A DNA stretch of 64,000 bases, from positions 12,280 through 76,279 of the forward strand of contig CAZUVH010000004.1 of assembly GCA_964623775.1 (NCBI GenBank). The letters are read 5' to 3'. Shown piece after piece: positions 1-64,000 of this stretch (within the stretch, counting starts at the first letter, position 1; every line of letters begins with the position of its first letter). This DNA is from an uncultured Candidatus Saccharibacteria bacterium (GTDB lineage: Bacteria; Patescibacteriota; Minisyncoccia; Phycocordibacterales; UBA2100). A program made the translations under genes and the position numbers. Below the pieces are notes generated by a model, which ran no database searches, was not told the origin of the DNA, and saw only the letters and a program-made list of their open reading frames with translations.

Positions 1-181
1 TGATGAATCTCACGAAATTATTCTGTCCTGACATACTTGTGACTGTTGAGGAAAAGATATGCTCGACGGGGGAGCTCATGGCCGCGTGGATATCTGGATT
101 TTGACGCAAAATAGCAGCAAGAAGCGTCGACCCCGAGCGGGGCAATCCGGCGATAAAATACGTGTTCTTTGCCTGCGCCAT
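1..181 (-). CDS. Sulfotransferase family protein (N-terminal part; gene continues beyond window start)
   Basis: Reverse-strand translation from the ATG complement at 179-181 gives MAQAKNTYFIAGLPRSGSTLLAAILRQNPDIH.... GLPRSGSTLL matches the 5'-phosphosulfate-binding loop of PAPS-dependent sulfotransferases. The gene lies 37 bp downstream of sat/cysC on the same strand. It is open at the window edge and absent from the ORF track. Confidence 0.5.
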   Translation of the reverse strand, partial: MAQAKNTYFIAGLPRSGSTLLAAILRQNPDIHAAMSSPVEHIFSSTVTSMSGQNNFVRFI

Positions 182-217
182 AGATGGGGCCAGTATACCT
201 TCTTGTCGCCCGGTTGT

Positions 218-1855
218 TTACAGTATCTTGAAAGCGCTGAGCTTCTTGAGGATGATGTTTGCAGCCTCAATCGCAGAAGTCTTGGTGGTATCCACTTTGA
301 TGTCGGGCGTATCGGGGATCTCGTATGGGTCGTCAATGCCAGTGAAGTTCTTGATGAGTCCCGCGCGGGCCTTCTTGTAAAGTCCTTTTGTGTCACGTTC
401 TTCGCAGACCTTGAGCGGAGTGTGTACAAATACCTCGATGTATTTTGCGTGCCTACCGATGAGTTTTTTGTTGGCGTCGCGCGCAACTTTATGAGGAGCG
501 ACAGCTGCGCAAATCGCGATACCGCCTGTTCGGGCTATCTTTTCAGCAATACTACCCATCCGCTTTACGTTGGTGATGCGGTCACGTCTACTAAAACCGA
601 GCTTTTTCTTGTAGTGAGCACGCACGACATCGCCATCAAGAAGCTGCACGTCTGGCAGTCTCATGTCGAGTAGTTTCTGATACACAATTCGAGCGATCGT
701 CGTCTTGCCTGCACAGGGAAGTCCCGATAAGAAGATTACAGCTCCACCACCCGGTTTCTTTACATTGCGCAGCTCGTGAATGACCTCGGGGAACGAGAAC
801 CACTCGGGGATCGGCTCTCCGTTCGCGAGCATCTCACGAAATTTTGTACCGGAGATGTGGAGCGGTGTATCATCCTGCTTGAGTTCGGACACGGCGACGT
901 ATTCTCCCCGTTTCTTTGCAAAGACCATTTCCGGCACGATCACGATATTGATTCCAAGTAGGTGCCCGGTTTTTTTTGCGAGTCGCTGAGCGGCATATGG
1001 CTCGTAAAATGGTTCCCCAAGGGAGTTTGCTCCAGGGCCGGCGTGGTCACGTCCGATGATAAAATGCGTGGCGCCATAATTCTTGCGAATCAATGCGTGC
1101 CAGACTGCTTCACGTGGCCCGGCCATTCTCATCGCTATCGGAAGAACCGCAAGGAGTGCGTCCTTACCGAAGTATTTTTTTACGACGTGTTTGTAACCGC
1201 GCACGCGCCGTACGTAATCGATATCACCCTCTTTCGTGAGTCCTGCGACAGGGTGGAGGAGGGCTTTTGCTCCCGTTTCGCGCATCGCCCGGCGGATTAC
1301 TTCGTAGTGGGCGCGATGGATCGGGTTGCGCGTCTGAAATGCCACGACTTTTTTCCATTTGCGTTTTTTAATTTCACTCTTGAGTTCGTCAGGCGAAAAA
1401 CGCAGTTCCTTGAAGTCGTATGAGTGCGTGCGCCCAATACGCTCAACAGGACCTCCGAGGTACACATTGTGTGTCTCCTCGAAAAGGTATCGCACGCCCG
1501 GGTGCTCAAGACTCTCGGTGCCGTATACACTTCTTGCCTCCAACTTCTTATCCGGCGTATACATGCTTTGTATGGTGAAAAAAGCGATCGGATAGCCGTA
1601 TGTATCGCACAGGACGAGGCATTCGCCGAGCGTATAGGAATCGCTCTCCGGCACATCGAGCACTATCGGCATCGGCCAGAGAGCGCCACTTTTGAGGCGC
1701 ATTCGTGCGACAACCGATCTATAGTCGCCCTCCTTCAAGAAACCTTTAAGGGGGGCAAATCCGCCGCAGAGGATTTGCTCCAAATCCAGCTTTTGTCGCT
1801 CGGTAAGTTGCAGTCGGCGGATATTGGTGGGCACGGACATGTCGGCAGTATACAT
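218..1855 (-). CDS. sat/cysC: Bifunctional sulfate adenylyltransferase (ATP sulfurylase) / adenylylsulfate (APS) kinase
   Basis: 545 aa. The N-terminal ~380 aa resemble ATP sulfurylase (QTRNPIHRAHYE..., GRDHAGPG motif). The C-terminus has an APS-kinase P-loop (FLSGLPCAGKTTIARIV) and the DGD motif. Confidence 0.85.
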   Translation of the reverse strand: MYTADMSVPTNIRRLQLTERQKLDLEQILCGGFAPLKGFLKEGDYRSVVARMRLKSGALWPMPIVLDVPESDSYTLGECLVLCDTYGYPIAFFTIQSMYTPDKKLEARSVYGTESLEHPGVRYLFEETHNVYLGGPVERIGRTHSYDFKELRFSPDELKSEIKKRKWKKVVAFQTRNPIHRAHYEVIRRAMRETGAKALLHPVAGLTKEGDIDYVRRVRGYKHVVKKYFGKDALLAVLPIAMRMAGPREAVWHALIRKNYGATHFIIGRDHAGPGANSLGEPFYEPYAAQRLAKKTGHLLGINIVIVPEMVFAKKRGEYVAVSELKQDDTPLHISGTKFREMLANGEPIPEWFSFPEVIHELRNVKKPGGGAVIFLSGLPCAGKTTIARIVYQKLLDMRLPDVQLLDGDVVRAHYKKKLGFSRRDRITNVKRMGSIAEKIARTGGIAICAAVAPHKVARDANKKLIGRHAKYIEVFVHTPLKVCEERDTKGLYKKARAGLIKNFTGIDDPYEIPDTPDIKVDTTKTSAIEAANIILKKLSAFKIL

Positions 1856-2983
1856 TCAACGGATGTATCTCAGGCATTGTAAGCGCATGCTCATGTCCTC
1901 GACTGTGTTGCAAAATGCGCGCGCATCGGAATATTGACCACGACCAAAAGCTTTTTCCGACAAACCTATTATGCAAGAATCACGGTCGCTTCCCGCGGGG
2001 ATTTTTACGCAGGCATTTTTTGTGAGCATCTCATCGCTGTCGGTAAACGTGGGAGGATAATTAAAAAATCCTACACCCTCGAAACAGTACATGCGCGAAT
2101 CTCCAGTGAGGAGTCCGCATGTTTTTATGTTGATAGCATTGAGCTCGGCTTTGTCGGTGTCCGGAAAGCGATTTTGTAAAAGTCCTTGGAGAAAGATGTA
2201 ACATTGACGCTCATACGATGCGCCTATTGAGGAGCACGGATACGCAAGATCCCCGGCGGGGAGAGGGAGTATCGAGCTGCTGAATTGTAGGGAGAGTCCA
2301 GAATTGAAACTCTCCATGAATGCTCCCGATAGGCAATTCACGCGACCCCTTTCGTGCGGCGCAATTGCGTCACATGTATCGAGACTCTTTGGGAGATCCT
2401 TTAATTCGATGTAGATGATATGTCCGATACCGTGACAGATTGCATTTGATTGCAGGCAGTATTTCTCTCCAATCTGCATGAGCGACGAAATGTCGGTGTG
2501 CGCAATGTCCTCCTCGGCGTAGTCTTGTTTGAGTTCCGACAGAACTGCTTGGCCTATTGCGCCGTGCGTGCAGCCGTTGAAACAATCACTGGGGCACTCA
2601 TCAAGTGCCTCTTCGAGGTTTCCGGTTCTCTTTACTGTCTCTTGGCCAACGACGTGCGCGACTTGATGACAGTGCTGTGTGAGCACATATGATTTTGAGT
2701 CGGTATTCACCGCGGTCAATGAGAGAATTTCTCGCGGCGTGTTTTTCTTCATCATGTGTGAAATGACTGCGTGCAAACACGCACCGGTTTGCGCGTCACT
2801 CAACAATGGCGATTTTTTTTGATCGAAACAAGCAAGAAGGTCTTGCGGGTCGAGTGCGGCATCTTTTTGCGATACCTTTTTCACAACAAGTAACACGCAA
2901 GCAATACTTGCCACGCACACGAGTAAAATAATTACAGCCCTCAATACCTTTCCCAATTGCATATTGCCCAAAAAGTGTACCAC
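1856..2983 (-). CDS. Cys/His-rich membrane-anchored protein, paralog A (unknown function)
   Basis: 375 aa with an N-terminal TM helix. It has conserved HCHQVAHVVG, CxxxCFNGCTHG and CHGIGH motifs. Its stop abuts the sat/cysC start, placing it in the same operon. It is a paralog of 3027..4328. Confidence 0.5.
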   Translation of the reverse strand: MVHFLGNMQLGKVLRAVIILLVCVASIACVLLVVKKVSQKDAALDPQDLLACFDQKKSPLLSDAQTGACLHAVISHMMKKNTPREILSLTAVNTDSKSYVLTQHCHQVAHVVGQETVKRTGNLEEALDECPSDCFNGCTHGAIGQAVLSELKQDYAEEDIAHTDISSLMQIGEKYCLQSNAICHGIGHIIYIELKDLPKSLDTCDAIAPHERGRVNCLSGAFMESFNSGLSLQFSSSILPLPAGDLAYPCSSIGASYERQCYIFLQGLLQNRFPDTDKAELNAINIKTCGLLTGDSRMYCFEGVGFFNYPPTFTDSDEMLTKNACVKIPAGSDRDSCIIGLSEKAFGRGQYSDARAFCNTVEDMSMRLQCLRYIR

Positions 2984-3026
2984 GCACGTATTGCAGAGGG
3001 TTGCGTGGCGGGAAAGTCAGCGCCGC

Positions 3027-4328
3027 TTACTTTTTCGTCGGAGCGGGAGTTTTTCCAAACAAACCATAGCTGTAGTCAGGAAACGATGTGCGCATGGTCT
3101 GGTAGTCGTTGAATTGCGCTAGACATTCGCTGACATGCGCCGCCGCATTGCACAGTCTGCCCGCTGCCCCGCTTGTGAAGGGCTTGCCGAAGTTTTGAAA
3201 CGCTATTCTATAACAGAGGCTCTTTTCATCGGCGCTTGAAATACTCGTGCAATAGACAAGTTGTTTTTTTGCCTGAGGGTCGTCAAGATGGAGCCGGTAC
3301 ACAACGCCAAGTATGCACGAATCGCGCGCGATCTTATCAGGAAGCTGGTCGCAAAGTGTCGCGAGATTCAGGGTCGGCCCCGGATTATCGTCCCGTACAG
3401 TCTCATACCTTGCGTAGCGAAAGCCGAAGCCTTCATAGCAGTATGACCGAGACGTGCCCGTGAACGTGTCGCAAACCGCTCTTGTCTCTTGCGTCTCTCT
3501 TGGGATGTCGCGGACACCGGCTTCCAAGTATTTTCCTATCCGATACAAAAAAAGATAGCGGAAACAGGAGCGCTGATAGGGTATCGCGATGTTGTGGCAC
3601 GAATTTGCGTACGTATCGGGTGTTTCCACCGCACGCGGTGAAGTTGTAGAAAGCAACGGGAGGAAAGACTCACCGAGCCCTGAGCCCTCCATGAAGACCC
3701 CGTCATAGCAATGGATTGGAAAGTTTCCGCTTATGGCGTCACACGCGACGAGTGATTTTTGAAAATTTTGGCTGTTGACGAAAAGAACATGTCCGATCCC
3801 GTGGCAGAGCGACGGTCCTGTGGCACAATATTTCGCACCGATTTCTTTGATGGTCTCGATGTCTGCGTGAGCAATATCGTCTGCATTCGCTTCTTGTGCC
3901 CCGAGATCATTGGTTGCCGCCGCAGCGACCACCCCATGAACGCACCCAGATCCACAAGCATAGGTACATTTTGAGAGCGCATCTTCCACGGAGCCTGACC
4001 GCGCGTATGTGCGTGTGCCGATTGTGTGAGCGATATCGTGACAATAGTCCGTGATAACTTTGTCAGATGTGGCGGATTTTATGTACGTCATGAGCGATGC
4101 CGTTGAATATGTCTTAAGAAGGCGATCTGTCGTTTCCTTCAGGCAGAGATAATCCGGAATCCGAATACCGCTCTCGCTCCTCGTGAAACAATTCACATAT
4201 ATTGCAGGAGAATTGTGCGCACGATCGTACCTCGTCCATGCCGTGTCGAGAAGAAAAAAAAGGAGTGCGCATATCGCGAAACACACTGAGACCGGAAAAA
4301 TGTACGCATTCAAACGTGTACGTATCAT
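3027..4328 (-). CDS. Cys/His-rich membrane-anchored protein, paralog B (unknown function)
   Basis: 433 aa with an N-terminal TM helix. It shares the YCHDIAHTIG, CGSGCVHG and CHGIGH motifs with paralog A. Confidence 0.5.
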   Translation of the reverse strand: MIRTRLNAYIFPVSVCFAICALLFFLLDTAWTRYDRAHNSPAIYVNCFTRSESGIRIPDYLCLKETTDRLLKTYSTASLMTYIKSATSDKVITDYCHDIAHTIGTRTYARSGSVEDALSKCTYACGSGCVHGVVAAAATNDLGAQEANADDIAHADIETIKEIGAKYCATGPSLCHGIGHVLFVNSQNFQKSLVACDAISGNFPIHCYDGVFMEGSGLGESFLPLLSTTSPRAVETPDTYANSCHNIAIPYQRSCFRYLFLYRIGKYLEAGVRDIPRETQETRAVCDTFTGTSRSYCYEGFGFRYARYETVRDDNPGPTLNLATLCDQLPDKIARDSCILGVVYRLHLDDPQAKKQLVYCTSISSADEKSLCYRIAFQNFGKPFTSGAAGRLCNAAAHVSECLAQFNDYQTMRTSFPDYSYGLFGKTPAPTKK

Positions 4329-4425
4329 GCCGAAAGAATATCACAATCGTTTTACGGTCACAGCGTGACGCCGATTTTCCGATCTGCTCCAAACAATCTT
4401 TTTTCGGCTGTGCTACCATGGCCGC

Positions 4426-4965
4426 ATGATTATTTTCGTGGGAGGTCTTCCGGGCGATGGTCGGAATTATCTCGCGAGCAGGCTTGCGCGAAGGCTGCAA
4501 TTACACCCGTACTCGAAACTCGTGAGCTTCCGGTACTCCTTGCCACCGCACGTGCGATGGATGCCGTACAGCGACACTTTTTCACAGCGCATGGTGCAAA
4601 AAACATCAATGGATTTTCCGCTCTTACTCAAAATGCATCCACGTACGATCATTACCCATGAAATTCACACGGCACGTGCCCGCGAGCTTCTGTTTGAGTC
4701 AGGGCGACGATTCGGGGACGTAATAATCGTATGGATCGAGACAGCCGACGAGCATGCAAGAGAACTTCTTCATCTTCAGACACTCGACGATATGCAAATA
4801 AAAAGGCGCCTACTGTTGCGTTCTGAGATGCAAAAGCAGCTACAGCCAATCACGGAGCCTCATATCGTATTCAAAAATACTGGAGCGCCGGAAGAATCCG
4901 CCGCGCGTTTTTGTGATGTCGTTCTAAACGAAATACACGTACTGGAATCCGCAACTGCAGAATAG
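4426..4965 (+). CDS. Hypothetical protein with degenerate P-loop (kinase-like fold?)
   Basis: 179-aa ORF. The N-terminal IIFVGGLPGDGRNY is Walker-A-like but lacks the lysine. It is divergent from the upstream operon. Confidence 0.35.
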   Translation: MIIFVGGLPGDGRNYLASRLARRLQLHPYSKLVSFRYSLPPHVRWMPYSDTFSQRMVQKTSMDFPLLLKMHPRTIITHEIHTARARELLFESGRRFGDVIIVWIETADEHARELLHLQTLDDMQIKRRLLLRSEMQKQLQPITEPHIVFKNTGAPEESAARFCDVVLNEIHVLESATAE

Positions 4966-5102
4966 GTGATCGTGGCGGAGTCCAGGCGACGAGACACGCG
5001 GGGCGCGTTACAGGAATTCATTGACACTTAATGAATTCCATGTAATAATACTGCTTAGGGAAAGGTCCATGGCGGTCCTTGATCATGCAAAAAGGTGTAA
5101 CG

Positions 5103-5351
5103 ATGAAGTTTGTCATGCTCGCATCCATTCTGGTCTCTTCCTTCGTCGGTGGTACGGCTTCGGCCTGGGAGGGCAGTAAATGCGCGTTCCCGGGAGCCCC
5201 CGCGAAGGGAGAGCTCAGGTACAAGACGCGCATTGTCATCCCAGTCGATCTGAGCGTCTGCCCCTCAGGGCGGGTGACAATCGTCGGCGGACGAGCTGCT
5301 CCCAACGGGCGCATACTCAATATGCGCACGTGCTCGTGCGTGGGGAAATAA
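5103..5351 (+). CDS. Small secreted protein (signal peptide, 5 Cys)
   Basis: ORF 5079..5351. AAAGGTG sits 6 nt before the internal ATG at 5103 (MKFVMLASILVSSFVGGTASA...). A rho-independent terminator follows. Confidence 0.4.
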   Translation: MKFVMLASILVSSFVGGTASAWEGSKCAFPGAPAKGELRYKTRIVIPVDLSVCPSGRVTIVGGRAAPNGRILNMRTCSCVGK

Positions 5352-5360
5352 AATCGATAA

Positions 5361-5393
5361 GGTCCGACAACGCGCGTTGTCGGGCCTTTTTTT
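5361..5393 (+). terminator. Rho-independent terminator
   Basis: GGTCCGACAACGCGCGTTGTCGGGCC hairpin followed by TTTTTTT. Confidence 0.6.
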
Positions 5394-5474
5394 ACAATGC
5401 AAATACGCTGGCATGCGCAGACGCGGCTATCCCAATCTCTCTAGACGAGTCTTTGTGCGGACTTCCTAAGTAAC

Positions 5475-5681
5475 CTAACGAGCATCGTTACCGTTTTGGT
5501 TTTTGTATTCTCGCCAAAGATTTACCAGCAGCACGAGCGCTGTAATGATCCACGCTGAAATCCAAAGATCGGTCACTATCGTAATGTGAGTATCCAAAAA
5601 TTGCTGCAAAGGATCAAGACGTGTCGGCATATGACCCGCCAGTTCTTTCAATACAATGAGAGGTGGTGTGGAACTCGACAT
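5475..5681 (-). CDS. Small membrane protein (hypothetical)
   Basis: 68-aa ORF with one hydrophobic helix, lying 8 bp downstream of the large membrane protein gene. No clear RBS. Confidence 0.25.
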   Translation of the reverse strand: MSSSTPPLIVLKELAGHMPTRLDPLQQFLDTHITIVTDLWISAWIITALVLLVNLWREYKNQNGNDAR

Positions 5682-5689
5682 ACAAAATA

Positions 5690-7060
5690 CTAATAGTGAT
5701 ACCAGTTCTGCACAGGGTAGCCAACAACTTTTGCCTCAGGCGGCACGAGTATCCAGGAATTGTGTGTGAATGGCGCGTAATCAATGTCGCACATATCCGC
5801 TTGTTCAACGATTCTGTAGAAAGGCCCGCCGTTTATTGAATGATCGAATTGCAGCGCTATTCGATGTATGTTCGGATTTTGCTTGCATTGGTTGCGCAGC
5901 TTCGACCACCATTCATACGGATCGCATCTATTCCAGGCTGTTCCCGATTCATACCGCATCTCCAGGGTGTTTTCCTTTGCGCCGAGCATTGTTGCGCGCT
6001 TCACGAGGCAATAGAAGCCGCCGCAAGGTGTTCCTTCTGAAACCTCGTAATCTCTATCAGGGTCTAATTTTTCGGATGTATACCTCGTCACGGTGGCAAT
6101 GCATTGATGATTTGCCTCAAACATAAACATGCCGTACCGATTTCCTTCGAGTGTGAGGTAGCGATCAGATGAGATACTGAACCCAAGCAGTTGAAAGAGC
6201 GCGACGATCACGACCAGACACCACCCCGCGATGGCGGCGCGCGTAAAAGGTGTCTTTGTGTGGCGGTACATCGGACCAAATAGAATAAGGAGAGGTGGGA
6301 GTGAGATCGAGGGGTAGTTATATATTACGAGGATCCCAGAATACAAATGAAAGAATACCGCAAATGCAAAACTGGCCCTTTGTAAAATCCAATTGCGCGA
6401 AAGCAAAAACCATGCGCCGACCACCTGCTCGAAAATGACGATGTTTGTCGCTATAGGGATGAGCCAATCAGGGAAAAGGGGAATACCGTCTACCAGGGAG
6501 CTAAAATATGTCCCCTCAATCCATGCGGGAGAGAATTTTACCGTAACCGACATGAAGTAGAATAATACGAACAGGAGTTTCAAAAAATATTCTTTGAAGG
6601 GAATGAAAAGAAGTGCCGCTGTGAGAAATATATGGTAGTAGTCGTACGGCCCCACATTGAGGTAATTGAGAGATAGCTCAAAAATTTTCCAAAGAAGAAG
6701 AAATAGCAAAAGCATGTGAGCGTGCACCCATTGTTTTCTCCACATGCAGTAGACGATAAGCAGCATGATTCCGTAGAGAGCCATGTACACTGTGGTGTGC
6801 GAATACCCGTACGGCAGCGCGTGTAATACGTAAAAATCGGCGCAGCTTTGGAAAAAAGGCCAGCACACGGCACCGGCATTGCGTGCGGCCTCTGCCGTGA
6901 TATTTGAGCGTATACTCCATACGAAGAATGTGACGAAAAAATAAAAAAGCATCGCTCCGAACATCCACTGGAGAACGATGCCGCTCTCAATTTCGTCGAT
7001 ACTGAAAATTTTCCGATATTTCGCCGCAAAAATTCGCCAATAGTGTCTGACCTTTCCCAT
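5690..7060 (-). CDS. Polytopic integral membrane protein with C-terminal Cys-containing soluble domain (weak HTTM/VKGC-like resemblance)
   Basis: 456 aa, roughly 9 predicted TM segments in the first 300 aa. It starts 3 bp after the SagB stop, making it the third gene of the copy-1 YcaO-SagB operon. Confidence 0.55.
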   Translation of the reverse strand: MGKVRHYWRIFAAKYRKIFSIDEIESGIVLQWMFGAMLFYFFVTFFVWSIRSNITAEAARNAGAVCWPFFQSCADFYVLHALPYGYSHTTVYMALYGIMLLIVYCMWRKQWVHAHMLLLFLLLWKIFELSLNYLNVGPYDYYHIFLTAALLFIPFKEYFLKLLFVLFYFMSVTVKFSPAWIEGTYFSSLVDGIPLFPDWLIPIATNIVIFEQVVGAWFLLSRNWILQRASFAFAVFFHLYSGILVIYNYPSISLPPLLILFGPMYRHTKTPFTRAAIAGWCLVVIVALFQLLGFSISSDRYLTLEGNRYGMFMFEANHQCIATVTRYTSEKLDPDRDYEVSEGTPCGGFYCLVKRATMLGAKENTLEMRYESGTAWNRCDPYEWWSKLRNQCKQNPNIHRIALQFDHSINGGPFYRIVEQADMCDIDYAPFTHNSWILVPPEAKVVGYPVQNWYHY

Positions 7061-7062
7061 AG

Positions 7063-7815
7063 CTAATTTTCGGTAATTGTCGCTGTACCGGACAATGTAT
7101 CCTGTCGGCTACATACAGTGATGGCATGCAGCGCCTGTTCCTGCTCCTCTTCAAGGTCAAGAAGCTGTGCGACTTTTGCGTCATCAAAACCCGCATACGG
7201 CCGTACATTGAGGTCGAGCGCGGTGCCGACGAGTAATATATTTTCGCTCATATGGCCGGCTTCGAGGAGGGCGTGAAGGTAGGCAAGATTGCCGTACTTT
7301 GCGGATGAGCGTTTCCACACGCTGGTAAAAACGATCAAGCTTGAAACGGGAAGCGTCTCGGGGTGCTTGGCGACATCTTTCATATTAAAGCCAGCCGGAA
7401 GATCCCATAGCCGCTCAAGTGCGTGTTTCGTCGGATTGTAATGAAATACGGCAGGGGTTTGTGATTCCAATGCCGTTGAGATGAGATATGTCTCCACGGG
7501 ATAGAGTCCGCCGCCAGACGGGTAATTCCGGTTCATCACGCCTGCGCGCTTTCGCAGCGCGAGGCCAAGCAATGTCCCGAATGTTTCGAGCGAAACCGGA
7601 ATCGCGGGGTCCCCGGAAAAGGCAGAGCTTCGATGTTCGAGCACACTGTATAGCGTCGTTGTGATCTGCTCGGGGTCGGGAAGCGGGATAAGCGGCATGC
7701 GAGCGTATGTCTTGTGCTGCCCCCTCGGCACGTCTTCTGGGCGGTGGGTGGCGCCACGCCTCGTGAGGCGCGCACCTCGTAATTCTGCATGCAGGTGTGA
7801 TAAAAAGGATGTCAT
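7063..7815 (-). CDS. SagB-type (McbC-like, nitroreductase-fold) dehydrogenase, copy 1
   Basis: Track ORF 7063..8016 is N-extended. The real start, MTSFLSHLH, is at 7815 and forms an ATGA overlap with the YcaO stop. The HRSSAFSG and NRNYPSGGGLYPVETY motifs are typical of SagB/ThcOx dehydrogenases. It is 62% similar to copy 2. Confidence 0.8.
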   Translation of the reverse strand: MTSFLSHLHAELRGARLTRRGATHRPEDVPRGQHKTYARMPLIPLPDPEQITTTLYSVLEHRSSAFSGDPAIPVSLETFGTLLGLALRKRAGVMNRNYPSGGGLYPVETYLISTALESQTPAVFHYNPTKHALERLWDLPAGFNMKDVAKHPETLPVSSLIVFTSVWKRSSAKYGNLAYLHALLEAGHMSENILLVGTALDLNVRPYAGFDDAKVAQLLDLEEEQEQALHAITVCSRQDTLSGTATITEN

Positions 7816-9257
7816 GAAAATGGGTGAGGTCTCTCGGCGAAAGGTTTTTTCAAGGGAGTGTACCCGAGAGCCTTGGGAACCTCGTGCCAGCGCGCTCCGC
7901 CAAACTGCTGAATCCAATCCATAAGATACGTGGGTTGCAGCTGCGGGATGACGACCATTTCTATATGCAGAGAGGTAGGATTTTTCGCAGATGTGCCGAG
8001 CGAAACGGAAATGCACTCGAACTCATTTTTCCTGCACCATTGCGTGATTCGCTGCAATTGCTGCTCCTCATCATCGTTATCCCATTCTGAGTGCCCGATC
8101 TCGATTTCCTTTCCCTGAATCAGAAATTCAAGTTTTTTGGCATTTTCCGGAACGCTCCAATAGTATACGCGTTCGCGATGCCCGATCTTTTCGACGGGCG
8201 TACTGTTATCCCACGTATTTCCCTCCTCGAACCATGAGCGACAGAAGCGGCGTGCGCGTATCGCCTCGGTCGTCGCTTTTTCAATTGCATAGGGGAGTGA
8301 TCGATGCGCTTTAAGGCCGATCGAAAAACGGGGTGCGCCGCCACTCAGATCTTCGGTCACGACGGCCACTGCGTGAGTCGGCGCATCGGTGGGGAGCTGT
8401 ATGACATGTGTCTTGAGTCGGTATCTCTCGCATTTTGCGACGCTCCTTGCGAGCGACGGAGATTGAGCGCACAGGGGAGCGAGCGCAATGCGTGGGAGAG
8501 TCATCTGATTGAGCCACATGATCATGTACGCCTCGCGCTCGATCACTTCGAGCGCGCCAGCAAGTCTCGCTCCGGATTGTGTGCGCCATGTCGCGAGGCC
8601 GTTTGTATTTTGCTGTCGGATCACTGGCTCTTGTGCGCCTCCCGGCAAATTACGACGTCGTATACCGGCCACGACCTGTGCCGGTATATACACGCTGCCT
8701 CCGTGCACTAGCGAAGTGCCCTGGATCCAAAGATATTCCGCGTCGGGGCGCAGCTGTCGTTCTGGGTACTCCGCACGCTGCTCCTCCGAAAATCCAACAA
8801 TATCTTCCGGTGGAACAAAGAGCCCCAACTTTCCGATCTCGTCCTTCGTCGCACGCGTCGGATTCATAAAGTAGTCGTCCTGCGTCATCCAGATATATCG
8901 CTCAAGCGCCTCGGAAAGAGTGGCGTAGAGCGCATCTGCGTCACTTTCCCATGTGGTACCCCCAACCTGATGATTTGATTCGTTATTACAAACGGCAGTC
9001 CAGTTTCTCATGGGCGGCTCATCAGGGAAAAAGAGGCTCGTCTGACCGAATGATTTTATGACCCCGCTTTCTCTCAAGAGTGCGGCGAGTTGTAGCGGCT
9101 CGCGTAAATCTGGGCGGCCAAACGGGATTTTTTGTACGTCGAACATGACCCTCGCGCCGAGCCTGTTCTCGACATAGTTTGCGAATGCTGCGAGCGCCTT
9201 ATTTTTCAAGTCGGATCCAGTGAGTGTTTGGCTGAACGGCACTGCATCAAAAATCAT
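7812..9257 (-). CDS. YcaO-domain protein (azoline-forming cyclodehydratase family), copy 1
   Basis: 481 aa. It carries the YcaO signatures ALYATLSEALERYIW and QQNTNGLATW, and is a paralog of 16149..17588. Confidence 0.85.
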   Translation of the reverse strand: MIFDAVPFSQTLTGSDLKNKALAAFANYVENRLGARVMFDVQKIPFGRPDLREPLQLAALLRESGVIKSFGQTSLFFPDEPPMRNWTAVCNNESNHQVGGTTWESDADALYATLSEALERYIWMTQDDYFMNPTRATKDEIGKLGLFVPPEDIVGFSEEQRAEYPERQLRPDAEYLWIQGTSLVHGGSVYIPAQVVAGIRRRNLPGGAQEPVIRQQNTNGLATWRTQSGARLAGALEVIEREAYMIMWLNQMTLPRIALAPLCAQSPSLARSVAKCERYRLKTHVIQLPTDAPTHAVAVVTEDLSGGAPRFSIGLKAHRSLPYAIEKATTEAIRARRFCRSWFEEGNTWDNSTPVEKIGHRERVYYWSVPENAKKLEFLIQGKEIEIGHSEWDNDDEEQQLQRITQWCRKNEFECISVSLGTSAKNPTSLHIEMVVIPQLQPTYLMDWIQQFGGARWHEVPKALGYTPLKKPFAERPHPFS

Positions 9258-9263
9258 GCCAGC

Positions 9264-9269
9264 ATCATA
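9264..9269 (-). promoter_or_regulatory. -10 box (TATGAT) 6 nt upstream of the YcaO ATG, suggesting a leaderless transcript
   Basis: Reverse complement reads ctgtTATGATgctggcATG. The same arrangement occurs at copy 2. Confidence 0.3.
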
Positions 9270-9322
9270 ACAGTCCGAGGACCTCCATGAAAGTTCTCGG
9301 TCCTTATCCCCATTGGATTTCT

Positions 9323-9351
9323 TTGACAGTCGGATGGATCACCACAATAAT
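9323..9351 (+). promoter_or_regulatory. Putative sigma70 promoter for the precursor-peptide operon (TTGACA-N17-AATAAT)
   Basis: TTGACA at 9323-9328 and AATAAT at 9346-9351. The ATG at 9364 is 12 nt downstream. Confidence 0.35.
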
Positions 9352-9363
9352 GCATATACGTAT

Positions 9364-9675
9364 ATGGTAATCCTTGAAAAAACGAGTAGCGGGGTGACGG
9401 GGATTTTTAAGAAAATTGCAAGCGCAGCCCTCGTGGTATCTGGGTTTGTGCTGATATTTTTCACGACGCATTCAAAATCTTCGGGAGTCACGCAATCGAT
9501 TTACGGTGCGGACGTAGCGCATGCGGATGTACCATCTGGCGACAGCGCAAGCAGCTCAGGCGACGCATCTGGCAGCGGCAGCGGCGCGAGCGATTGCGGC
9601 GGTGGCGGTGACTGCGGAGGTTCTGATGGTTGCGGAGGCTGTGGCGACAGCGGTTCTGATAGTGGGGGGTACTAA
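9364..9675 (+). CDS. Candidate RiPP precursor peptide, copy 1 (hydrophobic N-terminal helix, Gly/Ser/Cys-rich C-terminal core)
   Basis: Track ORF 9313..9675; the start conserved with copy 2 is MVILEKTSSG at 9364. The C-terminus SGDSASSSGDASGSGSGASDCGGGGDCGGSDGCGGCGDSGSDSGGY has 6 Cys in a Gly/Ser matrix and is microcin B17-like. It is divergent from YcaO. Confidence 0.55.
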   Translation: MVILEKTSSGVTGIFKKIASAALVVSGFVLIFFTTHSKSSGVTQSIYGADVAHADVPSGDSASSSGDASGSGSGASDCGGGGDCGGSDGCGGCGDSGSDSGGY

Positions 9676-9693
9676 ATCGTGGTGCCGAAAACA

Positions 9694-10806
9694 ATGTCAC
9701 ACATTTTAAGACTTATCGTTTGGTTGCTCGCACTATTAATTCCGATAATAGTCGTTTATGGCGTCTACAACCTCGTTATACTGAAAAGTGCACAACCCGT
9801 TCCCTCTGATTTGGTCCCTATCTTGCAGGCAATCCGAAATGGAAACGAACAAGCCGCCATTGATCTCTACGAGACCATTCAGAATGATCCGAGCAAGAAC
9901 GCCGGTGATAAGGCGCTCGCGACCCTTTATATTTTAAATACGAGCTACAGTTTATCCGGCGACGGCGACGACAGTCTGGAAGAGGTGAAGGCGTTGAAAA
10001 AAATAATCAATGATCCGCTGATAATCAAGAAGGTGCGAGCGGCAGCCGTCAATGTCCTTGGGAATGAGTACAATGTTTCAGGAAAGAATCTAGACGTTGT
10101 CACCGAGATTTACAAAGACGAACCATTTCGCTCATATGAAGTTCCCGGGGATCCGGAACTATCATCCTTGAACCTTCAGAAGTGGTCATACGACATGTTT
10201 CCTTCGTCTGCTGCGGCAATAAGCGTCGCACAGATCGCCTCTGGACGATATTTTTCCCATCCAGATCAGCCGGCGAGCACCACAGCGGCCTACGTGGCTA
10301 TGGCCGAGGATTACCTGGGCAAGGCTGAAGCAGCCGTCATCGAGGAGCTGGAGGGCAATCCTCAGTGGTATGTGGCCAGCCATCGATACATGATATACCG
10401 CTCAATGCGAGCGATCACAATCGGTCGTCTGGCTATAACAAAGGGGGAACCGTACCGCAGTGCATACCGCAGAGAATTCGATGATTTTTTCGCACATGCG
10501 GAGGGGAAGAAAAGCGCCGCAGCAAGTAAAGCAATTCTCAGTACACGCTTTCAGTATGCCAGAGTTCTTGCCGCCGATAAGGACGAGATCAACGAAAAAA
10601 TACAGCTCGACCAGCTGGCGCAAGCACTCAACTCGCTTCAGGATCCCGATAACTATCCTCTCGTACTCCTTTTTAAGAACGAGTATTTAAACCAACCAAC
10701 TGGCCTGACGTGGACCGCTGTAAAACGGATGGCCACAGTATCGCCGGATTTCAAAGTTGCGGTTGAAAGGCTCACTGTTCTGGCTTCGACCCACGCTTCG
10801 CAGTGA
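9694..10806 (+). CDS. Membrane-anchored protein of unknown function (conserved in both cassette copies)
   Basis: About 370 aa with an N-terminal TM helix. It is a paralog of 18017..19105 (shared motifs EIYKD.PF.SY.VP.DP.LS.LN, AAAKG, SPD.K.AV). Confidence 0.5.
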   Translation: MSHILRLIVWLLALLIPIIVVYGVYNLVILKSAQPVPSDLVPILQAIRNGNEQAAIDLYETIQNDPSKNAGDKALATLYILNTSYSLSGDGDDSLEEVKALKKIINDPLIIKKVRAAAVNVLGNEYNVSGKNLDVVTEIYKDEPFRSYEVPGDPELSSLNLQKWSYDMFPSSAAAISVAQIASGRYFSHPDQPASTTAAYVAMAEDYLGKAEAAVIEELEGNPQWYVASHRYMIYRSMRAITIGRLAITKGEPYRSAYRREFDDFFAHAEGKKSAAASKAILSTRFQYARVLAADKDEINEKIQLDQLAQALNSLQDPDNYPLVLLFKNEYLNQPTGLTWTAVKRMATVSPDFKVAVERLTVLASTHASQ

Positions 10807-11615
10807 AAAGTAGGACGATACATATTGCCCGTAAAAAGATCGTCTCGATAGGGGTGATTGTTCTCGTATCTCTCGGAGTTTTGGTTGTGTTGTACCCCGA
10901 GGTCGCGCGCGGAGTATATGAAGTCGTTTCGACACGGTTGTTTCCAAATGCTGATCGTGAATTTGCATACGGCGAACGACATTTTGATACATACAAGCCG
11001 GAAGCGTATAGCATAGACCTTGCCGAATACTTTTTTCGACAGGCGGAGAAGCATGATCCAAAAATCCCGTATCTCTACCATGAAATAGCCCGTGTCGATT
11101 TTCTGAAAGGCAATCTCCATAAGGCGCTTATCGAGATCAATATTCAGATTCAAAGGCACGGAGATAAGACGCCGAATTCGTACTACATTCGCGGGCTGAT
11201 CGAAGGGTACATAGGGGATTATGTCGCTGCGGCGAAGGATTATGAGCGGTATTTACAATTCGACCCGACGAATTGGGCGGCGATCAACGACTACGCGTGG
11301 GTCCTCCTAAAAGCGGAGCGTTATACAGACGCCGAACGAGCGATAGTAAAAGGTCTCACGTATTTCCCCGACAATCCGTGGCTCCTCAACTCGTATGCCA
11401 CAGCGCTCTTTGAGCTTGGAAAACATGAGCGCGCCCTCGTCAGCGCAAAAAAAGCGCAAGAACGGATGCTGCACCTGACGGAAGGAGAGTGGTCGCGCGC
11501 ATATCCCGGGAATGATCCTGAGATTGCAGGGCAGGGAGTATCCACATTCAGGACAGCGGTAGAGGCGAACGTGCGCACTATTGAGGCAGCTATCGCGTCA
11601 AGCACGAAAAAGTAA
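10803..11615 (+). CDS. TPR-like repeat protein, membrane-anchored (conserved in both cassette copies)
   Basis: 270 aa with an N-terminal TM helix. It is a strong paralog of 19111..19911 (QGYEVVSTRL, PYLYHE.AR..FL, IQRHGD.TPNSYY, AYPGNDP). Confidence 0.5.
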   Translation: MKSRTIHIARKKIVSIGVIVLVSLGVLVVLYPEVARGVYEVVSTRLFPNADREFAYGERHFDTYKPEAYSIDLAEYFFRQAEKHDPKIPYLYHEIARVDFLKGNLHKALIEINIQIQRHGDKTPNSYYIRGLIEGYIGDYVAAAKDYERYLQFDPTNWAAINDYAWVLLKAERYTDAERAIVKGLTYFPDNPWLLNSYATALFELGKHERALVSAKKAQERMLHLTEGEWSRAYPGNDPEIAGQGVSTFRTAVEANVRTIEAAIASSTKK

Positions 11616-11716
11616 AATACCTCCCCGTTCACTCGGTTTATCAACATCGTGCGCACCGTATAAAAAAAGTATTGATATGATTGGGGTAATAGAGCCGCAC
11701 TCGACCGTATTTTTTT

Positions 11717-13231
11717 ATGCAACATCCTCATACAGCAAAGAGTCGGACGTGGCATCTCGTCCGGCGTCAGCTTGCAGTCGTCGCGGGGTTGAGTATTTTT
11801 GCGTTCGCACTTTTTGTTGGCGTGAACTCTTTCGATGCGCGCCAGACCAACCTTTCTCCCGAGGTCAAATTTACCGATGTCTCCGCGAACGGCATGCAGA
11901 TAGTCCCCGCGTCTTGCCCCTCGTCGCCGCACTATGCGGGTGAGTGCAGTGCTTGTACGATAAGCGCCTCGCCATCGACGATATTAGAAGGTCAAAGTAC
12001 AACATTGACATGGGCAACGCCCGTTCTTGATCCTATATACACGGCCAGCGGATCAATCAGCCCGACCGTCGGCGCCGTTGCAGGATCAGGCAGTACCGCC
12101 GTAACCCCATCTGTCACTACGACATACACATATTCAGGCACTTATTACTTTGGCGGTGCCCCGACGGCGAGTACGTACACGTGTGCGACGACGGTCACGG
12201 TTAATGCGTTACCGCCCGCAGCCGTAACGAATCTTACGGTATCGACCCCTGCACCTGGCACATCGGCGACTCTCACCTGGACGGCTTCTCCTGGGGCAAC
12301 CAACTACTACATCAACGTCAACAACAAAATGAACGCATGGGGGCCAACTCTCTGCAATGGCACAATAAACGACGGCAATACAAATGACCTGTGCTATGCC
12401 TCGACTGCGGGTACATCGTATACATTTCCATACTGTATTCCGGGATCAGATTACTGGGCGGTCGTATACGCAAGTAATTCGGGAGGAACTTCCGCCGGTA
12501 CAGTCATAGATTTCTCTTGTCGACCCGGCCCGGTGACCAACCTTACAGCGTCGTGTCCTGCGCCAGGGACTGCGGCAATCTTGAATTGGACCGCCGTTTC
12601 TGGGGCAACCAACTACTACATCAACGTCAACAACAAAATGAACGCATGGGGGCCAACTCTCTGCAATGGCACAATAAACGACGGCAATACAAATGACCTG
12701 TGCTATGCCTCGACTGCGGGTACATCGTATACATTTCCGTACGGCATCGGAGGATCAGATTACTGGGCGGTCGTATACGCAAGTAATTCGGGAGGAGTTT
12801 CGACCAGTACAGCCGTAGATTTCTCCTGCGTTTCGCCGTGTGCCGACAGTTACTTCTGTCAGGGCAATGATCTCATGCATCAAGATACGGCTTGTAATAA
12901 TACGGTCAGCTTGATATGCAGCTATGGATGTTCAGCCGGCGCGTGCATTGTGCCGAACCCCACGATCAATCTCTCTGTCACGCCACTGCTCCTCCAAAAG
13001 GGTGAGATGTCACAGGTGGTGTGGAGCACTACCGACATGAGCTCTTGCACCGTGACGAGTAACAACGGCGCTTCGTGGAGCGGGCTCTCCGGCTCGCAGA
13101 CCTCGCCGGCGATACAAATGCAAACGATCTTCACTGTCCGCTGTACTTCGGTCATGGATACCACGGTCTCGCAGGCTGCGACAGTCAATATCATCCCGGT
13201 ATTCTGCGAACCGGGGACACCGGAGTGCTAA
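11717..13231 (+). CDS. Secreted/membrane-anchored Cys-rich repeat protein (two near-identical ~100-aa repeats; conserved C-terminal domain)
   Basis: 504 aa with an N-terminal TM or signal segment. An internal tandem repeat (nt ~12240-12530 vs ~12540-12830) encodes VTNLT.S.PAPGT.A.L.WTA.SGATNYYINVNNKMNAWGPTLCNGTINDGNTNDLCYASTAGTSYTFPY. The C-terminal domain is shared with 19923..21548. Confidence 0.55.
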   Translation: MQHPHTAKSRTWHLVRRQLAVVAGLSIFAFALFVGVNSFDARQTNLSPEVKFTDVSANGMQIVPASCPSSPHYAGECSACTISASPSTILEGQSTTLTWATPVLDPIYTASGSISPTVGAVAGSGSTAVTPSVTTTYTYSGTYYFGGAPTASTYTCATTVTVNALPPAAVTNLTVSTPAPGTSATLTWTASPGATNYYINVNNKMNAWGPTLCNGTINDGNTNDLCYASTAGTSYTFPYCIPGSDYWAVVYASNSGGTSAGTVIDFSCRPGPVTNLTASCPAPGTAAILNWTAVSGATNYYINVNNKMNAWGPTLCNGTINDGNTNDLCYASTAGTSYTFPYGIGGSDYWAVVYASNSGGVSTSTAVDFSCVSPCADSYFCQGNDLMHQDTACNNTVSLICSYGCSAGACIVPNPTINLSVTPLLLQKGEMSQVVWSTTDMSSCTVTSNNGASWSGLSGSQTSPAIQMQTIFTVRCTSVMDTTVSQAATVNIIPVFCEPGTPEC

Positions 13232-13270
13232 GACTAGAGTCTCGGGGGCAATGATTCGTACAGGAAAGAC

Positions 13271-14905
13271 TCACCGCACCTTTTTCAGGCAATACAATTC
13301 GTTGGCTACCGTGCGCGCAAAAATTGATTTTGTTTTTTCGTTGTACGCAATTTTACTCATGAAGCGCTCACTTGCCTGGAAATAGCCGATCTTTGTGCCG
13401 CACTCAACATCTATTTCATACAGACATCCGTCGTTGGAGCCGAGAAAGAGGGAATCGTCCACAATAGCGGGCGCGCCGAATATCCTCCCACGCGTCTCAA
13501 ATGACCATCGTCTCTTTGATGTCTCGATATCGATCGCATAGAGCGATTTGTCGAGCGAAGCTACGTACACGGTGCCTTCGTGAACGAGGGGTATGGAGTA
13601 GATCGCGGCACCGGTCTCGTATGCATAGAGCGGCTCTCCCGTCTGCGCGGAGAGTGCATACAGCTTTCCGTCCATTGAAGCAAAGAAAATGATTCTTCTT
13701 TTCGGATCGTACGCTGGAGCGACCTTGATATCGCCCCTGGTCGCATAACGCCAGAGCAATTGGCCCGTTTTTGCATCGTACGCATAGCAGATGCCGTCGT
13801 TGCTCCCGATCACGACGATCCCTTCTTCTCGTATATAGAGGGGTGACCCATGGGTGAGTGCGGGGGATTTCTCTTGCCAACGCCTTGCCCCGGTGTGCAT
13901 ATCAAGCGCTACGATCCCACCGCGTTTGCCAAAGAGTCCGAATTCCAAACCGATATAGATGAGGCCGAGATCCGGCGCGAGCGACGGGGAAGAGCCGACC
14001 CAGTCGGCGTCGTCGTAGCGCCATTTTTCCGTGCCTGTCTTCGCGTCGAGTGCGTACACGACGCCGTCATATGCGCCGAAGTACAAGATTCCTTTGTGAA
14101 GCGCGGGAGTCGAAAGAATCCCTTTTCCTTCCGGATATTTTCCTACAGTGAATTCCCAGGCGACCTCGCCACTTCTCTGGTCGAGCGCGCGCATGACGCC
14201 GTCGTCACACCCGAGATACACGAGCGTGTCGTCGATGACCGGTGCGGATTTCTGCACGACGGTATGAAAGCTCGGGTTGGGCCCTGTATATCGCCACACC
14301 GTCTCGAATTCGCTCCCTTTTTCCGGCGGGGTGTTTTTGAGGAGCGGCATCCCGAAATCTTCGAGCGTAAAGAGATTATGTACGGCGACACCCTTCTCTT
14401 CGAATTTTTTGTACGCGTCTTCTGATCTAAACGCGAGAATTGTGAATATATCGGTGACTTTTTTTCCTGTGTCAGCAAGCACGGCCAACTGCTTTTCAAA
14501 TGTAGAGCCTGTATTGATGAGATCGTCGACGAGGACGATCGGATCATCGGTGAGCGTGCCTTCGATCTGACGCATGAGACCCTGGCGTTTGCGCGATTTG
14601 CGGATATAAAAACCATTGACGGGGGTCCCGCGCTCGACTCCTTTCATCACGATCGCAGAGACGAGCGAGATCGCGGCCGTTTCCATTGCGCCGACCTGAA
14701 AGGGGAGCTTCGGGGCGTACAGTTCCCAAAAAATCTCGGCATATCGATTGAGCCACTGCGGCTGGAGCATGAGCGCGCGGAAATCGAACAACCAATCCTC
14801 ACGTCTTCCCGACTGCTCGGATGCGACGATGACCGCCCCCGATTCTCTTTTTACGAGGACTACGGACTCTATTGCCTGTCGTAGATCGTCGTATTTTTTT
14901 TTCAT
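13271..14905 (-). CDS. Fusion protein: type I phosphoribosyltransferase domain + PQQ-repeat beta-propeller
   Basis: 544 aa. The N-terminal PRPP-binding motif IVLVDDLINTGSTF (PRTase) is followed by repeated YALDAKTG..W, YAYDAKTGQLLW and YALSAQTGEPLY PQQ/BamB-type propeller blades. Confidence 0.65.
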   Translation of the reverse strand: MKKKYDDLRQAIESVVLVKRESGAVIVASEQSGRREDWLFDFRALMLQPQWLNRYAEIFWELYAPKLPFQVGAMETAAISLVSAIVMKGVERGTPVNGFYIRKSRKRQGLMRQIEGTLTDDPIVLVDDLINTGSTFEKQLAVLADTGKKVTDIFTILAFRSEDAYKKFEEKGVAVHNLFTLEDFGMPLLKNTPPEKGSEFETVWRYTGPNPSFHTVVQKSAPVIDDTLVYLGCDDGVMRALDQRSGEVAWEFTVGKYPEGKGILSTPALHKGILYFGAYDGVVYALDAKTGTEKWRYDDADWVGSSPSLAPDLGLIYIGLEFGLFGKRGGIVALDMHTGARRWQEKSPALTHGSPLYIREEGIVVIGSNDGICYAYDAKTGQLLWRYATRGDIKVAPAYDPKRRIIFFASMDGKLYALSAQTGEPLYAYETGAAIYSIPLVHEGTVYVASLDKSLYAIDIETSKRRWSFETRGRIFGAPAIVDDSLFLGSNDGCLYEIDVECGTKIGYFQASERFMSKIAYNEKTKSIFARTVANELYCLKKVR

Positions 14906-14910
14906 ACCGC

Positions 14911-14977
14911 GTGCTATTTTTTGCGGCTCGCGAGAGTTCGAAATGAAAGCTCGTTTTCATTTCGTTCGAGCGAAGAC
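14911..14977. repeat. ~65-bp palindromic intergenic repeat, family member 1 (inverted relative to the copy at 30906-30970)
   Basis: GCGGCTCGCGAGAGTTCGAAATGAAAGCTCGTTTTCATTTCGTTCGAGCGAAGACGCAAAAA. Its reverse complement matches 30906-30970 at ~85%, including the CGAAATGAA..TTCATTTCG hairpin core. Confidence 0.5.
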
Positions 14978-15046
14978 GCAAAAAAGGTTTAAATCTTTAT
15001 AGCATGAGGCATACACATGTGTAATGCCCTGTTTCTGTCTCATACA

Positions 15047-15080
15047 CAAAAAAAGACCGCCCTATGCAAATGGGGCGGTC
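15047..15080 (-). terminator. Rho-independent terminator of copy-2 YcaO-SagB operon
   Basis: GACCGCCC-tatgcaaat-GGGCGGTC hairpin followed by a T-run on the minus strand. Confidence 0.55.
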
Positions 15081-15099
15081 TGAAAGTTCTTAGGAAGAT

Positions 15100-15345
15100 T
15101 TATTTGCAGGGTGGTCGGATCCTGCAGCTAAACGGGCCGTTCTCGCCGATACCGTTCCAGTTGCAGGTGCTCTTGCACGTCCTGTAGGCAACCCCACAGT
15201 CCGGTGAGGGCATTTTGGCCGCCCGACGTGCCTCGCACGTCGATTTGCCTGCCTCACACGAGGGAATTGTATTGCAGAACTGCGCTGACGCAGGGGACGC
15301 CACCACCACGGCAGCAACGAACATCGTCGCAAGAAGTACACGCAT
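15100..15345 (-). CDS. Small secreted Cys-rich protein (8 Cys), last gene of copy-2 operon
   Basis: 81 aa. Signal peptide MRVLLATMFVAAVVVASPASA, then CNTIPSCEAGKSTCE...CKSTCNW...FSCRIRPPCK. Confidence 0.45.
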   Translation of the reverse strand: MRVLLATMFVAAVVVASPASAQFCNTIPSCEAGKSTCEARRAAKMPSPDCGVAYRTCKSTCNWNGIGENGPFSCRIRPPCK

Positions 15346-15441
15346 GTCTCGCTCCTTCCTATCGCACGCATTTTGCGCACGATCTCTAATGCAGATTAGA
15401 CCCTTTTAGGGGCACAAGTCAATTTTTTTGCGCCGGCAGCT

Positions 15442-16152
15442 TCATCCTTTGCACACGGTGATCGTATGCACCGTTTGCTCCTCACTTTCGTCGAGATCAA
15501 GAAGCTCCGCAATGCGCTCATCATTAAATCCGGCAAAAGGTCGAAGGTTGAGCCCGAGCGCGTTCCCGACGAGGAGGATATTTTCGCCCATGTGACCTGC
15601 TTCCAGAAGCGCTACCGTGTACGTGAAATCCCCGTATTTTGTGGAGGAGCGTCTCCATACGCTCGTAAAAACGAGAAGCATTGAAGGGGGAAGTGACTCA
15701 GGATATGCGGCAAGCTGTTTTAGATCGTAGTCCTCGGGAAGGCTCCAGAGGCACTCGAGCGCATGATCGCTCGGATTGTAGTGAAATACTGCTGGTGCCT
15801 GTGATTCGAGTGCAGTCGATACGAGGTACGTTTCGATTGGATAGAGCGCGCCTCCCGAAGGGTAGTTGCGATTTACGGAATTTGGTCGCCTCTGTAGCGA
15901 CCCGAGCAACGTGCCGCATTCTTGCAGAGTGAGAGGCGCGCACGTATTTCCTCCAAAAGACGAATGACGGTGTGTGATAGCGTCCTGTAAATCCACACCG
16001 AGTTTCGCCGGCTTCGGAAGCGGGATCTGCTTCATGCGAGCGTAGCGTTTGTGCATCCCCGTGGGCACGTCTTCGGTACGGTGCGTGGCGCCTCGATGCG
16101 TCAGAAGTGTGCGACGCAAATCTGTATGCAGGTGAGATAAAAATGATGTCAT
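15442..16152 (-). CDS. SagB-type dehydrogenase, copy 2
   Basis: 236 aa. It starts with the same MTSFLSHLH as copy 1 and carries the HRHSSFGG and NRNYPSGGALYPIETY motifs. It has an ATGA overlap with the YcaO stop. Confidence 0.8.
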   Translation of the reverse strand: MTSFLSHLHTDLRRTLLTHRGATHRTEDVPTGMHKRYARMKQIPLPKPAKLGVDLQDAITHRHSSFGGNTCAPLTLQECGTLLGSLQRRPNSVNRNYPSGGALYPIETYLVSTALESQAPAVFHYNPSDHALECLWSLPEDYDLKQLAAYPESLPPSMLLVFTSVWRRSSTKYGDFTYTVALLEAGHMGENILLVGNALGLNLRPFAGFNDERIAELLDLDESEEQTVHTITVCKG

Positions 16153-17588
16153 AAGAAAGGGTGCGGTCTCTCTCCAAACGGTTTTTTGCGCGGCGTATAC
16201 CCAAGTGCTTTTGGAACGTCATGCCACCTGTCACCGCCGAATTGTTGCACTGATTCATTGAGATATGTCGGCTGGAGCTCGGGAATCACCATCATCTCTA
16301 TGTGCAAGTGCGTTGGGTTTTTTTCTGAAGAAGTGAGAGGGACTGAAATACACTCGTAATCCTTATCCTTGCACCACTTAATAATCCTCTGCAAGTGCTC
16401 TTTCGTCGAGTCATTATCCCATGGACTCTTTTGGATCTCGATTTCCGGACCCTGCACCATAAATTCCAGGTGCTTGGAATGTTCGGGCACTGCCCAGTAG
16501 TAGACACGATCCATGTGGCCTATTTTCTCGATTGGAGTGCTCACGTCCCACTGGTTGCCCGCACTCATCCATTGTCTGCATAAACGATTCGCTCGGATTG
16601 CCTCAGCCATGGCTTTTTCGATGGCATGGGTGAGAGAGGTGTGAGCATTGAGGCCTATCGTGAAGCGGGGCGCGTTTCCCGATACATCCTCCATAATGAC
16701 CGCTACAGCATGGACTGGTGCATCTGTCGGTAGTTGAATTACGTGTGTCCTGAATTGATATCGCTCGCAGAGCGCGACCGCGCGCCTGAGAGTTTGCGAC
16801 TGTGCGAGTAGTGGAGAAAGTGCGATGCGGGGAAGTGTCAGCTGGTTGAACCACATGATCATGTACGCATCCCGTTCGATAAGCTCAAGCACCCCCCCAA
16901 GCCGGGCCCCGTTTTGTGTCGGCCATGTCGCAAGCCCGTTGGTGTTTCGCTGGCGGATAAGAGGTTCCTCTTTGGAACCCTGCCAATTAAGCGACGAACA
17001 GCTCACTGTCTGCGCTGGGATGTAGACAGAGCCTCCCTGTGTAAGGGATGTGCCCTGTATCCAGAGGTACTCTGCGTCGGGACGGAGGCGACGTCGGGGG
17101 TACTTTTCGCGCTGTTCGTTTGTAAAGCCCACAAAACTTTGCGGAGCTACGTGCCGTCCGTACTCAGCTATTTGTTCAGTAGTTGCCCGGACCTTACCAG
17201 TGAAATAGTCATCTTGAGTAAACCAGATGTAACGCTCAAGAGCCTCCGCAAGTGCCGCATACAAGGCGCCCTGGTCACTATCCCAGGAATAGCCGTTTGC
17301 CATGTGGTCTGTGGTGTCGTTGCATATGGCATACCATCCCCACATGCGCGGATCATCGGGACTATACGAGACTCTCCCGAGAGATTGTATGACACCAGCC
17401 TCTTTTAAAAGGGTGGCGAGTCTGAGCGGCTCTTCTAGGTCTGGGCGGGAAAAGGGGATATTGCGTAGATCCTTCACTATTTTGACGCCAAGATTTTTTT
17501 CCATGTAATCCGTCAGGGTTCTTCGCGCTCTGCTTCGTATATCGGCGCTCTCCAGTGTGTCGCGGTAGGGCACCGCATCGAAAATCAT
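16149..17588 (-). CDS. YcaO-domain protein, copy 2
   Basis: Track ORF 16149..17798 is N-extended. The start conserved with copy 1 (MIFDAVPY) is at 17588. It carries ALYAALAEALERYIW and RQRNTNGLATW. Confidence 0.85.
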   Translation of the reverse strand: MIFDAVPYRDTLESADIRSRARRTLTDYMEKNLGVKIVKDLRNIPFSRPDLEEPLRLATLLKEAGVIQSLGRVSYSPDDPRMWGWYAICNDTTDHMANGYSWDSDQGALYAALAEALERYIWFTQDDYFTGKVRATTEQIAEYGRHVAPQSFVGFTNEQREKYPRRRLRPDAEYLWIQGTSLTQGGSVYIPAQTVSCSSLNWQGSKEEPLIRQRNTNGLATWPTQNGARLGGVLELIERDAYMIMWFNQLTLPRIALSPLLAQSQTLRRAVALCERYQFRTHVIQLPTDAPVHAVAVIMEDVSGNAPRFTIGLNAHTSLTHAIEKAMAEAIRANRLCRQWMSAGNQWDVSTPIEKIGHMDRVYYWAVPEHSKHLEFMVQGPEIEIQKSPWDNDSTKEHLQRIIKWCKDKDYECISVPLTSSEKNPTHLHIEMMVIPELQPTYLNESVQQFGGDRWHDVPKALGYTPRKKPFGERPHPFL

Positions 17589-17595
17589 AGCGAGA

Positions 17596-17601
17596 TTATA
17601 G
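17596..17601 (-). promoter_or_regulatory. Consensus -10 (TATAAT) 7 nt upstream of the YcaO ATG, suggesting a leaderless transcript
   Basis: Reverse complement reads gctgcTATAATctcgctATG. Confidence 0.35.
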
Positions 17602-17649
17602 CAGCATCCACGCTGTCCGATACATTTTGCGACTATCCACCGAATGTCA

Positions 17650-17678
17650 TTGATGCATGGTCGCGTTCTTGTAATAAT
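17650..17678 (+). promoter_or_regulatory. Putative promoter for precursor operon copy 2 (TTGATG-N16-TAATAAT)
   Basis: Positioned like the copy-1 promoter. The ATG at 17691 is 12 nt downstream of the -10. Confidence 0.3.
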
Positions 17679-17690
17679 GTACACATCTGT

Positions 17691-17993
17691 ATGGCCATCA
17701 TTGAAAAGACAAGAAGCGGTGTACGAACCTTTTTTGAAAAAATCGGACAAGTGGGACTTATCACCGTTGGACTCGTGTCGCTCTTTTTTGCCCCTCATCC
17801 TAAATCATCCGATGTCGCACAATCAGGCGAGCATCTATTTGGTGCCGGCGTCGCGCATGCAGACGCGCCCTCAGGAGATTCGGCAAGCAGCGCCAGTGGC
17901 GATGCTGGCTGTGGTACCGGCGGCTGCGGTGCCGGCAGCAGCGATAGCGGTGGCGGCAGCGATAGTGGCTGCGGCTGCGGTGGGTGCTACTGA
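17691..17993 (+). CDS. Candidate RiPP precursor peptide, copy 2
   Basis: 100 aa: MAIIEKTRSGVRTFFEKIGQVGLITVGLVSLFFAPHP...GAGVAHADAPSGDSASSASGDAGCGTGGCGAGSSDSGGGSDSGCGCGGCY. It has the same architecture as 9364..9675, including the conserved VAHAD.PSGDSASS junction. Confidence 0.55.
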   Translation: MAIIEKTRSGVRTFFEKIGQVGLITVGLVSLFFAPHPKSSDVAQSGEHLFGAGVAHADAPSGDSASSASGDAGCGTGGCGAGSSDSGGGSDSGCGCGGCY

Positions 17994-18016
17994 GTTGAAC
18001 AAATTTAATCTTACCC

Positions 18017-19105
18017 ATGTTGCATACTACAAAACTGATCAGTTGGCTCGCTGGACTATTGCTTGTTGGGACGCTTTTTTACACGGTCAGTTATTTTTCT
18101 GGCACTCTGCGATCAAAAAGCGACGCGCCTTTCTATACAGTAGATCTTCTTACCGCAAAAGCAGGGGGCGATAACGTGGTGGCACTGGCACAATACCGTG
18201 CAATTCAAGATGATCCCAGGAAAACAAGCGAGGAAAAAGCGCTTGCCGAACTTCTCATCGTCGGCGCTGAGTTCAGCCAGACAGGTGATGTGAAAGCTCG
18301 ATTGCGTGAAATTCAGAAGATGAAAGAAATTTCAATGGACGCCTCGCTTTCTGCAGGTGTCCGCGCAACAGCGATGGCGATTCTTGGCAGCGAATACAGC
18401 GTGTCTGGCAATGATCCGGTTGTCTTTGCCGAAATCTACAAGGACCCACCTTTTGATTCGTATCTTGTGCCAAATGATCCCCACCTCTCGGCGCTCAATA
18501 TAGAGAAAGCGTCGTACGCTATAGTGCCCACGCCCGTCGCTGCCGTGAAAATTGCTCACATCGCATCTGGCCAGTATTTTGCCAATCCAAATCAGTCGGC
18601 AAGTACTAGGGCAGCCCATATTGCCATGACAGAGGAGTATATCAATAAAGCCGATGTGGCTGTGATGAGAGAGATACGCGGGGCCGGCTATACAGAAGGT
18701 GATCGATATATGTTTTATCGCGCACTGCGGGCGGTCAGTATCGGCCAACTGGCGGCCGCGAAAGGACAGCTCGAGGGGGGCGCTTATCGCAAGGAATTTG
18801 AAGACTTTTTCACGCTTGCGCAGTCGAAGAAAAGTTTTGCTGCAAAAAATTCACTCCTGAACGTTCGTTATGAGTATGCTTCGATTCTTGCGGCAGATGA
18901 GGATACTGCAGCCGAAAAAGCACAGCTTGATCTGCTCGCCCGGGAATTGAACGAGCTTCCCAATCCCAAAATCTACACCCTTGTTTTGCTCTTAAGAAAC
19001 GAGCACACGTATCGCCCCACGGGTCCGGTCTGGGTTGCGACAGAAAAAATGTTTAAAGTATCGCCGGATCTTAAGGCTGCGGTTAACAAGATCATCGCGT
19101 CCTGA
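18017..19105 (+). CDS. Membrane-anchored protein of unknown function (paralog of 9694..10806)
   Basis: 362 aa with an N-terminal TM helix. Motifs are conserved with the copy-1 protein. Confidence 0.5.
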   Translation: MLHTTKLISWLAGLLLVGTLFYTVSYFSGTLRSKSDAPFYTVDLLTAKAGGDNVVALAQYRAIQDDPRKTSEEKALAELLIVGAEFSQTGDVKARLREIQKMKEISMDASLSAGVRATAMAILGSEYSVSGNDPVVFAEIYKDPPFDSYLVPNDPHLSALNIEKASYAIVPTPVAAVKIAHIASGQYFANPNQSASTRAAHIAMTEEYINKADVAVMREIRGAGYTEGDRYMFYRALRAVSIGQLAAAKGQLEGGAYRKEFEDFFTLAQSKKSFAAKNSLLNVRYEYASILAADEDTAAEKAQLDLLARELNELPNPKIYTLVLLLRNEHTYRPTGPVWVATEKMFKVSPDLKAAVNKIIAS

Positions 19106-19110
19106 CCACA

Positions 19111-19911
19111 GTGAAAAGCAGACGGCTACATTTTGACTGGAAGTGGGCGGTGCGCATTTTCCTCGTAGTCGCGATTGTCGCGCTCATCTTCCCAGAACAG
19201 ATTCGTCAGGGATACGAAGTGGTGTCGACTCGACTGCTTCCCGACGCACAGCGCGAATTTCAGTACGGTCAACGACACTTCAATGCTGCGGACCCCGTAG
19301 CATACAACGTCGATTTGGCAGAATATTTTTACCGCCAGGCAGAAAGGCATAATCCCAGCATCCCGTATCTGTATCATGAGTTGGCGCGCATTAGTTTTCT
19401 CAGGGGTAGGTTCGAGCAAGCACTTCTCGAAATCAACCACCAAATCCAGCGTCACGGCGACAGGACGCCAAATTCGTATTACATGAGGGCACTCATCGCG
19501 GGATATAAAGGCGACTACGATATAGCGATACGCGACTATGAATACTTTTTGAAACTCGTGCCCACTAGCTGGGCGACTGCCAACGACTATGCATGGGTCC
19601 TTCTCAAGGCCGACAAGCCCGAGAAGGCTGCGAAAGTCACGGGAGATCTCTTGAAAGTACATCCCGAAAATCCGTGGCTCCTGAGCACCCACGCCATAGC
19701 GCTCTATGAAATGGGCGATTTGCACGGGGCGCTTCGAGTAGCAAAGGAGGCCCTGGCTGCCTCGGCAAAGATAACTGAAGCGCAGTGGCTCAAGGCGTAT
19801 CCTGGAAATGATCCGCGCACCGCACAGCAGGGGATTGAGACGCACCGCACGTCTATCGAAGACAATATACACAAGATAGAAATAGCAATTGCCGAGGATG
19901 CGATACAATAA
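19111..19911 (+). CDS. TPR-like repeat protein (paralog of 10803..11615)
   Basis: 266 aa, about 55% identical to the copy-1 protein. Confidence 0.5.
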   Translation: MKSRRLHFDWKWAVRIFLVVAIVALIFPEQIRQGYEVVSTRLLPDAQREFQYGQRHFNAADPVAYNVDLAEYFYRQAERHNPSIPYLYHELARISFLRGRFEQALLEINHQIQRHGDRTPNSYYMRALIAGYKGDYDIAIRDYEYFLKLVPTSWATANDYAWVLLKADKPEKAAKVTGDLLKVHPENPWLLSTHAIALYEMGDLHGALRVAKEALAASAKITEAQWLKAYPGNDPRTAQQGIETHRTSIEDNIHKIEIAIAEDAIQ

Positions 19912-19922
19912 AGTGAAATAGT

Positions 19923-21548
19923 ATGTCTCATTCGCACCGGAACTCTCTATCGAGATCGGCAAAAAAAGAACTGGCTATGTGGGCAGTACTCCTTTTTGCT
20001 GCGGTCGCATTCTCGTTCTCAGCAAGCACTAATGCGTCGACACCGTTCACATCCTCGGAGGTACATTTTGCGGACTCTTCAAAATCGGGCCTCTCGATCG
20101 TGCCCGCGTCGTGTGAATCGGGCATCGCCCATGAATCCTTCATGTATAACGGTGTGTTTACCACTGAGTGCAGCTGTCCTGCGGGCACAACCTTCACCTC
20201 AACTCCTAATCCAACGTTTCCTCTGGCCCCGTATCTCACATGTACACCAAATGTATGCACTGGCACCGATCCAGCCAACGCGACGATGTGCACGGGGGAT
20301 AGCAGTGGGCTCTCGGCAAACACCGCGAAGACAGTTGCGACTGCCTGCGGAACACCAAAATGCGAATTTACCTGCAATAGCGGCTTCGTGAAATCCGGGA
20401 ATACATGTGTGCCGGCTGTATGCACCGGCTCTGATCCAGCGAACGCGACTATGTGCTCGGGCGACAACACAGGACTATCGGCAGATACGGCTAAGACAGT
20501 TGCGGCTGCCTGCGGAGTACCAAAATGCGAATTCACCTGCAACAGCGGCTACCTAATATCCGGGAATACATGCGTGCAGTCGTGTCCCGCCGGTCAGGTG
20601 TGGAACGGCAGCGCATGCGTGTCGGCATGTCCAGCAGGTCAGACATGGAACGGTAGTGCATGTGTATCGTCGTGTCCTACGGGGCAAGTCTGGAATGGGA
20701 GTGCTTGTGTCCTCACGTGTCCGGAAGGTCAAACGTGGAATGGTAGTGCGTGCGTCGCGATGTGCACGAGCGGCCAGGTGTGGGACGGTACTGCCTGTGT
20801 GACGCCACAGTTTTCATGCACCGGATCCATACCGTCCAACTCTGCACTTTGCGCGAGCGACAATCTGGGACTTACGTCAGATACGCCGAGAACGCTTGCA
20901 GCATCGTGCGGTGCACCAAAATGTGAATATCTTTGCAATGGCGGCTATGTGAAGTCCGGCAACACATGCGTAGCAACATGCCCTTCGGGTGAGATATGGA
21001 ACGGCAGCACGTGCGTCACGAGCTGCCCGACCGGACAGACGTGGAACGGCACTTCTTGTGTGCCGATCTGCACGGGCGGTCAGGTCTGGAATGGTAGCGC
21101 CTGCGTGTGCCCGAGCGGACAGACGTGGAATGGCAGTATGTGCGTCGGATCGTGCGCCGATACCTATTTCTGTCAGGGCAACAGTCTCTACCACCAGAGC
21201 GCGAGCTGCGAAAATACGCTATCGCAGACGTGCAGCTACGGCTGCTCTGCGGGCGCATGCAATGCGCAACCGGCGGGGAATATTGATTTCGTCGTAACGC
21301 CGCTTCTCGTGAGAAAGGGTGAGACGGCCCAAGCCACCTGGAGTACGATCAATATCACTTCGTGCACCGTGACGAGCACCAATGGAGCAGCGTGGAGTGG
21401 TACATCAGGCACAGAGGTATCAGCACCCATAAATGCCCAGACGGTCTTCACGATTCGCTGCAATTCCAACACGGGATCGGTAATTACGAAGACCGCGACT
21501 GTCAACATCATCCCTACATTCTGCGAAGCGGGCTCGCCCGGTTGCTGA
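19923..21548 (+). CDS. Secreted Cys-rich repeat protein (about ten 13-aa CP.GQ.WNGS.CV repeats; conserved C-terminal domain)
   Basis: 541 aa with a signal/TM segment. It has two ~43-aa CTG.DPANATMC.GD..GLSA.TAKTVA.ACG.PKCEF.CNSG repeats, then ten CPAGQVWNGSACV-type repeats. The C-terminal ~130 aa align with 11717..13231 (YFCQGN..H...C.NT.S..CSYGCSAGAC, TV.C, NIIP.FCE.G.P.C). Confidence 0.55.
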   Translation: MSHSHRNSLSRSAKKELAMWAVLLFAAVAFSFSASTNASTPFTSSEVHFADSSKSGLSIVPASCESGIAHESFMYNGVFTTECSCPAGTTFTSTPNPTFPLAPYLTCTPNVCTGTDPANATMCTGDSSGLSANTAKTVATACGTPKCEFTCNSGFVKSGNTCVPAVCTGSDPANATMCSGDNTGLSADTAKTVAAACGVPKCEFTCNSGYLISGNTCVQSCPAGQVWNGSACVSACPAGQTWNGSACVSSCPTGQVWNGSACVLTCPEGQTWNGSACVAMCTSGQVWDGTACVTPQFSCTGSIPSNSALCASDNLGLTSDTPRTLAASCGAPKCEYLCNGGYVKSGNTCVATCPSGEIWNGSTCVTSCPTGQTWNGTSCVPICTGGQVWNGSACVCPSGQTWNGSMCVGSCADTYFCQGNSLYHQSASCENTLSQTCSYGCSAGACNAQPAGNIDFVVTPLLVRKGETAQATWSTINITSCTVTSTNGAAWSGTSGTEVSAPINAQTVFTIRCNSNTGSVITKTATVNIIPTFCEAGSPGC

Positions 21549-21549
21549 T

Positions 21550-22056
21550 ATGAATAAAACATTGAGTGCGGTACATTCGTCGCGCTCGGGCATGGCGAGT
21601 GTGCTAGCAACAGTCGTCCTTGCGCTGGCGCTGGCTTTTTTCCAGACGCCGATTGCCTCGGCACAGACGAATGACGCGACAAACAGCGAACTACGTGCGG
21701 CGGTGGAAACACTGCTCCTCGCTGATCCGCGCGCAGCATCTTTGCCGCAGCAAGAATTTGATGAGATGGTCAGTGCGCTCGTCGCTGCTGCCGAGAAAAA
21801 GGGGCTGACCGCGAGTGAGATTTCGTGGCGCCCGCAACCAGTCTCGAGCTATTCTCAGAGCGCTTCGGTCGGCGAGATACAAGCCTGCGCCGATAATTCC
21901 ATCTTGTGCATGATCAACGAAGCGTTTGGATTTACCGGCCCCGATATCAGCATACCGATGTGGTTTGGTATCTGCTCTGCAATTTTACTCTTGATCCTCG
22001 GAGGTATGATCGAGGTGCATCGTCGTACGCACGCGGCACCGACCATCAAAAAGTAG
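21550..22056 (+). CDS. Hypothetical exported/membrane protein
   Basis: 168 aa with an N-terminal signal-like segment and a C-terminal TM helix. Confidence 0.4.
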   Translation: MNKTLSAVHSSRSGMASVLATVVLALALAFFQTPIASAQTNDATNSELRAAVETLLLADPRAASLPQQEFDEMVSALVAAAEKKGLTASEISWRPQPVSSYSQSASVGEIQACADNSILCMINEAFGFTGPDISIPMWFGICSAILLLILGGMIEVHRRTHAAPTIKK

Positions 22057-22202
22057 GACAGCCCCTAGCGAATTTGCATTTTCAGACACACTAGCGTATA
22101 TTGCCTGCACGTCCTGCTTCGCACGGACAAGCCATGTCCCCATACGGGACCACTGGAGTGAGCCACTGGCCCGCTTCAGCGCGGCCATTTTCATTCAAAA
22201 AT

Positions 22203-22835
22203 ATGAGCAGCAAATTCATGTTGGGCACAAAAGGGAAGATGACGCAGGTCTTCGATGAGAAGGGCGTCGTTTCGGCTGCGACGATCGTCAATGCCGGCCC
22301 CCTCACCGTCACACAGGTAAAGGACAAACCGAAAGACGGCTACCAGGCGGCACAGGTCGGCTTTGGTACGCGTCGCGAGAAAAACGTGAACAAGCCGCAG
22401 CGCGGTCACCTCAAGGATCTCCCGCTTCCTCGCTACATGCGCGAGTTCTCTCCTGAAGTAGAGGTCAAGCGCGGCGATACTATAGATATATCGATCTTCG
22501 CACCAGGGGATATGGTAGAGGTCTCTGCTATTTCCAAGGGTAAGGGCTTCCAGGGAGTCGTAAAACGCCATGGTTTCCGCGGCGGTCCGCGCTCGCACGG
22601 TCAGAAAAATAAGGAGCGCGCTCCAGGATCAATCGGTGGCGGCGGTCGCGCCGGCGCGCGTGTCATCAAGGGTATGCGCATGGCAGGACGCATGGGCGGT
22701 ACTCGCATTACGGTCAAGAATCTCCGCGTCTTGCAGGTAGATCCTGCTTCAAATACACTCGTCATCTCAGGAGCTATCCCGGGTCACCCTGGCACGCTCA
22801 TAGAAATCCGCTCGCAAGCGAATCACGATAAATAA
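22203..22835 (+). CDS. rplC: 50S ribosomal protein L3
   Basis: MSSKFMLGTKGKMTQVFDEKG..., typical uL3. The internal ATG at 22203 is used because the track ORF begins at a TTG upstream. Confidence 0.9.
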   Translation: MSSKFMLGTKGKMTQVFDEKGVVSAATIVNAGPLTVTQVKDKPKDGYQAAQVGFGTRREKNVNKPQRGHLKDLPLPRYMREFSPEVEVKRGDTIDISIFAPGDMVEVSAISKGKGFQGVVKRHGFRGGPRSHGQKNKERAPGSIGGGGRAGARVIKGMRMAGRMGGTRITVKNLRVLQVDPASNTLVISGAIPGHPGTLIEIRSQANHDK

Positions 22836-22850
22836 CCAAGAAAATTTTGT

Positions 22851-23573
22851 ATGGAAACACCTATTTACAACGCGCAGGGAAAGAAGACCGGAACACTCGC
22901 ATTGCCTGAGAACGTCTTTGGCGTGCAGTGGAATGACGCGCTCATGCACCAGGTCGTCACCTCGATGCACTCGAATGCACGTCCGAATGTCGCCCACACC
23001 AAGGGTCGCGGTGATGTACGTGGCGGCGGTCGCAAGCCCTGGCAACAGAAGGGTACTGGCCGCGCTCGTCACGGCTCCACCCGCTCTCCGATTTGGAAAG
23101 GCGGCGGTGTTACTCATGGACCGACCAACCAAAAGAACTACGAAAAGGCGATCCCGAAGAAGATGCGCGCCAAGGCCCTCTATATGGCGCTCTCACGCAA
23201 GCTCAAAGACGGTGAGATCCTCTTTGTCGATTCCTTCGGCATCAGCGAGCCCAAGACGGCGGTCGCGATGAAGTCGCTCGTTGCACTCTCCAAGATTTCC
23301 GGATTCGGGAAGATGGTGACCAAGGGCAAAAACGCAGCGCTCGTTGCGCTTGCCGATCCTACGACAGCCACGACCAAGAGCTTCCGCAATATCAGCAATG
23401 TCTCGTGTGTGCCGGTGCGCCAGCTCAATCCGATCCAGATTCTCGGCAATTCCTATATCGTCATCGAAAACCCTGAAGCATCGGTCGCGATAGTCGCAAG
23501 TCGCCTTAATAAGGGTGTGTCGGAGGCTGCGTCGAAGGCAAAACCGGCTGCGAAAAAGAAAACTGCGAACTAA
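22851..23573 (+). CDS. rplD: 50S ribosomal protein L4
   Basis: Carries RGGGRKPWQQKGTGRARHGS, the uL4 signature. Confidence 0.9.
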   Translation: METPIYNAQGKKTGTLALPENVFGVQWNDALMHQVVTSMHSNARPNVAHTKGRGDVRGGGRKPWQQKGTGRARHGSTRSPIWKGGGVTHGPTNQKNYEKAIPKKMRAKALYMALSRKLKDGEILFVDSFGISEPKTAVAMKSLVALSKISGFGKMVTKGKNAALVALADPTTATTKSFRNISNVSCVPVRQLNPIQILGNSYIVIENPEASVAIVASRLNKGVSEAASKAKPAAKKKTAN

Positions 23574-23598
23574 TCACTGATAACTGACAACTATTCTT

Positions 23599-23958
23599 AT
23601 GGCACTCTTCAGCAAAAAAGACACAAAAAAGAAGGATGAAGCGAAGGCGGTAGCGACAAAGACATCTTCTATGGCGCGCGACCTCTCGCATGTCTTGCAG
23701 CACGCACGCATCACCGAGAAGGCGACGATGCACAGCGAGCAGGGCGTCTATACTTTCAACGTCGCTCCGCAGACTACGAAGAACGAGATCAAGCAGGCGG
23801 TCTTTTCTCTCTACAAGGTCACCCCGCGCCTCGTACGTGTACTCAAGGTCAGGGCAAAGGTGCGCCGCAATGCGCGCACGGGCAAGATTGGTATGACGAC
23901 CGGCGGCAAGAAGGCCTATGTGTACCTCAAGAAAGGCGAAACGATCAATCTCTCGTAA
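23599..23958 (+). CDS. rplW: 50S ribosomal protein L23
   Basis: uL23-like, YTFNV...KV....K (119 aa). Confidence 0.85.
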   Translation: MALFSKKDTKKKDEAKAVATKTSSMARDLSHVLQHARITEKATMHSEQGVYTFNVAPQTTKNEIKQAVFSLYKVTPRLVRVLKVRAKVRRNARTGKIGMTTGGKKAYVYLKKGETINLS

Positions 23959-23981
23959 TTTGAGTTAACTATAAATAATGT

Positions 23982-24830
23982 ATGGCAATCAAAACTTACA
24001 AACCGACAAGCAAATCGCAACGTCAGCACACGTCGATTGACTACTCCAAGCTCCTCTCGGGCCACCGCCCTGAGAAATCGCTCATGAAGGGTAAGAAGAG
24101 TATGGGTGGTCGCAATTCCTTTGGACGCATCACGACGCGTCATCAGGGAGGCGGTCACAAGAAGGTCTATCGCATGGTTGATTTCAAATTCGATAAGAAA
24201 GACATCCCTGCGAAGATCACGACCATCGAATACGATCCGTTCCGCTCCGCATTTATCTCGCTCGCGGTCTACGCCGACGGCGCAAAGCGCTACATCGTGG
24301 TGCCTCGCCACATGAAAGTGGGGGACACATTCATGGTGTCGGAAAAAGCTCCTGTCACCCTCGGCAATCGTTTGCCACTCGGCAAGATCCCGGTAGGTAC
24401 ATTTGTCTACAACATCGAATTGAAGCCGGGCAACGGCGGCAAGATCGCACGATCTGCAGGTAATTTCTGCGAAGTGGTCGCACAGGATGCAGGCTACACG
24501 CACCTCAAGATGCCGTCGACCGAAGTACGTCGCATCATCGAAACCGCATGGGCATCGATCGGTGAGGCTTCCAACGAAGAGCACCGCTTGGTCAATCTCG
24601 GCAAAGCTGGCCGTAGCCGCTGGCTCGGTGTCCGCCCGACCGTCCGTGGTACCGCAATGAATCCAGTCGATCACCCACACGGCGGAGGTGAAGGTAAGCA
24701 GGGTCGTGGTCTTCGCCGCGCGAAGTCCATGTGGGGCAAGCCGACTGGCAAGGGTCAGAAGAGCCGTCACCCGAAGAAATATTCCAACGTCTTTATCGTC
24801 TCGCGCCGCAAGGTCGGAAAGAGAAAGTAA
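23982..24830 (+). CDS. rplB: 50S ribosomal protein L2
   Basis: Carries GRNSFGRITTRHQGGGHKK and HPHGGGEGK. Confidence 0.92.
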   Translation: MAIKTYKPTSKSQRQHTSIDYSKLLSGHRPEKSLMKGKKSMGGRNSFGRITTRHQGGGHKKVYRMVDFKFDKKDIPAKITTIEYDPFRSAFISLAVYADGAKRYIVVPRHMKVGDTFMVSEKAPVTLGNRLPLGKIPVGTFVYNIELKPGNGGKIARSAGNFCEVVAQDAGYTHLKMPSTEVRRIIETAWASIGEASNEEHRLVNLGKAGRSRWLGVRPTVRGTAMNPVDHPHGGGEGKQGRGLRRAKSMWGKPTGKGQKSRHPKKYSNVFIVSRRKVGKRK

Positions 24831-24837
24831 AAACAAA

Positions 24838-24876
24838 AGAAAAGGCCCGGAGAAATCCGGGCCTTTGTAGTTTTTA
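24838..24876. terminator. Bidirectional rho-independent terminator
   Basis: GGCCCGGAGAAATCCGGGCC hairpin flanked by A-run and T-run. It terminates rplB (+) and the small minus-strand gene. Confidence 0.6.
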
Positions 24877-24910
24877 TCAAAGGATGTTTCACCTCTGAGA
24901 GAAGCAGCGT

Positions 24911-25039
24911 TACTTCTTTCGAGCGTTTTTTCCGAGTATGCGTCGCAGGCGATTATTCAAAATCGCAGCGACTTCGCGCTGACTCTTTACGCGCGAGTTT
25001 TCAACGTCCACAGACTTTTTGCGAGTTTTCGCGGCCATA
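24911..25039 (-). CDS. Small basic protein (42 aa), unknown function
   Basis: Not in the ORF track (<60 aa). Reverse complement gives AAAGGAGGTGCT-ATG with a strong SD. Product is MAAKTRKKSVDVENSRVKSQREVAAILNNRLRRILGKNARKK. Confidence 0.35.
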
Positions 25040-25133
25040 GCACCTCTCCTTTGCCAAGCCTATTTATAGGGGAGAGAGTTTGAATTATCAAGTAAAAAAA
25101 GAACGGCGAATCGCAATGCAATTCGCCGCCGCG

Positions 25134-25367
25134 TCATTTTTTGAGCTTCAAAAGGCTCAAGCGGGATTCCTCGACCATGTTCTCGATTCGGACTGCAACT
25201 ACGGCAATGACTTTTTTCTCGGCATACAGTACGGCGTTTTCTCCGCGCTTATCCAGGTGAGCCGAGAGTTCCGAGAAGAACCTGGCGAGCTCTGGTCCTG
25301 AAAAGGCCGCAACTTCTTTAGCGAGCTCCAATGCGTGAGGGTGCTCGTCTTTCCACGGTCCCGCCAT
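25134..25367 (-). CDS. Hypothetical protein (77 aa)
   Basis: Track ORF 25134..25388. The internal ATG at 25367 is preceded by AAAGGAGG (SD). Product is MAGPWKDEHPHALELAKEVAAFSGPELARFF.... Confidence 0.4.
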   Translation of the reverse strand: MAGPWKDEHPHALELAKEVAAFSGPELARFFSELSAHLDKRGENAVLYAEKKVIAVVAVRIENMVEESRLSLLKLKK

Positions 25368-25547
25368 GAAAGCCTCCTTTACCAGCATCCTTTATAGACG
25401 AGAAAGTTTGACCCCGCAAGCATAATTTGGGCTTGCCGAAGGCCCCTACTGCGATCAATAAACGAAGGTAGTTCATCTATACTGCGTGGCCGACCTCAAA
25501 TACAGCTGCGACGGTAAAAAAGCAGGAGCCCAAATTTTGCTTCGGGG

Positions 25548-25582
25548 TTTGACTTATCAAGCTATTTCCTATACATTGTGCG
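25548..25582 (+). promoter_or_regulatory. Putative promoter restarting r-protein transcription before rpsS (TTGACT-N16-TATACA)
   Basis: -35/-10-like hexamers in the 240-bp gap after the two opposite-strand inserted genes. Confidence 0.25.
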
Positions 25583-25625
25583 GACTCCCGCAGCCCGCGG
25601 GTTTTAAATTGAACAGGATACACTC

Positions 25626-25970
25626 ATGTCACGCTCACTCAAAAAAGGTCCGTACGTGGACGAAAAATTGATGAAAAAGGTAGGCGCTCGCAAGCCGAAT
25701 GCGGGTGTTATTAAGACGTGGCGCCGCGCTTCCACCATCGCTCCTGAATTCGTAGGCTACACCTTTGCAGTACACACCGGCAACAAATTTGAAGACGTCT
25801 TCGTCACTGAAGACATGGTAGGGCACCGACTCGGCGAATTCGCTCCGACCACTAAATTCATCCGTCACGGAGGCAAGATGCAGAAGGAGGCTGAAATGGC
25901 TGCGAAGGCTGCTGAAATCGCTACCGCTCAGGCTGCCAAGGCCACTGCCGACAAGGGCGCCAAGAAATAA
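25626..25970 (+). CDS. rpsS: 30S ribosomal protein S19 (with Ala/Lys-rich C-terminal extension)
   Basis: Begins [15 protein letters not shown] and contains [10 protein letters not shown]. Confidence 0.9.
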
Positions 25971-25973
25971 TCT

Positions 25974-26396
25974 ATGAAGGCCACGCTCACAAATTTCCAT
26001 CAACCACCGCGCAAAGTCCGCCTCGTCGCTGATTTGATCCGTGGCAAATCAGTACCCGCTGCACGCGTCGCGCTCTCATTTTTGCCGAAGAAGTCCGGCC
26101 CGGCGATCGCCAAGCTCTTGGATTCTGCTGTCGCCAATGCAGGTCAGATGAATTTCTCTGCCGATCAGCTTTTTGTAAAGAGCATCATGGTCGACAAAGG
26201 TGTCGTCATGCGCCGCGGTCGTCCGTTCTCGCGCGGTCGCTCTGGTACGATTCGCAAGACCTTGAGCGTCGTTCGTCTCGAATTGAGCCCGCTTGCAAAG
26301 ATGGATGCTCCAAAGGCTGCGAAAAAGGCGGCCGCTGAGAAATCTGTTGCAAAGAAAACTGTTGCCAAGAAGACGAATAAAAAAGATACAAAATAA
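25974..26396 (+). CDS. rplV: 50S ribosomal protein L22 (C-terminal Lys/Ala-rich extension)
   Basis: uL22 core, RGKSV..A...L.F....A, plus a C-terminal basic tail. Confidence 0.85.
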   Translation: MKATLTNFHQPPRKVRLVADLIRGKSVPAARVALSFLPKKSGPAIAKLLDSAVANAGQMNFSADQLFVKSIMVDKGVVMRRGRPFSRGRSGTIRKTLSVVRLELSPLAKMDAPKAAKKAAAEKSVAKKTVAKKTNKKDTK

Positions 26397-26399
26397 TTT

Positions 26400-27089
26400 A
26401 TGACACATACAGTACATCCATACGCACATCGTCTCGGAATCATCCGCGATTGGAAGTCGCGCTGGTTTGCCAAGAGTCCTGCTGAATACCGCGAAGGTGT
26501 CATGACTGATGCCACGATCCGCCGCTTCCTCAAGAAGCGCCTGCGTGGCAATTATGTCACTTCTGTCGAGATCGAACGCAACGAAAAAGCGATCCGTATC
26601 CTGATCAAGACTTCCCGTCCGGGACTCGTGATCGGCCGCGGGGGAGAGGGCTCTGCCAAATTGATCAAAGAGATTGAAGCGGTGGTTCGCAAAGTGCCCA
26701 AGTACCACAAGAAGGCGATCAAGCTCGATATCGAAGAGGTTCGCTCACCGGAATCGCAGTCACCGGTCGTCGCATACATGGTCGCAGAAGGCTTGGAGAA
26801 ACGTCAGACGTTCCGCCGTGTGCTCAAGCAGACGGTCGAGAAGGTGATGGCGAATCGCGATGTGCAGGGCGTACGCATCTGCATCTCCGGACGCTTGGGT
26901 GGCGCTGAAATGTCCCGCACGGAAGAGATCAAGCGTGGCCGCGTACCGCTCCAGACGCTTCGCGCTGACATCGACTTTGCTCGCGAGGTCGCTTATCTCC
27001 CGTACGGCGTGATCGGCGTAAAGGTCTGGATCTATCGCGGCGAGATTTTTGCCGAGGATAAAAAGGCAGGCCGCACGCAGTCTAAATAA
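26400..27089 (+). CDS. rpsC: 30S ribosomal protein S3
   Basis: KH domain with GLVIGRGGEG, i.e. uS3. Confidence 0.9.
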   Translation: MTHTVHPYAHRLGIIRDWKSRWFAKSPAEYREGVMTDATIRRFLKKRLRGNYVTSVEIERNEKAIRILIKTSRPGLVIGRGGEGSAKLIKEIEAVVRKVPKYHKKAIKLDIEEVRSPESQSPVVAYMVAEGLEKRQTFRRVLKQTVEKVMANRDVQGVRICISGRLGGAEMSRTEEIKRGRVPLQTLRADIDFAREVAYLPYGVIGVKVWIYRGEIFAEDKKAGRTQSK

Positions 27090-27099
27090 TATTTGATGT

Positions 27100-27522
27100 A
27101 TGTTGGCACCAAAAAAAGCTAAATATCGCAAGTGGCAGTCGGGTCGCAAGAATGCGAACCGCATGAACTTGCCCGATACGCGTGGTCTCACCGTGGCGTT
27201 TGGTTCGCACGGCCTCAAGGCTACGACCGCCGCACGTCTCACCTCGAATCAGATCGAAGCTGCGCGCCGCGCTCTCTCGCGCGCGGGTGGCAAGACGGCA
27301 AAGATCTGGGTGCGTGTTTTCCCTGACCGACCATGGACGCAGAAGGCTGCAGAAGTGGGCATGGGTAGCGGAAAGGGCGATGTGCAAGGCTATGTAGCCG
27401 AAGTAAGGCCGGGTCGCGTGATTTTCGAGATCGATGGAGCACCGGAAGCTGTTGCGAGAGAAGCGCTTCGCAAAGCCGGTACCAAGCTCCCGCTCAAGGT
27501 CCGTGTCGTTGCGCGCGTATAA
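27100..27522 (+). CDS. rplP: 50S ribosomal protein L16
   Basis: Begins MLAPKKAKYRKWQSGR, uL16. Confidence 0.92.
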   Translation: MLAPKKAKYRKWQSGRKNANRMNLPDTRGLTVAFGSHGLKATTAARLTSNQIEAARRALSRAGGKTAKIWVRVFPDRPWTQKAAEVGMGSGKGDVQGYVAEVRPGRVIFEIDGAPEAVAREALRKAGTKLPLKVRVVARV

Positions 27523-27530
27523 ATATATTT

Positions 27531-27734
27531 ATGACAACTTTTGAAAAACACAGCGTCGAAGACTTGCAGAAATTGATCGCCGATAAGCGCGAGGCGCTTC
27601 GCACATTCCGCTTTGGAGGCGCTGGATCACGCACACGCGATGTGCGCTCGGGTCGCAACCTTCGTAAGGAGATCGCACAGGCCCTGACCGAGCTTAAAGC
27701 GCGAGAAATTGCATCTAAGAGCAAAACGAAGTAA
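27531..27734 (+). CDS. rpmC: 50S ribosomal protein L29
   Basis: 67 aa; LQKLIADKREALRTFRF, uL29. Confidence 0.85.
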   Translation: MTTFEKHSVEDLQKLIADKREALRTFRFGGAGSRTRDVRSGRNLRKEIAQALTELKAREIASKSKTK

Positions 27735-27749
27735 GGTACACATTCACGT

Positions 27750-27995
27750 ATGGAATCAAAGACACAGACACAGGGAAAATTCTTCGACGGCGTCGTCACC
27801 AAGACGGCGATGAAAGACACGGCGACCGTGACGGTGCAGCGCTACGTGAAGCACCCGAAGTACAAGAAGTACATGAAGAAAAACGTAAAATTCCTCGTCC
27901 ACGATCCGGGCAACACGCTCGCAGTAGGGGACAAGGTAACGATCAAAGAGACACGTCCGATCTCAAAGCTCAAGCGCTTTGTAATTGCGCAATAA
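27750..27995 (+). CDS. rpsQ: 30S ribosomal protein S17
   Basis: GVVTKTAMKDTATVTVQRYVKHPKYKKY, uS17. Confidence 0.9.
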   Translation: MESKTQTQGKFFDGVVTKTAMKDTATVTVQRYVKHPKYKKYMKKNVKFLVHDPGNTLAVGDKVTIKETRPISKLKRFVIAQ

Positions 27996-28012
27996 ATTAA
28001 TTTTCGAATTCT

Positions 28013-28393
28013 ATGATTCAAGATCGCTCACTCGTAAAGATTGCAGACAATTCCGGCGGAATCATCGGCCGTATTTTCAAGATTCTTGGCGGCTCCAAGA
28101 AGCGCTATGCTGGCATTGGCGAAGAGGTCGTCCTCTCGATCCAGACCGCGCAGCCGCGTAAGTCGGTAAAGAAAAAGGAGGTCCACAAGGCCGTCGTCGT
28201 CCGCACCAAGAATGCACTTCGCCGCAAGGATGGCTCGTACATCCGCTTCGATGAAAATGCAGTGGTACTCATCACCGGATCAGGTAAAGAACCCAAAGAG
28301 CCAAAGGCAAACCGCGTATTCGGCCCGATCCCACGCGAAGTCGTCGAGCTTGGATACCAGAAAATTGGCTCTCTTGCGCCAGAAATCGTGTAA
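28013..28393 (+). CDS. rplN: 50S ribosomal protein L14
   Basis: MIQDRSLVKIADNSGG, uL14. Confidence 0.92.
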   Translation: MIQDRSLVKIADNSGGIIGRIFKILGGSKKRYAGIGEEVVLSIQTAQPRKSVKKKEVHKAVVVRTKNALRRKDGSYIRFDENAVVLITGSGKEPKEPKANRVFGPIPREVVELGYQKIGSLAPEIV

Positions 28394-28486
28394 TTGACAT
28401 TCGCCTGAAATAGGTGTATAATACCGACGGAAAAGTGCCTCAGAAGGGCACTTTCGCATATGGCTTTGTAGACAGGAGGTCCCCCG

Positions 28487-29239
28487 ATGGACTTTGAGAC
28501 GGAAGTAGGAGCAATTCTCCATCTGCGGGTGGCGACGTGGACAGATCCGCGAGAGCGTGTGCAGATCGGTTTTGCAGCGGAAGTAAGAGACTGCGACTCG
28601 CTGCTTCTCCTCGCGCGCACCCCCGAACAAAAGGCGGAGGATGATCGTCAGATGGAGCGATATTTCGACCCGGACCACGCCCCGATCGACAACTGGTCGC
28701 GCAGACGACGTCCTGATCCCAACTACGGATCGCAGCGCATGTTCCACATCAAAGGGGACCTGCCCGCACCGCTCGTCGAGGGCGATGCCTGGGAGGTTGA
28801 AGTGCTTCAGTGCACCTTCAATCCCTCCGAGCCGCTTACCAAAGGCCGCTACCCGCTGAGAAAAATCCGGTACACGGTGCGGCCGATCAAGCGTGTCGAG
28901 GAGTATTCCCGGAGAATCGATCTCCAAGGTAAGGTCATTGTCGTTGAGCGCCGATGCGGTCTCAATATCGTACGGCAAGAAACCCCGTTCGATGTTCGCA
29001 GGGCACGCTATCGGCTCGACGAAGGCTCCTCGTTCATTGAAGTCGATCAGTTCTTCGCCGACGGGGCTTCGCTCGGTCACTATGAATATCCGTACGGTGG
29101 CGTAGGGACGACGAGCGATCTTTTCCGAGAGCACCAACGGAAGTTCAAGATCACTCCGGACGCTAAGCGTCTGAAACGTGAGATTCGTGAACTTCCTCTT
29201 GCCCCGGAAGACCTGCGCAAGAAATTTGGTTTCGCATAG
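28487..29239 (+). CDS. Hypothetical protein (250 aa) inserted within r-protein cluster
   Basis: Complete ORF with its own terminator and no recognisable motif. It sits between rplN and rplX where these genes are normally adjacent. Confidence 0.45.
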   Translation: MDFETEVGAILHLRVATWTDPRERVQIGFAAEVRDCDSLLLLARTPEQKAEDDRQMERYFDPDHAPIDNWSRRRRPDPNYGSQRMFHIKGDLPAPLVEGDAWEVEVLQCTFNPSEPLTKGRYPLRKIRYTVRPIKRVEEYSRRIDLQGKVIVVERRCGLNIVRQETPFDVRRARYRLDEGSSFIEVDQFFADGASLGHYEYPYGGVGTTSDLFREHQRKFKITPDAKRLKREIRELPLAPEDLRKKFGFA

Positions 29240-29248
29240 TCTCTATAA

Positions 29249-29280
29249 GGTCCCGGACTGAAGTCCGGGACCTTTTTCTT
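29249..29280 (+). terminator. Rho-independent terminator
   Basis: GGTCCCGGACTGAAGTCCGGGACC followed by TTTTTCTTT. Confidence 0.6.
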
Positions 29281-29357
29281 TGGAATATGGTATATATACG
29301 GTGCCTGTTCATACACGAACAGGAATACAAACCGGGTCTAGGACCCAGGAGGATGAA

Positions 29358-29801
29358 ATGAAAAGTCCTGTTCTCAGCATTGATCTTTTGGCGTGGTCGC
29401 GGTCGTTTGGTCATCGAGGTGAGGAAATTGAGACTGCACTTATGGATGAAAAGTTGGCCGCTAAACTCGGCCTTCTCGGAGTTCGCCTGGCCAAGAAGTT
29501 CGATAAGATTCAGCATCGACTGGAGGTGATCAAAATCACTCCACGGATGGGCGGCCAGTGTGGAGGGGGGGTTGGGTCGGTTTCCATCAAGATAGTTCTT
29601 TCAGAATTCCACTTCAGTTCGAAGATCGAGTGCTACACAGACGTGGATCTTGAGAAGATCGATCAGGAGAGTTGGATAGAGCAGACCGCTGAGCGGGTGA
29701 GGAAGTCCGCTATCGAAAAGGCCTGGGAGCTCTCGGAGAAATACAGCTGCGCCCAAAAGGATGTGACACATGTCGCCTCCGTATTAACGTCGGCACCATA
29801 A
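29358..29801 (+). CDS. Hypothetical protein (147 aa) inserted within r-protein cluster
   Basis: Track ORF 29280..29801. The internal ATG at 29358 is preceded by AGGAGG. Product begins MKSPVLSIDLLAWSRSFGHRGEEIE.... Confidence 0.4.
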   Translation: MKSPVLSIDLLAWSRSFGHRGEEIETALMDEKLAAKLGLLGVRLAKKFDKIQHRLEVIKITPRMGGQCGGGVGSVSIKIVLSEFHFSSKIECYTDVDLEKIDQESWIEQTAERVRKSAIEKAWELSEKYSCAQKDVTHVASVLTSAP

Positions 29802-29815
29802 AAGGCGCTAAGAAG

Positions 29816-29850
29816 TCCCGGGTCGGCAATGATCCGGGACCTTGTTTTTT
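29816..29850 (+). terminator. Rho-independent terminator
   Basis: GTCCCGGGTCGGCAATGATCCGGGAC followed by CTTGTTTTTT. Its stem is related to the 29249 terminator. Confidence 0.55.
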
Positions 29851-29991
29851 AATGAATTTGAAGGTATAGTGCCGCGAACATTCAGGGTTTCCAAGTTCGC
29901 GATTTAATCCTCGCGTCTCTGGGTGAAATAATTTCCCCGGTAGTACAAATCCTTCGGATTTGACTACGGGGCAGGCAAAAATAAAAAATAT

Positions 29992-30303
29992 ATGAAATTA
30001 AAGAAAGGTGACAAAGTTATAGTGATCGCCGGCAAAAGCAAGGGGCAGACCTCGACCATCGTCTATGCATTTCCCAAGAAGAATATGGTCATTTTGGACG
30101 GACTCAACAAGTCCAAGCGTCACCAGCGCCCAACTTCGGCAAGCCGCAAGGGTCAGATCATCGAAAAGGTGATGCCGATCCATGCGTCCAACGTCATGCT
30201 CGTCGATCCCAAGGGTGGCAAGCAGACACGTATCAAGATCTCGCGCACCAAGGAGGGGAATCGCGTCCGTCATGCAGTTAAGAGCGGAGAGCAACTCAAG
30301 TAA
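29992..30303 (+). CDS. rplX: 50S ribosomal protein L24
   Basis: MKLKKGDKVIVIAGKSKGQ, KOW motif, uL24. Confidence 0.9.
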   Translation: MKLKKGDKVIVIAGKSKGQTSTIVYAFPKKNMVILDGLNKSKRHQRPTSASRKGQIIEKVMPIHASNVMLVDPKGGKQTRIKISRTKEGNRVRHAVKSGEQLK

Positions 30304-30313
30304 AAATTATTAT

Positions 30314-30892
30314 ATGGCAACAGCAACAGCACACGACAAGACATTTGCGGCACTGAAAGAGCAGTTCGGCTACTCCAATGTCATGCAGGCACCGCGCGTC
30401 ACCAAGATTGTCGTCGGGACCGGCGTTGGCTCACTCAAGGATAAAAAGAAGCTTGAGCTCATCGTCGATCGCTTGAAGAAGATCACCGGCCAGGCTCCCG
30501 CAGTACGCGGTGCCAAGAAATCGATCGCGAATTTCAAGATTCGCGCCGGCGATATCTCGGGCTACCAGGTCACGCTTCGCGGCGCACGCATGCAGTCTTT
30601 TCTCGACAAGCTCATCCACATCGTCTTCCCACGCGTAAAGGACTTCCGCGGCATCAAGCCGAGCTCGATCGATGAGATGGGCAACATCTCGATCGGTCTT
30701 AAGGAGCAGATCGTCTTCCCGGAGACTTCCGACGAGGATGCGAAGGACATCTTCGGCGTCGGTATCACAATCGCGACGACTGCCAGGAATAAGAGTGAGG
30801 CAGAGGCATTCTTCCGCCACATCGGTCTTCCACTCAAAGACGCATCGGAAGCAGATGCGAAAGGGAAGCAGACACGCCGTAAAAAGAAATAA
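30314..30892 (+). CDS. rplE: 50S ribosomal protein L5
   Basis: Track ORF 30182..30892 is N-extended; the ATG at 30314 gives MATATAHDKTFAALKEQFGYSNVMQAPRV..., uL5. Confidence 0.9.
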   Translation: MATATAHDKTFAALKEQFGYSNVMQAPRVTKIVVGTGVGSLKDKKKLELIVDRLKKITGQAPAVRGAKKSIANFKIRAGDISGYQVTLRGARMQSFLDKLIHIVFPRVKDFRGIKPSSIDEMGNISIGLKEQIVFPETSDEDAKDIFGVGITIATTARNKSEAEAFFRHIGLPLKDASEADAKGKQTRRKKK

Positions 30893-30905
30893 GCTTCTGC
30901 TGAAG

Positions 30906-30970
30906 CTTTTTGCGTCTTCGCTCGGATGAAATGAATGCGAGTATTCATTTCGGATCCTCGCTAGCCGCAA
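30906..30970. repeat. ~65-bp palindromic intergenic repeat, family member 2
   Basis: TTTTTGCGTCTTCGCTCGGATGAAATGAATGCGAGTATTCATTTCGGATCCTCGCTAGCCGC matches the reverse complement of 14911-14977. Confidence 0.5.
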
Positions 30971-30971
30971 T

Positions 30972-31010
30972 AATAAAAGAAACGACCACCGCGAGGTGGT
31001 CGTTTTCGTT
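30972..31010. terminator. Bidirectional terminator
   Basis: AAACGACCACCGCGAGGTGGTCGTTT hairpin with flanking A-run and T-run. It ends rplE (+) and the 31009..31407 gene (-). Confidence 0.55.
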
Positions 31011-31407
31011 AATGAGCGAGCTGCGAGACCCATTTCAAGATCTTTATTTCGTCCTTCGACAGATGGCTGAAGGTGGTAAGCACCCATGCCGCGTATTTGT
31101 GCTGCTCATCGGTGAGCCACGTCGAAAGGAGGGCACGATGCCACCATTGAATACGGGGCGCATATCGGATCGCGCACAGCGCCCACCACGGATTCTCGGA
31201 TTCTTCGATGGCAATAGTGACCTGATCCACTCCAATCTCTTCGCAGGCGCTGATGATCGCACGGCCGACGCTAGCCTTGTTTGCGCGGATGAGCGCGGCG
31301 GTTTTCTTCGCGCCGTATTTCATTGCCAGCGCGTAGCCAGCACGCTGCTCATCGGTCATCCGATGTCGAATCATCGGAAAATTTGTACGATGCTTTGGGG
31401 CGGGCAT
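31009..31407 (-). CDS. Hypothetical protein (132 aa), opposite-strand insertion between rplE and rpsZ
   Basis: Complete ORF bounded by terminators. No recognised motif. Confidence 0.4.
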   Translation of the reverse strand: MPAPKHRTNFPMIRHRMTDEQRAGYALAMKYGAKKTAALIRANKASVGRAIISACEEIGVDQVTIAIEESENPWWALCAIRYAPRIQWWHRALLSTWLTDEQHKYAAWVLTTFSHLSKDEIKILKWVSQLAH

Positions 31408-31461
31408 AACTCAGTCCCTTCGTTCAATCTCAGGTCACACTATCTGCAATTCATCTGGAGC

Positions 31462-31497
31462 ACAAGAAAAACGACCACTGCGAAGCGGTCGTTTGTT
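31462..31497 (-). terminator. Rho-independent terminator
   Basis: CGACCACTGCGAAGCGGTCG hairpin with a T-run on the minus strand. Confidence 0.45.
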
Positions 31498-31503
31498 TGA
31501 AGA

Positions 31504-31881
31504 TCACTGATCCCAGATGGCGAGCACGATTCGTTCTTCGCAGTGCGGGCACTTGAAGGGGAATGCCGCGTAGTACCCAGGCTCTTCATCAAGCTCTTTT
31601 CGCTTGATTCGTGCAAGCTCCTTCGATTTTTCATCCGTGCCCGCGATCATCTCACAAACATGTTTTGGACAAACAGGAGCGCGGAACCGCTGCGTCTTGT
31701 CCAAGTCGCATTCGCTGCATTTTAACGTGACCTCGGTCGAAGGCGAGTCACAGCGTGACGGAATATGTTGTGAGACGAACGTCATTTTGTGTGCGCAACC
31801 TGCTTGTAATCGCGCGACCTCCGCCTGTCTCGCCGAAATTTCGCTGCGGATGGTATTGATTCTCTGCAAAGTGGTGCTCAT
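31504..31881 (-). CDS. Cys-rich (zinc-ribbon-like) hypothetical protein, opposite-strand insertion
   Basis: 125 aa with paired CxxC motifs (CSECDLDKTQRFRAPVCPKHVC, FKCPHCEERI) and an N-terminal coiled-coil-like region. Confidence 0.4.
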   Translation of the reverse strand: MSTTLQRINTIRSEISARQAEVARLQAGCAHKMTFVSQHIPSRCDSPSTEVTLKCSECDLDKTQRFRAPVCPKHVCEMIAGTDEKSKELARIKRKELDEEPGYYAAFPFKCPHCEERIVLAIWDQ

Positions 31882-32235
31882 GATCGCTACTCCTTATGAC
31901 CGCTGGCCACACTGTAATCAAAGGGAGGGGATTGTCCAGAAAATGGGGCTGTTTGACTTCCGTGGTCGCATCGCGTATATTTCCTAAGCCTCGTAGGGGG
32001 CTTCTGTTTCCGGGCAAGTCCAAAGAATTATCTAGGGATACTGCCAGAAACCAGGGAGCCACTCGGGAGTCTCGATAACCCAGCCTCGTAAGAGAGGGTG
32101 CACGGACCCCAAAACCTCCTAGGCGTCGTAGAAAACTAAGAAGCTAGCGAACTTAGTTTTCACGATCCAGCACCTTTCGAGAAAGGTGCTGGATGAAGAG
32201 CTTCTAAGCTCATAAATTCGCTAAGAATCTCTAAC

Positions 32236-32421
32236 ATGGCAAAGAAATCAATGATTATTAAGGCTAATCGAAAGCCGAAATTCTCAAGTCGCACCGTGCG
32301 TCGCTGCTTCAAGTGCGGACGCCCGCGCGGTTTTATGCGTGATTTTAATCTCTGCCGCATCTGCTTCCGCGAGGAGGCTCTCGAAGGAAATATTCCTGGA
32401 ATTAAGAAATCTTCATGGTAA
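32236..32421 (+). CDS. rpsZ: 30S ribosomal protein S14 type Z (zinc-binding)
   Basis: 61 aa with CFKCGRP...CRIC, the type-Z uS14. Confidence 0.9.
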
Positions 32422-32810
32422 ACGATCCTGTCGGTGACTTCATAGTGCGCCTCACCAATGCGGGGGCGATCAAGAAGGCCAATGTGTCCGTGCCTTTTTC
32501 CGCTTTCAAGATGGCAATCGCCGAGAAGTTGAAAGACGCCGGCTTTGTCGCCAACATCGAGAAGAAGGGTAAGAAGGTGAAGAAAACCCTCGATGTCACA
32601 CTCAAGTACGGTCCTGAGGGCATGCATGTCATAAATGGCGTGAAGCGCATCTCAAAGCCGGGCCGCCGCATGTACAAGTCGGTTCTCGAAATCAATCCTG
32701 TCCGCTACGGTAAGGGCGCTCTCATCCTCTCGACTCCCAAGGGCATCAAGACCGACAGGGAGGCGAAGAAAGAGAACGTCGGTGGCGAAGCTTTGTTTGA
32801 AATTTGGTAA
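32415..32810 (+). CDS. rpsH: 30S ribosomal protein S8
   Basis: [16 protein letters not shown], uS8. Confidence 0.9.
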
Positions 32811-32816
32811 ATATAT

Positions 32817-33362
32817 ATGTCACGCACTGGAAAAAGAGATATACCCGTTCCTGCAGGCACCGACGTCTCGGTGGCTTCTCATGTGCTCACCGTCAAAGGT
32901 AAGGGCGGTACGCTCAAGAAGGATGTGCACCCGGCGATTTCCATCCTCGTTGATAAGGGAATCGTGAAGGTGGAGCCTGCCAACAAGAGCCGCCTCGCAA
33001 AGGCGCTCTGGGGCACGTATGCAGCGCACGTGCGCAACATGATCGCGGGCGTCAATACACCGTTTGTGAAGAAGCTTCAGGTAGAAGGCATCGGCTATCG
33101 CGCGGAGCTCTCGGGCAAGCAGATCAAATTTGCACTCGGTTTTTCGCACCCGATCCTGATGGCTATCCCAGAAGGTCTTACGGTTGCAATCGAAAAGAAC
33201 ATCATCAGCGTCTCTGGCGCCGACAAGGAGGCAGTGGGTCAATTTGCCGCCAACATCCGCTCACTCAAGAAGCCGGAGCCGTACAAGGGCAAGGGAATTA
33301 GGTATGAAGGCGAAGTCGTACGCCAGAAGGCCGGTAAGAAAGCAGCTACAGCAGCCGCATAA
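32817..33362 (+). CDS. rplF: 50S ribosomal protein L6
   Basis: MSRTGKRDIPVPAGTDVSVASHVLTVKGKGGTL, uL6. Confidence 0.9.
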   Translation: MSRTGKRDIPVPAGTDVSVASHVLTVKGKGGTLKKDVHPAISILVDKGIVKVEPANKSRLAKALWGTYAAHVRNMIAGVNTPFVKKLQVEGIGYRAELSGKQIKFALGFSHPILMAIPEGLTVAIEKNIISVSGADKEAVGQFAANIRSLKKPEPYKGKGIRYEGEVVRQKAGKKAATAAA

Positions 33363-33371
33363 GCATAATGT

Positions 33372-33719
33372 ATGGCAACAACTAACCGACAACAGAAGAG
33401 AACAACGAGACACACACGCGTGCGCGCGAAGGTCATTGGCACGCCGGAGCGCCCGCGCCTTTCGGTATACAAGTCCAACACGCGCCTCATCGCGCAGATC
33501 ATTGATGATTCTGCAGGTAAGACGCTCGTCGCTGTATCTTCTGGTACTGAAAAAGGAAAGACTCCACGAGAGAGAGCAGAGCAAGCAGCTGGCTCGATCG
33601 CAAAACTCGCCACCACAAAAGGGATCAAGGCAGTGGTCTTTGATCGCGGCGGATTCCAGTACGTGGGGACCATCAAGGCTTTTGCTGATGCGGCACGCGC
33701 TGCAGGATTAGAATTTTAA
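33372..33719 (+). CDS. rplR: 50S ribosomal protein L18
   Basis: RPRLSVYKSNTRLIAQIIDD...AVVFDRGGFQY, uL18. Confidence 0.9.
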   Translation: MATTNRQQKRTTRHTRVRAKVIGTPERPRLSVYKSNTRLIAQIIDDSAGKTLVAVSSGTEKGKTPRERAEQAAGSIAKLATTKGIKAVVFDRGGFQYVGTIKAFADAARAAGLEF

Positions 33720-33727
33720 TTTGATAT

Positions 33728-34348
33728 ATGGCTGACGAAAAAAACATAAACGAAAACGCAGTAGTGCCACCGCAGGATGTTGTGGTGAGTGAAGAGCCGC
33801 GCGCATCCGAGAAGCGCCCGTTTGCAGGTCGCGGAGGTGGCGATCGACGAGGGTCACGTGGCGGACGCCCGGGCGGTGATCGCCGCGGAGGCAATCGCCC
33901 CGATCGCGAGCGTTCTGAATTTGCACAGAAGCTGATCGGTATTCGCCGTGTGGCACGCGTCATGGCAGGTGGCCGCCGCTTCAATTTCTCTGCGGCGATC
34001 GTCATTGGCGACAAGAAGGGTCGCGTAGGCGTGGGCTTGGGTAAAGCAGCCGACACGCAGCTTGCGATCGAAAAGGCGACCCGCCATGCCAAGAAAAACA
34101 TGATCTCGGTCAATCTCACCAAGAACCGCAGCATCCGTCACAACATTGAGGCAAAATATTGCGCATCGGTGATTCAGATCCGACCTTCAGCAGGCCGCGG
34201 ACTCGTAGCCGGCTCGTCCGTGCGCACCGTCCTTGAGCTCGCTGGCATCTCCGACGTCACTGCAAAGCTCATGTCTCGCAGCAAGAATCCCGTCAACAAC
34301 GCGCGCGCTGCAATCGAGGCACTCCGCGCGGTGGTAATAAAGAAATAA
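33728..34348 (+). CDS. rpsE: 30S ribosomal protein S5 (Arg/Gly-rich N-terminal extension)
   Basis: KLIGIRRVARVMAGGRRFNFSAAIVIGDKKGRVGVGLGKA, uS5. Confidence 0.9.
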   Translation: MADEKNINENAVVPPQDVVVSEEPRASEKRPFAGRGGGDRRGSRGGRPGGDRRGGNRPDRERSEFAQKLIGIRRVARVMAGGRRFNFSAAIVIGDKKGRVGVGLGKAADTQLAIEKATRHAKKNMISVNLTKNRSIRHNIEAKYCASVIQIRPSAGRGLVAGSSVRTVLELAGISDVTAKLMSRSKNPVNNARAAIEALRAVVIKK

Positions 34349-34349
34349 T

Positions 34350-34916
34350 ATGACAACAGGACTTCACACACTCGTACGCACAGGGAAGCGCCCGTATCGC
34401 CGTGTAGGCCGTGGGCAGTCTTCGACGCGCGGCAAGCAATCCGGTCGCGGCGGCAAGGGCCAGACAGCACGTGCCGGTAACAAGCGACGCCCTGAAATGC
34501 GCGACATCATCAAGAAACTTCCAAAGCGCCGTGGCTACGGCAAGAACCGCGGCCGCAGCGTGGACGGCACGATCCCAGATGCGATCGCACTTTCAGTCGA
34601 GCGCCTCTCACATTTGTTTGAAAATGGATCGGAGGTGACCATGAAATCGCTCGCGGCAGCAGGCGTCACACATGCGCGCAAGATGACCCCGGTCAAGATC
34701 GTCGGTGGCGGTGATATGACCAAGAAGCTCACAGTGAGCGGTGTCGCCGTATCGGCCTCGGCTCGCGCAGCGATCGAGAAGGCTGGCGGTGCTGTCGTTG
34801 ATTTCGTATCAGCAGCGCAGGCGCAGGGCGCACGCATCAAGAAGAGTAAGGTGGTAAACAAGGCCGCTTCAGATGAAAATAAGAAAGCCAATCCAAAAGA
34901 AGCTAAGAAGTCATAA
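34350..34916 (+). CDS. rplO: 50S ribosomal protein L15 (C-terminal extension)
   Basis: RGKQSGRGGKGQTARAG, uL15. It follows rpsE directly, so no rpmD/L30 lies between them. Confidence 0.88.
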   Translation: MTTGLHTLVRTGKRPYRRVGRGQSSTRGKQSGRGGKGQTARAGNKRRPEMRDIIKKLPKRRGYGKNRGRSVDGTIPDAIALSVERLSHLFENGSEVTMKSLAAAGVTHARKMTPVKIVGGGDMTKKLTVSGVAVSASARAAIEKAGGAVVDFVSAAQAQGARIKKSKVVNKAASDENKKANPKEAKKS

Positions 34917-34921
34917 GGCAT

Positions 34922-36196
34922 ATGTGGGACGCATTTCTTCGTAAAGTAAAGCTCGTCTTCGAAGACGAGACTTTGCGCACGCGCATACTTTTCACACTCG
35001 GCGCACTCGCGGTCTTCCGCCTCCTCGCAGCTATTCCGATTCCGGGTATCAATGCCGCGCAGCTCGAGCAATTTCTCGGCAACAACCAGTTCTTGGGTCT
35101 TCTCAACATTTTCTCCGGAGGAGGATTCAGTAATCTCTCGATCGTGATGCTCGGCGTCGGCCCGTACATCACCGCATCGATCGTCATGCAGCTCATGACG
35201 ATTCTCGTCCCGAGACTCAAGGAGATCTACCAGGAGGAAGGGGATGCAGGCCGCCAGCGATTCATGCAGTACTCGCGCTACCTCACCGTACCGCTCGCCT
35301 TTATCCAGGCGTTCGGATTCCTTCTCTTGCTCCGTCAAAACGGTATCGTCCCTGAGCTCAATCTCATGGGCACGCTCGTCAATGTGTGCGTGATCGCTGC
35401 CGGCTCGATGCTCCTCATGTGGCTCGGCGAGATCATCACCGAGTTTGGCGTGGGCAACGGCGTCTCGCTCATCATCTTCGCGGGCATCGTCGCGGTTATC
35501 CCGAGCAGCATCTCGCAGTTTGTCTTCTCATTTGATCCGACACAGCTCCCCGCGTACATCGCATTCTTCGCAGTCGGAGTCGTCATCATCTCGGGTGTCG
35601 TCTACATCTCCGAGGCTGAGCGCCCGATTCCGGTGACCTATGCACGCCGCGTACGCGGCATGAAGGTCTTGGGTGGTGTATCTACCTATTTGCCGCTGCG
35701 CATCAATCAGGCGGGCGTCATGCCGATCATCTTTGCGCTCTCGATCCTCCTTTTCCCGCAAATGATCGCGACCTTCCTCAGCAAGAGTGCGATTGCGGCA
35801 GTCGCATCCGCTGCGCAGATAGTCGTCAGTGCACTCGCCAATCAGTGGGTGTACGGCATCATGTACTTCTTCCTCGTATTCATCTTCACGTACTTCTACA
35901 CAGCCATCACCTTCGAGCCGCACCAGGTCGCGAAGAATCTCCAGAAAAATGGCGCCTTCATCCCCGGTGTACGCCCTGGTGAGACGACCGCCACATATCT
36001 CGGTAATATCATCACACGCATCACCCTCGTGGGCGCGCTCTTCCTTGGTATACTCGCCGTCTTGCCGCTTATCTTGCAGGGTCTCACTGGTATCACCGCG
36101 ATCTCAATCGGCGGTACCGCACTTCTCATCGTCGTCTCCGTAGTCCTCGACGTCGTCAAAAAGATCGACGCACAAACTTCTATCAGAGAGTATTAA
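34922..36196 (+). CDS. secY: Preprotein translocase subunit SecY
   Basis: 424 aa, 10 TM. Contains GINAAQLEQF and GVGNGVSLIIFAGIV. Confidence 0.92.
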   Translation: MWDAFLRKVKLVFEDETLRTRILFTLGALAVFRLLAAIPIPGINAAQLEQFLGNNQFLGLLNIFSGGGFSNLSIVMLGVGPYITASIVMQLMTILVPRLKEIYQEEGDAGRQRFMQYSRYLTVPLAFIQAFGFLLLLRQNGIVPELNLMGTLVNVCVIAAGSMLLMWLGEIITEFGVGNGVSLIIFAGIVAVIPSSISQFVFSFDPTQLPAYIAFFAVGVVIISGVVYISEAERPIPVTYARRVRGMKVLGGVSTYLPLRINQAGVMPIIFALSILLFPQMIATFLSKSAIAAVASAAQIVVSALANQWVYGIMYFFLVFIFTYFYTAITFEPHQVAKNLQKNGAFIPGVRPGETTATYLGNIITRITLVGALFLGILAVLPLILQGLTGITAISIGGTALLIVVSVVLDVVKKIDAQTSIREY

Positions 36197-36206
36197 AACC
36201 ACCAAA

Positions 36207-36238
36207 ACAAAAAAGGCCCGCGACGCGGGCCTTTTTTG
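36207..36238. terminator. Bidirectional terminator
   Basis: AAAAAGGCCCGCGACGCGGGCCTTTTTT between secY (+) and cmk (-). Confidence 0.65.
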
Positions 36239-36823
36239 TTATTTGGTCAGCCACTCCTGGTACGCTTTTGTGATGATTTGTACGACTTCGACGAGCGGGT
36301 GCTGTGTCGTGTCGACAACGAGATCGTACTGCGATTCGTCGACATAGCTCACTCCGTAGAGTTGCTTGTAGCGCATATTTTCGCTCTGCATGCGGGCGAG
36401 TGTAGCCTCGTACGCGTGTTCTACCGATTCTGCCGTCTCGTTCACGCGGCCGACTTTTTGCATTTGTTCGAAAATACGCTGAGAGGCTGTGTGCGGATCA
36501 ATGCGGAGAAATACTTTGAATGCATCGGGAATCCAGTGGAAGGCGAGACGGGAGTCGATGACTATTTTTGTCCGCTCCCCAGCTTTGCGCACGGCGTCGT
36601 CGATCATTTTGTCGATTGATGGATCGGTCTCGGCCTTCTTACTGAGCTCGGCCATCGTGAATCCGAGATGCACCGCCGTCTCTCGCCAGAAATCGCCGCT
36701 TGAAAAATGCTGATAGCCGAGCATGTGCGCAACACCTTTGGCGGTCGAGGATTTACCGCTCCCGGGAAGTCCGCCGATCGTGATCAGCTCTTTCTTATCG
36801 TGATTTTTGTCGAACGAATTCAT
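36239..36823 (-). CDS. cmk: Cytidylate kinase-like nucleoside monophosphate kinase
   Basis: Track ORF 36239..36847; ATG at 36823. Contains IGGLPGSGKSSTAKGVAHMLGYQHFSSGDFWRE. It lies on the opposite strand between secY and adk. Confidence 0.6.
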   Translation of the reverse strand: MNSFDKNHDKKELITIGGLPGSGKSSTAKGVAHMLGYQHFSSGDFWRETAVHLGFTMAELSKKAETDPSIDKMIDDAVRKAGERTKIVIDSRLAFHWIPDAFKVFLRIDPHTASQRIFEQMQKVGRVNETAESVEHAYEATLARMQSENMRYKQLYGVSYVDESQYDLVVDTTQHPLVEVVQIITKAYQEWLTK

Positions 36824-36890
36824 GTAAAGGCACATAATAGCACGCAAAATTTTGGTAATAATTAAAGATGCGTGTATACTCTAGGCACTC

Positions 36891-37487
36891 ATGCAACCAG
36901 TCACCGTCGCTTTCTTCGGCATATCCGGCGCTGGCAAAGGTACTCAGGCCGAACTTCTCGAAAAATTTCTCAAGCAGGAAGATCCGACAAGACCCATCAT
37001 CCACCCCGAAATGGGGGATTTACTCCGCGCCTTCATCAAGGGCGGTTCACCCTTTGCGTCCAAGATCGGCGAGATCGTCATGAGTGGTGGTCTCGTGCCG
37101 TCGTTCATGCCGATCCATTTGCTCGTGAAGACACTTGAAGAGAATTTTAACGGCTCGCAGCACCTCATACTCGATGGTACCTGCCGTCGCCCCGACCAGT
37201 CGCGCGCAGCCAACGACATCGTGCGACTCTGGGGCAGGACCAAGCTCGATGCACTCGTATTTACGCTCTCAAAAGAGACGGCGAAGAAGCGCCTCGCAGG
37301 AAGGGGAAGGCCGGATGATGTGACCGAAGCGGCGGTTGAAAGTCGTTTCAAGTGGTTTGAGGAACAGGTGTTGCCATCAGTGGAGGAGCTCAGGAAGCTC
37401 GGGTGGGCTATTCATATTATTGACGGGGAGCCCGACATCGACACTATTCACAAAAACATACTTTCAGTGCTAGGATTGGCGGGATGA
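36891..37487 (+). CDS. adk: Adenylate kinase (short form)
   Basis: P-loop GISGAGKGTQAELL, 198 aa. Confidence 0.8.
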   Translation: MQPVTVAFFGISGAGKGTQAELLEKFLKQEDPTRPIIHPEMGDLLRAFIKGGSPFASKIGEIVMSGGLVPSFMPIHLLVKTLEENFNGSQHLILDGTCRRPDQSRAANDIVRLWGRTKLDALVFTLSKETAKKRLAGRGRPDDVTEAAVESRFKWFEEQVLPSVEELRKLGWAIHIIDGEPDIDTIHKNILSVLGLAG

Positions 37488-38251
37488 TTGTAAAGAATGA
37501 GGCTGAAATAGAGGCACTTCGCGAGGGCGGCCGACGCCTTGCTCGTCATGTGCGCGAACTCGCTAAGATGGTCAAACCGGGCATTACTTCCAAAGAGCTT
37601 GAAGACGCTGCTCGCGCGATGGTGGAAAAAGACGGCGACACGCCCGCTTTTCTCAACTACAAAGACAAGCGCGATAAACACGGCTACCCATCAGCGCTCT
37701 GTCTCTCCGTCAATGACGTGATTGTGCATTCTCCCGCCGCCGTAAATGACGTGACTATTCAAGAGGGTGATGTCGTCTGTCTCGATTTTGGCATCAAGCA
37801 CAAGGGTCTCTACACCGACCACGCGACGACCGTGATTGCAGGCAAGGCTTTGAATCCGCACGACGAGGAATTGCTCAAGGGCACAAAAGAGGCGCTCGCA
37901 GCCGGTATTAAAGAGGCGCGTGTAGGCAATACGACCGGCGATATCGGGTATGCAGTGGAGAAGATTGCCGAGAAGTATGGATTCGGATTCCCACGCAATC
38001 TCTCTGGTCATGGAGTGGGCAAAGAGGTACACGAAGAGCCGCACGTGCCGAATTATGGCGACAAGGGGAGAGGGACAAAGCTCGTCGAGGGGCTCGTGAT
38101 TGCGATTGAGCCGATGATGACGCTTGGATCGGGCGATCTCTATGTCGATCAGGATGGTCACTCATACCGCACCAAGGATGGTTCACGCACAGCGCATTTC
38201 GAGCACACCGTTTTGATCACCAAAAAGGGCCCTGAAATATTGACCGCATAA
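37484..38251 (+). CDS. map: Methionine aminopeptidase type I
   Basis: Metal ligands in the DFGIKHKGLYTDHATT, GHGVGKEVHEEP and IAIEPM contexts. Confidence 0.9.
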   Translation: MIVKNEAEIEALREGGRRLARHVRELAKMVKPGITSKELEDAARAMVEKDGDTPAFLNYKDKRDKHGYPSALCLSVNDVIVHSPAAVNDVTIQEGDVVCLDFGIKHKGLYTDHATTVIAGKALNPHDEELLKGTKEALAAGIKEARVGNTTGDIGYAVEKIAEKYGFGFPRNLSGHGVGKEVHEEPHVPNYGDKGRGTKLVEGLVIAIEPMMTLGSGDLYVDQDGHSYRTKDGSRTAHFEHTVLITKKGPEILTA

Positions 38252-38269
38252 AAACACCGTTTGTACCTA

Positions 38270-38297
38270 AAAGTATCTATAGGTTAGTATAAGTACA
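38270..38297 (+). repeat. 27-bp direct repeat, left copy (AAGTATCTATAGGTTAGTATAAGTACA)
   Basis: Matches 26/27 with 38874-38900. The two copies flank the PaaX-like gene and contain the GTACTTATAA/TTATAAGTAC palindrome arms. Confidence 0.5.
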
Positions 38298-38298
38298 C

Positions 38299-38865
38299 AT
38301 GGGAAAGTTGGAGGAACACAGTAGAAAACGCACCAAACGGAATCAGTTAAAGAAAATTGTCCTCGAGACGGTAAAGGTCGCGGGAATTTTGAGCATTGCA
38401 CTCCTTGCGCCGAATGTCGTTGGTGCCATGGCGAAACTTGGAATAATTCCATCGTCGCGTCAGGCGGATGTCGTAAATCGTACCTCAAGTCGGCTTGTTG
38501 GATCCGGGCTCTTGCGCTGGGAAGACGGGAAACTGCGCCTCACAAACAAGGGTGAACGAGCGCTCCGCTTGCTTACGCTTGAAGAATTTTCAAAGAAACG
38601 ACCGAGACGATGGGATCACAAATGGCGTGTTCTGATCTTCGATATTCCTGAAAAGCGTAAACCTCTGCGTATCAAACTTCGAGAAACATTGCGGACGATT
38701 GGTTTTGAACGACTACAGGACAGTGTGTGGATCTATCCGTTCGACTGCGAAGAATTGATCACGCTGCTCAAGGCCGACTTTCATGTCGGGGACGATGTTA
38801 TCTACATGATTGTTGACTCTATCGAGAGGGACGAGAAATTCAGACGTCATTTCAATCTCCTATGA
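38299..38865 (+). CDS. PaaX-family-like transcriptional regulator (wHTH + PaaX C-terminal domain)
   Basis: C-terminal WDHKWRVLIFDIPEKRKPLRIKLRETLRTIGFERLQDSVWIYP matches the PaaX C-domain signature (W.G.W.L...S.PE..R..R..LR..L...GF..L...VW). GC is lower than in neighbouring genes. Confidence 0.55.
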   Translation: MGKLEEHSRKRTKRNQLKKIVLETVKVAGILSIALLAPNVVGAMAKLGIIPSSRQADVVNRTSSRLVGSGLLRWEDGKLRLTNKGERALRLLTLEEFSKKRPRRWDHKWRVLIFDIPEKRKPLRIKLRETLRTIGFERLQDSVWIYPFDCEELITLLKADFHVGDDVIYMIVDSIERDEKFRRHFNLL

Positions 38866-38873
38866 TGTACTTA

Positions 38874-38903
38874 TAAGTATCTATAGGTTGTTATAAGTAC
38901 AAA
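38874..38903 (+). repeat. 27-bp direct repeat, right copy (AAGTATCTATAGGTTGTTATAAGTACA)
   Basis: See 38270-38297. Confidence 0.5.
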
Positions 38904-38941
38904 TCTAACAGTTACGAATCGTGGCTGGTACAATACTTTGC

Positions 38942-40207
38942 ATGGATATCCTGATCGTCGGAAGCGGTGGGCGAGAGCACGCGCTTGCGTGGAAGATCGC
39001 GCAATCGCCGCGTGCGGGCAAGATCTATATCGCGCCGGGTAATGGCGGCACTCGTGCACTCGGTGAAAACGTGCCTATCGCGGCGACCGACGTATCGAAT
39101 CTCGTGAAATTCGCGGCGGAAAAAAGCATTGGACTTACGGTCGTGGGACCGGAAGAATCGCTCGCGGCAGGCATCGTCGATATTTTCAAGGCGCATGGCC
39201 TGCGCATATTTGGACCAACGAAAGCCGCCGCGCAGATCGAGACCTCAAAAACATTTGCGAAACAGCTCATGCGTGAGGCGCATATCGCTACCCCTGCATT
39301 CAACGTGGCGCGCACGATCGACGAGGCGACTGCCAATATCCGCAGGATGAAAGCACCGTACGTGATAAAAGCGAGCGGTCTTGCGGCTGGGAAGGGTGTC
39401 TACCTATGCAATTCGATTGAAGAGGCGGACGAGATCGCGCAAAAGATCATGGTCGAGCATGTATTAGGAGAGGCGGGTAGTGAGCTGGTGATAGAGGAAT
39501 TTGTCGATGGACCCGAGATCTCGATACATACATTCACCGATGGGCGCAATTATGTGTCATTTCCTCCCGCACAGGATCATAAGCGCATCGGCGAGAAGGA
39601 TACGGGAAAAAATACGGGAGGGATGGGGGTTATCGTACCTGTGCCCTGGTTCCAGCCGGAGGGACTGATCGGTATCGAGCAGCACATCGTAAAGCCTGTG
39701 CTCGACGCGCTCGCGATGAAGGACACGCCGTTTACGGGACTCCTGTACCCCGGTATCAAGCTGCCAGTTTCCGGCCCGACGGTTCTTGAATTCAATGCGC
39801 GCTTTGGCGATCCGGAGGCGCAGGTGTACATGCGATTACTCAAGAGCGATATTCTCGATCTTCTTGAGGGATGCGTCGATGGAGGCCTTACTGCCGCAGG
39901 TGTGAAATGGAATTGGGGATTCGCGGTGACAGTGGTGCTCGCGTCGGGCGGATACCCCGATGAATACAAGACCGATATCCCAATACAGGGGATTGATCAA
40001 GCGGAGCGGATGAATGATGTCGTCATTTTCCACATGGGCACTCCGTCCGACGGCGACCACCGAACTCGTGGTGGACGCGTCCTCGGGGTCTCTGCACTCG
40101 GCTCGACGCTCGAAGATGCTCTGGCAAAGGCGTATGCCGCGGCAGACGTGATTCACTTTGAGGGAAAATACGTACGTAGGGATATCGGCAGCTCTTCGCT
40201 GCACTAG
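38942..40207 (+). CDS. purD: Phosphoribosylamine--glycine ligase
   Basis: MDILIVGSGGREHALAWK and an ATP-grasp domain. The track ORF starts at an upstream GTG. Confidence 0.88.
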   Translation: MDILIVGSGGREHALAWKIAQSPRAGKIYIAPGNGGTRALGENVPIAATDVSNLVKFAAEKSIGLTVVGPEESLAAGIVDIFKAHGLRIFGPTKAAAQIETSKTFAKQLMREAHIATPAFNVARTIDEATANIRRMKAPYVIKASGLAAGKGVYLCNSIEEADEIAQKIMVEHVLGEAGSELVIEEFVDGPEISIHTFTDGRNYVSFPPAQDHKRIGEKDTGKNTGGMGVIVPVPWFQPEGLIGIEQHIVKPVLDALAMKDTPFTGLLYPGIKLPVSGPTVLEFNARFGDPEAQVYMRLLKSDILDLLEGCVDGGLTAAGVKWNWGFAVTVVLASGGYPDEYKTDIPIQGIDQAERMNDVVIFHMGTPSDGDHRTRGGRVLGVSALGSTLEDALAKAYAAADVIHFEGKYVRRDIGSSSLH

Positions 40208-40210
40208 GAG

Positions 40211-40219
40211 TGATATACT
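40211..40219 (+). promoter_or_regulatory. Extended -10 (TGATATACT) 6 nt upstream of ATG, suggesting a leaderless mRNA
   Basis: GAGTGATATACTTTTTTT-ATG. The identical element is repeated at 40688-40696 before the next gene. Confidence 0.35.
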
Positions 40220-40225
40220 TTTTTT

Positions 40226-40690
40226 ATGCCGCCTACGCCCGACGCTCCGCAGGGAAACCTTCAGGCACATGAAACGACCGCGTATCTGAAGAGCCCTATA
40301 ATTTTTTTCGCGGCCGGAGTGGCTATCGGGATCATTTCGACATTGATCTACATTTCTATCAATCCCGCACCGTCAAATATTGTTGCGACCACAGCTGAGC
40401 CTCGTTCAGATGAAGAATGCTCCGCCGCGTACATGTATAAAGTTGACTATGTTACCGTAATGCTCGCTGCAGATGGCTATGAAGTAATTGCACGCGGTCT
40501 TTTTTATAGTCCGAAGTTCAATATGTGCGCGGGCGCTATTCTCATGAAGAAAAACGAACAGACGAGTGACTGGGTATTTAATGTTGCAACAAACGAGACC
40601 TTAAGCGTCGAAGACCGTGACGCTATCATGCGCGAATTTAATTCCCGCGGGATGGAAGCGAGTTCGACAGAAGCAGTGGTGACAGAGTGA
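40226..40690 (+). CDS. Membrane-anchored hypothetical protein
   Basis: 154 aa with one TM helix. Begins MPP like the following gene. Confidence 0.45.
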   Translation: MPPTPDAPQGNLQAHETTAYLKSPIIFFAAGVAIGIISTLIYISINPAPSNIVATTAEPRSDEECSAAYMYKVDYVTVMLAADGYEVIARGLFYSPKFNMCAGAILMKKNEQTSDWVFNVATNETLSVEDRDAIMREFNSRGMEASSTEAVVTE

Positions 40691-40696
40691 TATACT
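40688..40696 (+). promoter_or_regulatory. Extended -10 (TGATATACT) 6 nt upstream of ATG (second copy)
   Basis: GAGTGATATACTTTTTAT-ATG at 40703. Confidence 0.35.
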
Positions 40697-40702
40697 TTTT
40701 AT

Positions 40703-43519
40703 ATGCCACCGCAGATGGAGCGGCCGCGCGCCGCTACTCCAGAGAAGTTCAAATCTCCCGAAGAGGAGCTGCAGTATCTGCGAGAGCGGGTGAGGGAAAA
40801 GGAACAGGAGCTCGAAGCTGCCCCCAGTCGTTTTGAGCGTGACCGCATCACCAAGCGCGAGGTTGCCGAGTACGCCGACGTCCCGGCGGCCACGATTTTG
40901 CACGAGACGGTTCGCATGGCTGAGCATGACATCGTGCATAACGTCCTGAAGCTCGAGCCTGAGACGCATGATGTCCAGATCGATGAATTACTCCGACTCG
41001 TTTCAACTCATGGTATTCGCAACGCGCTCTCGATCGTCGCGCGGCTGAAAAACCCGCATTTGGAGGATGATCTCCATCGCGCGCTTGTGCAGTACGTGCA
41101 CGAAGGCCTGCCTGATCACGGTATTCCTGCGCCCGAGCGCGTGCGTCATGCGCTCGACCTCGTGCTTTTTGAGATTCACCCGCAGGCGCACGGCGAAGGA
41201 GATGCAAAAGAGATGCAGCAACACAAGCTCGAGCAACTCCTCTCATCATCGGAACAGCTCTATGCTGGCCTCGTATCGCTCATTGCGCACGGAGAGGGAT
41301 TTTCCCTCGAGATCGCGGTGGGCCAAGGGACCGAAGAGGCTTCGCTGTATCTCGCGGTACCGCACCAGAAAAAGGTGCTTGCCGAGCGCTTGATTGGCGC
41401 GGTCTTTCCCAATGCACGCATCACTGAGAATCGGGGCGATTACAATATTTTCAACTACGAGGGCGAACATGCGGCTGCGTATGCGACGTTTGCCGATCAC
41501 CCGGCACTGCCGCTTAAGACCCCCGACATGTTCGACCACGATCCGATGAACATGCTTCTCGCATCATTTGCAAAGATCGCGAAGCACGGCGAGGGCGCGG
41601 CGCTTCAGATCACCGTCTCTACAGAAGGAGACCGCTACAATCATCACTACAAAAAAATGATGCGTGAGCTTGAAAAGGGGAAGCCGTTCCTTGAGGCTAT
41701 CAAGATACCGGAGAGTGAGCTTGGCGAGTCGCTCCGCACAGTGGCAAAGCAACTCTTCTCTTCGAAGGAAAAACTGGAGGAAGAGAAAAATATGCAGATG
41801 CGTCGCTCGGCAGATCAGGTGGCAACGGAAGAATTGGGTCGCAAGGTAAAGACTCGTATCGTACCCGTCTCTATCCGCGTCGTCGCATCTGCGCCCACGC
41901 ACGCACGGGCAGAGGCGCTTGTGAGCAACATCGAGTCCGCATTTAGCCAATTCGACAATTCGCGCGGCAATCGCATCGAATTTACCAAAGTTTCGAGCTG
42001 GAGCATTCGTGATTTCATGCGTGATTTTATGTACCGTACCTTCGACTCTTCGATCGCGATGCCGCTCTCGCTTGCGGAGCTTACCTCGATCTTTCACTTC
42101 ACCGCAGAGCGTGTCACGACATCGCGCGAATTGAAGCGCTCATTTGGTAAGCAGGCCCCTGCACCAGTTGAGACGCCTCAAGAAGGCATCACTATGGGCA
42201 TCAATCGATATGGCGCGGACGAGACCAAGGTACATATCGGCCAGAGTGATCGTCTGCGCCACTGCTATGTCATCGGTCAGACGGGCACCGGAAAGACGGG
42301 CTTCCTCAAAAACCTCATCAAGCAGGACATGGAAAACGGCGAAGGCGTCGCTTTTATCGATCCGCACGGCAACGACATCGAGGACATTCTCGCGATGGTG
42401 CCGCCACATCGGGTGAAGGACGTAATCTATTTTGACCCCGCGCACACGGATCGGCCAATGGGTCTCAATATGCTCGAATATGATCGCTCAAAGCCAGAGA
42501 TGAAGACCTTTGTCGTCGATGAGGTCTACGGTATTTTCCGCAAACTTTATGCTGATGTGCCGGAGGCGTTTGGTCCGATGTTTGAGCAGTACTACCGCAA
42601 CGCTGTGCAGCTCGTCGTCGAAGATCCCGACAGCGGCTCTACATTTGTGGAAATCCCGCGCGTCTTTGCCGATCCGCAGTTCCGTAATCTCAAGCTCTCG
42701 CGCTGCAAGAATCCGATCATCGTGCAATTTTGGCGCAAAATCGCTGAGCAGGCACAGGGCGACCCCTCACTCGAGAATGTCGCGCCATACATCACGAGTA
42801 AATTCGACGTATTCCTGACCAACGACATCATGCGCCCGATCGTCTCGCAGGAGAAATCCGCGTTCAATTTCCGCGAGATCATGGACGGCAGGAAGATTTT
42901 TCTCGCCAATCTTTCAAAAGGTCGCCTCGGCGATCGCAACACCTCACTCCTCGGTCTCATTCTCGTATCGAAATTTCTACAAGCTGCATTTTCCCGCGTT
43001 GACACACGGGGAGGGGATTTACCTGTCTTCTATATGTACATCGACGAATTTCAGAACTTCGCGACGCCATCGATCTCGACGATCCTCTCTGAGGCTCGAA
43101 AATACAAGCTCTCGCTCACAATCGCGCACCAATTCATCGCGCAGCTCGAGGAGCCGATCCGCGATGCCGTGATCGGCAACGTCGGCACAAAGGCGGCATT
43201 TCGTATTGGTACGACCGATGCCGAATTCCTGGAAAAGCAGTTTGCGCCGATATTCAGTGCACAGGATCTTGAGAATTTGCCCAATCGTCAGGCCGTCTTG
43301 TCACTCTTGGTCAATGGCGTGCCCGCAAGGCCGTTTACTGTCCAGACCGAAGATTTGCCTCATATGGATTACGCGAAAGTCGATCCGATCAAGCAGCTCT
43401 CGTATCAGACCTACGGCCGCCCACGCGAGGAGGTCGAAAACGAAGTCCGCGTTAAATTCGACGCGAGCTACGGCAAGAAACCTGCCGCAGAAATCCCGCC
43501 GACACCTCTGTATCAGTAG
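40703..43519 (+). CDS. Large P-loop ATPase with type IV coupling protein (VirD4/TraG/TrwB)-like C-terminal domain and ~500-aa N-terminal region of unknown function
   Basis: 938 aa. Walker A CYVIGQTGTGKTGFLKNL is followed by AFIDPHGN (compare the T4CP DPKGE motif). Walker B is VFYMYIDEFQNF. LTIAHQFIAQL resembles the T4CP Q-rich C-motif. Confidence 0.5.
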   Translation: MPPQMERPRAATPEKFKSPEEELQYLRERVREKEQELEAAPSRFERDRITKREVAEYADVPAATILHETVRMAEHDIVHNVLKLEPETHDVQIDELLRLVSTHGIRNALSIVARLKNPHLEDDLHRALVQYVHEGLPDHGIPAPERVRHALDLVLFEIHPQAHGEGDAKEMQQHKLEQLLSSSEQLYAGLVSLIAHGEGFSLEIAVGQGTEEASLYLAVPHQKKVLAERLIGAVFPNARITENRGDYNIFNYEGEHAAAYATFADHPALPLKTPDMFDHDPMNMLLASFAKIAKHGEGAALQITVSTEGDRYNHHYKKMMRELEKGKPFLEAIKIPESELGESLRTVAKQLFSSKEKLEEEKNMQMRRSADQVATEELGRKVKTRIVPVSIRVVASAPTHARAEALVSNIESAFSQFDNSRGNRIEFTKVSSWSIRDFMRDFMYRTFDSSIAMPLSLAELTSIFHFTAERVTTSRELKRSFGKQAPAPVETPQEGITMGINRYGADETKVHIGQSDRLRHCYVIGQTGTGKTGFLKNLIKQDMENGEGVAFIDPHGNDIEDILAMVPPHRVKDVIYFDPAHTDRPMGLNMLEYDRSKPEMKTFVVDEVYGIFRKLYADVPEAFGPMFEQYYRNAVQLVVEDPDSGSTFVEIPRVFADPQFRNLKLSRCKNPIIVQFWRKIAEQAQGDPSLENVAPYITSKFDVFLTNDIMRPIVSQEKSAFNFREIMDGRKIFLANLSKGRLGDRNTSLLGLILVSKFLQAAFSRVDTRGGDLPVFYMYIDEFQNFATPSISTILSEARKYKLSLTIAHQFIAQLEEPIRDAVIGNVGTKAAFRIGTTDAEFLEKQFAPIFSAQDLENLPNRQAVLSLLVNGVPARPFTVQTEDLPHMDYAKVDPIKQLSYQTYGRPREEVENEVRVKFDASYGKKPAAEIPPTPLYQ

Positions 43520-43565
43520 GCGAAAGTCGCGCCTTGAGGTGGTAAATGCAAAAAAATACTGTAAT

Positions 43566-44108
43566 ATGGCGCGCATGGCACACAAAAAAACAGCTCTAAA
43601 AGAAGAGCAAACACTTATCGTTTTTAAACCAGACGCTGTACAGCGCGGCATCGTGGGGGAGATCCTCATGCGCTTTGAGCGCGTCGGTCTCAAGATTGTC
43701 GGCGCGAAGATGGTGCAGCCTTCCGAAGAGCACTTCTTCAAGCACTACGAAGATATCGGCAAGATGATATCGCGCCGCGGCAAGAAAACGTTTGAAATAA
43801 CACTCGAGCTTATGCAGTCTGGTCCGGTAATCGCCTTTGTGCTCGAGGGCATCGAAGCTGTGGGCCTCGTGCGCAAGATGGTCGGCACGACGGAGCCAAA
43901 GTCCGCTGCGCCAGGCACGATCCGTGGCGATTATTCTCACATGAGCTTCGGGCACGCCGATAAGCATGGTGTCGGAGTACCAAATCTGATCCACGCGTCC
44001 GGTGATCCTGCCGAAGCCAAAGAAGAAATCGCGCACTGGTTTACCGAAGAGGAGCTTTTCCCGTACGAGACAGTTCACGAAAAGTACACCCAGACGAAAA
44101 AGAATTAA
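43566..44108 (+). CDS. ndk: Nucleoside diphosphate kinase
   Basis: Track ORF 43206..44108 is N-extended; ATG at 43566. Contains TLIVFKPDAVQRG and the active-site NLIHASGD. Confidence 0.88.
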   Translation: MARMAHKKTALKEEQTLIVFKPDAVQRGIVGEILMRFERVGLKIVGAKMVQPSEEHFFKHYEDIGKMISRRGKKTFEITLELMQSGPVIAFVLEGIEAVGLVRKMVGTTEPKSAAPGTIRGDYSHMSFGHADKHGVGVPNLIHASGDPAEAKEEIAHWFTEEELFPYETVHEKYTQTKKN

Positions 44109-44387
44109 AAGGTCACGATGAATTTTCCGCTTGCGGGAAATTCCCGCAGGAGGATAATTAGAGCAGCGGCAGGTACGAAACCTGCTGGTGTGAATACGGG
44201 AGATCGAATCGCAGTTTCGCAATGAGAACTCGCAAGAGATTTCAGCGCGATTCGTAGCTGAGATCACCCACCTGGCATCAAACCAGGCCACCGTACCTCC
44301 GCTACTCAAGAGTCCCTCCGATACAGAGGGATTTTTGATTTCTACCTGAGAAGTGAGAGAATAGCCAAGGTTTAGGAGACTCGAAGA

Positions 44388-44873
44388 ATGTCCGCAAAGT
44401 ACTTCCGACACAGTGTTAAAATGTTTGAAATGCGAAGCTACTTTCTCCTTGCGTGCCAACTCGCCGCTCTGGGCATCCTAGTCGTGTGGAACAATGTTCT
44501 CGGCCTCGATCTTGAATTCTATGACCGTGTTTGGGGCTGGGATATCGTTTCGCATATTCTCGGCGGATTGTGGGTCGGTTTGTTCGTCGCCTGGGCGGCC
44601 TCGCACCCCTCGAGGCGCATTGCGCGCGCGCTCGGCAAAAGGGGAGGTGCACTGTTTCTCGCGGCGCACTCTTGTTTCCGGGCACGCACGATCTTCTGGT
44701 GTGTCATGAGCGCGATCGCTTTCGGTGTGATCTGGGAAATATACGAATGGTGGGCGGGTCTCCAGTACACGATGTATCCATGGCCGATAGAAGTGGAAGT
44801 AGTCAAAGATCTCGTCGACGACGCCATTGGCGGATATATTGCAGGATACTTTATAAATCGATCTCGCCGGTGA
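44388..44873 (+). CDS. Small polytopic membrane protein (VanZ-like?)
   Basis: 161 aa with 4 hydrophobic helices. Confidence 0.4.
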   Translation: MSAKYFRHSVKMFEMRSYFLLACQLAALGILVVWNNVLGLDLEFYDRVWGWDIVSHILGGLWVGLFVAWAASHPSRRIARALGKRGGALFLAAHSCFRARTIFWCVMSAIAFGVIWEIYEWWAGLQYTMYPWPIEVEVVKDLVDDAIGGYIAGYFINRSRR

Positions 44874-44875
44874 TT

Positions 44876-44903
44876 CACCACCGCACTAGCTTCTAGTGCG
44901 GTG
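44876..44903 (+). terminator. Perfect 12-bp stem hairpin (CCACCGCACTAG-cttc-CTAGTGCGGTGG) between convergent/tandem genes
   Basis: Stem-loop immediately after the stop of 44388..44873. It is followed by a TATAAT at 44905-44910 that likely drives the next gene. Confidence 0.35.
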
Positions 44904-44919
44904 GTATAATTTATATACG

Positions 44920-45597
44920 ATGAAGAAGTTTGCCAATCCGAAACACACGCAGGTGCCCAAGAATTTCTGCCGTCTGCCCAATGGTTACGGCGTCGTACGC
45001 ATCGCCGTATCTGGCTCCGCCGATACGTCACTCAATGGACTCGATGCATATGAGAAAGCCAAAGAGGTGGGGAGGGAGATTGCCTTGCAGGGCGGGATCA
45101 TCGTCACGGGCGCGACGACCGGCTTTCCCATGTACGCAGCCATGGGTGCTAAAGACGAATGCGGCTTCTCAATCGGACTCTCGCCTGCGGGCAATGAAGT
45201 CGAGCATATTGAGCTGTATCAATTGCCGATCGACTACATGGACGTGGTCATCTATTCCGGATTTGGATATGCGGGCCGCGACCTCCTCATGATCCGCGCA
45301 GCTGATGCGGTGATCATCGGGCCCGGCAGGATCGGCACTCTCAATGAATTTGCTGTCGCATTTGAGGATCGTCGTCCAATCGGAATCCTGGAGGGAAGCT
45401 GGGGGACGGATGAGCTCCTGAGAGAAGTGATCCGTCAGGCGAATCGCCCGAATGACAAGATCATTTTCGACTCTGATCCCAAGAAGCTGGTAACGCGACT
45501 CATCGAAATGGTAATGAATGATAAGACGAAGCCCCCGCTCGTGTACAACAACAGCGACAGCCGCACCCCAGGGAAGGAGATGGAGGTGATTTTGTAA
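44920..45597 (+). CDS. LOG-family / TIGR00725 Rossmann-fold nucleotide-binding protein
   Basis: GIIVTGATTGFPMYAAMGA and IIGPGRIGTLNEF motifs. ATG at 44920 is 9 nt after the TATAAT. Confidence 0.6.
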   Translation: MKKFANPKHTQVPKNFCRLPNGYGVVRIAVSGSADTSLNGLDAYEKAKEVGREIALQGGIIVTGATTGFPMYAAMGAKDECGFSIGLSPAGNEVEHIELYQLPIDYMDVVIYSGFGYAGRDLLMIRAADAVIIGPGRIGTLNEFAVAFEDRRPIGILEGSWGTDELLREVIRQANRPNDKIIFDSDPKKLVTRLIEMVMNDKTKPPLVYNNSDSRTPGKEMEVIL

Positions 45598-45661
45598 CAC
45601 TCGTTGATTTCCGAACCCTGCGGTATACACTGCGGGTAGCTAAAGCCACGGGAGTTTTCGG

Positions 45662-46159
45662 ATGAAAAAGAATGAAGTACCTCATTTCATTGAGAAGATT
45701 GCAAAACGAGCGCCGAATTTTGCTGACCTCACTGAGCTTGCGCTCGCAGACGTGCAGCCATTGAACGGCAAAGCCGAAATGGTGTGCGGCCCAATTACGA
45801 CAGGCGGGTATGGTAATTGCGTGGTCAATTTGCTCGTCTTCAATCACGCGATTGAGGTCTTGCAGCTCGCAGGGCGACCGATGTTTAGCCAGATGCCCTA
45901 CGAAGCGGGACTTGCAGATCTCGAGCATGATTGGCGGCTGCGGCATCCTGGACAGGAATACTGCCACCCAATCCTCGACGAATTCTATGCACGGTTCTTA
46001 TTACCTGAATATTTCAAGCGACTGTGGTTTTTGCCGAATTGGCAGACCTCAACCGGCGCGAAGTGGGAACACGAGCACGCGGTCCGTTATGGCATCGAAC
46101 GGAGATACATTTTGGACGATTGGCTTCTCAATTTCCAGTTGCCGACCGATCTCGATTGA
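45662..46159 (+). CDS. Hypothetical protein (DUF4406/nucleoside 2-deoxyribosyltransferase-like?)
   Basis: MVCGPITTGGYGNCVVNLLVFNHAIEVL resembles the DUF4406 N-terminus. Weak. Confidence 0.35.
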   Translation: MKKNEVPHFIEKIAKRAPNFADLTELALADVQPLNGKAEMVCGPITTGGYGNCVVNLLVFNHAIEVLQLAGRPMFSQMPYEAGLADLEHDWRLRHPGQEYCHPILDEFYARFLLPEYFKRLWFLPNWQTSTGAKWEHEHAVRYGIERRYILDDWLLNFQLPTDLD

Positions 46160-46163
46160 ACTT

Positions 46164-46188
46164 AAAAAGGACCCGCGTGGGTCCTTTT
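46164..46188 (+). terminator. Rho-independent terminator
   Basis: AAAAAGGACCCGCGTGGGTCCTTTT. Confidence 0.6.
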
Positions 46189-46296
46189 CTCTGGCGTAAG
46201 AGTATACTGATAGTGGCCCGGTGGCAGAAGTAACATGCGCGGGTGGGTGAAACCCCCGATATGTCGGTGAACAATCCGACCCTGGCCTTCAAAACC

Positions 46297-46322
46297 AAAA
46301 GGACCCCTGCGGGTCCTTTTTT
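46297..46322. terminator. Bidirectional terminator (serves rplT on minus strand)
   Basis: AAAAGGACCCCTGCGGGTCCTTTTTT, nearly identical to the 46164 terminator. Confidence 0.6.
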
Positions 46323-46324
46323 GA

Positions 46325-46672
46325 TTATGCCTTGAGTTGTTTCGTCAGGCGCTCGAAGACCTCGGGGTGGTCTTTTGCGAGACCGGCGAGCGACTTGCGG
46401 TCGAGCGCGATCTGACCTTTCTTGAGGGCCCCAATGAACTTGGAGTAGGAGAGACCGAGCGGGCGTACGCCAGCGTTGATGCGGAGGCTCCAGAGATTGC
46501 GGTAATCGCGCTTCTTGGTGCGGCGGTGGCGGAACGCGTGGACGCCTGCGTGTTTGATGGCCACCTTTGCGATGCGTTCCTTGCTGCCGCGGTCGAAGCG
46601 GTAGCCTTTTACCTGCGCAAGAATGTTCTTGCGGTGCTTATTCTTCATTGTGCCTCGTTTGACGCGTGCCAT
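46325..46672 (-). CDS. rplT: 50S ribosomal protein L20
   Basis: MARVKRGTMKNKHRKNILAQVKGYRF, bL20. Confidence 0.92.
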   Translation of the reverse strand: MARVKRGTMKNKHRKNILAQVKGYRFDRGSKERIAKVAIKHAGVHAFRHRRTKKRDYRNLWSLRINAGVRPLGLSYSKFIGALKKGQIALDRKSLAGLAKDHPEVFERLTKQLKA

Positions 46673-46678
46673 ATCTAT

Positions 46679-46870
46679 TTATTGATTAGGAAAAAAACGG
46701 CTCTTATCGGAATTGCTCATTGTCGCGTGGAAATCAACAGAGCGGCTCTTGCGCTGCTTTTCACCACCGGAGCGCTTGGCGTTGAAGTGGTTGTGGCCGG
46801 GGACCCGAGCAATGATCTTGCCCTTTTTGGTCACGCGAAGGCGCTTTAGGAATGACTTGTTCGATTTCAT
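46679..46870 (-). CDS. rpmI: 50S ribosomal protein L35
   Basis: 63 aa. KSFLKRLRVTKKGKIIARVPGHNHFNAKRS, bL35. Confidence 0.85.
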   Translation of the reverse strand: MKSNKSFLKRLRVTKKGKIIARVPGHNHFNAKRSGGEKQRKSRSVDFHATMSNSDKSRFFPNQ

Positions 46871-46871
46871 A

Positions 46872-47501
46872 TTAAACTTCAGTTTCAGGAGAAGGGGACT
46901 GTTTTACCTCGGTTTTTGGCCCTGTTTTTGGCTGAGCTTTCTTGCCGGAAGAGTCCCTTTCTATCGCGACCGAGAGGCCTTTGGGGCTCTTCTTGATCTC
47001 GTCGGCTATCTTATACGATTCTGGGATAATCGCAAGGAAGCGCTCCAGGCGTTCCTTGAGGAATTCGAACTCCATATATTTGTACCTACCCCACAGAAAG
47101 AGGTCGATTTTGACCCGGTGACCCTCCTGAAGCCATTCGGCGATCTTCTTGGCCTTGATACCCATGTCGTTCTCGGAGGTGCCGATTTTGACCTGGGCCT
47201 CCTTTGTCTCGTGTACAACGACCTTTGCCTTCATTTCCTTATCTTTTTTCTTGAGCTCGTACTTAAATTTGCCGTAGTCGGTGATCCTGCACACAGGTGG
47301 ATTGGCGTTGGGGGAGACCTCGATCAGGTCGAGGCCAGCCTCCTGGGCTCTCTGGAGGGCTTCCTTGATTGGGAGTACCCCGTAATTCTCTGCATTGGGG
47401 CCAATGACGCGGACCTCAGGTACGCGGATGCCCTCGTTCATGCGGACGCGCTCTTTTTCCGCTTGCGATGTGTACTTAGTAAATCCCATTGGTCGCGACA
47501 C
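46872..47501 (-). CDS. infC: Translation initiation factor IF-3
   Basis: IRVPEVRVIGPNAENYGVLPIKEALQRAQEAGLDLIEVSPNANPPVCRITDYGKFKYE. The true start may be a non-ATG codon, so the N-terminus is uncertain. Confidence 0.85.
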   Translation of the reverse strand: MSRPMGFTKYTSQAEKERVRMNEGIRVPEVRVIGPNAENYGVLPIKEALQRAQEAGLDLIEVSPNANPPVCRITDYGKFKYELKKKDKEMKAKVVVHETKEAQVKIGTSENDMGIKAKKIAEWLQEGHRVKIDLFLWGRYKYMEFEFLKERLERFLAIIPESYKIADEIKKSPKGLSVAIERDSSGKKAQPKTGPKTEVKQSPSPETEV

Positions 47502-47525
47502 TATACCACAAGAGCGGCTTCTAAT

Positions 47526-49178
47526 CTACGATCTCATCTGGGCTCGGCCGCCAAACGGCGTGAGCCACGCCGAGAGTGTGAGGAGCGCTCCTTTGAGGCG
47601 GGTGAGGACTTGTTGGAATGGCGACTTGGGATCGGTGGAGTAGGTGAGGTCACCCGTACTATTGGGCGATCCAAATGTCTGTGGGAATTCCGGCGGCAGT
47701 ACGGTCGGCAATATGTATCCGGATTTTCCGGAGTTTGAATACTGCGTGCCACTTTGCGTGACCTGAATGTTTTGTTGCTGTTGGAGATTTGTGTTGAGAT
47801 TTGCCGGTGCAGATGTGCCTGTCGTCGGTTTTGTGCCGCCTGATCCATTGGGCGCGAGAGAACTCGCGAGGCTGTTGATGAAATCTATGTCGGAAGTGCC
47901 GTGCGCACCACTCTGGCCGCTCGAGGTCGCGGAGAAATCACTCGGGTTGACCTGCGGTTGGCCGGAGGAGTTTGTATTCGTATTTGTGTTGGGCAGATTG
48001 GAATTGAGTTGGTACGAATTTGAATTGGTCGAGCCGGTGGTCTGGCTCTGCGTCTGACTCGGAGTGATTGGCTGTCCAGTGATATCTGAGATTGCCTGAC
48101 CGGCAGAGTTGTAGTGGTACGGCTGACCATTGGCGTCGTAGTAGGTTTGTGCACCTGTCTGATTTTGTGTTGTCTGCTGTGTTGGTTGCGGCTGCAGAGG
48201 CTGGGCAGTCGGCTGCATACCGAGCATGCCTCGGAGTCCGTTCAGGAGGCCGGAGAGCGGGCTTTGATTCGAGGCCCCGGGTGCGTAGTACTGCGGATAA
48301 TCAAAGTAGTTCGAGGGAAGCGGCGTGTTCCCGCTGTAGCCTGCAGCCGTACCGCCCGCACTGCAGTTGCCTGTTGTTGGCACAAAGTGGTACGCATCCT
48401 TGCAGCCGAGGTAAAACTTTAGGCCGTATTGTGGCGCAAGATTGAAAAGTCGCTGATATGGAGCGCAGCCCTGTTGACCCACGACGTTGACGTCGATTGC
48501 AATGCCGCGCGGGTGTTCGCAGCGGGCCCCGTACTTACAAGCGACGATTGGTCGACGCGCGTACTCCTCCTGTTTTTCGACGGAGCGTTTCCCTTCTTTG
48601 ACGCACACTTGACCGCCTTGCATCGCGGTTTTCAAGAAAGCGGCGGCACAGACCGCGAGTTTTGCGTCGAGTCCCTGTATTGTTCCGTCGGGGCCCATGC
48701 CGCCATAATTATCGCTGTCGGGTTTGCACAAAATACTACGGAGGTATTGCTTTGCTTCAGCGTCGTCCTTTCCGACATTTTGATCCGTCGGGTTCCAGCA
48801 CATCCCGGCTTGTGCGTTGGATATGCCCGCAGCTTTCATAAGCGGTACGTCAGCGGCCGTAGCCGGATGAGATCCAGGAACCAAACTGCAATCCTGCACT
48901 CCCGACTGAAGAGTTGGTGTAGGAGCCGATGGTGTGGGTGGAGCTTGCAGGGCGGTGCTGCTGCAATACATTTGCGTGCCATTCAGTATGGTTTGTTTGA
49001 ACGAAGAGATATCCGCACCCCCTTTGCGCAATGGTTCGATATCTGCAGCCGACATGCAGAACTCGGCGTGCGCCGTCGGTATATTTGCGAGAAAAAAGAA
49101 TCCGAGCGCAAGAATAAAAGAGGGGAGCACTGACCGACGAAGCATGCCGGTAATTATATCCCGCGCGAGCTGAGACAC
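47526..49178 (-). CDS. Secreted protein with VanY/M15-like D,D-peptidase motif and long Q/T/N/S-rich low-complexity C-terminal region
   Basis: Signal peptide. CEHPRGIAIDVNV fits the H..G.A.D zinc-peptidase motif. The last ~250 aa are low complexity. Confidence 0.45.
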   Translation of the reverse strand: MSQLARDIITGMLRRSVLPSFILALGFFFLANIPTAHAEFCMSAADIEPLRKGGADISSFKQTILNGTQMYCSSTALQAPPTPSAPTPTLQSGVQDCSLVPGSHPATAADVPLMKAAGISNAQAGMCWNPTDQNVGKDDAEAKQYLRSILCKPDSDNYGGMGPDGTIQGLDAKLAVCAAAFLKTAMQGGQVCVKEGKRSVEKQEEYARRPIVACKYGARCEHPRGIAIDVNVVGQQGCAPYQRLFNLAPQYGLKFYLGCKDAYHFVPTTGNCSAGGTAAGYSGNTPLPSNYFDYPQYYAPGASNQSPLSGLLNGLRGMLGMQPTAQPLQPQPTQQTTQNQTGAQTYYDANGQPYHYNSAGQAISDITGQPITPSQTQSQTTGSTNSNSYQLNSNLPNTNTNTNSSGQPQVNPSDFSATSSGQSGAHGTSDIDFINSLASSLAPNGSGGTKPTTGTSAPANLNTNLQQQQNIQVTQSGTQYSNSGKSGYILPTVLPPEFPQTFGSPNSTGDLTYSTDPKSPFQQVLTRLKGALLTLSAWLTPFGGRAQMRS

Positions 49179-49280
49179 TCCACCATTTGTACACAGAGGA
49201 TCAAAAAAGATCGTTCAGGTGATCTTTTTGGTTCTATACTTGTTACATTACCTATTAGTTAGTTATTTTATTGTCATTCT

Positions 49281-49700
49281 ATGAAAAGACAGTGGCTTCA
49301 TGATTTGGCGAAGATCGGTGCGGGACTCGTCGCCGCGGACTTTGTCGCTCTCTGGTGGCTCTCGACGCTACCTTCATTACCAAGAGCATTCCTCGGTCTC
49401 GGACTCTCAAGCGAGATGATTATTCCGGCGATGGTAGTGGATATCTTCGTCTTTATCATGCTGGTGCACTACGGTTGGCACATCGGCACCATCCCTCACA
49501 TGAAGGAGCGCATGTACCTCGTGCTCTCCGGCGCCATCTTCACTGTCGTCACGCTCGCGCACCTCTCTCGTGTGATCTTCTCCGGTGATCTTGGAATCTT
49601 CGGATGGGAAGTGCCAATCTTCCTCTCGTGGATCGGTGTCGCAGTCGCGGCATACCTCGCATACTCGAGCTTCTATTTCGCCGCTCGCGTGCGACGATAA
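49281..49700 (+). CDS. Hypothetical membrane protein (4 TM)
   Basis: 139-aa ORF, hydrophobic, followed by a terminator. Confidence 0.45.
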   Translation: MKRQWLHDLAKIGAGLVAADFVALWWLSTLPSLPRAFLGLGLSSEMIIPAMVVDIFVFIMLVHYGWHIGTIPHMKERMYLVLSGAIFTVVTLAHLSRVIFSGDLGIFGWEVPIFLSWIGVAVAAYLAYSSFYFAARVRR

Positions 49701-49717
49701 AAATTCACTTCTAAGCA

Positions 49718-49746
49718 CAAAAGCCGCCCTCTTCGGGGCGGCTTTT
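49718..49746 (+). terminator. Rho-independent terminator
   Basis: AAAAGCCGCCCTCTTCGGGGCGGCTTTT. Confidence 0.65.
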
Positions 49747-49774
49747 GCATTGAGGGGATATCCACAACCCTTTT

Positions 49775-49805
49775 GTTGACAGGTGAACTATAGTTCACCT
49801 ATACT
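49775..49805 (+). promoter_or_regulatory. lexA promoter with embedded LexA (Cheo-type) operator GTGAAC-TATA-GTTCAC
   Basis: TTGACA (49775-80), then a 16-bp perfect palindrome GTGAACTATAGTTCAC (49783-98, i.e. GAAC-N4-GTTC), then TATACT (49800-05). The lexA ATG is 7 nt downstream, suggesting a leaderless transcript. Confidence 0.6.
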
Positions 49806-49812
49806 GTCTGTA

Positions 49813-50394
49813 ATGTATGAAGACTATAAAAACAGGGTGGTGGCATTTTATGAGAAGCATCGGCGCATGCCGGGCTACGCGGAGATCATGGCCTTCACGG
49901 GTTTTAGATCCAAGAACGCTGTGTTCAAACTTATCAGTAAACTTGTCGAGGAGGGAGTCGTCCGAAAGGACGCGCGAGGAAAATTATCTCCAGGAGGAAC
50001 GTGGGCAGCTTTATTCGATAGGGGAGCTCGGCTTCTCGGTCTGGTCGAGGCGGGATTTCCGTCGGCCGCTGAGGAGGAGCTTCTCGATGTCATAGATTTC
50101 GATGAATTTCTCACGCCCAATAAAGAGTCCTCCTATATATTGAAGGTAAAGGGCGACTCGATGATCGATGCGGGTATCCGCGAGGGCGACATGGTGATCG
50201 TCGAGCGCAAATCATCGTACAAGGTGGGGCAGATTGTGATCGCAAGCGTGGACAACGAATACACGATGAAGTATCTACGCAAGACGGGCGATCGCTATTG
50301 GCTCGAGCCGGCCAACAAAAACTACAAACCCATTTATCCGCGCGAAGAATTCCATGTGGAAGCGGTGGTCACGGCGGTGGTACGTAAATATTAG
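49813..50394 (+). CDS. lexA: LexA repressor (S24 peptidase)
   Basis: Track ORF 49783 is N-extended into the promoter; ATG at 49813. N-terminal wHTH. C-terminal VKGDSMIDAGIREGDMVIV has the Ser/Lys dyad context. Confidence 0.85.
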   Translation: MYEDYKNRVVAFYEKHRRMPGYAEIMAFTGFRSKNAVFKLISKLVEEGVVRKDARGKLSPGGTWAALFDRGARLLGLVEAGFPSAAEEELLDVIDFDEFLTPNKESSYILKVKGDSMIDAGIREGDMVIVERKSSYKVGQIVIASVDNEYTMKYLRKTGDRYWLEPANKNYKPIYPREEFHVEAVVTAVVRKY

Positions 50395-50424
50395 TATGCC
50401 CCGTAGTGAAATTTCAATTAGATT

Positions 50425-50694
50425 ATGTTCTACACATACGTACTAAAGAGTGTAAAAGGTGACAATCTTTACGTTGGTTACACACGTGATCTAAAGAGGC
50501 GTCTATTAGAACATAATCAAGGATTAAATCTTTCGACCAAGCCATACCGACCCTGGAAAGTTATTTACTACGAAGCGTGTTTGAACGAAGTGGATGCAAA
50601 ACGACGTGAGGGATATTTGAAGAAGACTCAGGGCGGCCGTTTACTCAAGTTGCGACTGAAGGAGTATTTTTATCAAGAAGGTCGAAAGATTTAA
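50425..50694 (+). CDS. GIY-YIG domain protein (small stand-alone nuclease-like)
   Basis: MFYTYVLKSVKGDNLYVGYTRDLKRRLLEHN is the canonical GIY-YIG. The local GC is much lower than the surrounding sequence. Confidence 0.7.
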   Translation: MFYTYVLKSVKGDNLYVGYTRDLKRRLLEHNQGLNLSTKPYRPWKVIYYEACLNEVDAKRREGYLKKTQGGRLLKLRLKEYFYQEGRKI

Positions 50695-50841
50695 ATTGAA
50701 ATTCTACTACAGGGTATGATGAAAAAAATCGATACATGGCTGGATATACAAAAATATCTTCGCGAGTCTGAGGAATTTGCGCGTGAAGAAATGAAGGTGG
50801 CTGAAGAAGAATCCGTTTTGATGCGGAGCTGATATGCGGGT

Positions 50842-52284
50842 ATGACCTGGGGTGAGGAGCGAATACTTGGAGCTCCGCAAGGCCGGAGCGCGACGGCGCG
50901 AGGCGGGGTCGCGGGCGATTTCAGTAGAAATCGACCCGTGACAGGCCTGTCATTTCCGCGCGCCATCGTACATATCGATGGCGATTCTTTTTTTGCGGCG
51001 TGCGAAGTCGCCAAAAATCCCTCGCTTCGTGGCAAGCCCGTCATCACCGGCAAGGAGCGGGGGATCGTCTCGGCATGTACGTATGAGGCAAAGGCGCGCG
51101 GCGTGAAGCGAGGAGTGTCGCTCAGCGATGCGATGAAATTGTGCCCCGATGCGATCGTCTTGCCGTCCGACTACGAGACGTACTCGCTTTTTTCCGAGCG
51201 CATGTACGAGATCGTGCGACGCTACACTCCCGATGTGGAAGAATACTCGATCGATGAGTGTTTTGCCGATCTCACAGGAATGCGGAGGGTCAACAAAATG
51301 AATTACCGCGATATGGCACACGCGATCAAAGAAGAGTTGTATACGGAGCTCGGCATCACTTTTTCGATCGGGCTCTCGGCGACGAAAGTCCTGGCAAAAG
51401 TAGGGTCCAAGTGGAAAAAGCCCAACGGTCTCACGGTGATCCCGCTCAAAGACGCGAAGAAATTCCTGTCGGCGCTCCCGGTCGGAAATGTATGGGGTAT
51501 CGGACCCAATACCGCCGCGTATCTCAACAAATTCAAGATCATGACGGCGCAGGATTTTGCATCGCGTAGTGAGGCGTGGGTGCGCACAAATCTCTCGAAG
51601 CCTTTTTACGAAATATGGCAGGAGCTCAATGGGGAAGTGGCGTACGAGCTCACGACCGAGAAGAAGACAAGCTATCAATCGATCAGCAAGACCAAGACCT
51701 TCACGCCGCCCTCGCGCGATGGGCGATTTATTTTCTCGCAGCTCTCCAAGAATATTGAGAATGCGTGCATCAAGGCGAGGAGGTGGAATCTCGCGACTCC
51801 CGAGATATTCTTTTTCCTCAAGACGCAGGATTTTAGATACCATGGGTGTGAAGTAAAGCTGCCACATCCGACGAGCGTGCCCCAGGACATCCTGCGAGAG
51901 GTAAAGAAATTCTTCCCGAGCGTCTTTTCCGCCCAAGGCGGATCCGCCTCGGGCGGACAGAGGGGAATTTTGTACCGTGCCACTGGCGTTACTCTTATGA
52001 AGCTTGGACCCGCCGATTCCGTACAGCTCGATCTTTTCGGTAAGGTGAAGGAATCCGAAGGCCTGAAACTCGTCTTTGAGAGCGTCGACGAGATCTCTCT
52101 GCGCTACGGCAAGCATGCGGTCTTCCTGGGCTCGAGCTTTACCGCCATGACCCCGAAGAACAGCAAGCTGTCTACGGGGCAAGAATTTGGGCGCAACGAG
52201 AAACCGGCTCGGCATCGGGAACTCTTCAAGGGTGAGACCGCCCGCCGCAGACTCGCTATCCCAAGCCTGGGAGAAGTGAGTTGA
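50842..52284 (+). CDS. dinB: DNA polymerase IV (Y-family translesion polymerase)
   Basis: IVHIDGDSFFAACEV, SIDECFADLTG and the little-finger domain. The true start may be an internal GTG near 50937. Confidence 0.85.
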   Translation: MTWGEERILGAPQGRSATARGGVAGDFSRNRPVTGLSFPRAIVHIDGDSFFAACEVAKNPSLRGKPVITGKERGIVSACTYEAKARGVKRGVSLSDAMKLCPDAIVLPSDYETYSLFSERMYEIVRRYTPDVEEYSIDECFADLTGMRRVNKMNYRDMAHAIKEELYTELGITFSIGLSATKVLAKVGSKWKKPNGLTVIPLKDAKKFLSALPVGNVWGIGPNTAAYLNKFKIMTAQDFASRSEAWVRTNLSKPFYEIWQELNGEVAYELTTEKKTSYQSISKTKTFTPPSRDGRFIFSQLSKNIENACIKARRWNLATPEIFFFLKTQDFRYHGCEVKLPHPTSVPQDILREVKKFFPSVFSAQGGSASGGQRGILYRATGVTLMKLGPADSVQLDLFGKVKESEGLKLVFESVDEISLRYGKHAVFLGSSFTAMTPKNSKLSTGQEFGRNEKPARHRELFKGETARRRLAIPSLGEVS

Positions 52285-52305
52285 TTCCAGATGTATAATT
52301 CCACT

Positions 52306-52962
52306 ATGAAACAATACATACTCTGGCTCGTCGCCCTCCTTGTACTGGTCGGCGTGTCGTATGCACTTACGAGCGGCGTTCCTCAAAAAAGAGAAGCGCC
52401 TACAAATCCGCTCTTGCAGACCGCCGAAATTACCGAAGCGGGCTCGAATTACGATATCGTCGCGAAGTACCCGACATTTGGCGTCGCCGCTTTTGACGCG
52501 CGGATCAAGCAGGCTGTCGATGAGGCAGTCATGGAGATAAAGAACGCTCCGGCACCAGACCCCGCCACATACAAGAACGCGCTTGATATCAGATTTATGC
52601 AGCCGTATATCGGCCCGGATATTTTGAGCGTGAAGCTCGCGATCACGCAGTACACCGGTGGCGCGCATCCGATGACGATCATCTCGGGACTCAATTATGA
52701 TCGTAAGACCGGCAAGATCCTCATGCTCAACGATGTCTTGCCGATGATCGGACTCACTGTCGCGCAGGTGTCCGAGCAGGCGATGGCGCAGCTCAAGGCG
52801 AAGCTCGAAGGATCGATCTTTCCCGAAGGAGTAGACACGAATCCTGAGAATTATAGCTCGTTTGTTGTCTCTGCAGACAAGGTGACCTTTATTTTCCAGC
52901 CGTACCAGGTCGCGGCGTATGCTGCCGGCCCGCAGGAGGTCTCGTTCTCGCGCATAAAGTAG
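52306..52962 (+). CDS. DUF3298/DUF4163-like exported protein (RsiV/PdaC C-terminal-domain family)
   Basis: N-terminal anchor. YTGGAHPM and LNYDRKTGKIL are characteristic of DUF3298. Confidence 0.5.
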   Translation: MKQYILWLVALLVLVGVSYALTSGVPQKREAPTNPLLQTAEITEAGSNYDIVAKYPTFGVAAFDARIKQAVDEAVMEIKNAPAPDPATYKNALDIRFMQPYIGPDILSVKLAITQYTGGAHPMTIISGLNYDRKTGKILMLNDVLPMIGLTVAQVSEQAMAQLKAKLEGSIFPEGVDTNPENYSSFVVSADKVTFIFQPYQVAAYAAGPQEVSFSRIK

Positions 52963-53002
52963 CGCTCATCAGATTTTCCGCTGCGTCAGGTACAATCGAA
53001 AG

Positions 53003-54247
53003 ATGATTCGGAGACATTGGGTCGCTGTGCTGCTCATTGTGGCCGCACTCGCAGTGGGCGGATACAACGCGTACCGGTACATCAAATTCAATCCGCCGGA
53101 TTGGCTCATCGCACTCGTGACGCACAGAGCAGGTGCGCCCGCACCACTCCCGACCGGTGATGTGGCACCTCTCGTGGTGCCGGAAGGATTTGCCGCAACG
53201 ATTTTTGCACGTGATATCAAGGGCGCGCGCGTGATGACGCGCGATCCGAAAGGCACGATACTCGTATCGCAAACGAGCGAGGGTGCGGTGGTGGCGCTTC
53301 CGAATTTTGATACTGACGGCAAGGCGGACAGAGTCGTTACCGTCCTCGACAATTTGAAACAGCCGCACGGCATCGTGATCGTGTGCCCTGAAACCGGTTT
53401 TGAAAGCGCGCGCCAGGATGCATGCCTGCTCTACGTGGCCGAGACGCATTCGGTAAAAGAGTATGCCTACGACGCCGACACATTTACCGCAAAAATCCAA
53501 AAAGAAATCGCATCGCTTCCATCTGGCGACGGTCATTACACGCGCACGCTCATGCTGCATCCTGATGGCAAGCGTCTCCTCGTATCGATCGGATCGTCGT
53601 GCAACGTGTGCGAGGAGAATGATCCGCGTCGCGCGAGTATCCAGCAGATCGATCTCACGACGGGTGTGATGACGCCGTTTGCCACAGGCCTTCGCAACAC
53701 CGTTTTTATGACGACGCACTACGTGACGGGTGATATATGGGGCACCGATATGGGGCGCGATCTTCTTGGTGACGACGTCCCGCCCGAGGAGGTCAATATT
53801 ATTCGGGAAGGGAAGGATTATGGGTGGCCGATCTGCTATGGCAACAACATTCACGACACGGATTTTGATTCGCGGCAGTACATCCGCAATCCATGTACTG
53901 ACAAAATGCCGCCGCAGATAGAAATGCAGGCGCATTCTGCGCCGCTCGGCATCGTTTTCGTGCCTGAAGAAGGATGGCCGGAGGAATGGTGGTACGATGC
54001 GCTCATCGCGTATCACGGCTCGTGGAACCGCTCTTTGCCCACGGGCTACAAGGTGGTGCGTTATCCGCTCGATGCAAAGGGCAAGGTAGAAGGCGGGCCG
54101 CATGATTTCATCACCGGATTCGCGCAAGCGGGAGAAGACTATCGTGACGCGATCGGCCGACCCGTCGACATCATGATCGAGCCAGGCGGCACAATCTACA
54201 TATCTGACGACAGGGCAGGGGCGGTATATCGAATCGCTCGCAAATAA
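53003..54247 (+). CDS. PQQ-dependent sugar (glucose/sorbosone) dehydrogenase-like beta-propeller protein
   Basis: Anchored N-terminus. PHGIVI, GDIWGTDMG, GWPICYG and YHGSWNRS are typical of soluble GSDH-family proteins. Confidence 0.65.
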   Translation: MIRRHWVAVLLIVAALAVGGYNAYRYIKFNPPDWLIALVTHRAGAPAPLPTGDVAPLVVPEGFAATIFARDIKGARVMTRDPKGTILVSQTSEGAVVALPNFDTDGKADRVVTVLDNLKQPHGIVIVCPETGFESARQDACLLYVAETHSVKEYAYDADTFTAKIQKEIASLPSGDGHYTRTLMLHPDGKRLLVSIGSSCNVCEENDPRRASIQQIDLTTGVMTPFATGLRNTVFMTTHYVTGDIWGTDMGRDLLGDDVPPEEVNIIREGKDYGWPICYGNNIHDTDFDSRQYIRNPCTDKMPPQIEMQAHSAPLGIVFVPEEGWPEEWWYDALIAYHGSWNRSLPTGYKVVRYPLDAKGKVEGGPHDFITGFAQAGEDYRDAIGRPVDIMIEPGGTIYISDDRAGAVYRIARK

Positions 54248-54249
54248 AA

Positions 54250-54278
54250 GAGCCCGGACATTGTCCGGGCCTTGAGGT
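54250..54278. terminator. Terminator hairpin (mainly for the minus-strand gene)
   Basis: GCCCGGACATTGTCCGGGC with a T-run on the minus strand. Confidence 0.5.
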
Positions 54279-54280
54279 GG

Positions 54281-54568
54281 TCACTTTTTCCGAAGACGGT
54301 CGGTGAATCGTCCGAGAACGCACAGGAGCGCGTAGACGGCGATGACCGCGATGACGAACATCGGTACCGAAAGTAAGGGGCTGCCCCCCACGGATACCGC
54401 GAGTTTGGTAAGAACATATGCGATCCCGAGCGTAGCCGCTCCGAGGCCGATCATGAATGGCACCATGAAGATGCCTAAGAGTATGAGACGTGGATCTGTG
54501 CGCACTCGCCCGCCAACTATTGGAGGCTCTTTGAGATGCGAAACTGCCCCGGTAAAGGACCGTAACAT
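54281..54568 (-). CDS. Small membrane protein (2 TM)
   Basis: 95-aa ORF, hydrophobic, with a terminator downstream. Confidence 0.4.
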   Translation of the reverse strand: MLRSFTGAVSHLKEPPIVGGRVRTDPRLILLGIFMVPFMIGLGAATLGIAYVLTKLAVSVGGSPLLSVPMFVIAVIAVYALLCVLGRFTDRLRKK

Positions 54569-54647
54569 GAGATTCTCCTCTGGTTTACCTGTCTACAGGG
54601 TAGCACAAGAGGGAATTCTACGCAGCTGAACACTGTATACTGCTCCC

Positions 54648-54926
54648 ATGAGCGATAAGAACCTGCCTGATTACAAAAACGAGCCGTCGGAATTTGGTTC
54701 GCGGAAGGTCGTGTTTCCGCGACCGATTCAGCTCCAGATGGACATGATCAAACGCAAAATAATGCAGGCGCACACGCTCGTCGCACTGAAGCAGCTCACC
54801 GATGATATACAGCACTCCATCATTGCATCGAAACCGGCTGCCAAGACCGAAATGCGTCAGATCATCGAGCGACGGGCCCGCGAACTCGGATATAAATCCG
54901 CACACAATCAGCAGTTTTGGGGATAG
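54648..54926 (+). CDS. Hypothetical protein (92 aa)
   Basis: ORF only. Confidence 0.3.
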   Translation: MSDKNLPDYKNEPSEFGSRKVVFPRPIQLQMDMIKRKIMQAHTLVALKQLTDDIQHSIIASKPAAKTEMRQIIERRARELGYKSAHNQQFWG

Positions 54927-54997
54927 CAGCACACTTTGACAGGCAAGACCTGGTAGTGCACTCTTGCATCAGATCATTTTGAATGTGGAGACTAAAA

Positions 54998-55465
54998 ATG
55001 TGCCGAAGAACACTCGCAAGAGTCGTCAGCGCACTCTTCTTCGCCTGCGCCTTTTTCTCTGTCGCGGGATACACCGCTCGTGCAGAGCCGATATGCAACC
55101 CGTCGGAGAGGGAAGGGCCGGACAAGAAGAAGAACTGGTACAAGCGTGCGCAGTCGATCGCCGGGAGTTGTTGTTGCGGCGATTACGACGGCATCCGCGA
55201 GGGTTCGACGAATCCACCCTACGGAACGTTTGTCGAGTGGGATATCAAAGATGGTCATTATCGCGTATTTATGGCGCCGCCGTACCCGAGCAGTGACGAA
55301 AAACCGCAGTGGTATGTCGTCCCCGATGATGCCATCGTCAAGCAGCAAGATCACAGTGTGGCCACGCCCCCTCCTTTTGCGGAGGTGTGGACGGGCAAAT
55401 GGTCTAAGGTGGATGGGAAACGCACACCGTACTTCAGGTGCTTGCACCCGGGAGCCGGGACGTGA
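54998..55465 (+). CDS. Secreted hypothetical protein (signal peptide; CCCGDYDG motif)
   Basis: Track ORF 54983; ATG at 54998. A strong terminator follows. Confidence 0.45.
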   Translation: MCRRTLARVVSALFFACAFFSVAGYTARAEPICNPSEREGPDKKKNWYKRAQSIAGSCCCGDYDGIREGSTNPPYGTFVEWDIKDGHYRVFMAPPYPSSDEKPQWYVVPDDAIVKQQDHSVATPPPFAEVWTGKWSKVDGKRTPYFRCLHPGAGT

Positions 55466-55480
55466 CGCCGTCAAAAACGA

Positions 55481-55519
55481 ATCGCTCAATGGACGAATGT
55501 CCGTTGAGCGATTTTTTTA
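55481..55519 (+). terminator. Rho-independent terminator (14-bp stem + T7)
   Basis: ATCGCTCAATGGAC-gaat-GTCCGTTGAGCGAT followed by TTTTTTT. Confidence 0.7.
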
Positions 55520-55645
55520 CGGGAGCGGGGATCGGGTCAAGCGCTCGAAAAGTTTTCGTCAAAACTTTTCTCCGCCTGACCACGGTTTTGCGACCCACGC
55601 TGCTGCGTGGGACCCCCGCAAAACCCGTTCGATTCCCCGACACTC

Positions 55646-55690
55646 CAAAAACAGCACGCCGCCAGAGACATGCTCTGGCGGCGGCTGATT
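55646..55690 (-). terminator. Rho-independent terminator downstream of ssrA
   Basis: On the minus strand: CAGCCGCCGCCAGAG-catgt-CTCTGGCGGCGTGCTG followed by TTTTTGG. Confidence 0.6.
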
Positions 55691-55694
55691 TTAG

Positions 55695-56089
55695 TGGAGG
55701 TGCGGGGAATCGAACCCCGGTCCAGAAAATGATGTACAAGCGATTCTACGGTGCGTAGAGCATTCAATTTTGTTTAGACACTTTGCCTTAAGAATGCACA
55801 ACATAGCAAAGCGTCGGACTCTCTTTCTTTAGGTTTTTAGTCGGAGTGAACTAAAAACCGTATCCGATTATATGACGTTCAGTTCAAAGAATCGGAGATC
55901 TCTGAGTGAACGGTCGTTTGGCGCGTTTAAGCGAAAACGAGGCCGAGGTTATTCACCTGAATCGGTGAGAGAACCCCCCGTGCAGTTTTGTTTGCACTTA
56001 GATTTGAATGTTTTTATGCAAGATCATTCTCTTGCGCATCGCACACAGGCACATTGAATTTCCTGTCGAAGCCGGTCACCCCCCACCTC
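55695..56089 (-). ncRNA. ssrA: tmRNA (SsrA)
   Basis: Minus-strand 5' end is GGAGGTGGGGGGTGACCGGCTTCGACAGG (tRNA-like acceptor plus the GGnTTCGACnGG element). The 3' end is CTGGACCGGGGTTCGATTCCCCGCACCTCCA. T-stem CGGGG/CCCCG, T-loop TTCGATT. The 7-bp acceptor GGAGGTG/CACCTCC is complementary. Length ~395 nt. smpB lies 1.4 kb away. Confidence 0.75.
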
Positions 56090-56129
56090 CAATCCATTGC
56101 TGGATTAGAGGTGGCGATTGACCGACATA

Positions 56130-56147
56130 TTGAGTATCGAAATGTGG
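56130..56147. repeat. 18-bp inverted-repeat arm TTGAGTATCGAAATGTGG (right end of mini-cassette C)
   Basis: One of four copies, two in each orientation, that pairwise flank the small genes 56193..56381 and 56509..57066. Confidence 0.55.
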
Positions 56148-56192
56148 ACGGAATCCCAAATAGGGATTCCGTCGAAGATCAGTAGCGAGGCT

Positions 56193-56381
56193 TCACCGGC
56201 GAGGGTGAAAATCGTCGTCGTCGAAACCGTCGTCGTCGAAGGCACTTTCGGTGCGAAGTCTGTCCATCTCCGCCCAGCCGCGTTCGATCGCAGCATCTTC
56301 TGCCGCCTGAGTCGGGAATCGGCGACGATGTTCCAGTATTTCCTCCTGAAGGCGCGTATCGGGATCTCGGGGACCGGACAT
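56193..56381 (-). CDS. Small acidic protein (62 aa), cassette C
   Basis: Track ORF 56193..56408 starts at a GTG inside the repeat. The internal ATG at 56381 has an AAGGAGG SD. Product is MSGPRDPDTRLQEEILEHRRRFPTQAAEDAAIERGWAEMDRLRTESAFDDDGFDDDDFHPRR. Confidence 0.4.
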   Translation of the reverse strand: MSGPRDPDTRLQEEILEHRRRFPTQAAEDAAIERGWAEMDRLRTESAFDDDGFDDDDFHPRR

Positions 56382-56404
56382 GTGGCTCTCCTCCTTTTTT
56401 GGTA

Positions 56405-56448
56405 CCACATTTCGATACTCAAGTTTTTTATTGAGTATCGAAATGTGG
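56405..56448. repeat. Back-to-back inverted repeat CCACATTTCGATACTCAA-gtttttta-TTGAGTATCGAAATGTGG (left end of cassette C / right end of cassette B)
   Basis: Perfect 18-bp arms with an 8-bp AT spacer. Confidence 0.55.
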
Positions 56449-56508
56449 GCAGGATCGCATTCGCGATCCTGCCAACGGTAATGTACTGAAAGTTCAGTGC
56501 AGGCGGGC

Positions 56509-57066
56509 TTACGCAGCCAGCCGCGGCTTCTTCTTGGCGCCGAGACACCGCTGCACTGCTGCAGCGAAGTCTGCGTTGCAACGGAGCGTCTTCATTTGTG
56601 CTGCGAGCGTGTAGACGCCGATGCGCAGACGCCGATGCCGGCCCGGGTTCAAGATCCGCTCAGTTTTCGCGGACATGAGGCGGCTCCTCGTCCGTTTCAC
56701 CAGACCCCAGCGGAGATTCTTCGGAGCCGCAAGGCGCCTCCGCTCCATCTCCTCCTTCATCCAGTCGGCGGCCATTTCATCTTCCCAGCGCTCCTCCTCC
56801 TCGCGACGCCAGTCAGAGATGTTGTCGTCGTACTTGTTGCGAGGACGCATACTCTGCAGGTCGATCATGTCGAAGCCGTCATCGTCGTCGTCCACTTCAG
56901 CCTCGTCCTCCGAATCCTGCATCAGGAACGGGGGAGCGTTCTCGGCCCAGTTGACGGTGAAGTCGGGCCGATCAACTTCGAAGTCGAAGAGGTCGTCGAG
57001 CGGGGGAAGGCTCTTCAGCAAGCTGCAGCCATCCGCGAGTTCAAGGTGCGTGCTCCAAATCGTCAT
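56509..57066 (-). CDS. Acidic hypothetical protein (185 aa), cassette B
   Basis: RBS GGAGAAAG before ATG at 57066. Asp/Glu-rich (EVDDDDDGFDMIDL) with a basic C-terminus. Confidence 0.45.
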   Translation of the reverse strand: MTIWSTHLELADGCSLLKSLPPLDDLFDFEVDRPDFTVNWAENAPPFLMQDSEDEAEVDDDDDGFDMIDLQSMRPRNKYDDNISDWRREEEERWEDEMAADWMKEEMERRRLAAPKNLRWGLVKRTRSRLMSAKTERILNPGRHRRLRIGVYTLAAQMKTLRCNADFAAAVQRCLGAKKKPRLAA

Positions 57067-57143
57067 AGTCTTTCTCCTCTAATGACGAATCATATGCCCC
57101 GTGTCCGGGCGGTTTTACTCCACTTGTGTCCTTACACTAAGGT

Positions 57144-57185
57144 CCACATTTCGATACTCAATTGTGTTCCATTGCTTGAATGTGG
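57144..57185. repeat. Junction of cassette B left arm (CCACATTTCGATACTCAA, 57144-57161) and cassette A right arm (CCATTGCTTGAATGTGG, 57169-57185)
   Basis: The second motif is the inverted partner of CCACATTCAAACAATGG at 57480-57496 (16/17). Confidence 0.5.
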
Positions 57186-57224
57186 GGACGAGGGGCGTGA
57201 TACGCGGCTCCTCGTCCCATGTCG

Positions 57225-57420
57225 TCAACGAGTGTAGATCTCGTCGAGCGGGACAACCCGTCCCTTTGCTCTGCGCTCGACCTCTTGATCGAGATCGTTG
57301 CCCTCTTGATCGTCGAGGGTGCGAGAGACGATACGCGTCCTTTCACCCTCGCGGATGAATGAGCGATGTCTCGCAGAGGTCTTCATCGGTTTCCGATTCG
57401 TGTTCTTCATCAAAGTACTT
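57225..57420 (-). CDS. Small protein (65 aa; basic N-terminus, acidic C-terminus), cassette A
   Basis: Track ORF 57225..57479. The internal ATG at 57420 has an AAGGAAG SD. Product begins MKNTNRKPMKTSARHRSFIREGERTRIV.... Confidence 0.35.
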
Positions 57421-57479
57421 CCTTGGGTATTGTTTCGCGTGCGCGAAACTGTGGTCACCTCCATGGCTTCCACATTCAA

Positions 57480-57496
57480 ACAATGGAACTCTTATT
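57480..57496. repeat. Inverted-repeat arm CCACATTCAAACAATGG (left end of cassette A), overlapping smpB stop
   Basis: See 57169-57185. Confidence 0.45.
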
Positions 57497-57938
57497 ATTC
57501 AGTTTTCAAAGTTCTTTCAATCTTCCGCTTTTCTTCGCGTGCGCGTATGGTACTACGTTTATCGCCTTTTTTCTTACCCCGGGCGATTGCGATACTGAGT
57601 TTCAAATTCCTTCCTTTATTATACACCGAAATAGGCACTATTGTCAACCCTTTTTCACCCTCCGCCGAGGCTACGCGGGCTATTTCCTTGGTATTGAGGA
57701 GGAGCCTTCGGCTGCGCTCGGGATCATAAGAATCTGGTGCGTTTTTGACCTGCCATGCGGGGATGGTCGCGCCTACGAGATACACTTCGCCGCCACGTGC
57801 GACCACGCGCGCGCCCTTGAGTGACCCCAGCCCGGCGCGCAAAGAGCGCACTTCGAGGCCGAGCAATTCCAAGCCCGCCTCGATGGTCTCGAGGATCTCG
57901 TAATCAAACCCTACCCGGTTGTTCTCAATAAGATTCAT
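57495..57938 (-). CDS. smpB: SsrA-binding protein SmpB
   Basis: Track ORF 57495..57974; ATG at 57938. Contains LIENNRVGFDYEILETIEAGLELLGLEVRSLR and a C-terminal ARGKKKGDKR tail. Confidence 0.88.
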   Translation of the reverse strand: MNLIENNRVGFDYEILETIEAGLELLGLEVRSLRAGLGSLKGARVVARGGEVYLVGATIPAWQVKNAPDSYDPERSRRLLLNTKEIARVASAEGEKGLTIVPISVYNKGRNLKLSIAIARGKKKGDKRSTIRAREEKRKIERTLKTE

Positions 57939-58097
57939 GTGTCCCAGAGTCGTGGTCGCCTGCCCCGTAGCCAAGGCGGAGCCTTGTGGTACTGGGGTTA
58001 CTTATCAGACTCATGTCCACAACTATACCGTATTGCAACGCCTCAGTGCGCGCTACTCTGAAGAGAGGATCATTTACTCAAAGAAAAGTGAGAGGAG

Positions 58098-59072
58098 GTG
58101 AGTAGCGTGAAGGTGATCGAGGACACCCTCATCATCGGCGACGAGCAGGTCATTCGAAATCGTTTTTACGAAAAACCGCTCGGAAAGAACGGCGTGGAGA
58201 TCGTCACTGCAGGGGTATATCCCGGTGGCGCAAAGTCTGGCCGCACGATGGCCGAGTGGTTGTATGCGTGCTCGTCGGTCGGGATTCTCCCGGAAGATGA
58301 GGCGATTGCCACGTCGTCGGGTTCGTACAATAAGGTCGCGGACATGGCGGGGCAGATGCATATTGTGCCCGACGTCTATGAAAAGATGTCGTGGTTCAAT
58401 CCCGAGATGCTCTGGAATATGTGGATGAATCGCGATTACAGTGGCCTTGAGTATCTGCGCGCAAATCTCATCAAGCGGCTCGATGTCGAGGCGTTCTTGA
58501 AATCCAAGACGAATCTCACGATCGCCGTCGCTGACATGGACGCGAATGCGCGGCTCTTTAATGCCAAGGACCCGCACATCAATATTTTCGATCTCATGTT
58601 TGCATCTTCGGCCTTGTATCCGCTTGCGCAGCCGATCGAGATCAAGGGCGAGAAATTTGTGGACGGCGGATATACGCGCGACAGCGCTGTCGCCAAGTGG
58701 CGACGAAGGCTGCGACGCCGGTTTCCGCGCAAGCGGGAGATCGAGACGCTCTACGTGGCGAATCGACCCCATCCGCAGCACGCACATCCGTGGGAGGATT
58801 GGGTTTTCAACTGGCTTGTGATGACGTACCTCATGCCGCGCAATCTTGCGCTCGCCGAGGGCGCTATGTCGATCCCGAAAAAGATCGAGAAAGCTGCGGA
58901 AATTTTCGAGCGGAATCCGCCGCATGGCAGGCGCTGCGCGATCTTTCCGTTGCCGGATGAAAATATTTTTCCCAATGAGTGGCGCACGAGCGTGCTTCGA
59001 AAGAGGGGAGATCTCACCCGCAGGCGAAGAGAGCGTTTCCTCAAGGCGATGAAACCCGTCATATGGGTATGA
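58098..59072 (+). CDS. Patatin-like phospholipase family protein (divergent motifs)
   Basis: GTG start with GAGGAGG SD. GVYPGGAKSG is oxyanion-hole-like, SSVG sits at the GxSxG position, and FVDGGYTRD is the DGG catalytic-Asp motif. The overlapping minus-strand ORF 58074..59237 is antisense junk. Confidence 0.5.
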   Translation: MSSVKVIEDTLIIGDEQVIRNRFYEKPLGKNGVEIVTAGVYPGGAKSGRTMAEWLYACSSVGILPEDEAIATSSGSYNKVADMAGQMHIVPDVYEKMSWFNPEMLWNMWMNRDYSGLEYLRANLIKRLDVEAFLKSKTNLTIAVADMDANARLFNAKDPHINIFDLMFASSALYPLAQPIEIKGEKFVDGGYTRDSAVAKWRRRLRRRFPRKREIETLYVANRPHPQHAHPWEDWVFNWLVMTYLMPRNLALAEGAMSIPKKIEKAAEIFERNPPHGRRCAIFPLPDENIFPNEWRTSVLRKRGDLTRRRRERFLKAMKPVIWV

Positions 59073-59140
59073 AGATTGCATGATCCCGTCCTTTCTTAGA
59101 AAGGGCGGGATTTCTTTTAAATAAAGCCAAAATATGTATA

Positions 59141-61069
<1,929 letters not shown>

Positions 61070-61086
61070 CCCCTTACAAAATAAAA

Positions 61087-61111
61087 AAACGTCCCGCATT
61101 GCGGGACGTTT
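61087..61111. terminator. Bidirectional terminator
   Basis: AAACGTCCCGCATTGCGGGACGTTT. Confidence 0.6.
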
Positions 61112-61112
61112 T

Positions 61113-61220
61113 TCAGCGATGGAGTGCCGCCGAAACGACGGGGTTCTGTATGAAAACTGCGCAGGCCGCGATAATAACGAGTATCGACGCGCCGAGCGCC
61201 ACTTTGCTGGTCTTATCCAT
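61113..61220 (-). CDS. Putative small hydrophobic peptide (35 aa)
   Basis: Not in the track. Reverse complement gives GGGAGGTAGCCC-ATG with a strong SD. Product is MDKTSKVALGASILVIIAACAVFIQNPVVSAALHR. Confidence 0.3.
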   Translation of the reverse strand: MDKTSKVALGASILVIIAACAVFIQNPVVSAALHR

Positions 61221-61323
61221 GGGCTACCTCCCTGGTGCACTAGCACAATAGTAGCTGTTCGAACCCCAAGTGCAACATTATCCCCACTGTCACTTAAGTC
61301 TTGTTTGTTATACTTCGCCGAAC

Positions 61324-62460
61324 ATGAATCCTAACGACAAAAAGGCCCTCGCGCTCCACAAGAAGCTGCGCGGGAAGATTCGCATCGTGCCAGCGGCAAA
61401 GGTAAAAGATAGAAAAGATCTCGCGCTCGTCTATACGCCGGGTGTCGCAGCGGTGTCTTCACTTGTCGCTACAAATCCCGAGCTCGCCCGCACATACACG
61501 ATGAAGGGCCGTATGGTCGCCGTGGTCTCCGACGGCTCTGCGGTCTTGGGGCTCGGCAATATCGGCGCACTTGGTGCACTGCCGGTAATGGAAGGGAAGA
61601 GTGCGATCTTCAAGACGTTTGCCGATGTGGATGCATTTCCAATCGTGCTCGACACACAAAACATCGATGAAATCATCGAGACGGTCGTGCGCATCGCCCC
61701 CGCTTTTGGTGGGATCAACCTCGAGGACATCGCTGCACCGAAGTGTTTTGAGATTGAACGCAAACTCATCGAGCGGCTCGATATCCCCGTCATGCACGAT
61801 GATCAGCACGGTACCGCAATCGTCGTGCTCGCAGGTCTTGTAAACGCGCTCAAGGTCGTCGGCAAGAAACTTTCAGGTGCGCGGATCGTGATTGCGGGCG
61901 CGGGCGCTGCCGGCACGGCGATTGCGAGCCTGCTTCGCATCGCGGGCGCTGAGCGCATCATCGTGCTCGACAGTAAGGGCATCATCGGATTTCATCGCAC
62001 CGACCTTTCGCTCCACAAGAGCGAGCTTGCCGCATTTACCAATCTCGAAAATCGCCAGGGCGGATTGCGCGAGGCACTGAAGGGCGCTGACGTGCTGCTT
62101 GGTGTATCGGGTCCGGGACTTGCGAATGCAGAAGATATCCGGGTGATGGCGCCAAAGGCGATCGTATTTGCGATGGCGAATCCGACGCCCGAGATCATGC
62201 CGGACGAAGCAAAGAAGGGTGGGGCGGTCGTGATCGGCACCGGACGATCGGATTTCCCAAATCAGATCAATAACTCACTCGCATTTCCCGGCATCTTCCG
62301 CGGCGCGCTCGACAACAACGTCCACAAAATCACCAATGATATGAAAATCGCCGCAGCGTACGCAATCGCGAAGCTCGTGCCAAAACCGACTGCGAACAAA
62401 ATCGTCCCCGATATGTTCGACAAACGCGTCGCGAAAGCAGTCGCCAAAGTAATACGGTAG
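61324..62460 (+). CDS. NAD(P)-dependent malic enzyme (short bacterial form)
   Basis: Track ORF 61270 is N-extended; ATG at 61324. Contains LALVYTPGVAAVS, GAGAAGTAIASLL and NPTPEIMPDEA. Confidence 0.85.
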   Translation: MNPNDKKALALHKKLRGKIRIVPAAKVKDRKDLALVYTPGVAAVSSLVATNPELARTYTMKGRMVAVVSDGSAVLGLGNIGALGALPVMEGKSAIFKTFADVDAFPIVLDTQNIDEIIETVVRIAPAFGGINLEDIAAPKCFEIERKLIERLDIPVMHDDQHGTAIVVLAGLVNALKVVGKKLSGARIVIAGAGAAGTAIASLLRIAGAERIIVLDSKGIIGFHRTDLSLHKSELAAFTNLENRQGGLREALKGADVLLGVSGPGLANAEDIRVMAPKAIVFAMANPTPEIMPDEAKKGGAVVIGTGRSDFPNQINNSLAFPGIFRGALDNNVHKITNDMKIAAAYAIAKLVPKPTANKIVPDMFDKRVAKAVAKVIR

Positions 62461-62549
62461 CCGTATAATCGGGGCACACCGCCCGTATTTTCAATGCGGA
62501 CGGGTCGCTCGGAGAATATGAAAGCAAGCTTTCATATTGCTCCTCACTA

Positions 62550-62622
62550 CCGCCCGTAGCTCAATGGTTAGAGCACAGAGCTTATACCTCTGGGGTTCCT
62601 GGTTCGAGTCCAGGCGGGCGGA
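62550..62622 (+). tRNA. tRNA-Ile (anticodon UAU)
   Basis: Acceptor CCGCCCG/CGGGCGG, D-arm GCTC-AATGGTTA-GAGC, anticodon stem CAGAG/CTCTG with loop CTTATAC (anticodon TAT), variable GGGTT, T-arm CCTGG-TTCGAGT-CCAGG, discriminator A. No encoded CCA. A TATAAT lies ~80 nt upstream. Confidence 0.75.
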
Positions 62623-62693
62623 CAAACGTTACTTCAAGTTGGATGTGCATTTCTGGATTGCAGCTTCGCTCATGCGTGCAACAATAAGGCAAT

Positions 62694-64000
62694 GCACTAC
62701 ACACTCCGTTTTCCGCTCGCGGCCTTGCTCACCGCTCTTTGCGCGGCATTTTTCATGCCATCGATATCGCACGCGACGACCTATCAGATCGGTATGGGCC
62801 CGAATTACTTTACCTATCCGAGCATCACTATATACGTGGGGGATACGGTCACCTGGACCAACACCGACTCCACGGCGCATACCGTCACGTCGGGCAATAG
62901 CCAATTCGACGGCGGCACGATGCAGCCCGGCGCGATCTACTCGAAGACATTTACCGTGCCCGGCACATACAACTACGAGTGCACTTTGCACAATGGCATG
63001 AAGGGTGTGGTCATTGTAAAAGAAGCACCTATTGCGCCTGTGGCCACGCAAGTGAGCGCGACACAATCTTCGGCCGCTGCGAGTGACCTGCAGACAAAGC
63101 TCAACGGGCTTTTGCAGCAGCTCGCGACGCTCCAGAAACAGATCGCAACGACTCCGGCCGCTTCTTCAGGCGGATCGTGCATACAGCTCCCGCGATCACT
63201 CGCGCTCGGGATGGAAGGTGCCGACGTGACCGCGCTCCAGCAATTTCTCGCGCGAGATCCTGCCATATATCCGGAAGGCAAAGTCACCGGATACTTCGGC
63301 GCGCTCACGGAGGCGGCAGTGAAGCGCTTCCAAGCAAAAAACGGCATCGTCTCGTCGGGTACGCCGAGCACGACCGGATACGGAAGGGTGGGCCCCAAGA
63401 CGATCGGAGCTATTACGCTCGGGTGTTCTGGCACTTCGGGTGGCTCCTATAGTCCGGCGGATTCTGCCAATGATGTCGGCGGCATCGTCAAAGCAACACC
63501 GCTCACGGGCAGCGCACCGCTTCGCGTGACGTTCCAAGTGACGGTCAACATCACGAATTCGTGCGTCGGCAGAATCTACAACCTCGATTTCGGCGACGGC
63601 ACCAGTCAGCCCATTCCCTCGGTCGCTGGCGTCTGTCAGCCGCAGAGCGTCGCGATATCACACGTGTATCAATATGGCGGCGCATTCAAAGTGACACTCT
63701 CGACCGGTGAACACTCGACATTTACCACGGTGACTGTGTCGGGTGTCACGCAGCCAAACACGCAGCAATTGCCACAAGTCGCGGTCAAGATCACCGACAG
63801 CGTATTTACTCCGGCCAGTCTCTCCGTCGATCCCGGCACGATGGTCGTGTGGACCAACTCCGGCACCGTGCCGTACTCGGTCACGTTTAACAGCGGCCTC
63901 ATCGATAGCGGCTCGATCAATCCGGGACAGATGTTCTCAACACTCTTTACGCAATCCGGTACCTTCCCGTACTACTCCAAATTCCACGGCACACCCAATT
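62694..64000 (+). CDS. Secreted multidomain protein: cupredoxin (plastocyanin-like) - peptidoglycan-binding - PKD - second cupredoxin domain (3' partial, runs off window)
   Basis: Not in the ORF track because it is open-ended. ATG at 62694 with a signal peptide. GDTVTWTNTDSTAHTVTS and YECTLHNGMKG give copper ligands H, C, H, M. LQQFLARDPAIYPEGKVTGYFGALTEAAVKRFQ is PG_binding_1-like, LRVTFQV...YNLDFGDGT is a PKD domain, and a second cupredoxin-like VWTNSG...FHGTP follows. Confidence 0.6.

Follow-up and report, generated by a model that had tools for sequence, protein, structure and literature searches.

In Escherichia coli, ribosomal protein S8 has been described to bind an mRNA mimic of 16S rRNA helix 21 at the rplE start within the spc operon (Merianos 2004, as reported in PMC7247131), and the S8-binding core of this helix has been described (PMC4176348). 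Structured and conserved 5′ UTRs of ribosomal-protein operons, with covariation support and a narrow phylogenetic distribution, are collected in the r-leader families of Rfam (Fu et al. 2013, PMC3616713; Eckert & Weinberg 2020, PMC7247131). The 2020 survey makes no mention of an rpsH/rpsN (S8/S14) leader or of a Parcubacteria leader. For the deconcatenation of ribosomal genes, the published account describes the insertion of a few genes between ribosomal neighbours as the first step of lost concatenation. The inserted genes are not kept in every descendant, and in the examples analysed there the insertions lie between operons (with one event within rpoBC) of Gammaproteobacteria and Bacilli. 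Ribosomes of the CPR have an atypical content, with uL30, uL1 and bL9 lost (PMC9297842); the subject of that study is the proteins and rRNA segments present, not operon architecture or leaders.

The locus described here lies in the window, a 64,000-nt stretch of DNA from the tiny genome of a Paceibacteria-like (CPR/Patescibacteria) bacterium. It belongs to the organism group of the CPR ribosome study, and here too uL30 (rpmD) is missing, both from between rpsE and rplO in this cluster and in 15/15 related loci. As in the published deconcatenation, few genes stand between ribosomal neighbours and are not kept in every descendant. In contrast to the examples analysed in that account, it is the classical operons themselves, S10 (at rplB|rpsS) and spc (at rplN|rplX and rplE|rpsN), that are cut here, and the cuts recur across a CPR clade and have acquired their own promoters and leaders. 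The explanation that we propose, and that we hold to be probable as a whole, is that the S10-spc cluster has been genuinely fragmented and that this state is inherited; the junctions serve as slots of different age for small autonomous cassettes in either orientation.

We confirmed that small self-contained genes do interrupt the cluster at three points (Table 1). Six ORFs lie in the gaps rplB|rpsS (795 nt), rplN|rplX (1598 nt) and rplE|rpsZ (1343 nt), which together also contain six strong terminator hairpins as well as promoter-like sites. The order of the ribosomal genes stays canonical despite the cuts; the assignments of rpsH and rplO are Pfam-backed, and the ORFs of rpsZ and rpsH share 7 nt. 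The three-way split described in the first-pass annotation was borne out by the Pfam-assigned genes, the ORFs in the gaps and the identical arrangement in three assemblies that are independent and stem from separate runs (SRR12822863, SRR12808459 and SRR12816583). Because these assemblies share the layout, it is not chimeric. A chimeric join at the junctions, named in that annotation as what would refute it, is effectively refuted and of negligible probability: we found nothing in its favour, the same slots are used in related genomes and in over 80 metagenome contigs, and promoter and leader sequences are conserved across the junctions.

Table 1. Positions of genes and control elements of the divided cluster in the window.
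Feature	Position	Strand	Details
rplB (uL2)	23982-24830	+	Pfam Ribosomal_L2_N/C; closes upstream unit rplC-rplD-rplW-rplB
Bidirectional intrinsic terminator after rplB	24841-24866	both	11-bp stem, T tracts on both strands; also ends convergent ins1a
ins1a	24910-25038	-	42 aa; SD AGGAGAGG; pI 11.9, very basic
ins1b terminator	25102-25130	-	13-bp stem and T tract
ins1b	25134-25388	-	84 aa; probably 77 aa from the ATG at 25367 behind SD AAGGAGG; orphan
Promoter before rpsS	25549-25577	+	TTGACT-17-TACATT; consensus match
rpsS 5′ leader hairpin	25587-25601 (region to 25605)	+	CCCGC-AGCCC-GCGGG, then U tract
rpsS	25626-25970	+	Pfam
rpsS-rplV-rpsC-rplP-rpmC-rpsQ-rplN	25626-28393	+	contiguous run; Pfam, ORF map
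rplN	28013-28393	+	Pfam
Promoter abutting rplN stop codon	28394-28422	+	TTGACA-17-TATAAT, perfect consensus
ins2a control region	28394-28486	+	promoter, leader hairpin, SD GGAGG
ins2a	28487-29239	+	250 aa; SD GGAGG
ins2a terminator	29247-29274	+	GGTCCCGGA stem; scan; present in L084 too
ins2b	29358-29801	+	147 aa; SD AGGAGGA; mechanical ORF starts 29280; orphan
Second terminator copy, after ins2b	29815-29840	+	scan
rplX promoter	29842-29870	+	TTGTTT-17-TATAGT; consensus match
Conserved rplX leader	29879-29925	+	stem CAUUCAG/CUGGGUG; aligned with L084, L087, L088, L090
Hairpin before rplX	29935-29971	+	16 bp, lineage-specific
rplX	29992-30303	+	Pfam
rplE	(30314)-30892	+	Pfam
Hairpin after rplE	30891-30908
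ins3a terminator	30980-31005	-	palindromic; scan
ins3a	31009-31407	-	132 aa; homologues in relatives
ins3b terminator	31469-31494 (within repeat 31464-31494)	-	scan
ins3b	31504-31881	-	125 aa; SD AAGGAG; Cys-rich, 8 Cys; orphan
rpsZ-operon promoter	31953-31981	+	TTGACT-17-TATATT; distance to leader fixed in all relatives
Conserved structured leader of rpsZ-rpsH-rplF-rplR-rpsE-rplO-secY	31986-32132	+	~147 nt; alignments A1, A3
Central leader hairpin	32013-32045	+	GGCAAGUCC...GGGAUACUGCC; S8-site core of 16S helix 21
Two perfect hairpins between leader and rpsZ start codon	32131-32194	+	lineage-specific; absent from all aligned relatives
rpsZ	32236-32421	+	Pfam
rpsZ-rpsH-rplF-rplR-rpsE-rplO-secY	32236-36196	+	Pfam, ORF map
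secY	34922-36196	+	Pfam
Cytidylate-kinase-like gene between secY and adk	36239-36847	-	antisense
adk	36891-37487		Pfam

The promoters and terminators reported here are consensus matches from sequence. A terminator scan of 21-39 kb returned 41 sites compared to 19.3 ± 5.2 in shuffles, and its seven strongest sites, which are six hairpins with one read on both strands, fall at the terminator positions named earlier. The shared GTCCCGG stem is real and forms an 18-nt repeat (29264/29833), as is the duplicated terminator, a 31-nt direct repeat of 84% identity (30975/31464) that comprises the ins3a and ins3b terminators. For the promoter reported as TTGACT-N16-TATACA at 25548, the site held, with the spacing and −10 element corrected as listed in Table 1. 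Promoter, hairpin and U tract are found upstream of rpsS in most relatives with differing stem sequences, and the promoter/leader region of ins2a is conserved in five other family members. By these predictions, the separately promoted units would be rplC..rplB, rpsS..rplN, rplX-rplE, rpsZ..secY and adk-map, in line with the dissolved operon structure of several transcription units that had been suggested from internal terminators and new promoters. Since each inserted gene has its own terminator (and a promoter-like site where identifiable), we regard the genes as single cassettes and not as the two-gene operons that the term pairs implied. Such a cassette consists of a single ORF together with an SD and a predicted intrinsic terminator of its own, and, where identifiable, a promoter-like site, which is clear for ins2a.

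Near-universal contiguity of the three junctions, as claimed before, was found in other phyla: among 54 loci, no spacing reached 300 nt at rplB|rpsS (0/47), rplN|rplX (0/46) or rplE|rpsZ (0/49). Among Paceibacteria-like genomes, gaps of at least 300 nt were present at rplB|rpsS in 10/13 and at rplE|rpsZ in 12/18, and at rplN|rplX the two further sets compared had none (0/26 and 0/31). The comparison with related genomes revealed the cuts as recurrent or inherited slots with differing cargo: 166 slot ORFs formed 125 clusters, of which 112 were singletons, and recognisable cargo comprised a methyltransferase, YafQ toxin, histidine kinase, NYN and DUF3467. The rplE|rpsZ split is ancestral to a sizeable clade and in every case comes with the promoter and structured leader. 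Its cargo, upstream of the promoter, ranges from nothing to 3.6 kb, and gaps of 187-217 nt in five loci hold promoter and leader only, without a cargo gene. At rplB|rpsS, splitting is recurrent and the cargo varies; a promoter is usually present there, with a short GC hairpin and a U tract behind it. Since several close relatives have a tight junction at this point (26-37 nt), the split is recurrent and not strictly ancestral. The rplN|rplX slot is filled only in a subclade, by one conserved 230-250-aa family. The insertions had been taken as multiple and independent, which does not agree with recurrent clade-wide split points at rplB|rpsS and rplE|rpsZ and with ins2a and ins3a being positional orthologues.

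Homology searches with the six inserted ORFs recovered relatives for ins2a and ins3a, and the other four were orphans. The ins2a family is small and CPR-restricted (18 representatives) and adjoins rplN/rplX in seven lineages. Orthologues at the same position in related species share 35-44% identity; between genomes with 98% identical uL14 and 79-82% identical flanking DNA, ins2a is 40% identical. The predicted fold is mostly beta and confident (AF2 pLDDT 89), had no match among PDB and viral structures, and carries the invariant residues D37, W102, C109, T118 and R121 (family alignment A2). The distribution is patchy, as a relative whose uL14 is 90% identical lacks ins2a and another at 80% has it, and three distant members lie outside ribosomal clusters beside unrelated genes; for these reasons the cassette may have moved laterally. 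The gene ins2b, called as a 147-aa gene in L082/L083, is absent from the closest ins2a-bearing relative (L084), whose slot holds no second gene, which suggests that ins2b is a later addition. For ins3a, the start is probably M17, giving 116 aa. Its predicted structure is all-helical (AF2 pLDDT 85) with an N-terminal segment judged HTH-like by eye and had no match in the PDB, and its positional orthologues are 49-70% identical, with slot and orientation alike. The ins2a family brings its own consensus promoter and terminator, together with a promoter and leader predicted to re-start rplX-rplE transcription. We propose that ins2b in this slot and ins3b in rplE|rpsZ were added later, the terminator next door presumably being duplicated along with each of them.

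The inserted genes could also encode proteins tied to the ribosome, as clade-specific associated, assembly or regulatory factors whose position is selected, with ins2a as main candidate. Its retention of the rplN|rplX position in seven lineages during divergence, its promoter of consensus strength, its invariant residues and compact fold, the basic character that ins1a shares with ribosomal proteins, and the known atypical nature of CPR ribosomes (PMC9297842) all point this way. However, position by itself is weak evidence, and ins2a has a pI of 8.4, which is not basic, and no recognisable RNA-binding motif. Moreover, other slots hold functionally miscellaneous cargo, many close relatives with the same ribosome lack ins2a, and its distant members adjoin unrelated genes, so that we consider a ribosomal role unlikely.

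It is similarly doubtful that some of the small ORFs (ins1a, ins1b, ins2b and ins3b) are not genes and that the gaps consist largely of regulatory, non-coding RNA or of former cargo in decay. The coding status of these four was judged by SD, ORF length and GC3 alone. None has a homologue in related loci (for ins1a, tblastn found none in any related locus, nor was there a database match), a search of 5.8 billion proteins returned for ins3b nothing but a strain variant at 99%, ins1a is very short and the region is hairpin-rich. On the other hand, each ORF is preceded by a strong, correctly spaced SD and has a dedicated terminator directly after its stop codon, GC3 exceeds GC in all four, and three of the four are called as genes in independent assemblies (ins1b in L081). 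The start of ins1b is probably the ATG at 25367, which gives 77 aa.

Under a recent horizontal acquisition, the six ORFs would be cargo of foreign or mobile origin, such as phage morons and toxin-antitoxin or defence cassettes, and would have entered an otherwise intact cluster independently in this lineage. The cassettes are indeed self-contained, and duplicated terminator hairpins surround ins2b and ins3a, with repeated hairpins in the slots of L013 and L140 too. In some relatives YafQ-type toxin and antitoxin modules fill the same slot, and the patchy ins2a family and the four orphans would also fit. Yet we found no transposase, integrase or phage protein in or beside the slots, and none of the six inserts matched Pfam, PHROG, PADLOC or NCBIfam, where the strongest PHROG/PADLOC signal was a JetA fragment (E = 0.005). 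Phage sequence and fold comparisons gave no match for ins2a, insert GC and GC3 are host-like, ins2a and ins3a occupy the same slots in related species with conserved flanking control regions, and the splits are older than this lineage. We therefore regard this origin as quite improbable. The term foreign used in the first-pass annotation is not supported, and under the inherited fragmentation that we favour the inserted genes encode native, fast-evolving and lineage-restricted proteins.

The ~350 nt of hairpin-rich sequence noted before rpsZ do contain hairpins, but represent a conserved promoter and a structured leader and not junk. Its 5′ hairpin GCCUCGUAGGGGGC is followed by a central hairpin that is modular and by a 3′ domain that is rod-like and bears a GNRA loop. 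Across the family the leader measures ~130-170 nt, with the promoter at a fixed distance. Our leader model R1 scored 117 bits here, and the leader was found in 119 metagenome stretches; nearly all full-length copies in 80 metagenome loci gave model hits of 45-117 bits. Covariation was observed at 15/21 pairs with 195 double changes (0/500 shuffles), at 0.343 compared to at most 0.141 in slid controls, and the fold is stable (z = −5.9), with the central hairpin present in the MFE structure. Like the r-leader families it is a structured, conserved 5′ UTR of a ribosomal-protein operon with covariation support and a narrow phylogenetic distribution, but comparison with the 4227 models of Rfam 15 gave no match, even at E ≤ 5. 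These features suggest a previously undescribed, widely conserved and putatively regulatory RNA before the S14-S8 genes.

Compared with the E. coli sequence, and with the core as defined in PMC4176348, the central hairpin contains the core of the S8 site of helix 21 (A595 A596 G597 / U641 A642 C643 U644). As in the spc mRNA hairpin, the loop has A595, the pairs A596-U644 and G597-C643, and N641/A642 bulged. The motif occurs in 19/82 leaders (~23%) compared to 1% of shuffles, and the helices on either side of it show compensatory changes. The remaining leaders, about three quarters of the family, carry other central hairpins (GUGAUC..GAUAUCGC, ACCACAGGUUGG, CCCGAAGUUAAUUGAGGG). Because the canonical loop is present in only this fraction, S8 may not be the ligand of the whole family, and we identified no rRNA counterpart of the universally conserved 3′ domain.

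We propose that the leader is an autoregulatory element: in this genome, as in roughly a quarter of the family, its central hairpin copies the internal loop to which S8 binds. Excess S8 would bind this hairpin and repress rpsZ translation, and repression would spread to rpsH and the downstream genes through overlapping stop and start codons. The logic would be that by which S8 controls the spc operon in E. coli, applied at a new site: in both, S8 is encoded within the regulated unit and downstream cistrons overlap, so that coupling would be possible. In contrast to the E. coli site inside the operon, the candidate site lies in a dedicated 5′ leader upstream of rpsZ with its own promoter, and the S8-like hairpin forms a single module within a larger conserved RNA, for the rest of which no counterpart is known.

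In addition, cmk had been placed antisense between secY and adk, and a CMP-kinase-like ORF is indeed found there. Its best NCBIfam match is the archaeal-type (d)CMP kinase TIGR02173 (99 bits, cut-off 102), and CMP-kinase homologues with 44-49% identity occur somewhere within L137, L174 and L175, as locus-level matches with a secY|adk gap of ~600 nt.

The ribosomal protein genes of the window follow the canonical order on the plus strand (L3-L4-L23-L2-S19-L22-S3-L16-L29-S17-L14-L24-L5-S14-S8-L6-L18-S5-L15-SecY-Adk-Map), as seen in the ORF map, Pfam matches and gene calls, with two exceptions in content: L30 is missing, and L3 has no S10 upstream. Few prokaryotic gene arrangements are as conserved as the S10-spc block, whose genes form the backbone of the marker sets that place uncultured lineages. 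Instead of the tight contiguity of two to three long operons, we found gaps of 795 nt (rplB|rpsS), 1598 nt (rplN|rplX), 1343 nt (rplE|rpsZ) and 694 nt, with terminators and opposite-strand genes. The first three hold two ORFs each, named ins1a/ins1b, ins2a/ins2b and ins3a/ins3b, respectively, and a good Shine-Dalgarno sequence is visible in the DNA for five of these six. In a consensus scan, the seven strongest predicted terminator sites between 21 and 39 kb correspond to six hairpins, one of which is read on both strands; predicted terminators lie directly 3′ of rplB and 3′ of each inserted ORF. The first-pass annotation had thus described the three gaps, their ORFs and terminators accurately, and the internal terminators and promoter-like sites also support its proposal that several new promoters have arisen and that the operon is dissolved. 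Since three assemblies made independently from separate runs (SRR12822863, SRR12808459 and SRR12816583) share this layout, a chimeric join was set aside.

Positions of the ribosomal gene blocks, inserted ORFs and associated elements
Feature	Position	Strand	Length	Remark
rplC-rplD-rplW-rplB	to 24830	+		ORF map, Pfam
ins1a	24910-25038	-	42 aa	rplB|rpsS
ins1b	25134-25367/25388	-	77/84 aa	rplB|rpsS
21-nt inverted repeat	25413-25433 / 25527-25547			between ins1b start and rpsS promoter
promoter-hairpin-U tract	25549-25605			5′ of rpsS
rpsS to rplN	25626-28393	+		ORF map, Pfam
ins2a	28487-29239	+	250 aa	rplN|rplX
ins2b	29358-29801	+	147 aa	rplN|rplX
hairpin	29935-29971			upstream of rplX
rplX-rplE	29992-30892	+		ORF map, Pfam
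ins3a	31009-31407	-	132 aa (probably 116 aa)	rplE|rpsZ
ins3b	31504-31881	-	125 aa	rplE|rpsZ
leader RNA	31986-32132	+		5′ of rpsZ
S8-site-like hairpin	32013-32045			in the leader
hairpins	32131-32161, 32165-32194			between leader and rpsZ start codon
rpsZ-rpsH-rplF-rplR-rpsE-rplO-secY	32236-36196	+		then adk-map; ORF map, Pfam
nucleotide-kinase gene	36239-36847	-		secY|adk
tmRNA gene	55692-56083	-		Rfam, 137.7 bits
tRNA-Ile, anticodon UAU	62550-62623	+		ARAGORN ('tat')

A uL14 protein scan of one genome per species placed the host among Paceibacteria/Parcubacteria-like Patescibacteria (CPR), the best relative having a 90% identical uL14. The cluster genes were mapped by tblastn on 80 loci, 54 from other phyla and 26 from Paceibacteria-like genomes, and gaps of at least 300 nt were counted. 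In the other phyla no such gap was found at rplB|rpsS (0/47), rplN|rplX (0/46) or rplE|rpsZ (0/49), so that the near-universal contiguity claimed for these junctions holds outside the clade. Among the Paceibacteria-like genomes, rplB|rpsS was split in 10 of 13 (up to 2753 nt) and rplE|rpsZ in 12 of 18 (up to 8064 nt), and these two junctions are habitual break points inside the clade. No gap was counted at rplN|rplX (0/26), which in this comparison, before the homologue searches with ins2a, seemed confined to the lineage of the window. The gene rpsJ adjoins rplC in 4/9 Paceibacteria-like loci compared to 31/35 in other phyla, which makes rpsJ|rplC a further recurrent break point.

The secY|adk junction was widened in 6 of 11 Paceibacteria-like genomes, and its gap measures about 590-2200 nt in all 15 leader-bearing loci that have both genes; this junction is also a slot, i.e. 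able to hold cargo ORFs. The antisense gene found there, which had been annotated as cmk, encodes a nucleotide kinase whose closest model is the archaeal-type (d)CMP kinase: it scored 54.5 bits with Pfam Cytidylate_kin2 (cut-off 28), 99 bits with NCBIfam cyt_kin_arch (102.1) and 41 bits with the bacterial cmk model (135). Homologues of 44-49% identity occur in three metagenome loci (L137, L174 and L175). The closest genome carries a guanylate kinase gene on the sense strand in secY|adk instead (L001, 15893-16489).

Several genes of the usual neighbourhood are missing. Searches with E. coli queries detected no rpsJ, tuf, infA, rpmJ, rpsM or rpsK across the 64 kb; upstream of rplC (21550-22835 region), rpsJ is absent and the genes are a 168-aa unknown ORF and one for a 541-aa DUF5874-like protein. 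The infA-rpmJ-rpsM-rpsK-rpsD-rpoA continuation is missing after map, which is followed (38299-43519) by a PaaX-like regulator, purD (GARS) and a 938-aa TraG/TrwB/HerA-like coupling-type ATPase. The rpsE|rplO junction (34348-34350) leaves no room for rpmD, and uL30 was detected neither in the window nor in any of 15 related loci, as would be expected since CPR are known to have lost this protein. The rplO ORF measures 188 aa, and independent gene calls begin 49 codons later (139 aa).

In leader-bearing loci the rplE|rpsZ spacing varies from 187 to 3805 nt, and the five shortest gaps (187-217 nt) hold a promoter and the leader only. The split and the leader are therefore ancestral to the leader-bearing clade, while the cargo upstream of the promoter comes and goes. 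At rplB|rpsS, several leader-bearing relatives have only 26-37 nt, which indicates a recurrent rather than a strictly ancestral split. In most relatives with a gap at this junction, a TTGAC-type promoter is present and, no more than ~10 nt downstream of it, a GC hairpin of 5-6 bp and then a U tract; this hairpin, which immediately precedes the rpsS start, varies in sequence among genomes yet stays paired, and may act as an attenuator or 5′ stabiliser. In the window, a 21-nt inverted repeat (86% complementary, arms 93 nt apart) could form a ~135-nt hairpin upstream of this promoter. Two small antisense ORFs in the rplB|rpsS slot of L090, compared with ins1a and ins1b as possible homologues, were unrelated (a TM peptide and a different 79-aa protein).

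The first-pass annotation had taken the insertions for foreign gene pairs that arrived independently. This view is not borne out: the slots predate the lineage, the ORFs are single cassettes, each with its own terminator, their composition is native and two of them appear to be vertically shared. The six ORFs have a GC content of 0.49-0.57 and a GC3 of 0.53-0.68 (ribosomal genes: GC3 0.64-0.73) and are compositionally host-like. They gave nothing meaningful with Pfam, PHROGs, NCBIfam and PADLOC profiles, and tblastn and phmmer searches in the 80 genome loci matched only ins2a. Homologues of ins3a have 49-70% identity, and those with readable context lie antisense in the rplE|rpsZ slot. Judged by sequence and position, ins2a and ins3a thus appear to be conserved positional orthologues, residents inherited vertically. 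For ins3b, the sole match among 5.8 billion proteins was a 99% strain variant; tblastn gave a weak 30% match in metagenome locus L114. Between ins3b and ins3a lies a second, 31-nt copy of the ins3a terminator. Since ins2b is missing from the closest ins2a-bearing relative and is bracketed by two terminator copies, it is probably a later addition.

A mobile element, integron cassette or genomic island is not supported, as neither the six ORFs nor their neighbours include an integrase, transposase or recombinase, no phage genes lie near the slots, and GC and GC3 are host-like; only duplicated terminator hairpins bracket ins2b and ins3a. Duplicated terminators were discarded as a general signature of insertion: besides the two repeats of the window, no more than 4 of 52 large gaps have them. 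Repeated hairpins that recall them were observed in the rplB|rpsS slot of L013 (1826-3555; three perfect copies of the palindrome TCCCACATGTCGGACATGTGGG) and in L140 (9809-10547; two terminator copies). Type II toxin-antitoxin pairs were dismissed because no Pfam or PADLOC toxin or antitoxin matched and a terminator parts the two genes in every slot; a true YafQ module was found in slots of relatives, not in the window.

Altogether, the slots of relatives contain 166 candidate ORFs, which fall into 125 clusters with 112 singletons. Recognisable cargo comprises a SAM methyltransferase (11 loci), the YafQ toxin with its antitoxin, a histidine kinase, NYN nucleases, DUF3467 and a DnaJ-type zinc-finger protein. 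Slot cargo is thus variable and mostly without recognised function.

For ins2a, a word-indexed search found one homologue of 40% identity and an exhaustive search 17 further representatives. Members with 35-44% identity adjoin rplN and/or rplX in six lineages besides that of the window, and three more distant members sit elsewhere. The family alignment shows invariant residues D37, W102, C109, T118 and R121 and the motif GDxWEVEVVKCYxNP...TKDGRRKIH. In the closest ins2a-bearing relative, uL14 is 98% and the flanking DNA 79-82% identical, compared to only 40% for ins2a, which indicates a fast-evolving but maintained gene. Its surroundings are conserved as well. On the 5′ side, relatives share a near-consensus promoter that directly adjoins the preceding stop codon, together with a small hairpin and the Shine-Dalgarno sequence GGAG; in the window, a perfect TTGACA-17-TATAAT starts immediately 3′ of the rplN stop codon (consensus scan). 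The 3′ side keeps a terminator with a GGTCCCGG stem, as well as a TTGTyT-17-TATAkT promoter and a leader whose closing stem is CAUUCAG/CUGRGUG; this promoter and leader would re-start transcription of rplX-rplE. The AlphaFold model of ins2a is confident and mostly beta (pLDDT 89, pTM 0.71), that of ins3a all-helical (pLDDT 85). Neither model matched the PDB, nor did ins2a match viral structures (best TM ≤0.35, no E-value ≤0.001), and phage tblastn with ins2a gave no match. In L086 (1-336, 340-425 region), a distant member directly follows a DksA/TraR-type zinc-finger gene and has the same kind of promoter (TTGACA-17-TATGAT), which means that the ins2a cassette can exist outside ribosomal clusters.

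The ~350 nt upstream of rpsZ that had been noted as hairpin-rich are a conserved promoter and a new structured leader. In the alignment of the nearest relatives, an invariant TTGAC-N18-TAT..T promoter keeps a constant spacing to a conserved RNA that starts with GCCUCGUAGGGGGC and lies between this promoter and rpsZ; rpsH (S8; 32415-32810) is the second cistron, its start overlapping the rpsZ stop. RNAalifold predicted a hairpin at the 5′ end and a rod-like 3′ domain that has a GNRA loop, with compensatory changes in 9 of 21 pairs of an eight-sequence alignment. Rfam 15 gave no match to the leader even at E ≤ 5, and its only matches in the window were the tmRNA and a tRNA. Among genome loci, a covariance model found the leader only in the sub-clade of the window. 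When metagenomes were scanned for the pattern of promoter plus 5′ hairpin, 119 stretches were obtained, and nearly all of 80 such loci carry the full leader (45-117 bits). Covariation was tested on 82 distinct leader sequences with 500 shuffles and slid-partner controls. In this alignment, which was fitted to the leader model, 90% of cells pair and 15 of 21 pairs show double-sided changes (195 cells); none of the 500 shuffles reached the observed values, and with slid partners the covariation score fell from 0.343 to ≤0.141. The model found nothing in six distant Paceibacteria with an rplE|rpsZ gap (L005, L013, L014, L019, L021 and L023), and the leader is therefore narrower in distribution than the split.

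The central part of the leader is modular. The version of the window, GGCAAGUCC...GGGAUACUGCC, resembles helix 21 of E. coli 16S rRNA, UUAAGUCAG...CUGAUACUGG. The S8-binding core consists of the A595-(A596-U644) and (G597-C643)-U641 triples and the invariant A642 (PMC4176348), and all its nucleotides occur in the window hairpin, with the equivalents of A642 and C643 at 32040 and 32041. The pattern xxAAGqqq...q'q'q'NACUx'x' with both flanking helices paired was found in 19 of 82 leaders compared to 1% of shuffles, with compensatory changes in helix one (UCC/GGA, UGG/CCA, AGC/GCU, UUU/AAA) and helix two (GC/GC, GA/UC); three quarters of the leaders have other central hairpins. The S8-like hairpin is likewise part of the minimum-free-energy structure of the entire 5′ UTR (z = -5.9). 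The match to the core, the compensatory helices, this fold and the position of rpsH as overlapping second cistron led us to the hypothesis that S8 would bind the leader hairpin and feed back on the rpsZ-rpsH unit, by analogy with E. coli spc control. Leaders that mimic rRNA, of which the E. coli S8/spc site is one, are a close precedent; in the window, the rplE|rpsZ cut carries a dedicated, previously uncatalogued leader at a new site. For the universally conserved 3′ domain, the comparison with E. coli rRNA identified no counterpart, and a short-word BLAST search of E. coli 16S, 23S and 5S with the 82 leaders produced nothing beyond 7-8-mer noise. Similarity between the 5′ hairpin and 16S helix 22 (CUCGUAG) was indistinguishable from chance, and a generalised S8-loop motif with any Watson-Crick pairs at 596-644 and 597-643 was discarded as too permissive (23% of shuffles match).

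For Gammaproteobacteria and Bacilli, it has been described how ribosomal operons become separated step by step as a few genes insert between them (PMC8046335). In the examples analysed there the insertions lie between operons, whereas here the cuts interrupt the classical S10 and spc operons themselves and are found repeatedly in a CPR clade. Compared to these precedents, the new elements are the cuts within operons, the uncatalogued leader and a slot with a protein family whose predicted fold matches nothing solved; our literature search found no description of these operon splits, the rpsZ leader or the rplN|rplX protein family. A CPR clade thus tolerates and has stabilised cuts within the S10 and spc operons, equipped with their own promoters and leaders, so that co-transcription of these genes is not obligatory and stoichiometric control can be rebuilt by new RNA elements. 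A joint reading, which we consider rather improbable as a whole, would make the Paceibacteria junctions selected expression slots, ins2a a clade-specific ribosome- or translation-associated factor and the rpsZ leader a modular class of riboregulator, whose exchangeable central hairpin would set the sensing protein, S8 here and other ligands elsewhere. The leader and the rplN|rplX protein family most deserve follow-up. The leader, which has over 100 natural variants and includes an S8-site-like module, offers a handle on regulation in unculturable organisms, and the ins2a family is a defined target for structural and ribosome-association work. Pipelines for binning and annotation that take these markers to be contiguous should allow for 0.5-8 kb of unrelated cargo at Paceibacteria junctions.

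Some features are specific to the lineage of the window. Two extra perfect hairpins lie between the conserved leader and the rpsZ start codon (32131-32194) and are lacking in relatives, as is a long, nearly perfect hairpin upstream of rplX in relatives with the conserved leader there. All three are long (14-16 bp), one with a UUCG loop, and may have arisen as miniature palindromic insertions or serve to control translation in this lineage. Elsewhere in the window, the tRNA-Ile with anticodon UAU represents an uncommon route for decoding AUA without lysidine/TilS, and the tmRNA gene has the predicted tag peptide ANKTARGVLSPIQVNNLGLVFA.

Follow-up and report, generated by a model that had tools for sequence, protein, structure and literature searches.

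Inverted repeats bracket small genes upstream of the tmRNA gene in a small clade of Kaiserbacteria

We found that fast-evolving, small protein-coding genes bracketed by inverted repeats lie upstream of the tmRNA gene (ssrA), between it and smpB, in a small clade of Kaiserbacteria (CPR bacteria). Three such genes are present in the 64-kb stretch of DNA that we analyzed (the window). Our best explanation, which we hold tentatively and at somewhat less than an even chance, is that the repeats (arms) form long-range RNA stems, probably sites for RNase III, that delimit promoter-less small mRNAs in the leader of the tmRNA precursor (pre-tmRNA). The evidence comes from the anatomy of the locus, its conservation in relatives, the restriction of the arms to this one locus, the conservation of a promoter, the lack of internal terminators, and the predicted pairing of the arms.

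Organization of the smpB-ssrA region

smpB, three open reading frames, the arms, and ssrA are all co-oriented on the minus strand (Table 1). We refer to the small genes as C, B, and A, in order from smpB to ssrA. The SmpB protein encoded in the window shows 100% identity to P0002, and its identity to the SmpB proteins of Kaiserbacteria is 83-87%. No RNA family other than tmRNA was matched at E <= 1. A copy of the ssrA 3' end is present downstream of the gene and is inverted, not direct.

A preliminary description of this DNA had reported three small genes bracketed by inverted repeats between smpB and ssrA. This anatomy held up: there are four perfect 18-mers and two 17-mers. The a-type 18-mer (CCACATTTCGATACTCAA or its complement) is present in four copies with no mismatches (56130-56147, 56405-56422, 56431-56448, and 57144-57161). 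The b-type 17-mer (CCACATTCAAACAATGG) is at 57470-57486, and its second copy, with one mismatch, is at 57169-57185. The b arms are really 20 nt long (GTTCCATTGTTTGAATGTGG, 57489-57470, and its partner, 57185-57166); in the coding-strand RNA, the one mismatch between them becomes a U.G wobble. An inner motif, GAA(A)TGTGG, is common to the two arm types. TA adjoins most of the a arms and can equally be read as an extension of the repeat. We also confirmed that the middle junction, where an a 3' arm and an a 5' arm (a'-a) are back to back, is a palindrome, as had been claimed; it is 44 nt long. The junction between the b 3' arm and the first a 5' arm (b'-AACACAA-a) is also found in the related locus L005.

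Shuffled sequence gave an expectation of 0.05 matches to the a-type word (at up to 3 mismatches) and 0.11 matches to the b-type word. Across the window there were no further matches to either word with up to 3 mismatches, and no other perfect long-range inverted repeats of at least 17 nt.

Each small gene is followed by a GC-rich hairpin that has no T-tract and abuts the 3' arm. The hairpin after gene C varies across five loci by wobble changes and one compensatory change. The hairpins after genes A and B differ from each other by four compensatory base-pair changes, which is strong covariation.

Table 1. Features of the smpB-ssrA region, in the direction of transcription (positions are those of the window)
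Feature	Description	Coordinates	Strand	Basis or conservation
smpB	147 aa from ATG 57938	57495..57938	-	Pfam SmpB, E=3.4e-41
Predicted sigma-70 promoter	TTGACA-18-TATAAT, within the smpB coding sequence	57618..57647	-	12/12 consensus positions
b-type 5' arm	GTTCCATTGTTTGAATGTGG	57470..57489	-	invariant in five independent loci
Hairpin in gene C 5' UTR	GTTTCG-CGCAC-GCGAAAC	57432..57449	-	stem kept in L003 and L049, loops differ
Gene C	61 aa, basic (pI 10.1), C-terminal VVPLDEIYTR, Shine-Dalgarno AAGGAAG	57225..57410	-	
Hairpin after gene C	GC-rich, abuts 3' arm	57185..57218	-	conserved in five loci
b-type 3' arm	CCACATTCAAGCAATGGAAC	57166..57185	-	predicted to pair with b 5' arm; closes MFE fold of cassette RNA
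a-type 5' arm, first copy	TTGAGTATCGAAATGTGG, upstream of gene B	57144..57161	-	word search
Gene B	185 aa, acidic (pI 5.2), contains DDDDDGFD, C-terminal PRLAA	56509..57066	-	
Hairpin after gene B	GC-rich, GGCAGGATCGC-GAAT-GCGATCCTGCC	56448..56473	-	
Back-to-back junction	a 3' arm 56448-56431, 8-nt spacer, a 5' arm 56422-56405	56405..56448	-	
Gene A	62 aa, acidic (pI 4.5), DDDGFDDDDF tail, Shine-Dalgarno AAAGGAGG	56193..56381	-	
Hairpin after gene A	GC-rich, GACGGAATCCC-TATTT-GGGATTCCGTC	56147..56173	-	conserved with covariation in L042 and L049
a-type 3' arm, last copy		56130..56147	-	word search
Conserved tmRNA leader	GTCAATCGCC box and hairpin abutting the mature 5' end	56083..56122	-	
tmRNA gene (ssrA)	tag ANKTARGVLSPIQVNNLGLVFA	55694..56083	-	ARAGORN; Rfam RF00023, 137.7 bits
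Canonical intrinsic terminator	11-bp stem and T-tract	55657..55683	-	first terminator-like site downstream of smpB, same strand

The small genes and their products

A Shine-Dalgarno sequence precedes each of the three open reading frames, in agreement with the preliminary description. Gene C had been placed at 57225-57420. The end is unchanged; the start is most likely the ATG at 57410, which matches the starts of its homologues in an alignment. The proteins had been called Asp-rich with DDDGFD tracts, and this is true of A and B, which are acidic, but not of C, which is basic; only A and B carry the motif. All three proteins are hydrophilic. We rejected A, B, and C as paralogues, as they have no mutual similarity.

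The families are small. Homologues of gene C are in the same position in L003, L005, L043, and L049, and its family makes up only 6 clusters among 5.8 billion proteins. Members of the gene A family are present in the a cassettes of L005, L043, L046, and L049. A search of 1.84 billion representatives gave a single homologue for gene B: P0122, with 32% identity, whose gene likewise comes immediately downstream of an smpB. The similarity of B in the window to the B' protein of L005 was not significant. An AlphaFold2 model of B, made with B and its one homologue as input, had a pLDDT of 47.5.

It had been suggested that the units are addiction or defense modules. The searches gave this idea no support. 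Proteins A, B, and C had no matches in Pfam, PADLOC, PHROGs, NCBIfam, or PDB sequences. In addition, there were no phage DNA matches, and B had no match among plasmid proteins.

Predicted transcription of the array

The promoter predicted inside smpB is conserved at synonymous sites. In the 13 loci compared, among them those that have no cassettes, the TTG ACA codons never vary and TAT AAT is retained in 12; overall, only 15 of 140 third codon positions in smpB are invariant. This promoter is likely to drive a transcript of the cassettes and ssrA. Because the promoter is conserved inside smpB, any DNA in the smpB-ssrA spacer would fall in the pre-tmRNA leader. No promoter-like sites were predicted within the array, and there were no terminator-like sites from smpB to the tmRNA terminator; the real terminators of this genome have clear T-tracts. 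The conserved tmRNA leader begins 13 nt past the smpB stop codon in L054, which has no cassettes, and is also found in L003, L042, and L049.

We considered whether the arms themselves are promoters and rejected this, as no -10 element is conserved at a constant spacing downstream of them.

The arms were found at one locus in one clade

Relatives keep one order (smpB, b, a, ssrA) and one orientation throughout. L003 has only a b module; L046-48 and L042 have only an a module; L005, L043, and L049 have both; and L004 and L051-54 have neither. In a sister clade smpB directly adjoins ssrA; adjacency without the cassettes had been raised as a possibility for relatives. The arms are near-identical among relatives, and the genes that they enclose have diverged greatly or are different ones. 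Between identical a arms the cargo can be B, B', A, or B' plus A.

It is possible, though in our view unlikely, that the modules are gene cassettes that move as DNA. The arms would be recognized by a transposase or site-specific recombinase encoded elsewhere, which would add, remove, or swap modules at the smpB-ssrA spacer specifically, either as non-autonomous elements bounded by terminal inverted repeats or in a manner similar to integrons. Terminal inverted repeats and modular, co-oriented, promoter-less units with variable content between conserved boundaries are features of MITEs (e.g., Correia elements) and integron cassette arrays. The arms are terminal inverted repeats of the kind that MITEs have: they are 17-21 nt long and perfect or with one wobble. 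Modular content, presence or absence of modules among relatives, and differing cargo within identical arms all fit mobile cassettes. So do the strict conservation of arm sequence, as for ends recognized by a protein, the two a-type units in tandem in the window with a palindrome at their join, and the TA flanks on most a arms. Like integron cassettes, the units are co-oriented and promoter-less and are under a predicted upstream promoter, here in smpB.

Several findings argue against movement as DNA. We found no copies of the arms outside of smpB-ssrA in ~157 kb of Kaiserbacteria DNA (the 64-kb window and 93 kb of related loci). When metagenomes were scanned for the a-type 18-mer, the one real relative that turned up also had it between smpB and ssrA. 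The scan for the b-type word covered species-representative genomes and gave no copy in Kaiserbacteria and 27 chance-level single matches in unrelated taxa. There are no recombinase or transposase genes within about 5 kb on either side of the array, where the neighbors encode a patatin-like protein, FtsH, GSDH, DUF3298, DinB, and small unannotated open reading frames. Comparison of empty (L053, L054) and filled sites gave no clear target-site duplication, and nothing distinguishes the TA flanks from a longer version of the repeat. The orientation and the b-then-a order are identical in 8 of 8 independent carriers. By SmpB, the carriers fall in a single clade, so that one gain and later losses would be sufficient. 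Lastly, inverted repeats would favor inversion and not excision.

The units also differ from the known elements in structure. Unlike MITEs, they are coding (a conserved open reading frame with a Shine-Dalgarno sequence), are not dispersed, and have no visible target-site duplication. Unlike integron arrays, they have no adjacent intI or attI, and order and orientation are fixed. An integron attC site is a local imperfect palindrome with RYYYAAC/GTTRRRY cores; these core motifs are absent, the repeats flank genes instead, and the sole local palindrome is that at the a'-a junction. The array of cassettes that had been proposed is supported with respect to modularity (constant arms, variable cargo and presence) but not with respect to mobility or a MITE origin. 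The scans of the window, related loci, genomes, metagenomes, and viruses also ruled out the arms as a frequent genomic word. In the viral scans, there were no matches to the a-type word and 18 chance-level single matches to the b-type word. A frequent word unconnected to gene boundaries was what the preliminary description had named as evidence against itself, and the 18-mer was found at this locus only.

It had been pointed out that tmRNA genes are hot spots for integration. Integrases that target tmRNA genes are known to use the ssrA 3' end, and a genomic island at a tmRNA gene has an integrase and a duplicated att copy of that end downstream of ssrA. The units described here instead lie 5' of ssrA, after the stop codon of smpB and before the leader of the tmRNA, and there is no integrase or other recombinase adjacent to them. 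We found no support for the hot-spot argument.

Inverted repeats that flank segments in series are also the geometry of a shufflon. In principle, a recombinase could invert each repeat-flanked gene and so switch its expression from the upstream promoter, and the array does consist of serial segments of 170-1000 bp flanked by inverted repeats of 17-21 bp. However, only one orientation was found in the 8 independent loci, and two separate assemblies of the strain that the window comes from agreed in gene orientation. There is no adjacent recombinase, and the segments hold complete genes with their own Shine-Dalgarno sequences and not alternative gene ends. We regard invertible segments as very improbable.

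Predicted pairing and conservation of the arms

The preliminary description had also raised the possibility that the repeats form long stems in RNA, and the predicted folds favor this. In the fold of the 1552-nt leader, pairing probabilities were 0.91 for the two b arms, 0.99 for the outer a pair (the first a 5' arm, 57144-57161, with the last a 3' arm, 56130-56147), and 0.96 for the local a'-a hairpin. Folds of single cassettes were closed by their own arms, with z = -7.2 for the b cassette and z = -4.9 for another. The predicted arm stems have 18-21 bp, about two helical turns, and a hairpin of 11 bp is stacked on them. As for other partners, we rejected the idea that the arms are complementary to mature tmRNA; they were no better than shuffled arms.

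Some of the differences among loci preserve pairing. An A-U pair in the a arms is G-C in L046-48, and a U-A pair in the b arms is U.G. Formal covariation in the b stem was not above the shuffle control. The a pair of L049 has two uncompensated mismatches, and in the counts of the strand test the non-Watson-Crick cells were A.C about as often as G.U. Between genomes with ~50% identity at third codon positions, the arms are identical at 18 of 18 positions, and the neighboring hairpins drift by compensation. This conservation is far beyond what pairing alone needs, and thus is a hint of sequence-specific recognition.

We considered the possibility that the arms are sites for a sequence-specific regulator, either a pair of DNA operators that loops the gene or a site for an RNA-binding protein. 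The complementarity of the arms would then be a mere result of one site being used in two orientations. The conservation of arm sequence, much greater than that of the adjacent structure-constrained hairpins, and the inner motif common to a and b arms are consistent with this possibility. In contrast, arms of three unrelated sequences (a and b, and also c in L042) are found in one layout (arm, Shine-Dalgarno sequence, open reading frame, and hairpin abutting the 3' arm), the compensatory A-U to G-C change keeps the arms complementary, and the locus has no linked regulator gene. In addition, sites of 18-21 nt that are strictly convergent around every gene are, to our knowledge, not typical of operators. 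We find a role as regulator sites improbable.

Another possibility is that the arms pair in RNA and are not cut. Such end-to-end (5'-3') clamps could protect the cistrons from exonucleases or keep them translationally inert until remodeled, as in hok mRNAs, in which fold-back pairing (tac with fbi) provides a model. The same structural evidence that points to processing stems is compatible with clamps, and the hairpins on the 3' side resemble stabilizers. However, the arms are internal in a polycistronic transcript and would not be RNA ends unless the RNA were cut there, and the hydrophilic small proteins are unlike the Hok membrane toxins. Uncleaved clamps seem to us distinctly unlikely.

A proposed model for processing of the leader

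We favor the explanation that the arm stems are processing sites. One transcript would read through smpB, the three small genes, and ssrA. It would start at the smpB promoter and at the conserved consensus promoter inside smpB, and would end at the terminator after ssrA. Each module in this RNA would consist of a 5' arm, an untranslated region with a Shine-Dalgarno sequence, the open reading frame, a GC hairpin, and a 3' arm. The arms are expected to pair over 18-21 bp and to stack on the neighboring hairpin, and therefore every cistron would be closed off as a separate domain. A nuclease specific for double-stranded RNA, most likely RNase III, would cut the arm stems. There is no rnc gene (encoding RNase III) within the 64-kb window. 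The cuts would release separate small mRNAs with structured ends and would also free the pre-tmRNA, the 5' end of which RNase P would then trim. RNase P alone could free the tmRNA, so stem cleavage would not be strictly needed for this. We infer co-transcription, cleavage of the stems, and the identity of the nuclease. The modules would be promoter-less, clade-specific, vertically inherited genes that exploit the transcription of ssrA.

Comparison with known systems

Flanking stems in stable RNAs are well known as sites for RNase III, which cuts those around 16S and 23S rRNA (PMC6582327). As in those stems, distant sequences, hundreds of nucleotides apart, are predicted to pair around a functional unit in a stable-RNA precursor (PMC6582327), and, as in precursors of rRNA operons, there would be several stem-closed units in series per transcript. 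Unlike the rRNA stems, those described here would enclose protein-coding open reading frames in the 5' leader of a tmRNA precursor, and their cleavage is a prediction.

The intervening sequences (IVS) in 23S rRNA of bacteria such as Coxiella and Leptospira are also similar: they are optional, patchily distributed elements with an open reading frame in a stable-RNA transcription unit (PMC4990558). RNase III cuts these elements, which are closed by 28-bp terminal repeats, and they are excised without re-ligation (PMC4990558). Like the Coxiella IVS with its 28-bp stem, the units in the array are predicted to be closed by terminal complementary sequences. The IVS elements are inside mature rRNA and encode proteins of the S23p family. 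In contrast, the units described here are upstream of the mature tmRNA, occur in arrays of 1-3, have good Shine-Dalgarno sequences, and encode unrelated orphan proteins.

RNase III can also act on mRNAs. In B. subtilis mRNAs it cuts, at paired positions, intramolecular duplexes of long range, with hundreds of nucleotides between their strands (PMC11780869). Those targets are not known to form a conserved module that recurs around one cistron after another. Processing of tmRNA precursors involves RNase P as well as RNase III or RNase E (PMC3968760).

Possible functions and implications

The array may be an unrecognized kind of gene housing, in which promoter-less, fast-evolving small genes reside in the tmRNA-precursor leader, are matured by cleavage of long-range stems, and encode products that act on trans-translation or tag-dependent proteolysis; or else the arms may be att sites of an unrecognized cassette-exchange system dedicated to this locus. 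We give this broader proposal a small chance. Hints of a role in trans-translation or proteolysis are that proteins of the B family have Ala-Ala at the C terminus, as a degradation tag does, and that A and B have the acidic-aromatic DDDGFD motif.

If the arms act on DNA instead of RNA, then the array would be a locus-specific cassette system without a known recombinase. If the stems are processing sites, then the principle known from rRNA operons and IVS elements extends to protein-coding genes in a tmRNA precursor. This would be a route by which genome-reduced CPR bacteria could express lineage-specific small proteins from genes that lack their own promoters and terminators. The conserved frame with its hypervariable cargo is a site of fast protein innovation beside the ribosome-rescue system, and the A, B, and C families are testable candidates for partners of SmpB-tmRNA in an uncultured phylum.

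Paired repeats bracket three small genes downstream from smpB

We found that the inverted repeats reported between ssrA and smpB in the preliminary description, where they were said to flank three mini-cassettes, are present and specific to this locus. The 18-mer (type a) occurs in 4 copies with 0 mismatches, compared to 0.05 expected at ≤3 mismatches, and the 17-mer (type b) in 2 copies, compared to 0.11 expected. There were no further matches to either at ≤3 mismatches in the 64-kb window, and no other perfect long-range inverted repeats of at least 17 nt within the 64 kb.

All of the relevant features (smpB, small genes C, B and A, the tmRNA gene and a terminator) are on the minus strand. 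Between smpB and ssrA the order is b-C-b', a-B-a', a-A-a', where the prime indicates the 3' arm. On the coding strand, each unit opens with a 5' arm and a UTR containing a Shine-Dalgarno sequence. The ORF comes next, then a GC-rich hairpin that lacks a T-tract, and the 3' arm directly adjoins this hairpin in every window unit.

Features of the smpB-ssrA locus in the window
Feature	Coordinates	Strand	Description
smpB	57938..57495	minus	Pfam SmpB, E=3.4e-41
gene C	57410..57225	minus	small ORF, 61 aa
gene B	57066..56509	minus	small ORF, 185 aa
gene A	56381..56193	minus	small ORF, 62 aa
tmRNA gene	56083..55694	minus	
canonical terminator	55683..55657	minus	3' of the tmRNA gene
repeat type b			CCATTGTTTGAATGTGG; brackets gene C
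repeat type a			TTGAGTATCGAAATGTGG; brackets genes B and A

The small genes may be part of a pre-tmRNA leader

There is a perfect match to the sigma-70 consensus (TTGACA-18-TATAAT, 12/12 positions) within smpB, ~120 nt before the stop codon. The TTG ACA codons are invariant among 13 loci, cassette-less ones included, and 12 of the 13 keep TAT AAT; by comparison, just 15 of the 140 smpB third codon positions are invariant overall. We read the site as the predicted promoter of ssrA. If it drives ssrA, then anything inserted past smpB would enter the pre-tmRNA leader. We found no terminator-like site on the coding strand before the end of tmRNA; the first comes after tmRNA. Real terminators of this genome have obvious T-tracts, in contrast to the cassette hairpins.

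Some relatives, with and without cassettes, have long local hairpins right past the smpB stop codon (L049 3267-3335, L051 3955-4025, L005 5478-5505 and L046 3978-4005) that are absent from the window. Within the same leader, these may provide additional structures for processing or stabilisation.

Distribution and order of the units in relatives

We compared the locus to smpB neighborhoods of relatives (proteins from Candidatus Kaiserbacteria and other Parcubacteria MAGs match SmpB of the window at 83-87% identity) and to L042, a locus added by scanning metagenomes for the 18-mer. The same architecture was present in eight independent loci, including the window. L003 has only b-C-b' and L046-48 only a-A-a'; L005, L043-45 and L049 have b-C-b' followed by one a unit; and L042 has a long cargo in its a pair and also a third repeat type (c) of the same layout. 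In four empty loci (L004, L051/52, L053 and L054), the tmRNA gene is ~45-180 nt past smpB with nothing else between. smpB and ssrA are indeed adjacent in these relatives without cassettes, which the preliminary description had proposed to check. The site of the units is exactly the interval from the smpB stop codon to a conserved leader box, (CA)GTCAATCGCC, which in the empty locus L054 is 13 nt past the stop codon. A neighbor-joining tree of SmpB groups the carriers in one clade, with the empty loci as its sister clade, so one gain and differential loss would suffice to account for the pattern. The arrangement is confined to a narrow CPR clade.

It seems unlikely that the units constitute a cassette system that acts at the level of DNA. 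Modular units and strictly conserved arms are what such a system would have. However, the arms are not dispersed: in 93 kb of the relatives' loci, arms of every type occur only between smpB and ssrA. We found no recombinase within about 5 kb on either side and no clear target-site duplications between filled and empty sites, the order (smpB, b, a, ssrA) and the sense orientation of the 5' arms are fixed in all carriers, and the carriers are monophyletic. Invertible segments are hardly credible, as neither the eight loci nor two assemblies of the window's strain contained a flipped copy. Two earlier suggestions were also not supported. MITEs are defined by dispersal and a non-coding nature, neither of which the locus shows. 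Islands that target tmRNA genes use an integrase to insert at the ssrA 3' end, and the locus lacks their defining features. Similarly, integrons are defined by intI and attC, and shufflons by both orientations and a linked recombinase; the locus has neither pair.

In L043, positions 4379-4425 look like an emptied a unit: a 5' arm, 16 nt with a small hairpin (ACAGC-AAAG-GCTGT), and a partial 3' arm (CACATTTCG). Past this unit are the A-like and B'-like genes. Also in L043, smpB stops early, with a ~60-nt insert containing two small hairpins (3920-4005), and a remnant 3' of the insert retains the coding sequence for the usual SmpB C-terminus (…IERTLKTK). In L042, the c pair (1144-1161 / 1338-1355; ACAAGTGCTTGAGGGTGA / TCACCCTCAAGCACTTGT), unrelated to the others, is between the a unit and tmRNA and surrounds a Shine-Dalgarno sequence, a short ORF and then a hairpin that adjoins the 3' arm. 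The reading frames of the long L042 a cargo are broken, from decay or sequencing errors.

The arms are predicted to pair

Whether the repeats form long stems in RNA had been raised at the outset, and folding of the 1552-nt leader (ViennaRNA) predicted that they do, with probabilities of 0.91-0.99: 0.91 for the two b arms and, for the four a arms, 0.99 for an outer stem plus 0.96 for a local a'-a hairpin. Single cassettes fold closed by their own arms (z = -7.2 and -4.9). Variation in well-formed arm pairs preserves pairing (A-U to G-C in the a pair of L046-48; U-A to U.G in the b pair). Hairpins beside the 3' arms change by compensation, with four double changes between the window's own two a-type hairpins, and the layout is common to three unrelated arm sequences (a, b and c).

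Formal covariation in the b stem was not above the shuffle control. Among departures from Watson-Crick pairing, G.U is about as frequent as A.C, a ratio that favours neither strand as the one where structure matters. The a pair of L049 has two uncompensated mismatches. Conservation of arm sequence exceeds what a pure pairing constraint predicts. We consider it quite unlikely that the arms are end-to-end clamps that stay uncleaved, and slightly less likely still that they are binding sites for a regulator.

Small proteins encoded by the units

The arms form near-invariant islands amid fast-diverging sequence, as does the 3' half of the b hairpin. Third codon positions of smpB are ~50% identical between the carrier genomes compared. 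C proteins of relatives are only 27-36% identical to C of the window, and A proteins 18-26% identical to A. The small genes are nonetheless real, because ORFs, start positions, Shine-Dalgarno sequences and terminal motifs are conserved (C-family C-terminus, PLDEI[FY]xR; A-family N-terminus, MSxKRRREP). Cargo of the a frame varies by genome: B in the window and an unrelated family, B', in L005 and L043.

A search of 1.84 billion representative proteins gave a single homologue of B, likewise encoded directly 3' of smpB, and a search of 5.8 billion proteins gave only six clusters for the C family. The idea that the units are addiction or defence modules gained no support, as A, B and C had no matches in Pfam, PADLOC, PHROGs, NCBIfam or PDB sequences. 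DNA of the region did not match a phage collection, nor protein B a plasmid collection.

Members of the B and B' families have Ala-Ala C-termini (PRLAA, window 56509-56523; QYSAA; PRQAAA), for example B, its homologue P0122, and L005 5893-6732. These ends recall the C-termini of ssrA degradation tags, and the genes adjoin ssrA. A (ESAFDDDGFDDDDF) and B (DDDDDGFD) share an acidic-aromatic motif.

Sequences 3' of ssrA and elsewhere

Just beyond the terminator (window 55627-55646), the tmRNA 3' end (T-loop and acceptor 3' strand) is repeated in inverted form (30 nt, 77% complementary), with a weak Rfam match to tmRNA_permuted (29 bits, below threshold). L042 has a 15-nt perfect version (1770-1784 / 1842-1856). 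In read-through transcripts, the inverted copy could form a 3' processing stem by pairing with the 3' end of tmRNA.

An AT-rich 89-aa ORF in the window (50425-50694, plus strand) encodes a stand-alone GIY-YIG nuclease (Pfam E=4.6e-17) and contains a 15-nt perfect inverted repeat (50524-50538 / 50680-50694). Similar genes are just downstream of tmRNA in L047, L048 and L054. In cassette-less L004, a serine recombinase (Resolvase) gene on the opposite strand (5906-6454) overlaps the tmRNA 3' end. This recombinase gene and the relatives' GIY-YIG genes are thus on the 3' side of ssrA. A tRNA-Ile gene (anticodon TAT; window 62550-62623) is near ftsH, and the same tRNA is beside ftsH in L005.

A possible role in releasing small mRNAs

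A literature search found no description of this arrangement. Our best explanation, which we hold tentatively, is that the arms act at the RNA level as long-range stems, probably substrates of RNase III, that delimit and release small mRNAs from the pre-tmRNA leader. Published precedents support an RNA-level role: the flanking stems of 16S and 23S rRNA (PMC6582327); ORF-bearing IVS elements, in which 28-bp terminal repeats close the element and RNase III cuts it (PMC4990558); RNase III targets formed over long range within B. subtilis mRNAs (PMC11780869); and tmRNA precursors, whose processing involves RNase P as well as RNase III or RNase E (PMC3968760). The rRNA stems and IVS elements are the closest working likeness, but the locus belongs to neither family because the enclosed units are protein genes with Shine-Dalgarno sequences in a tmRNA leader.

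In the proposed mechanism, a transcript from the promoter inside smpB would run through the small genes into tmRNA, making the units part of the pre-tmRNA leader. The paired arms would delimit each promoter-less small mRNA, and a putative RNase III would cut at the stems, freeing the small mRNAs from the leader. RNase P would afterwards trim the 5' end of the pre-tmRNA.
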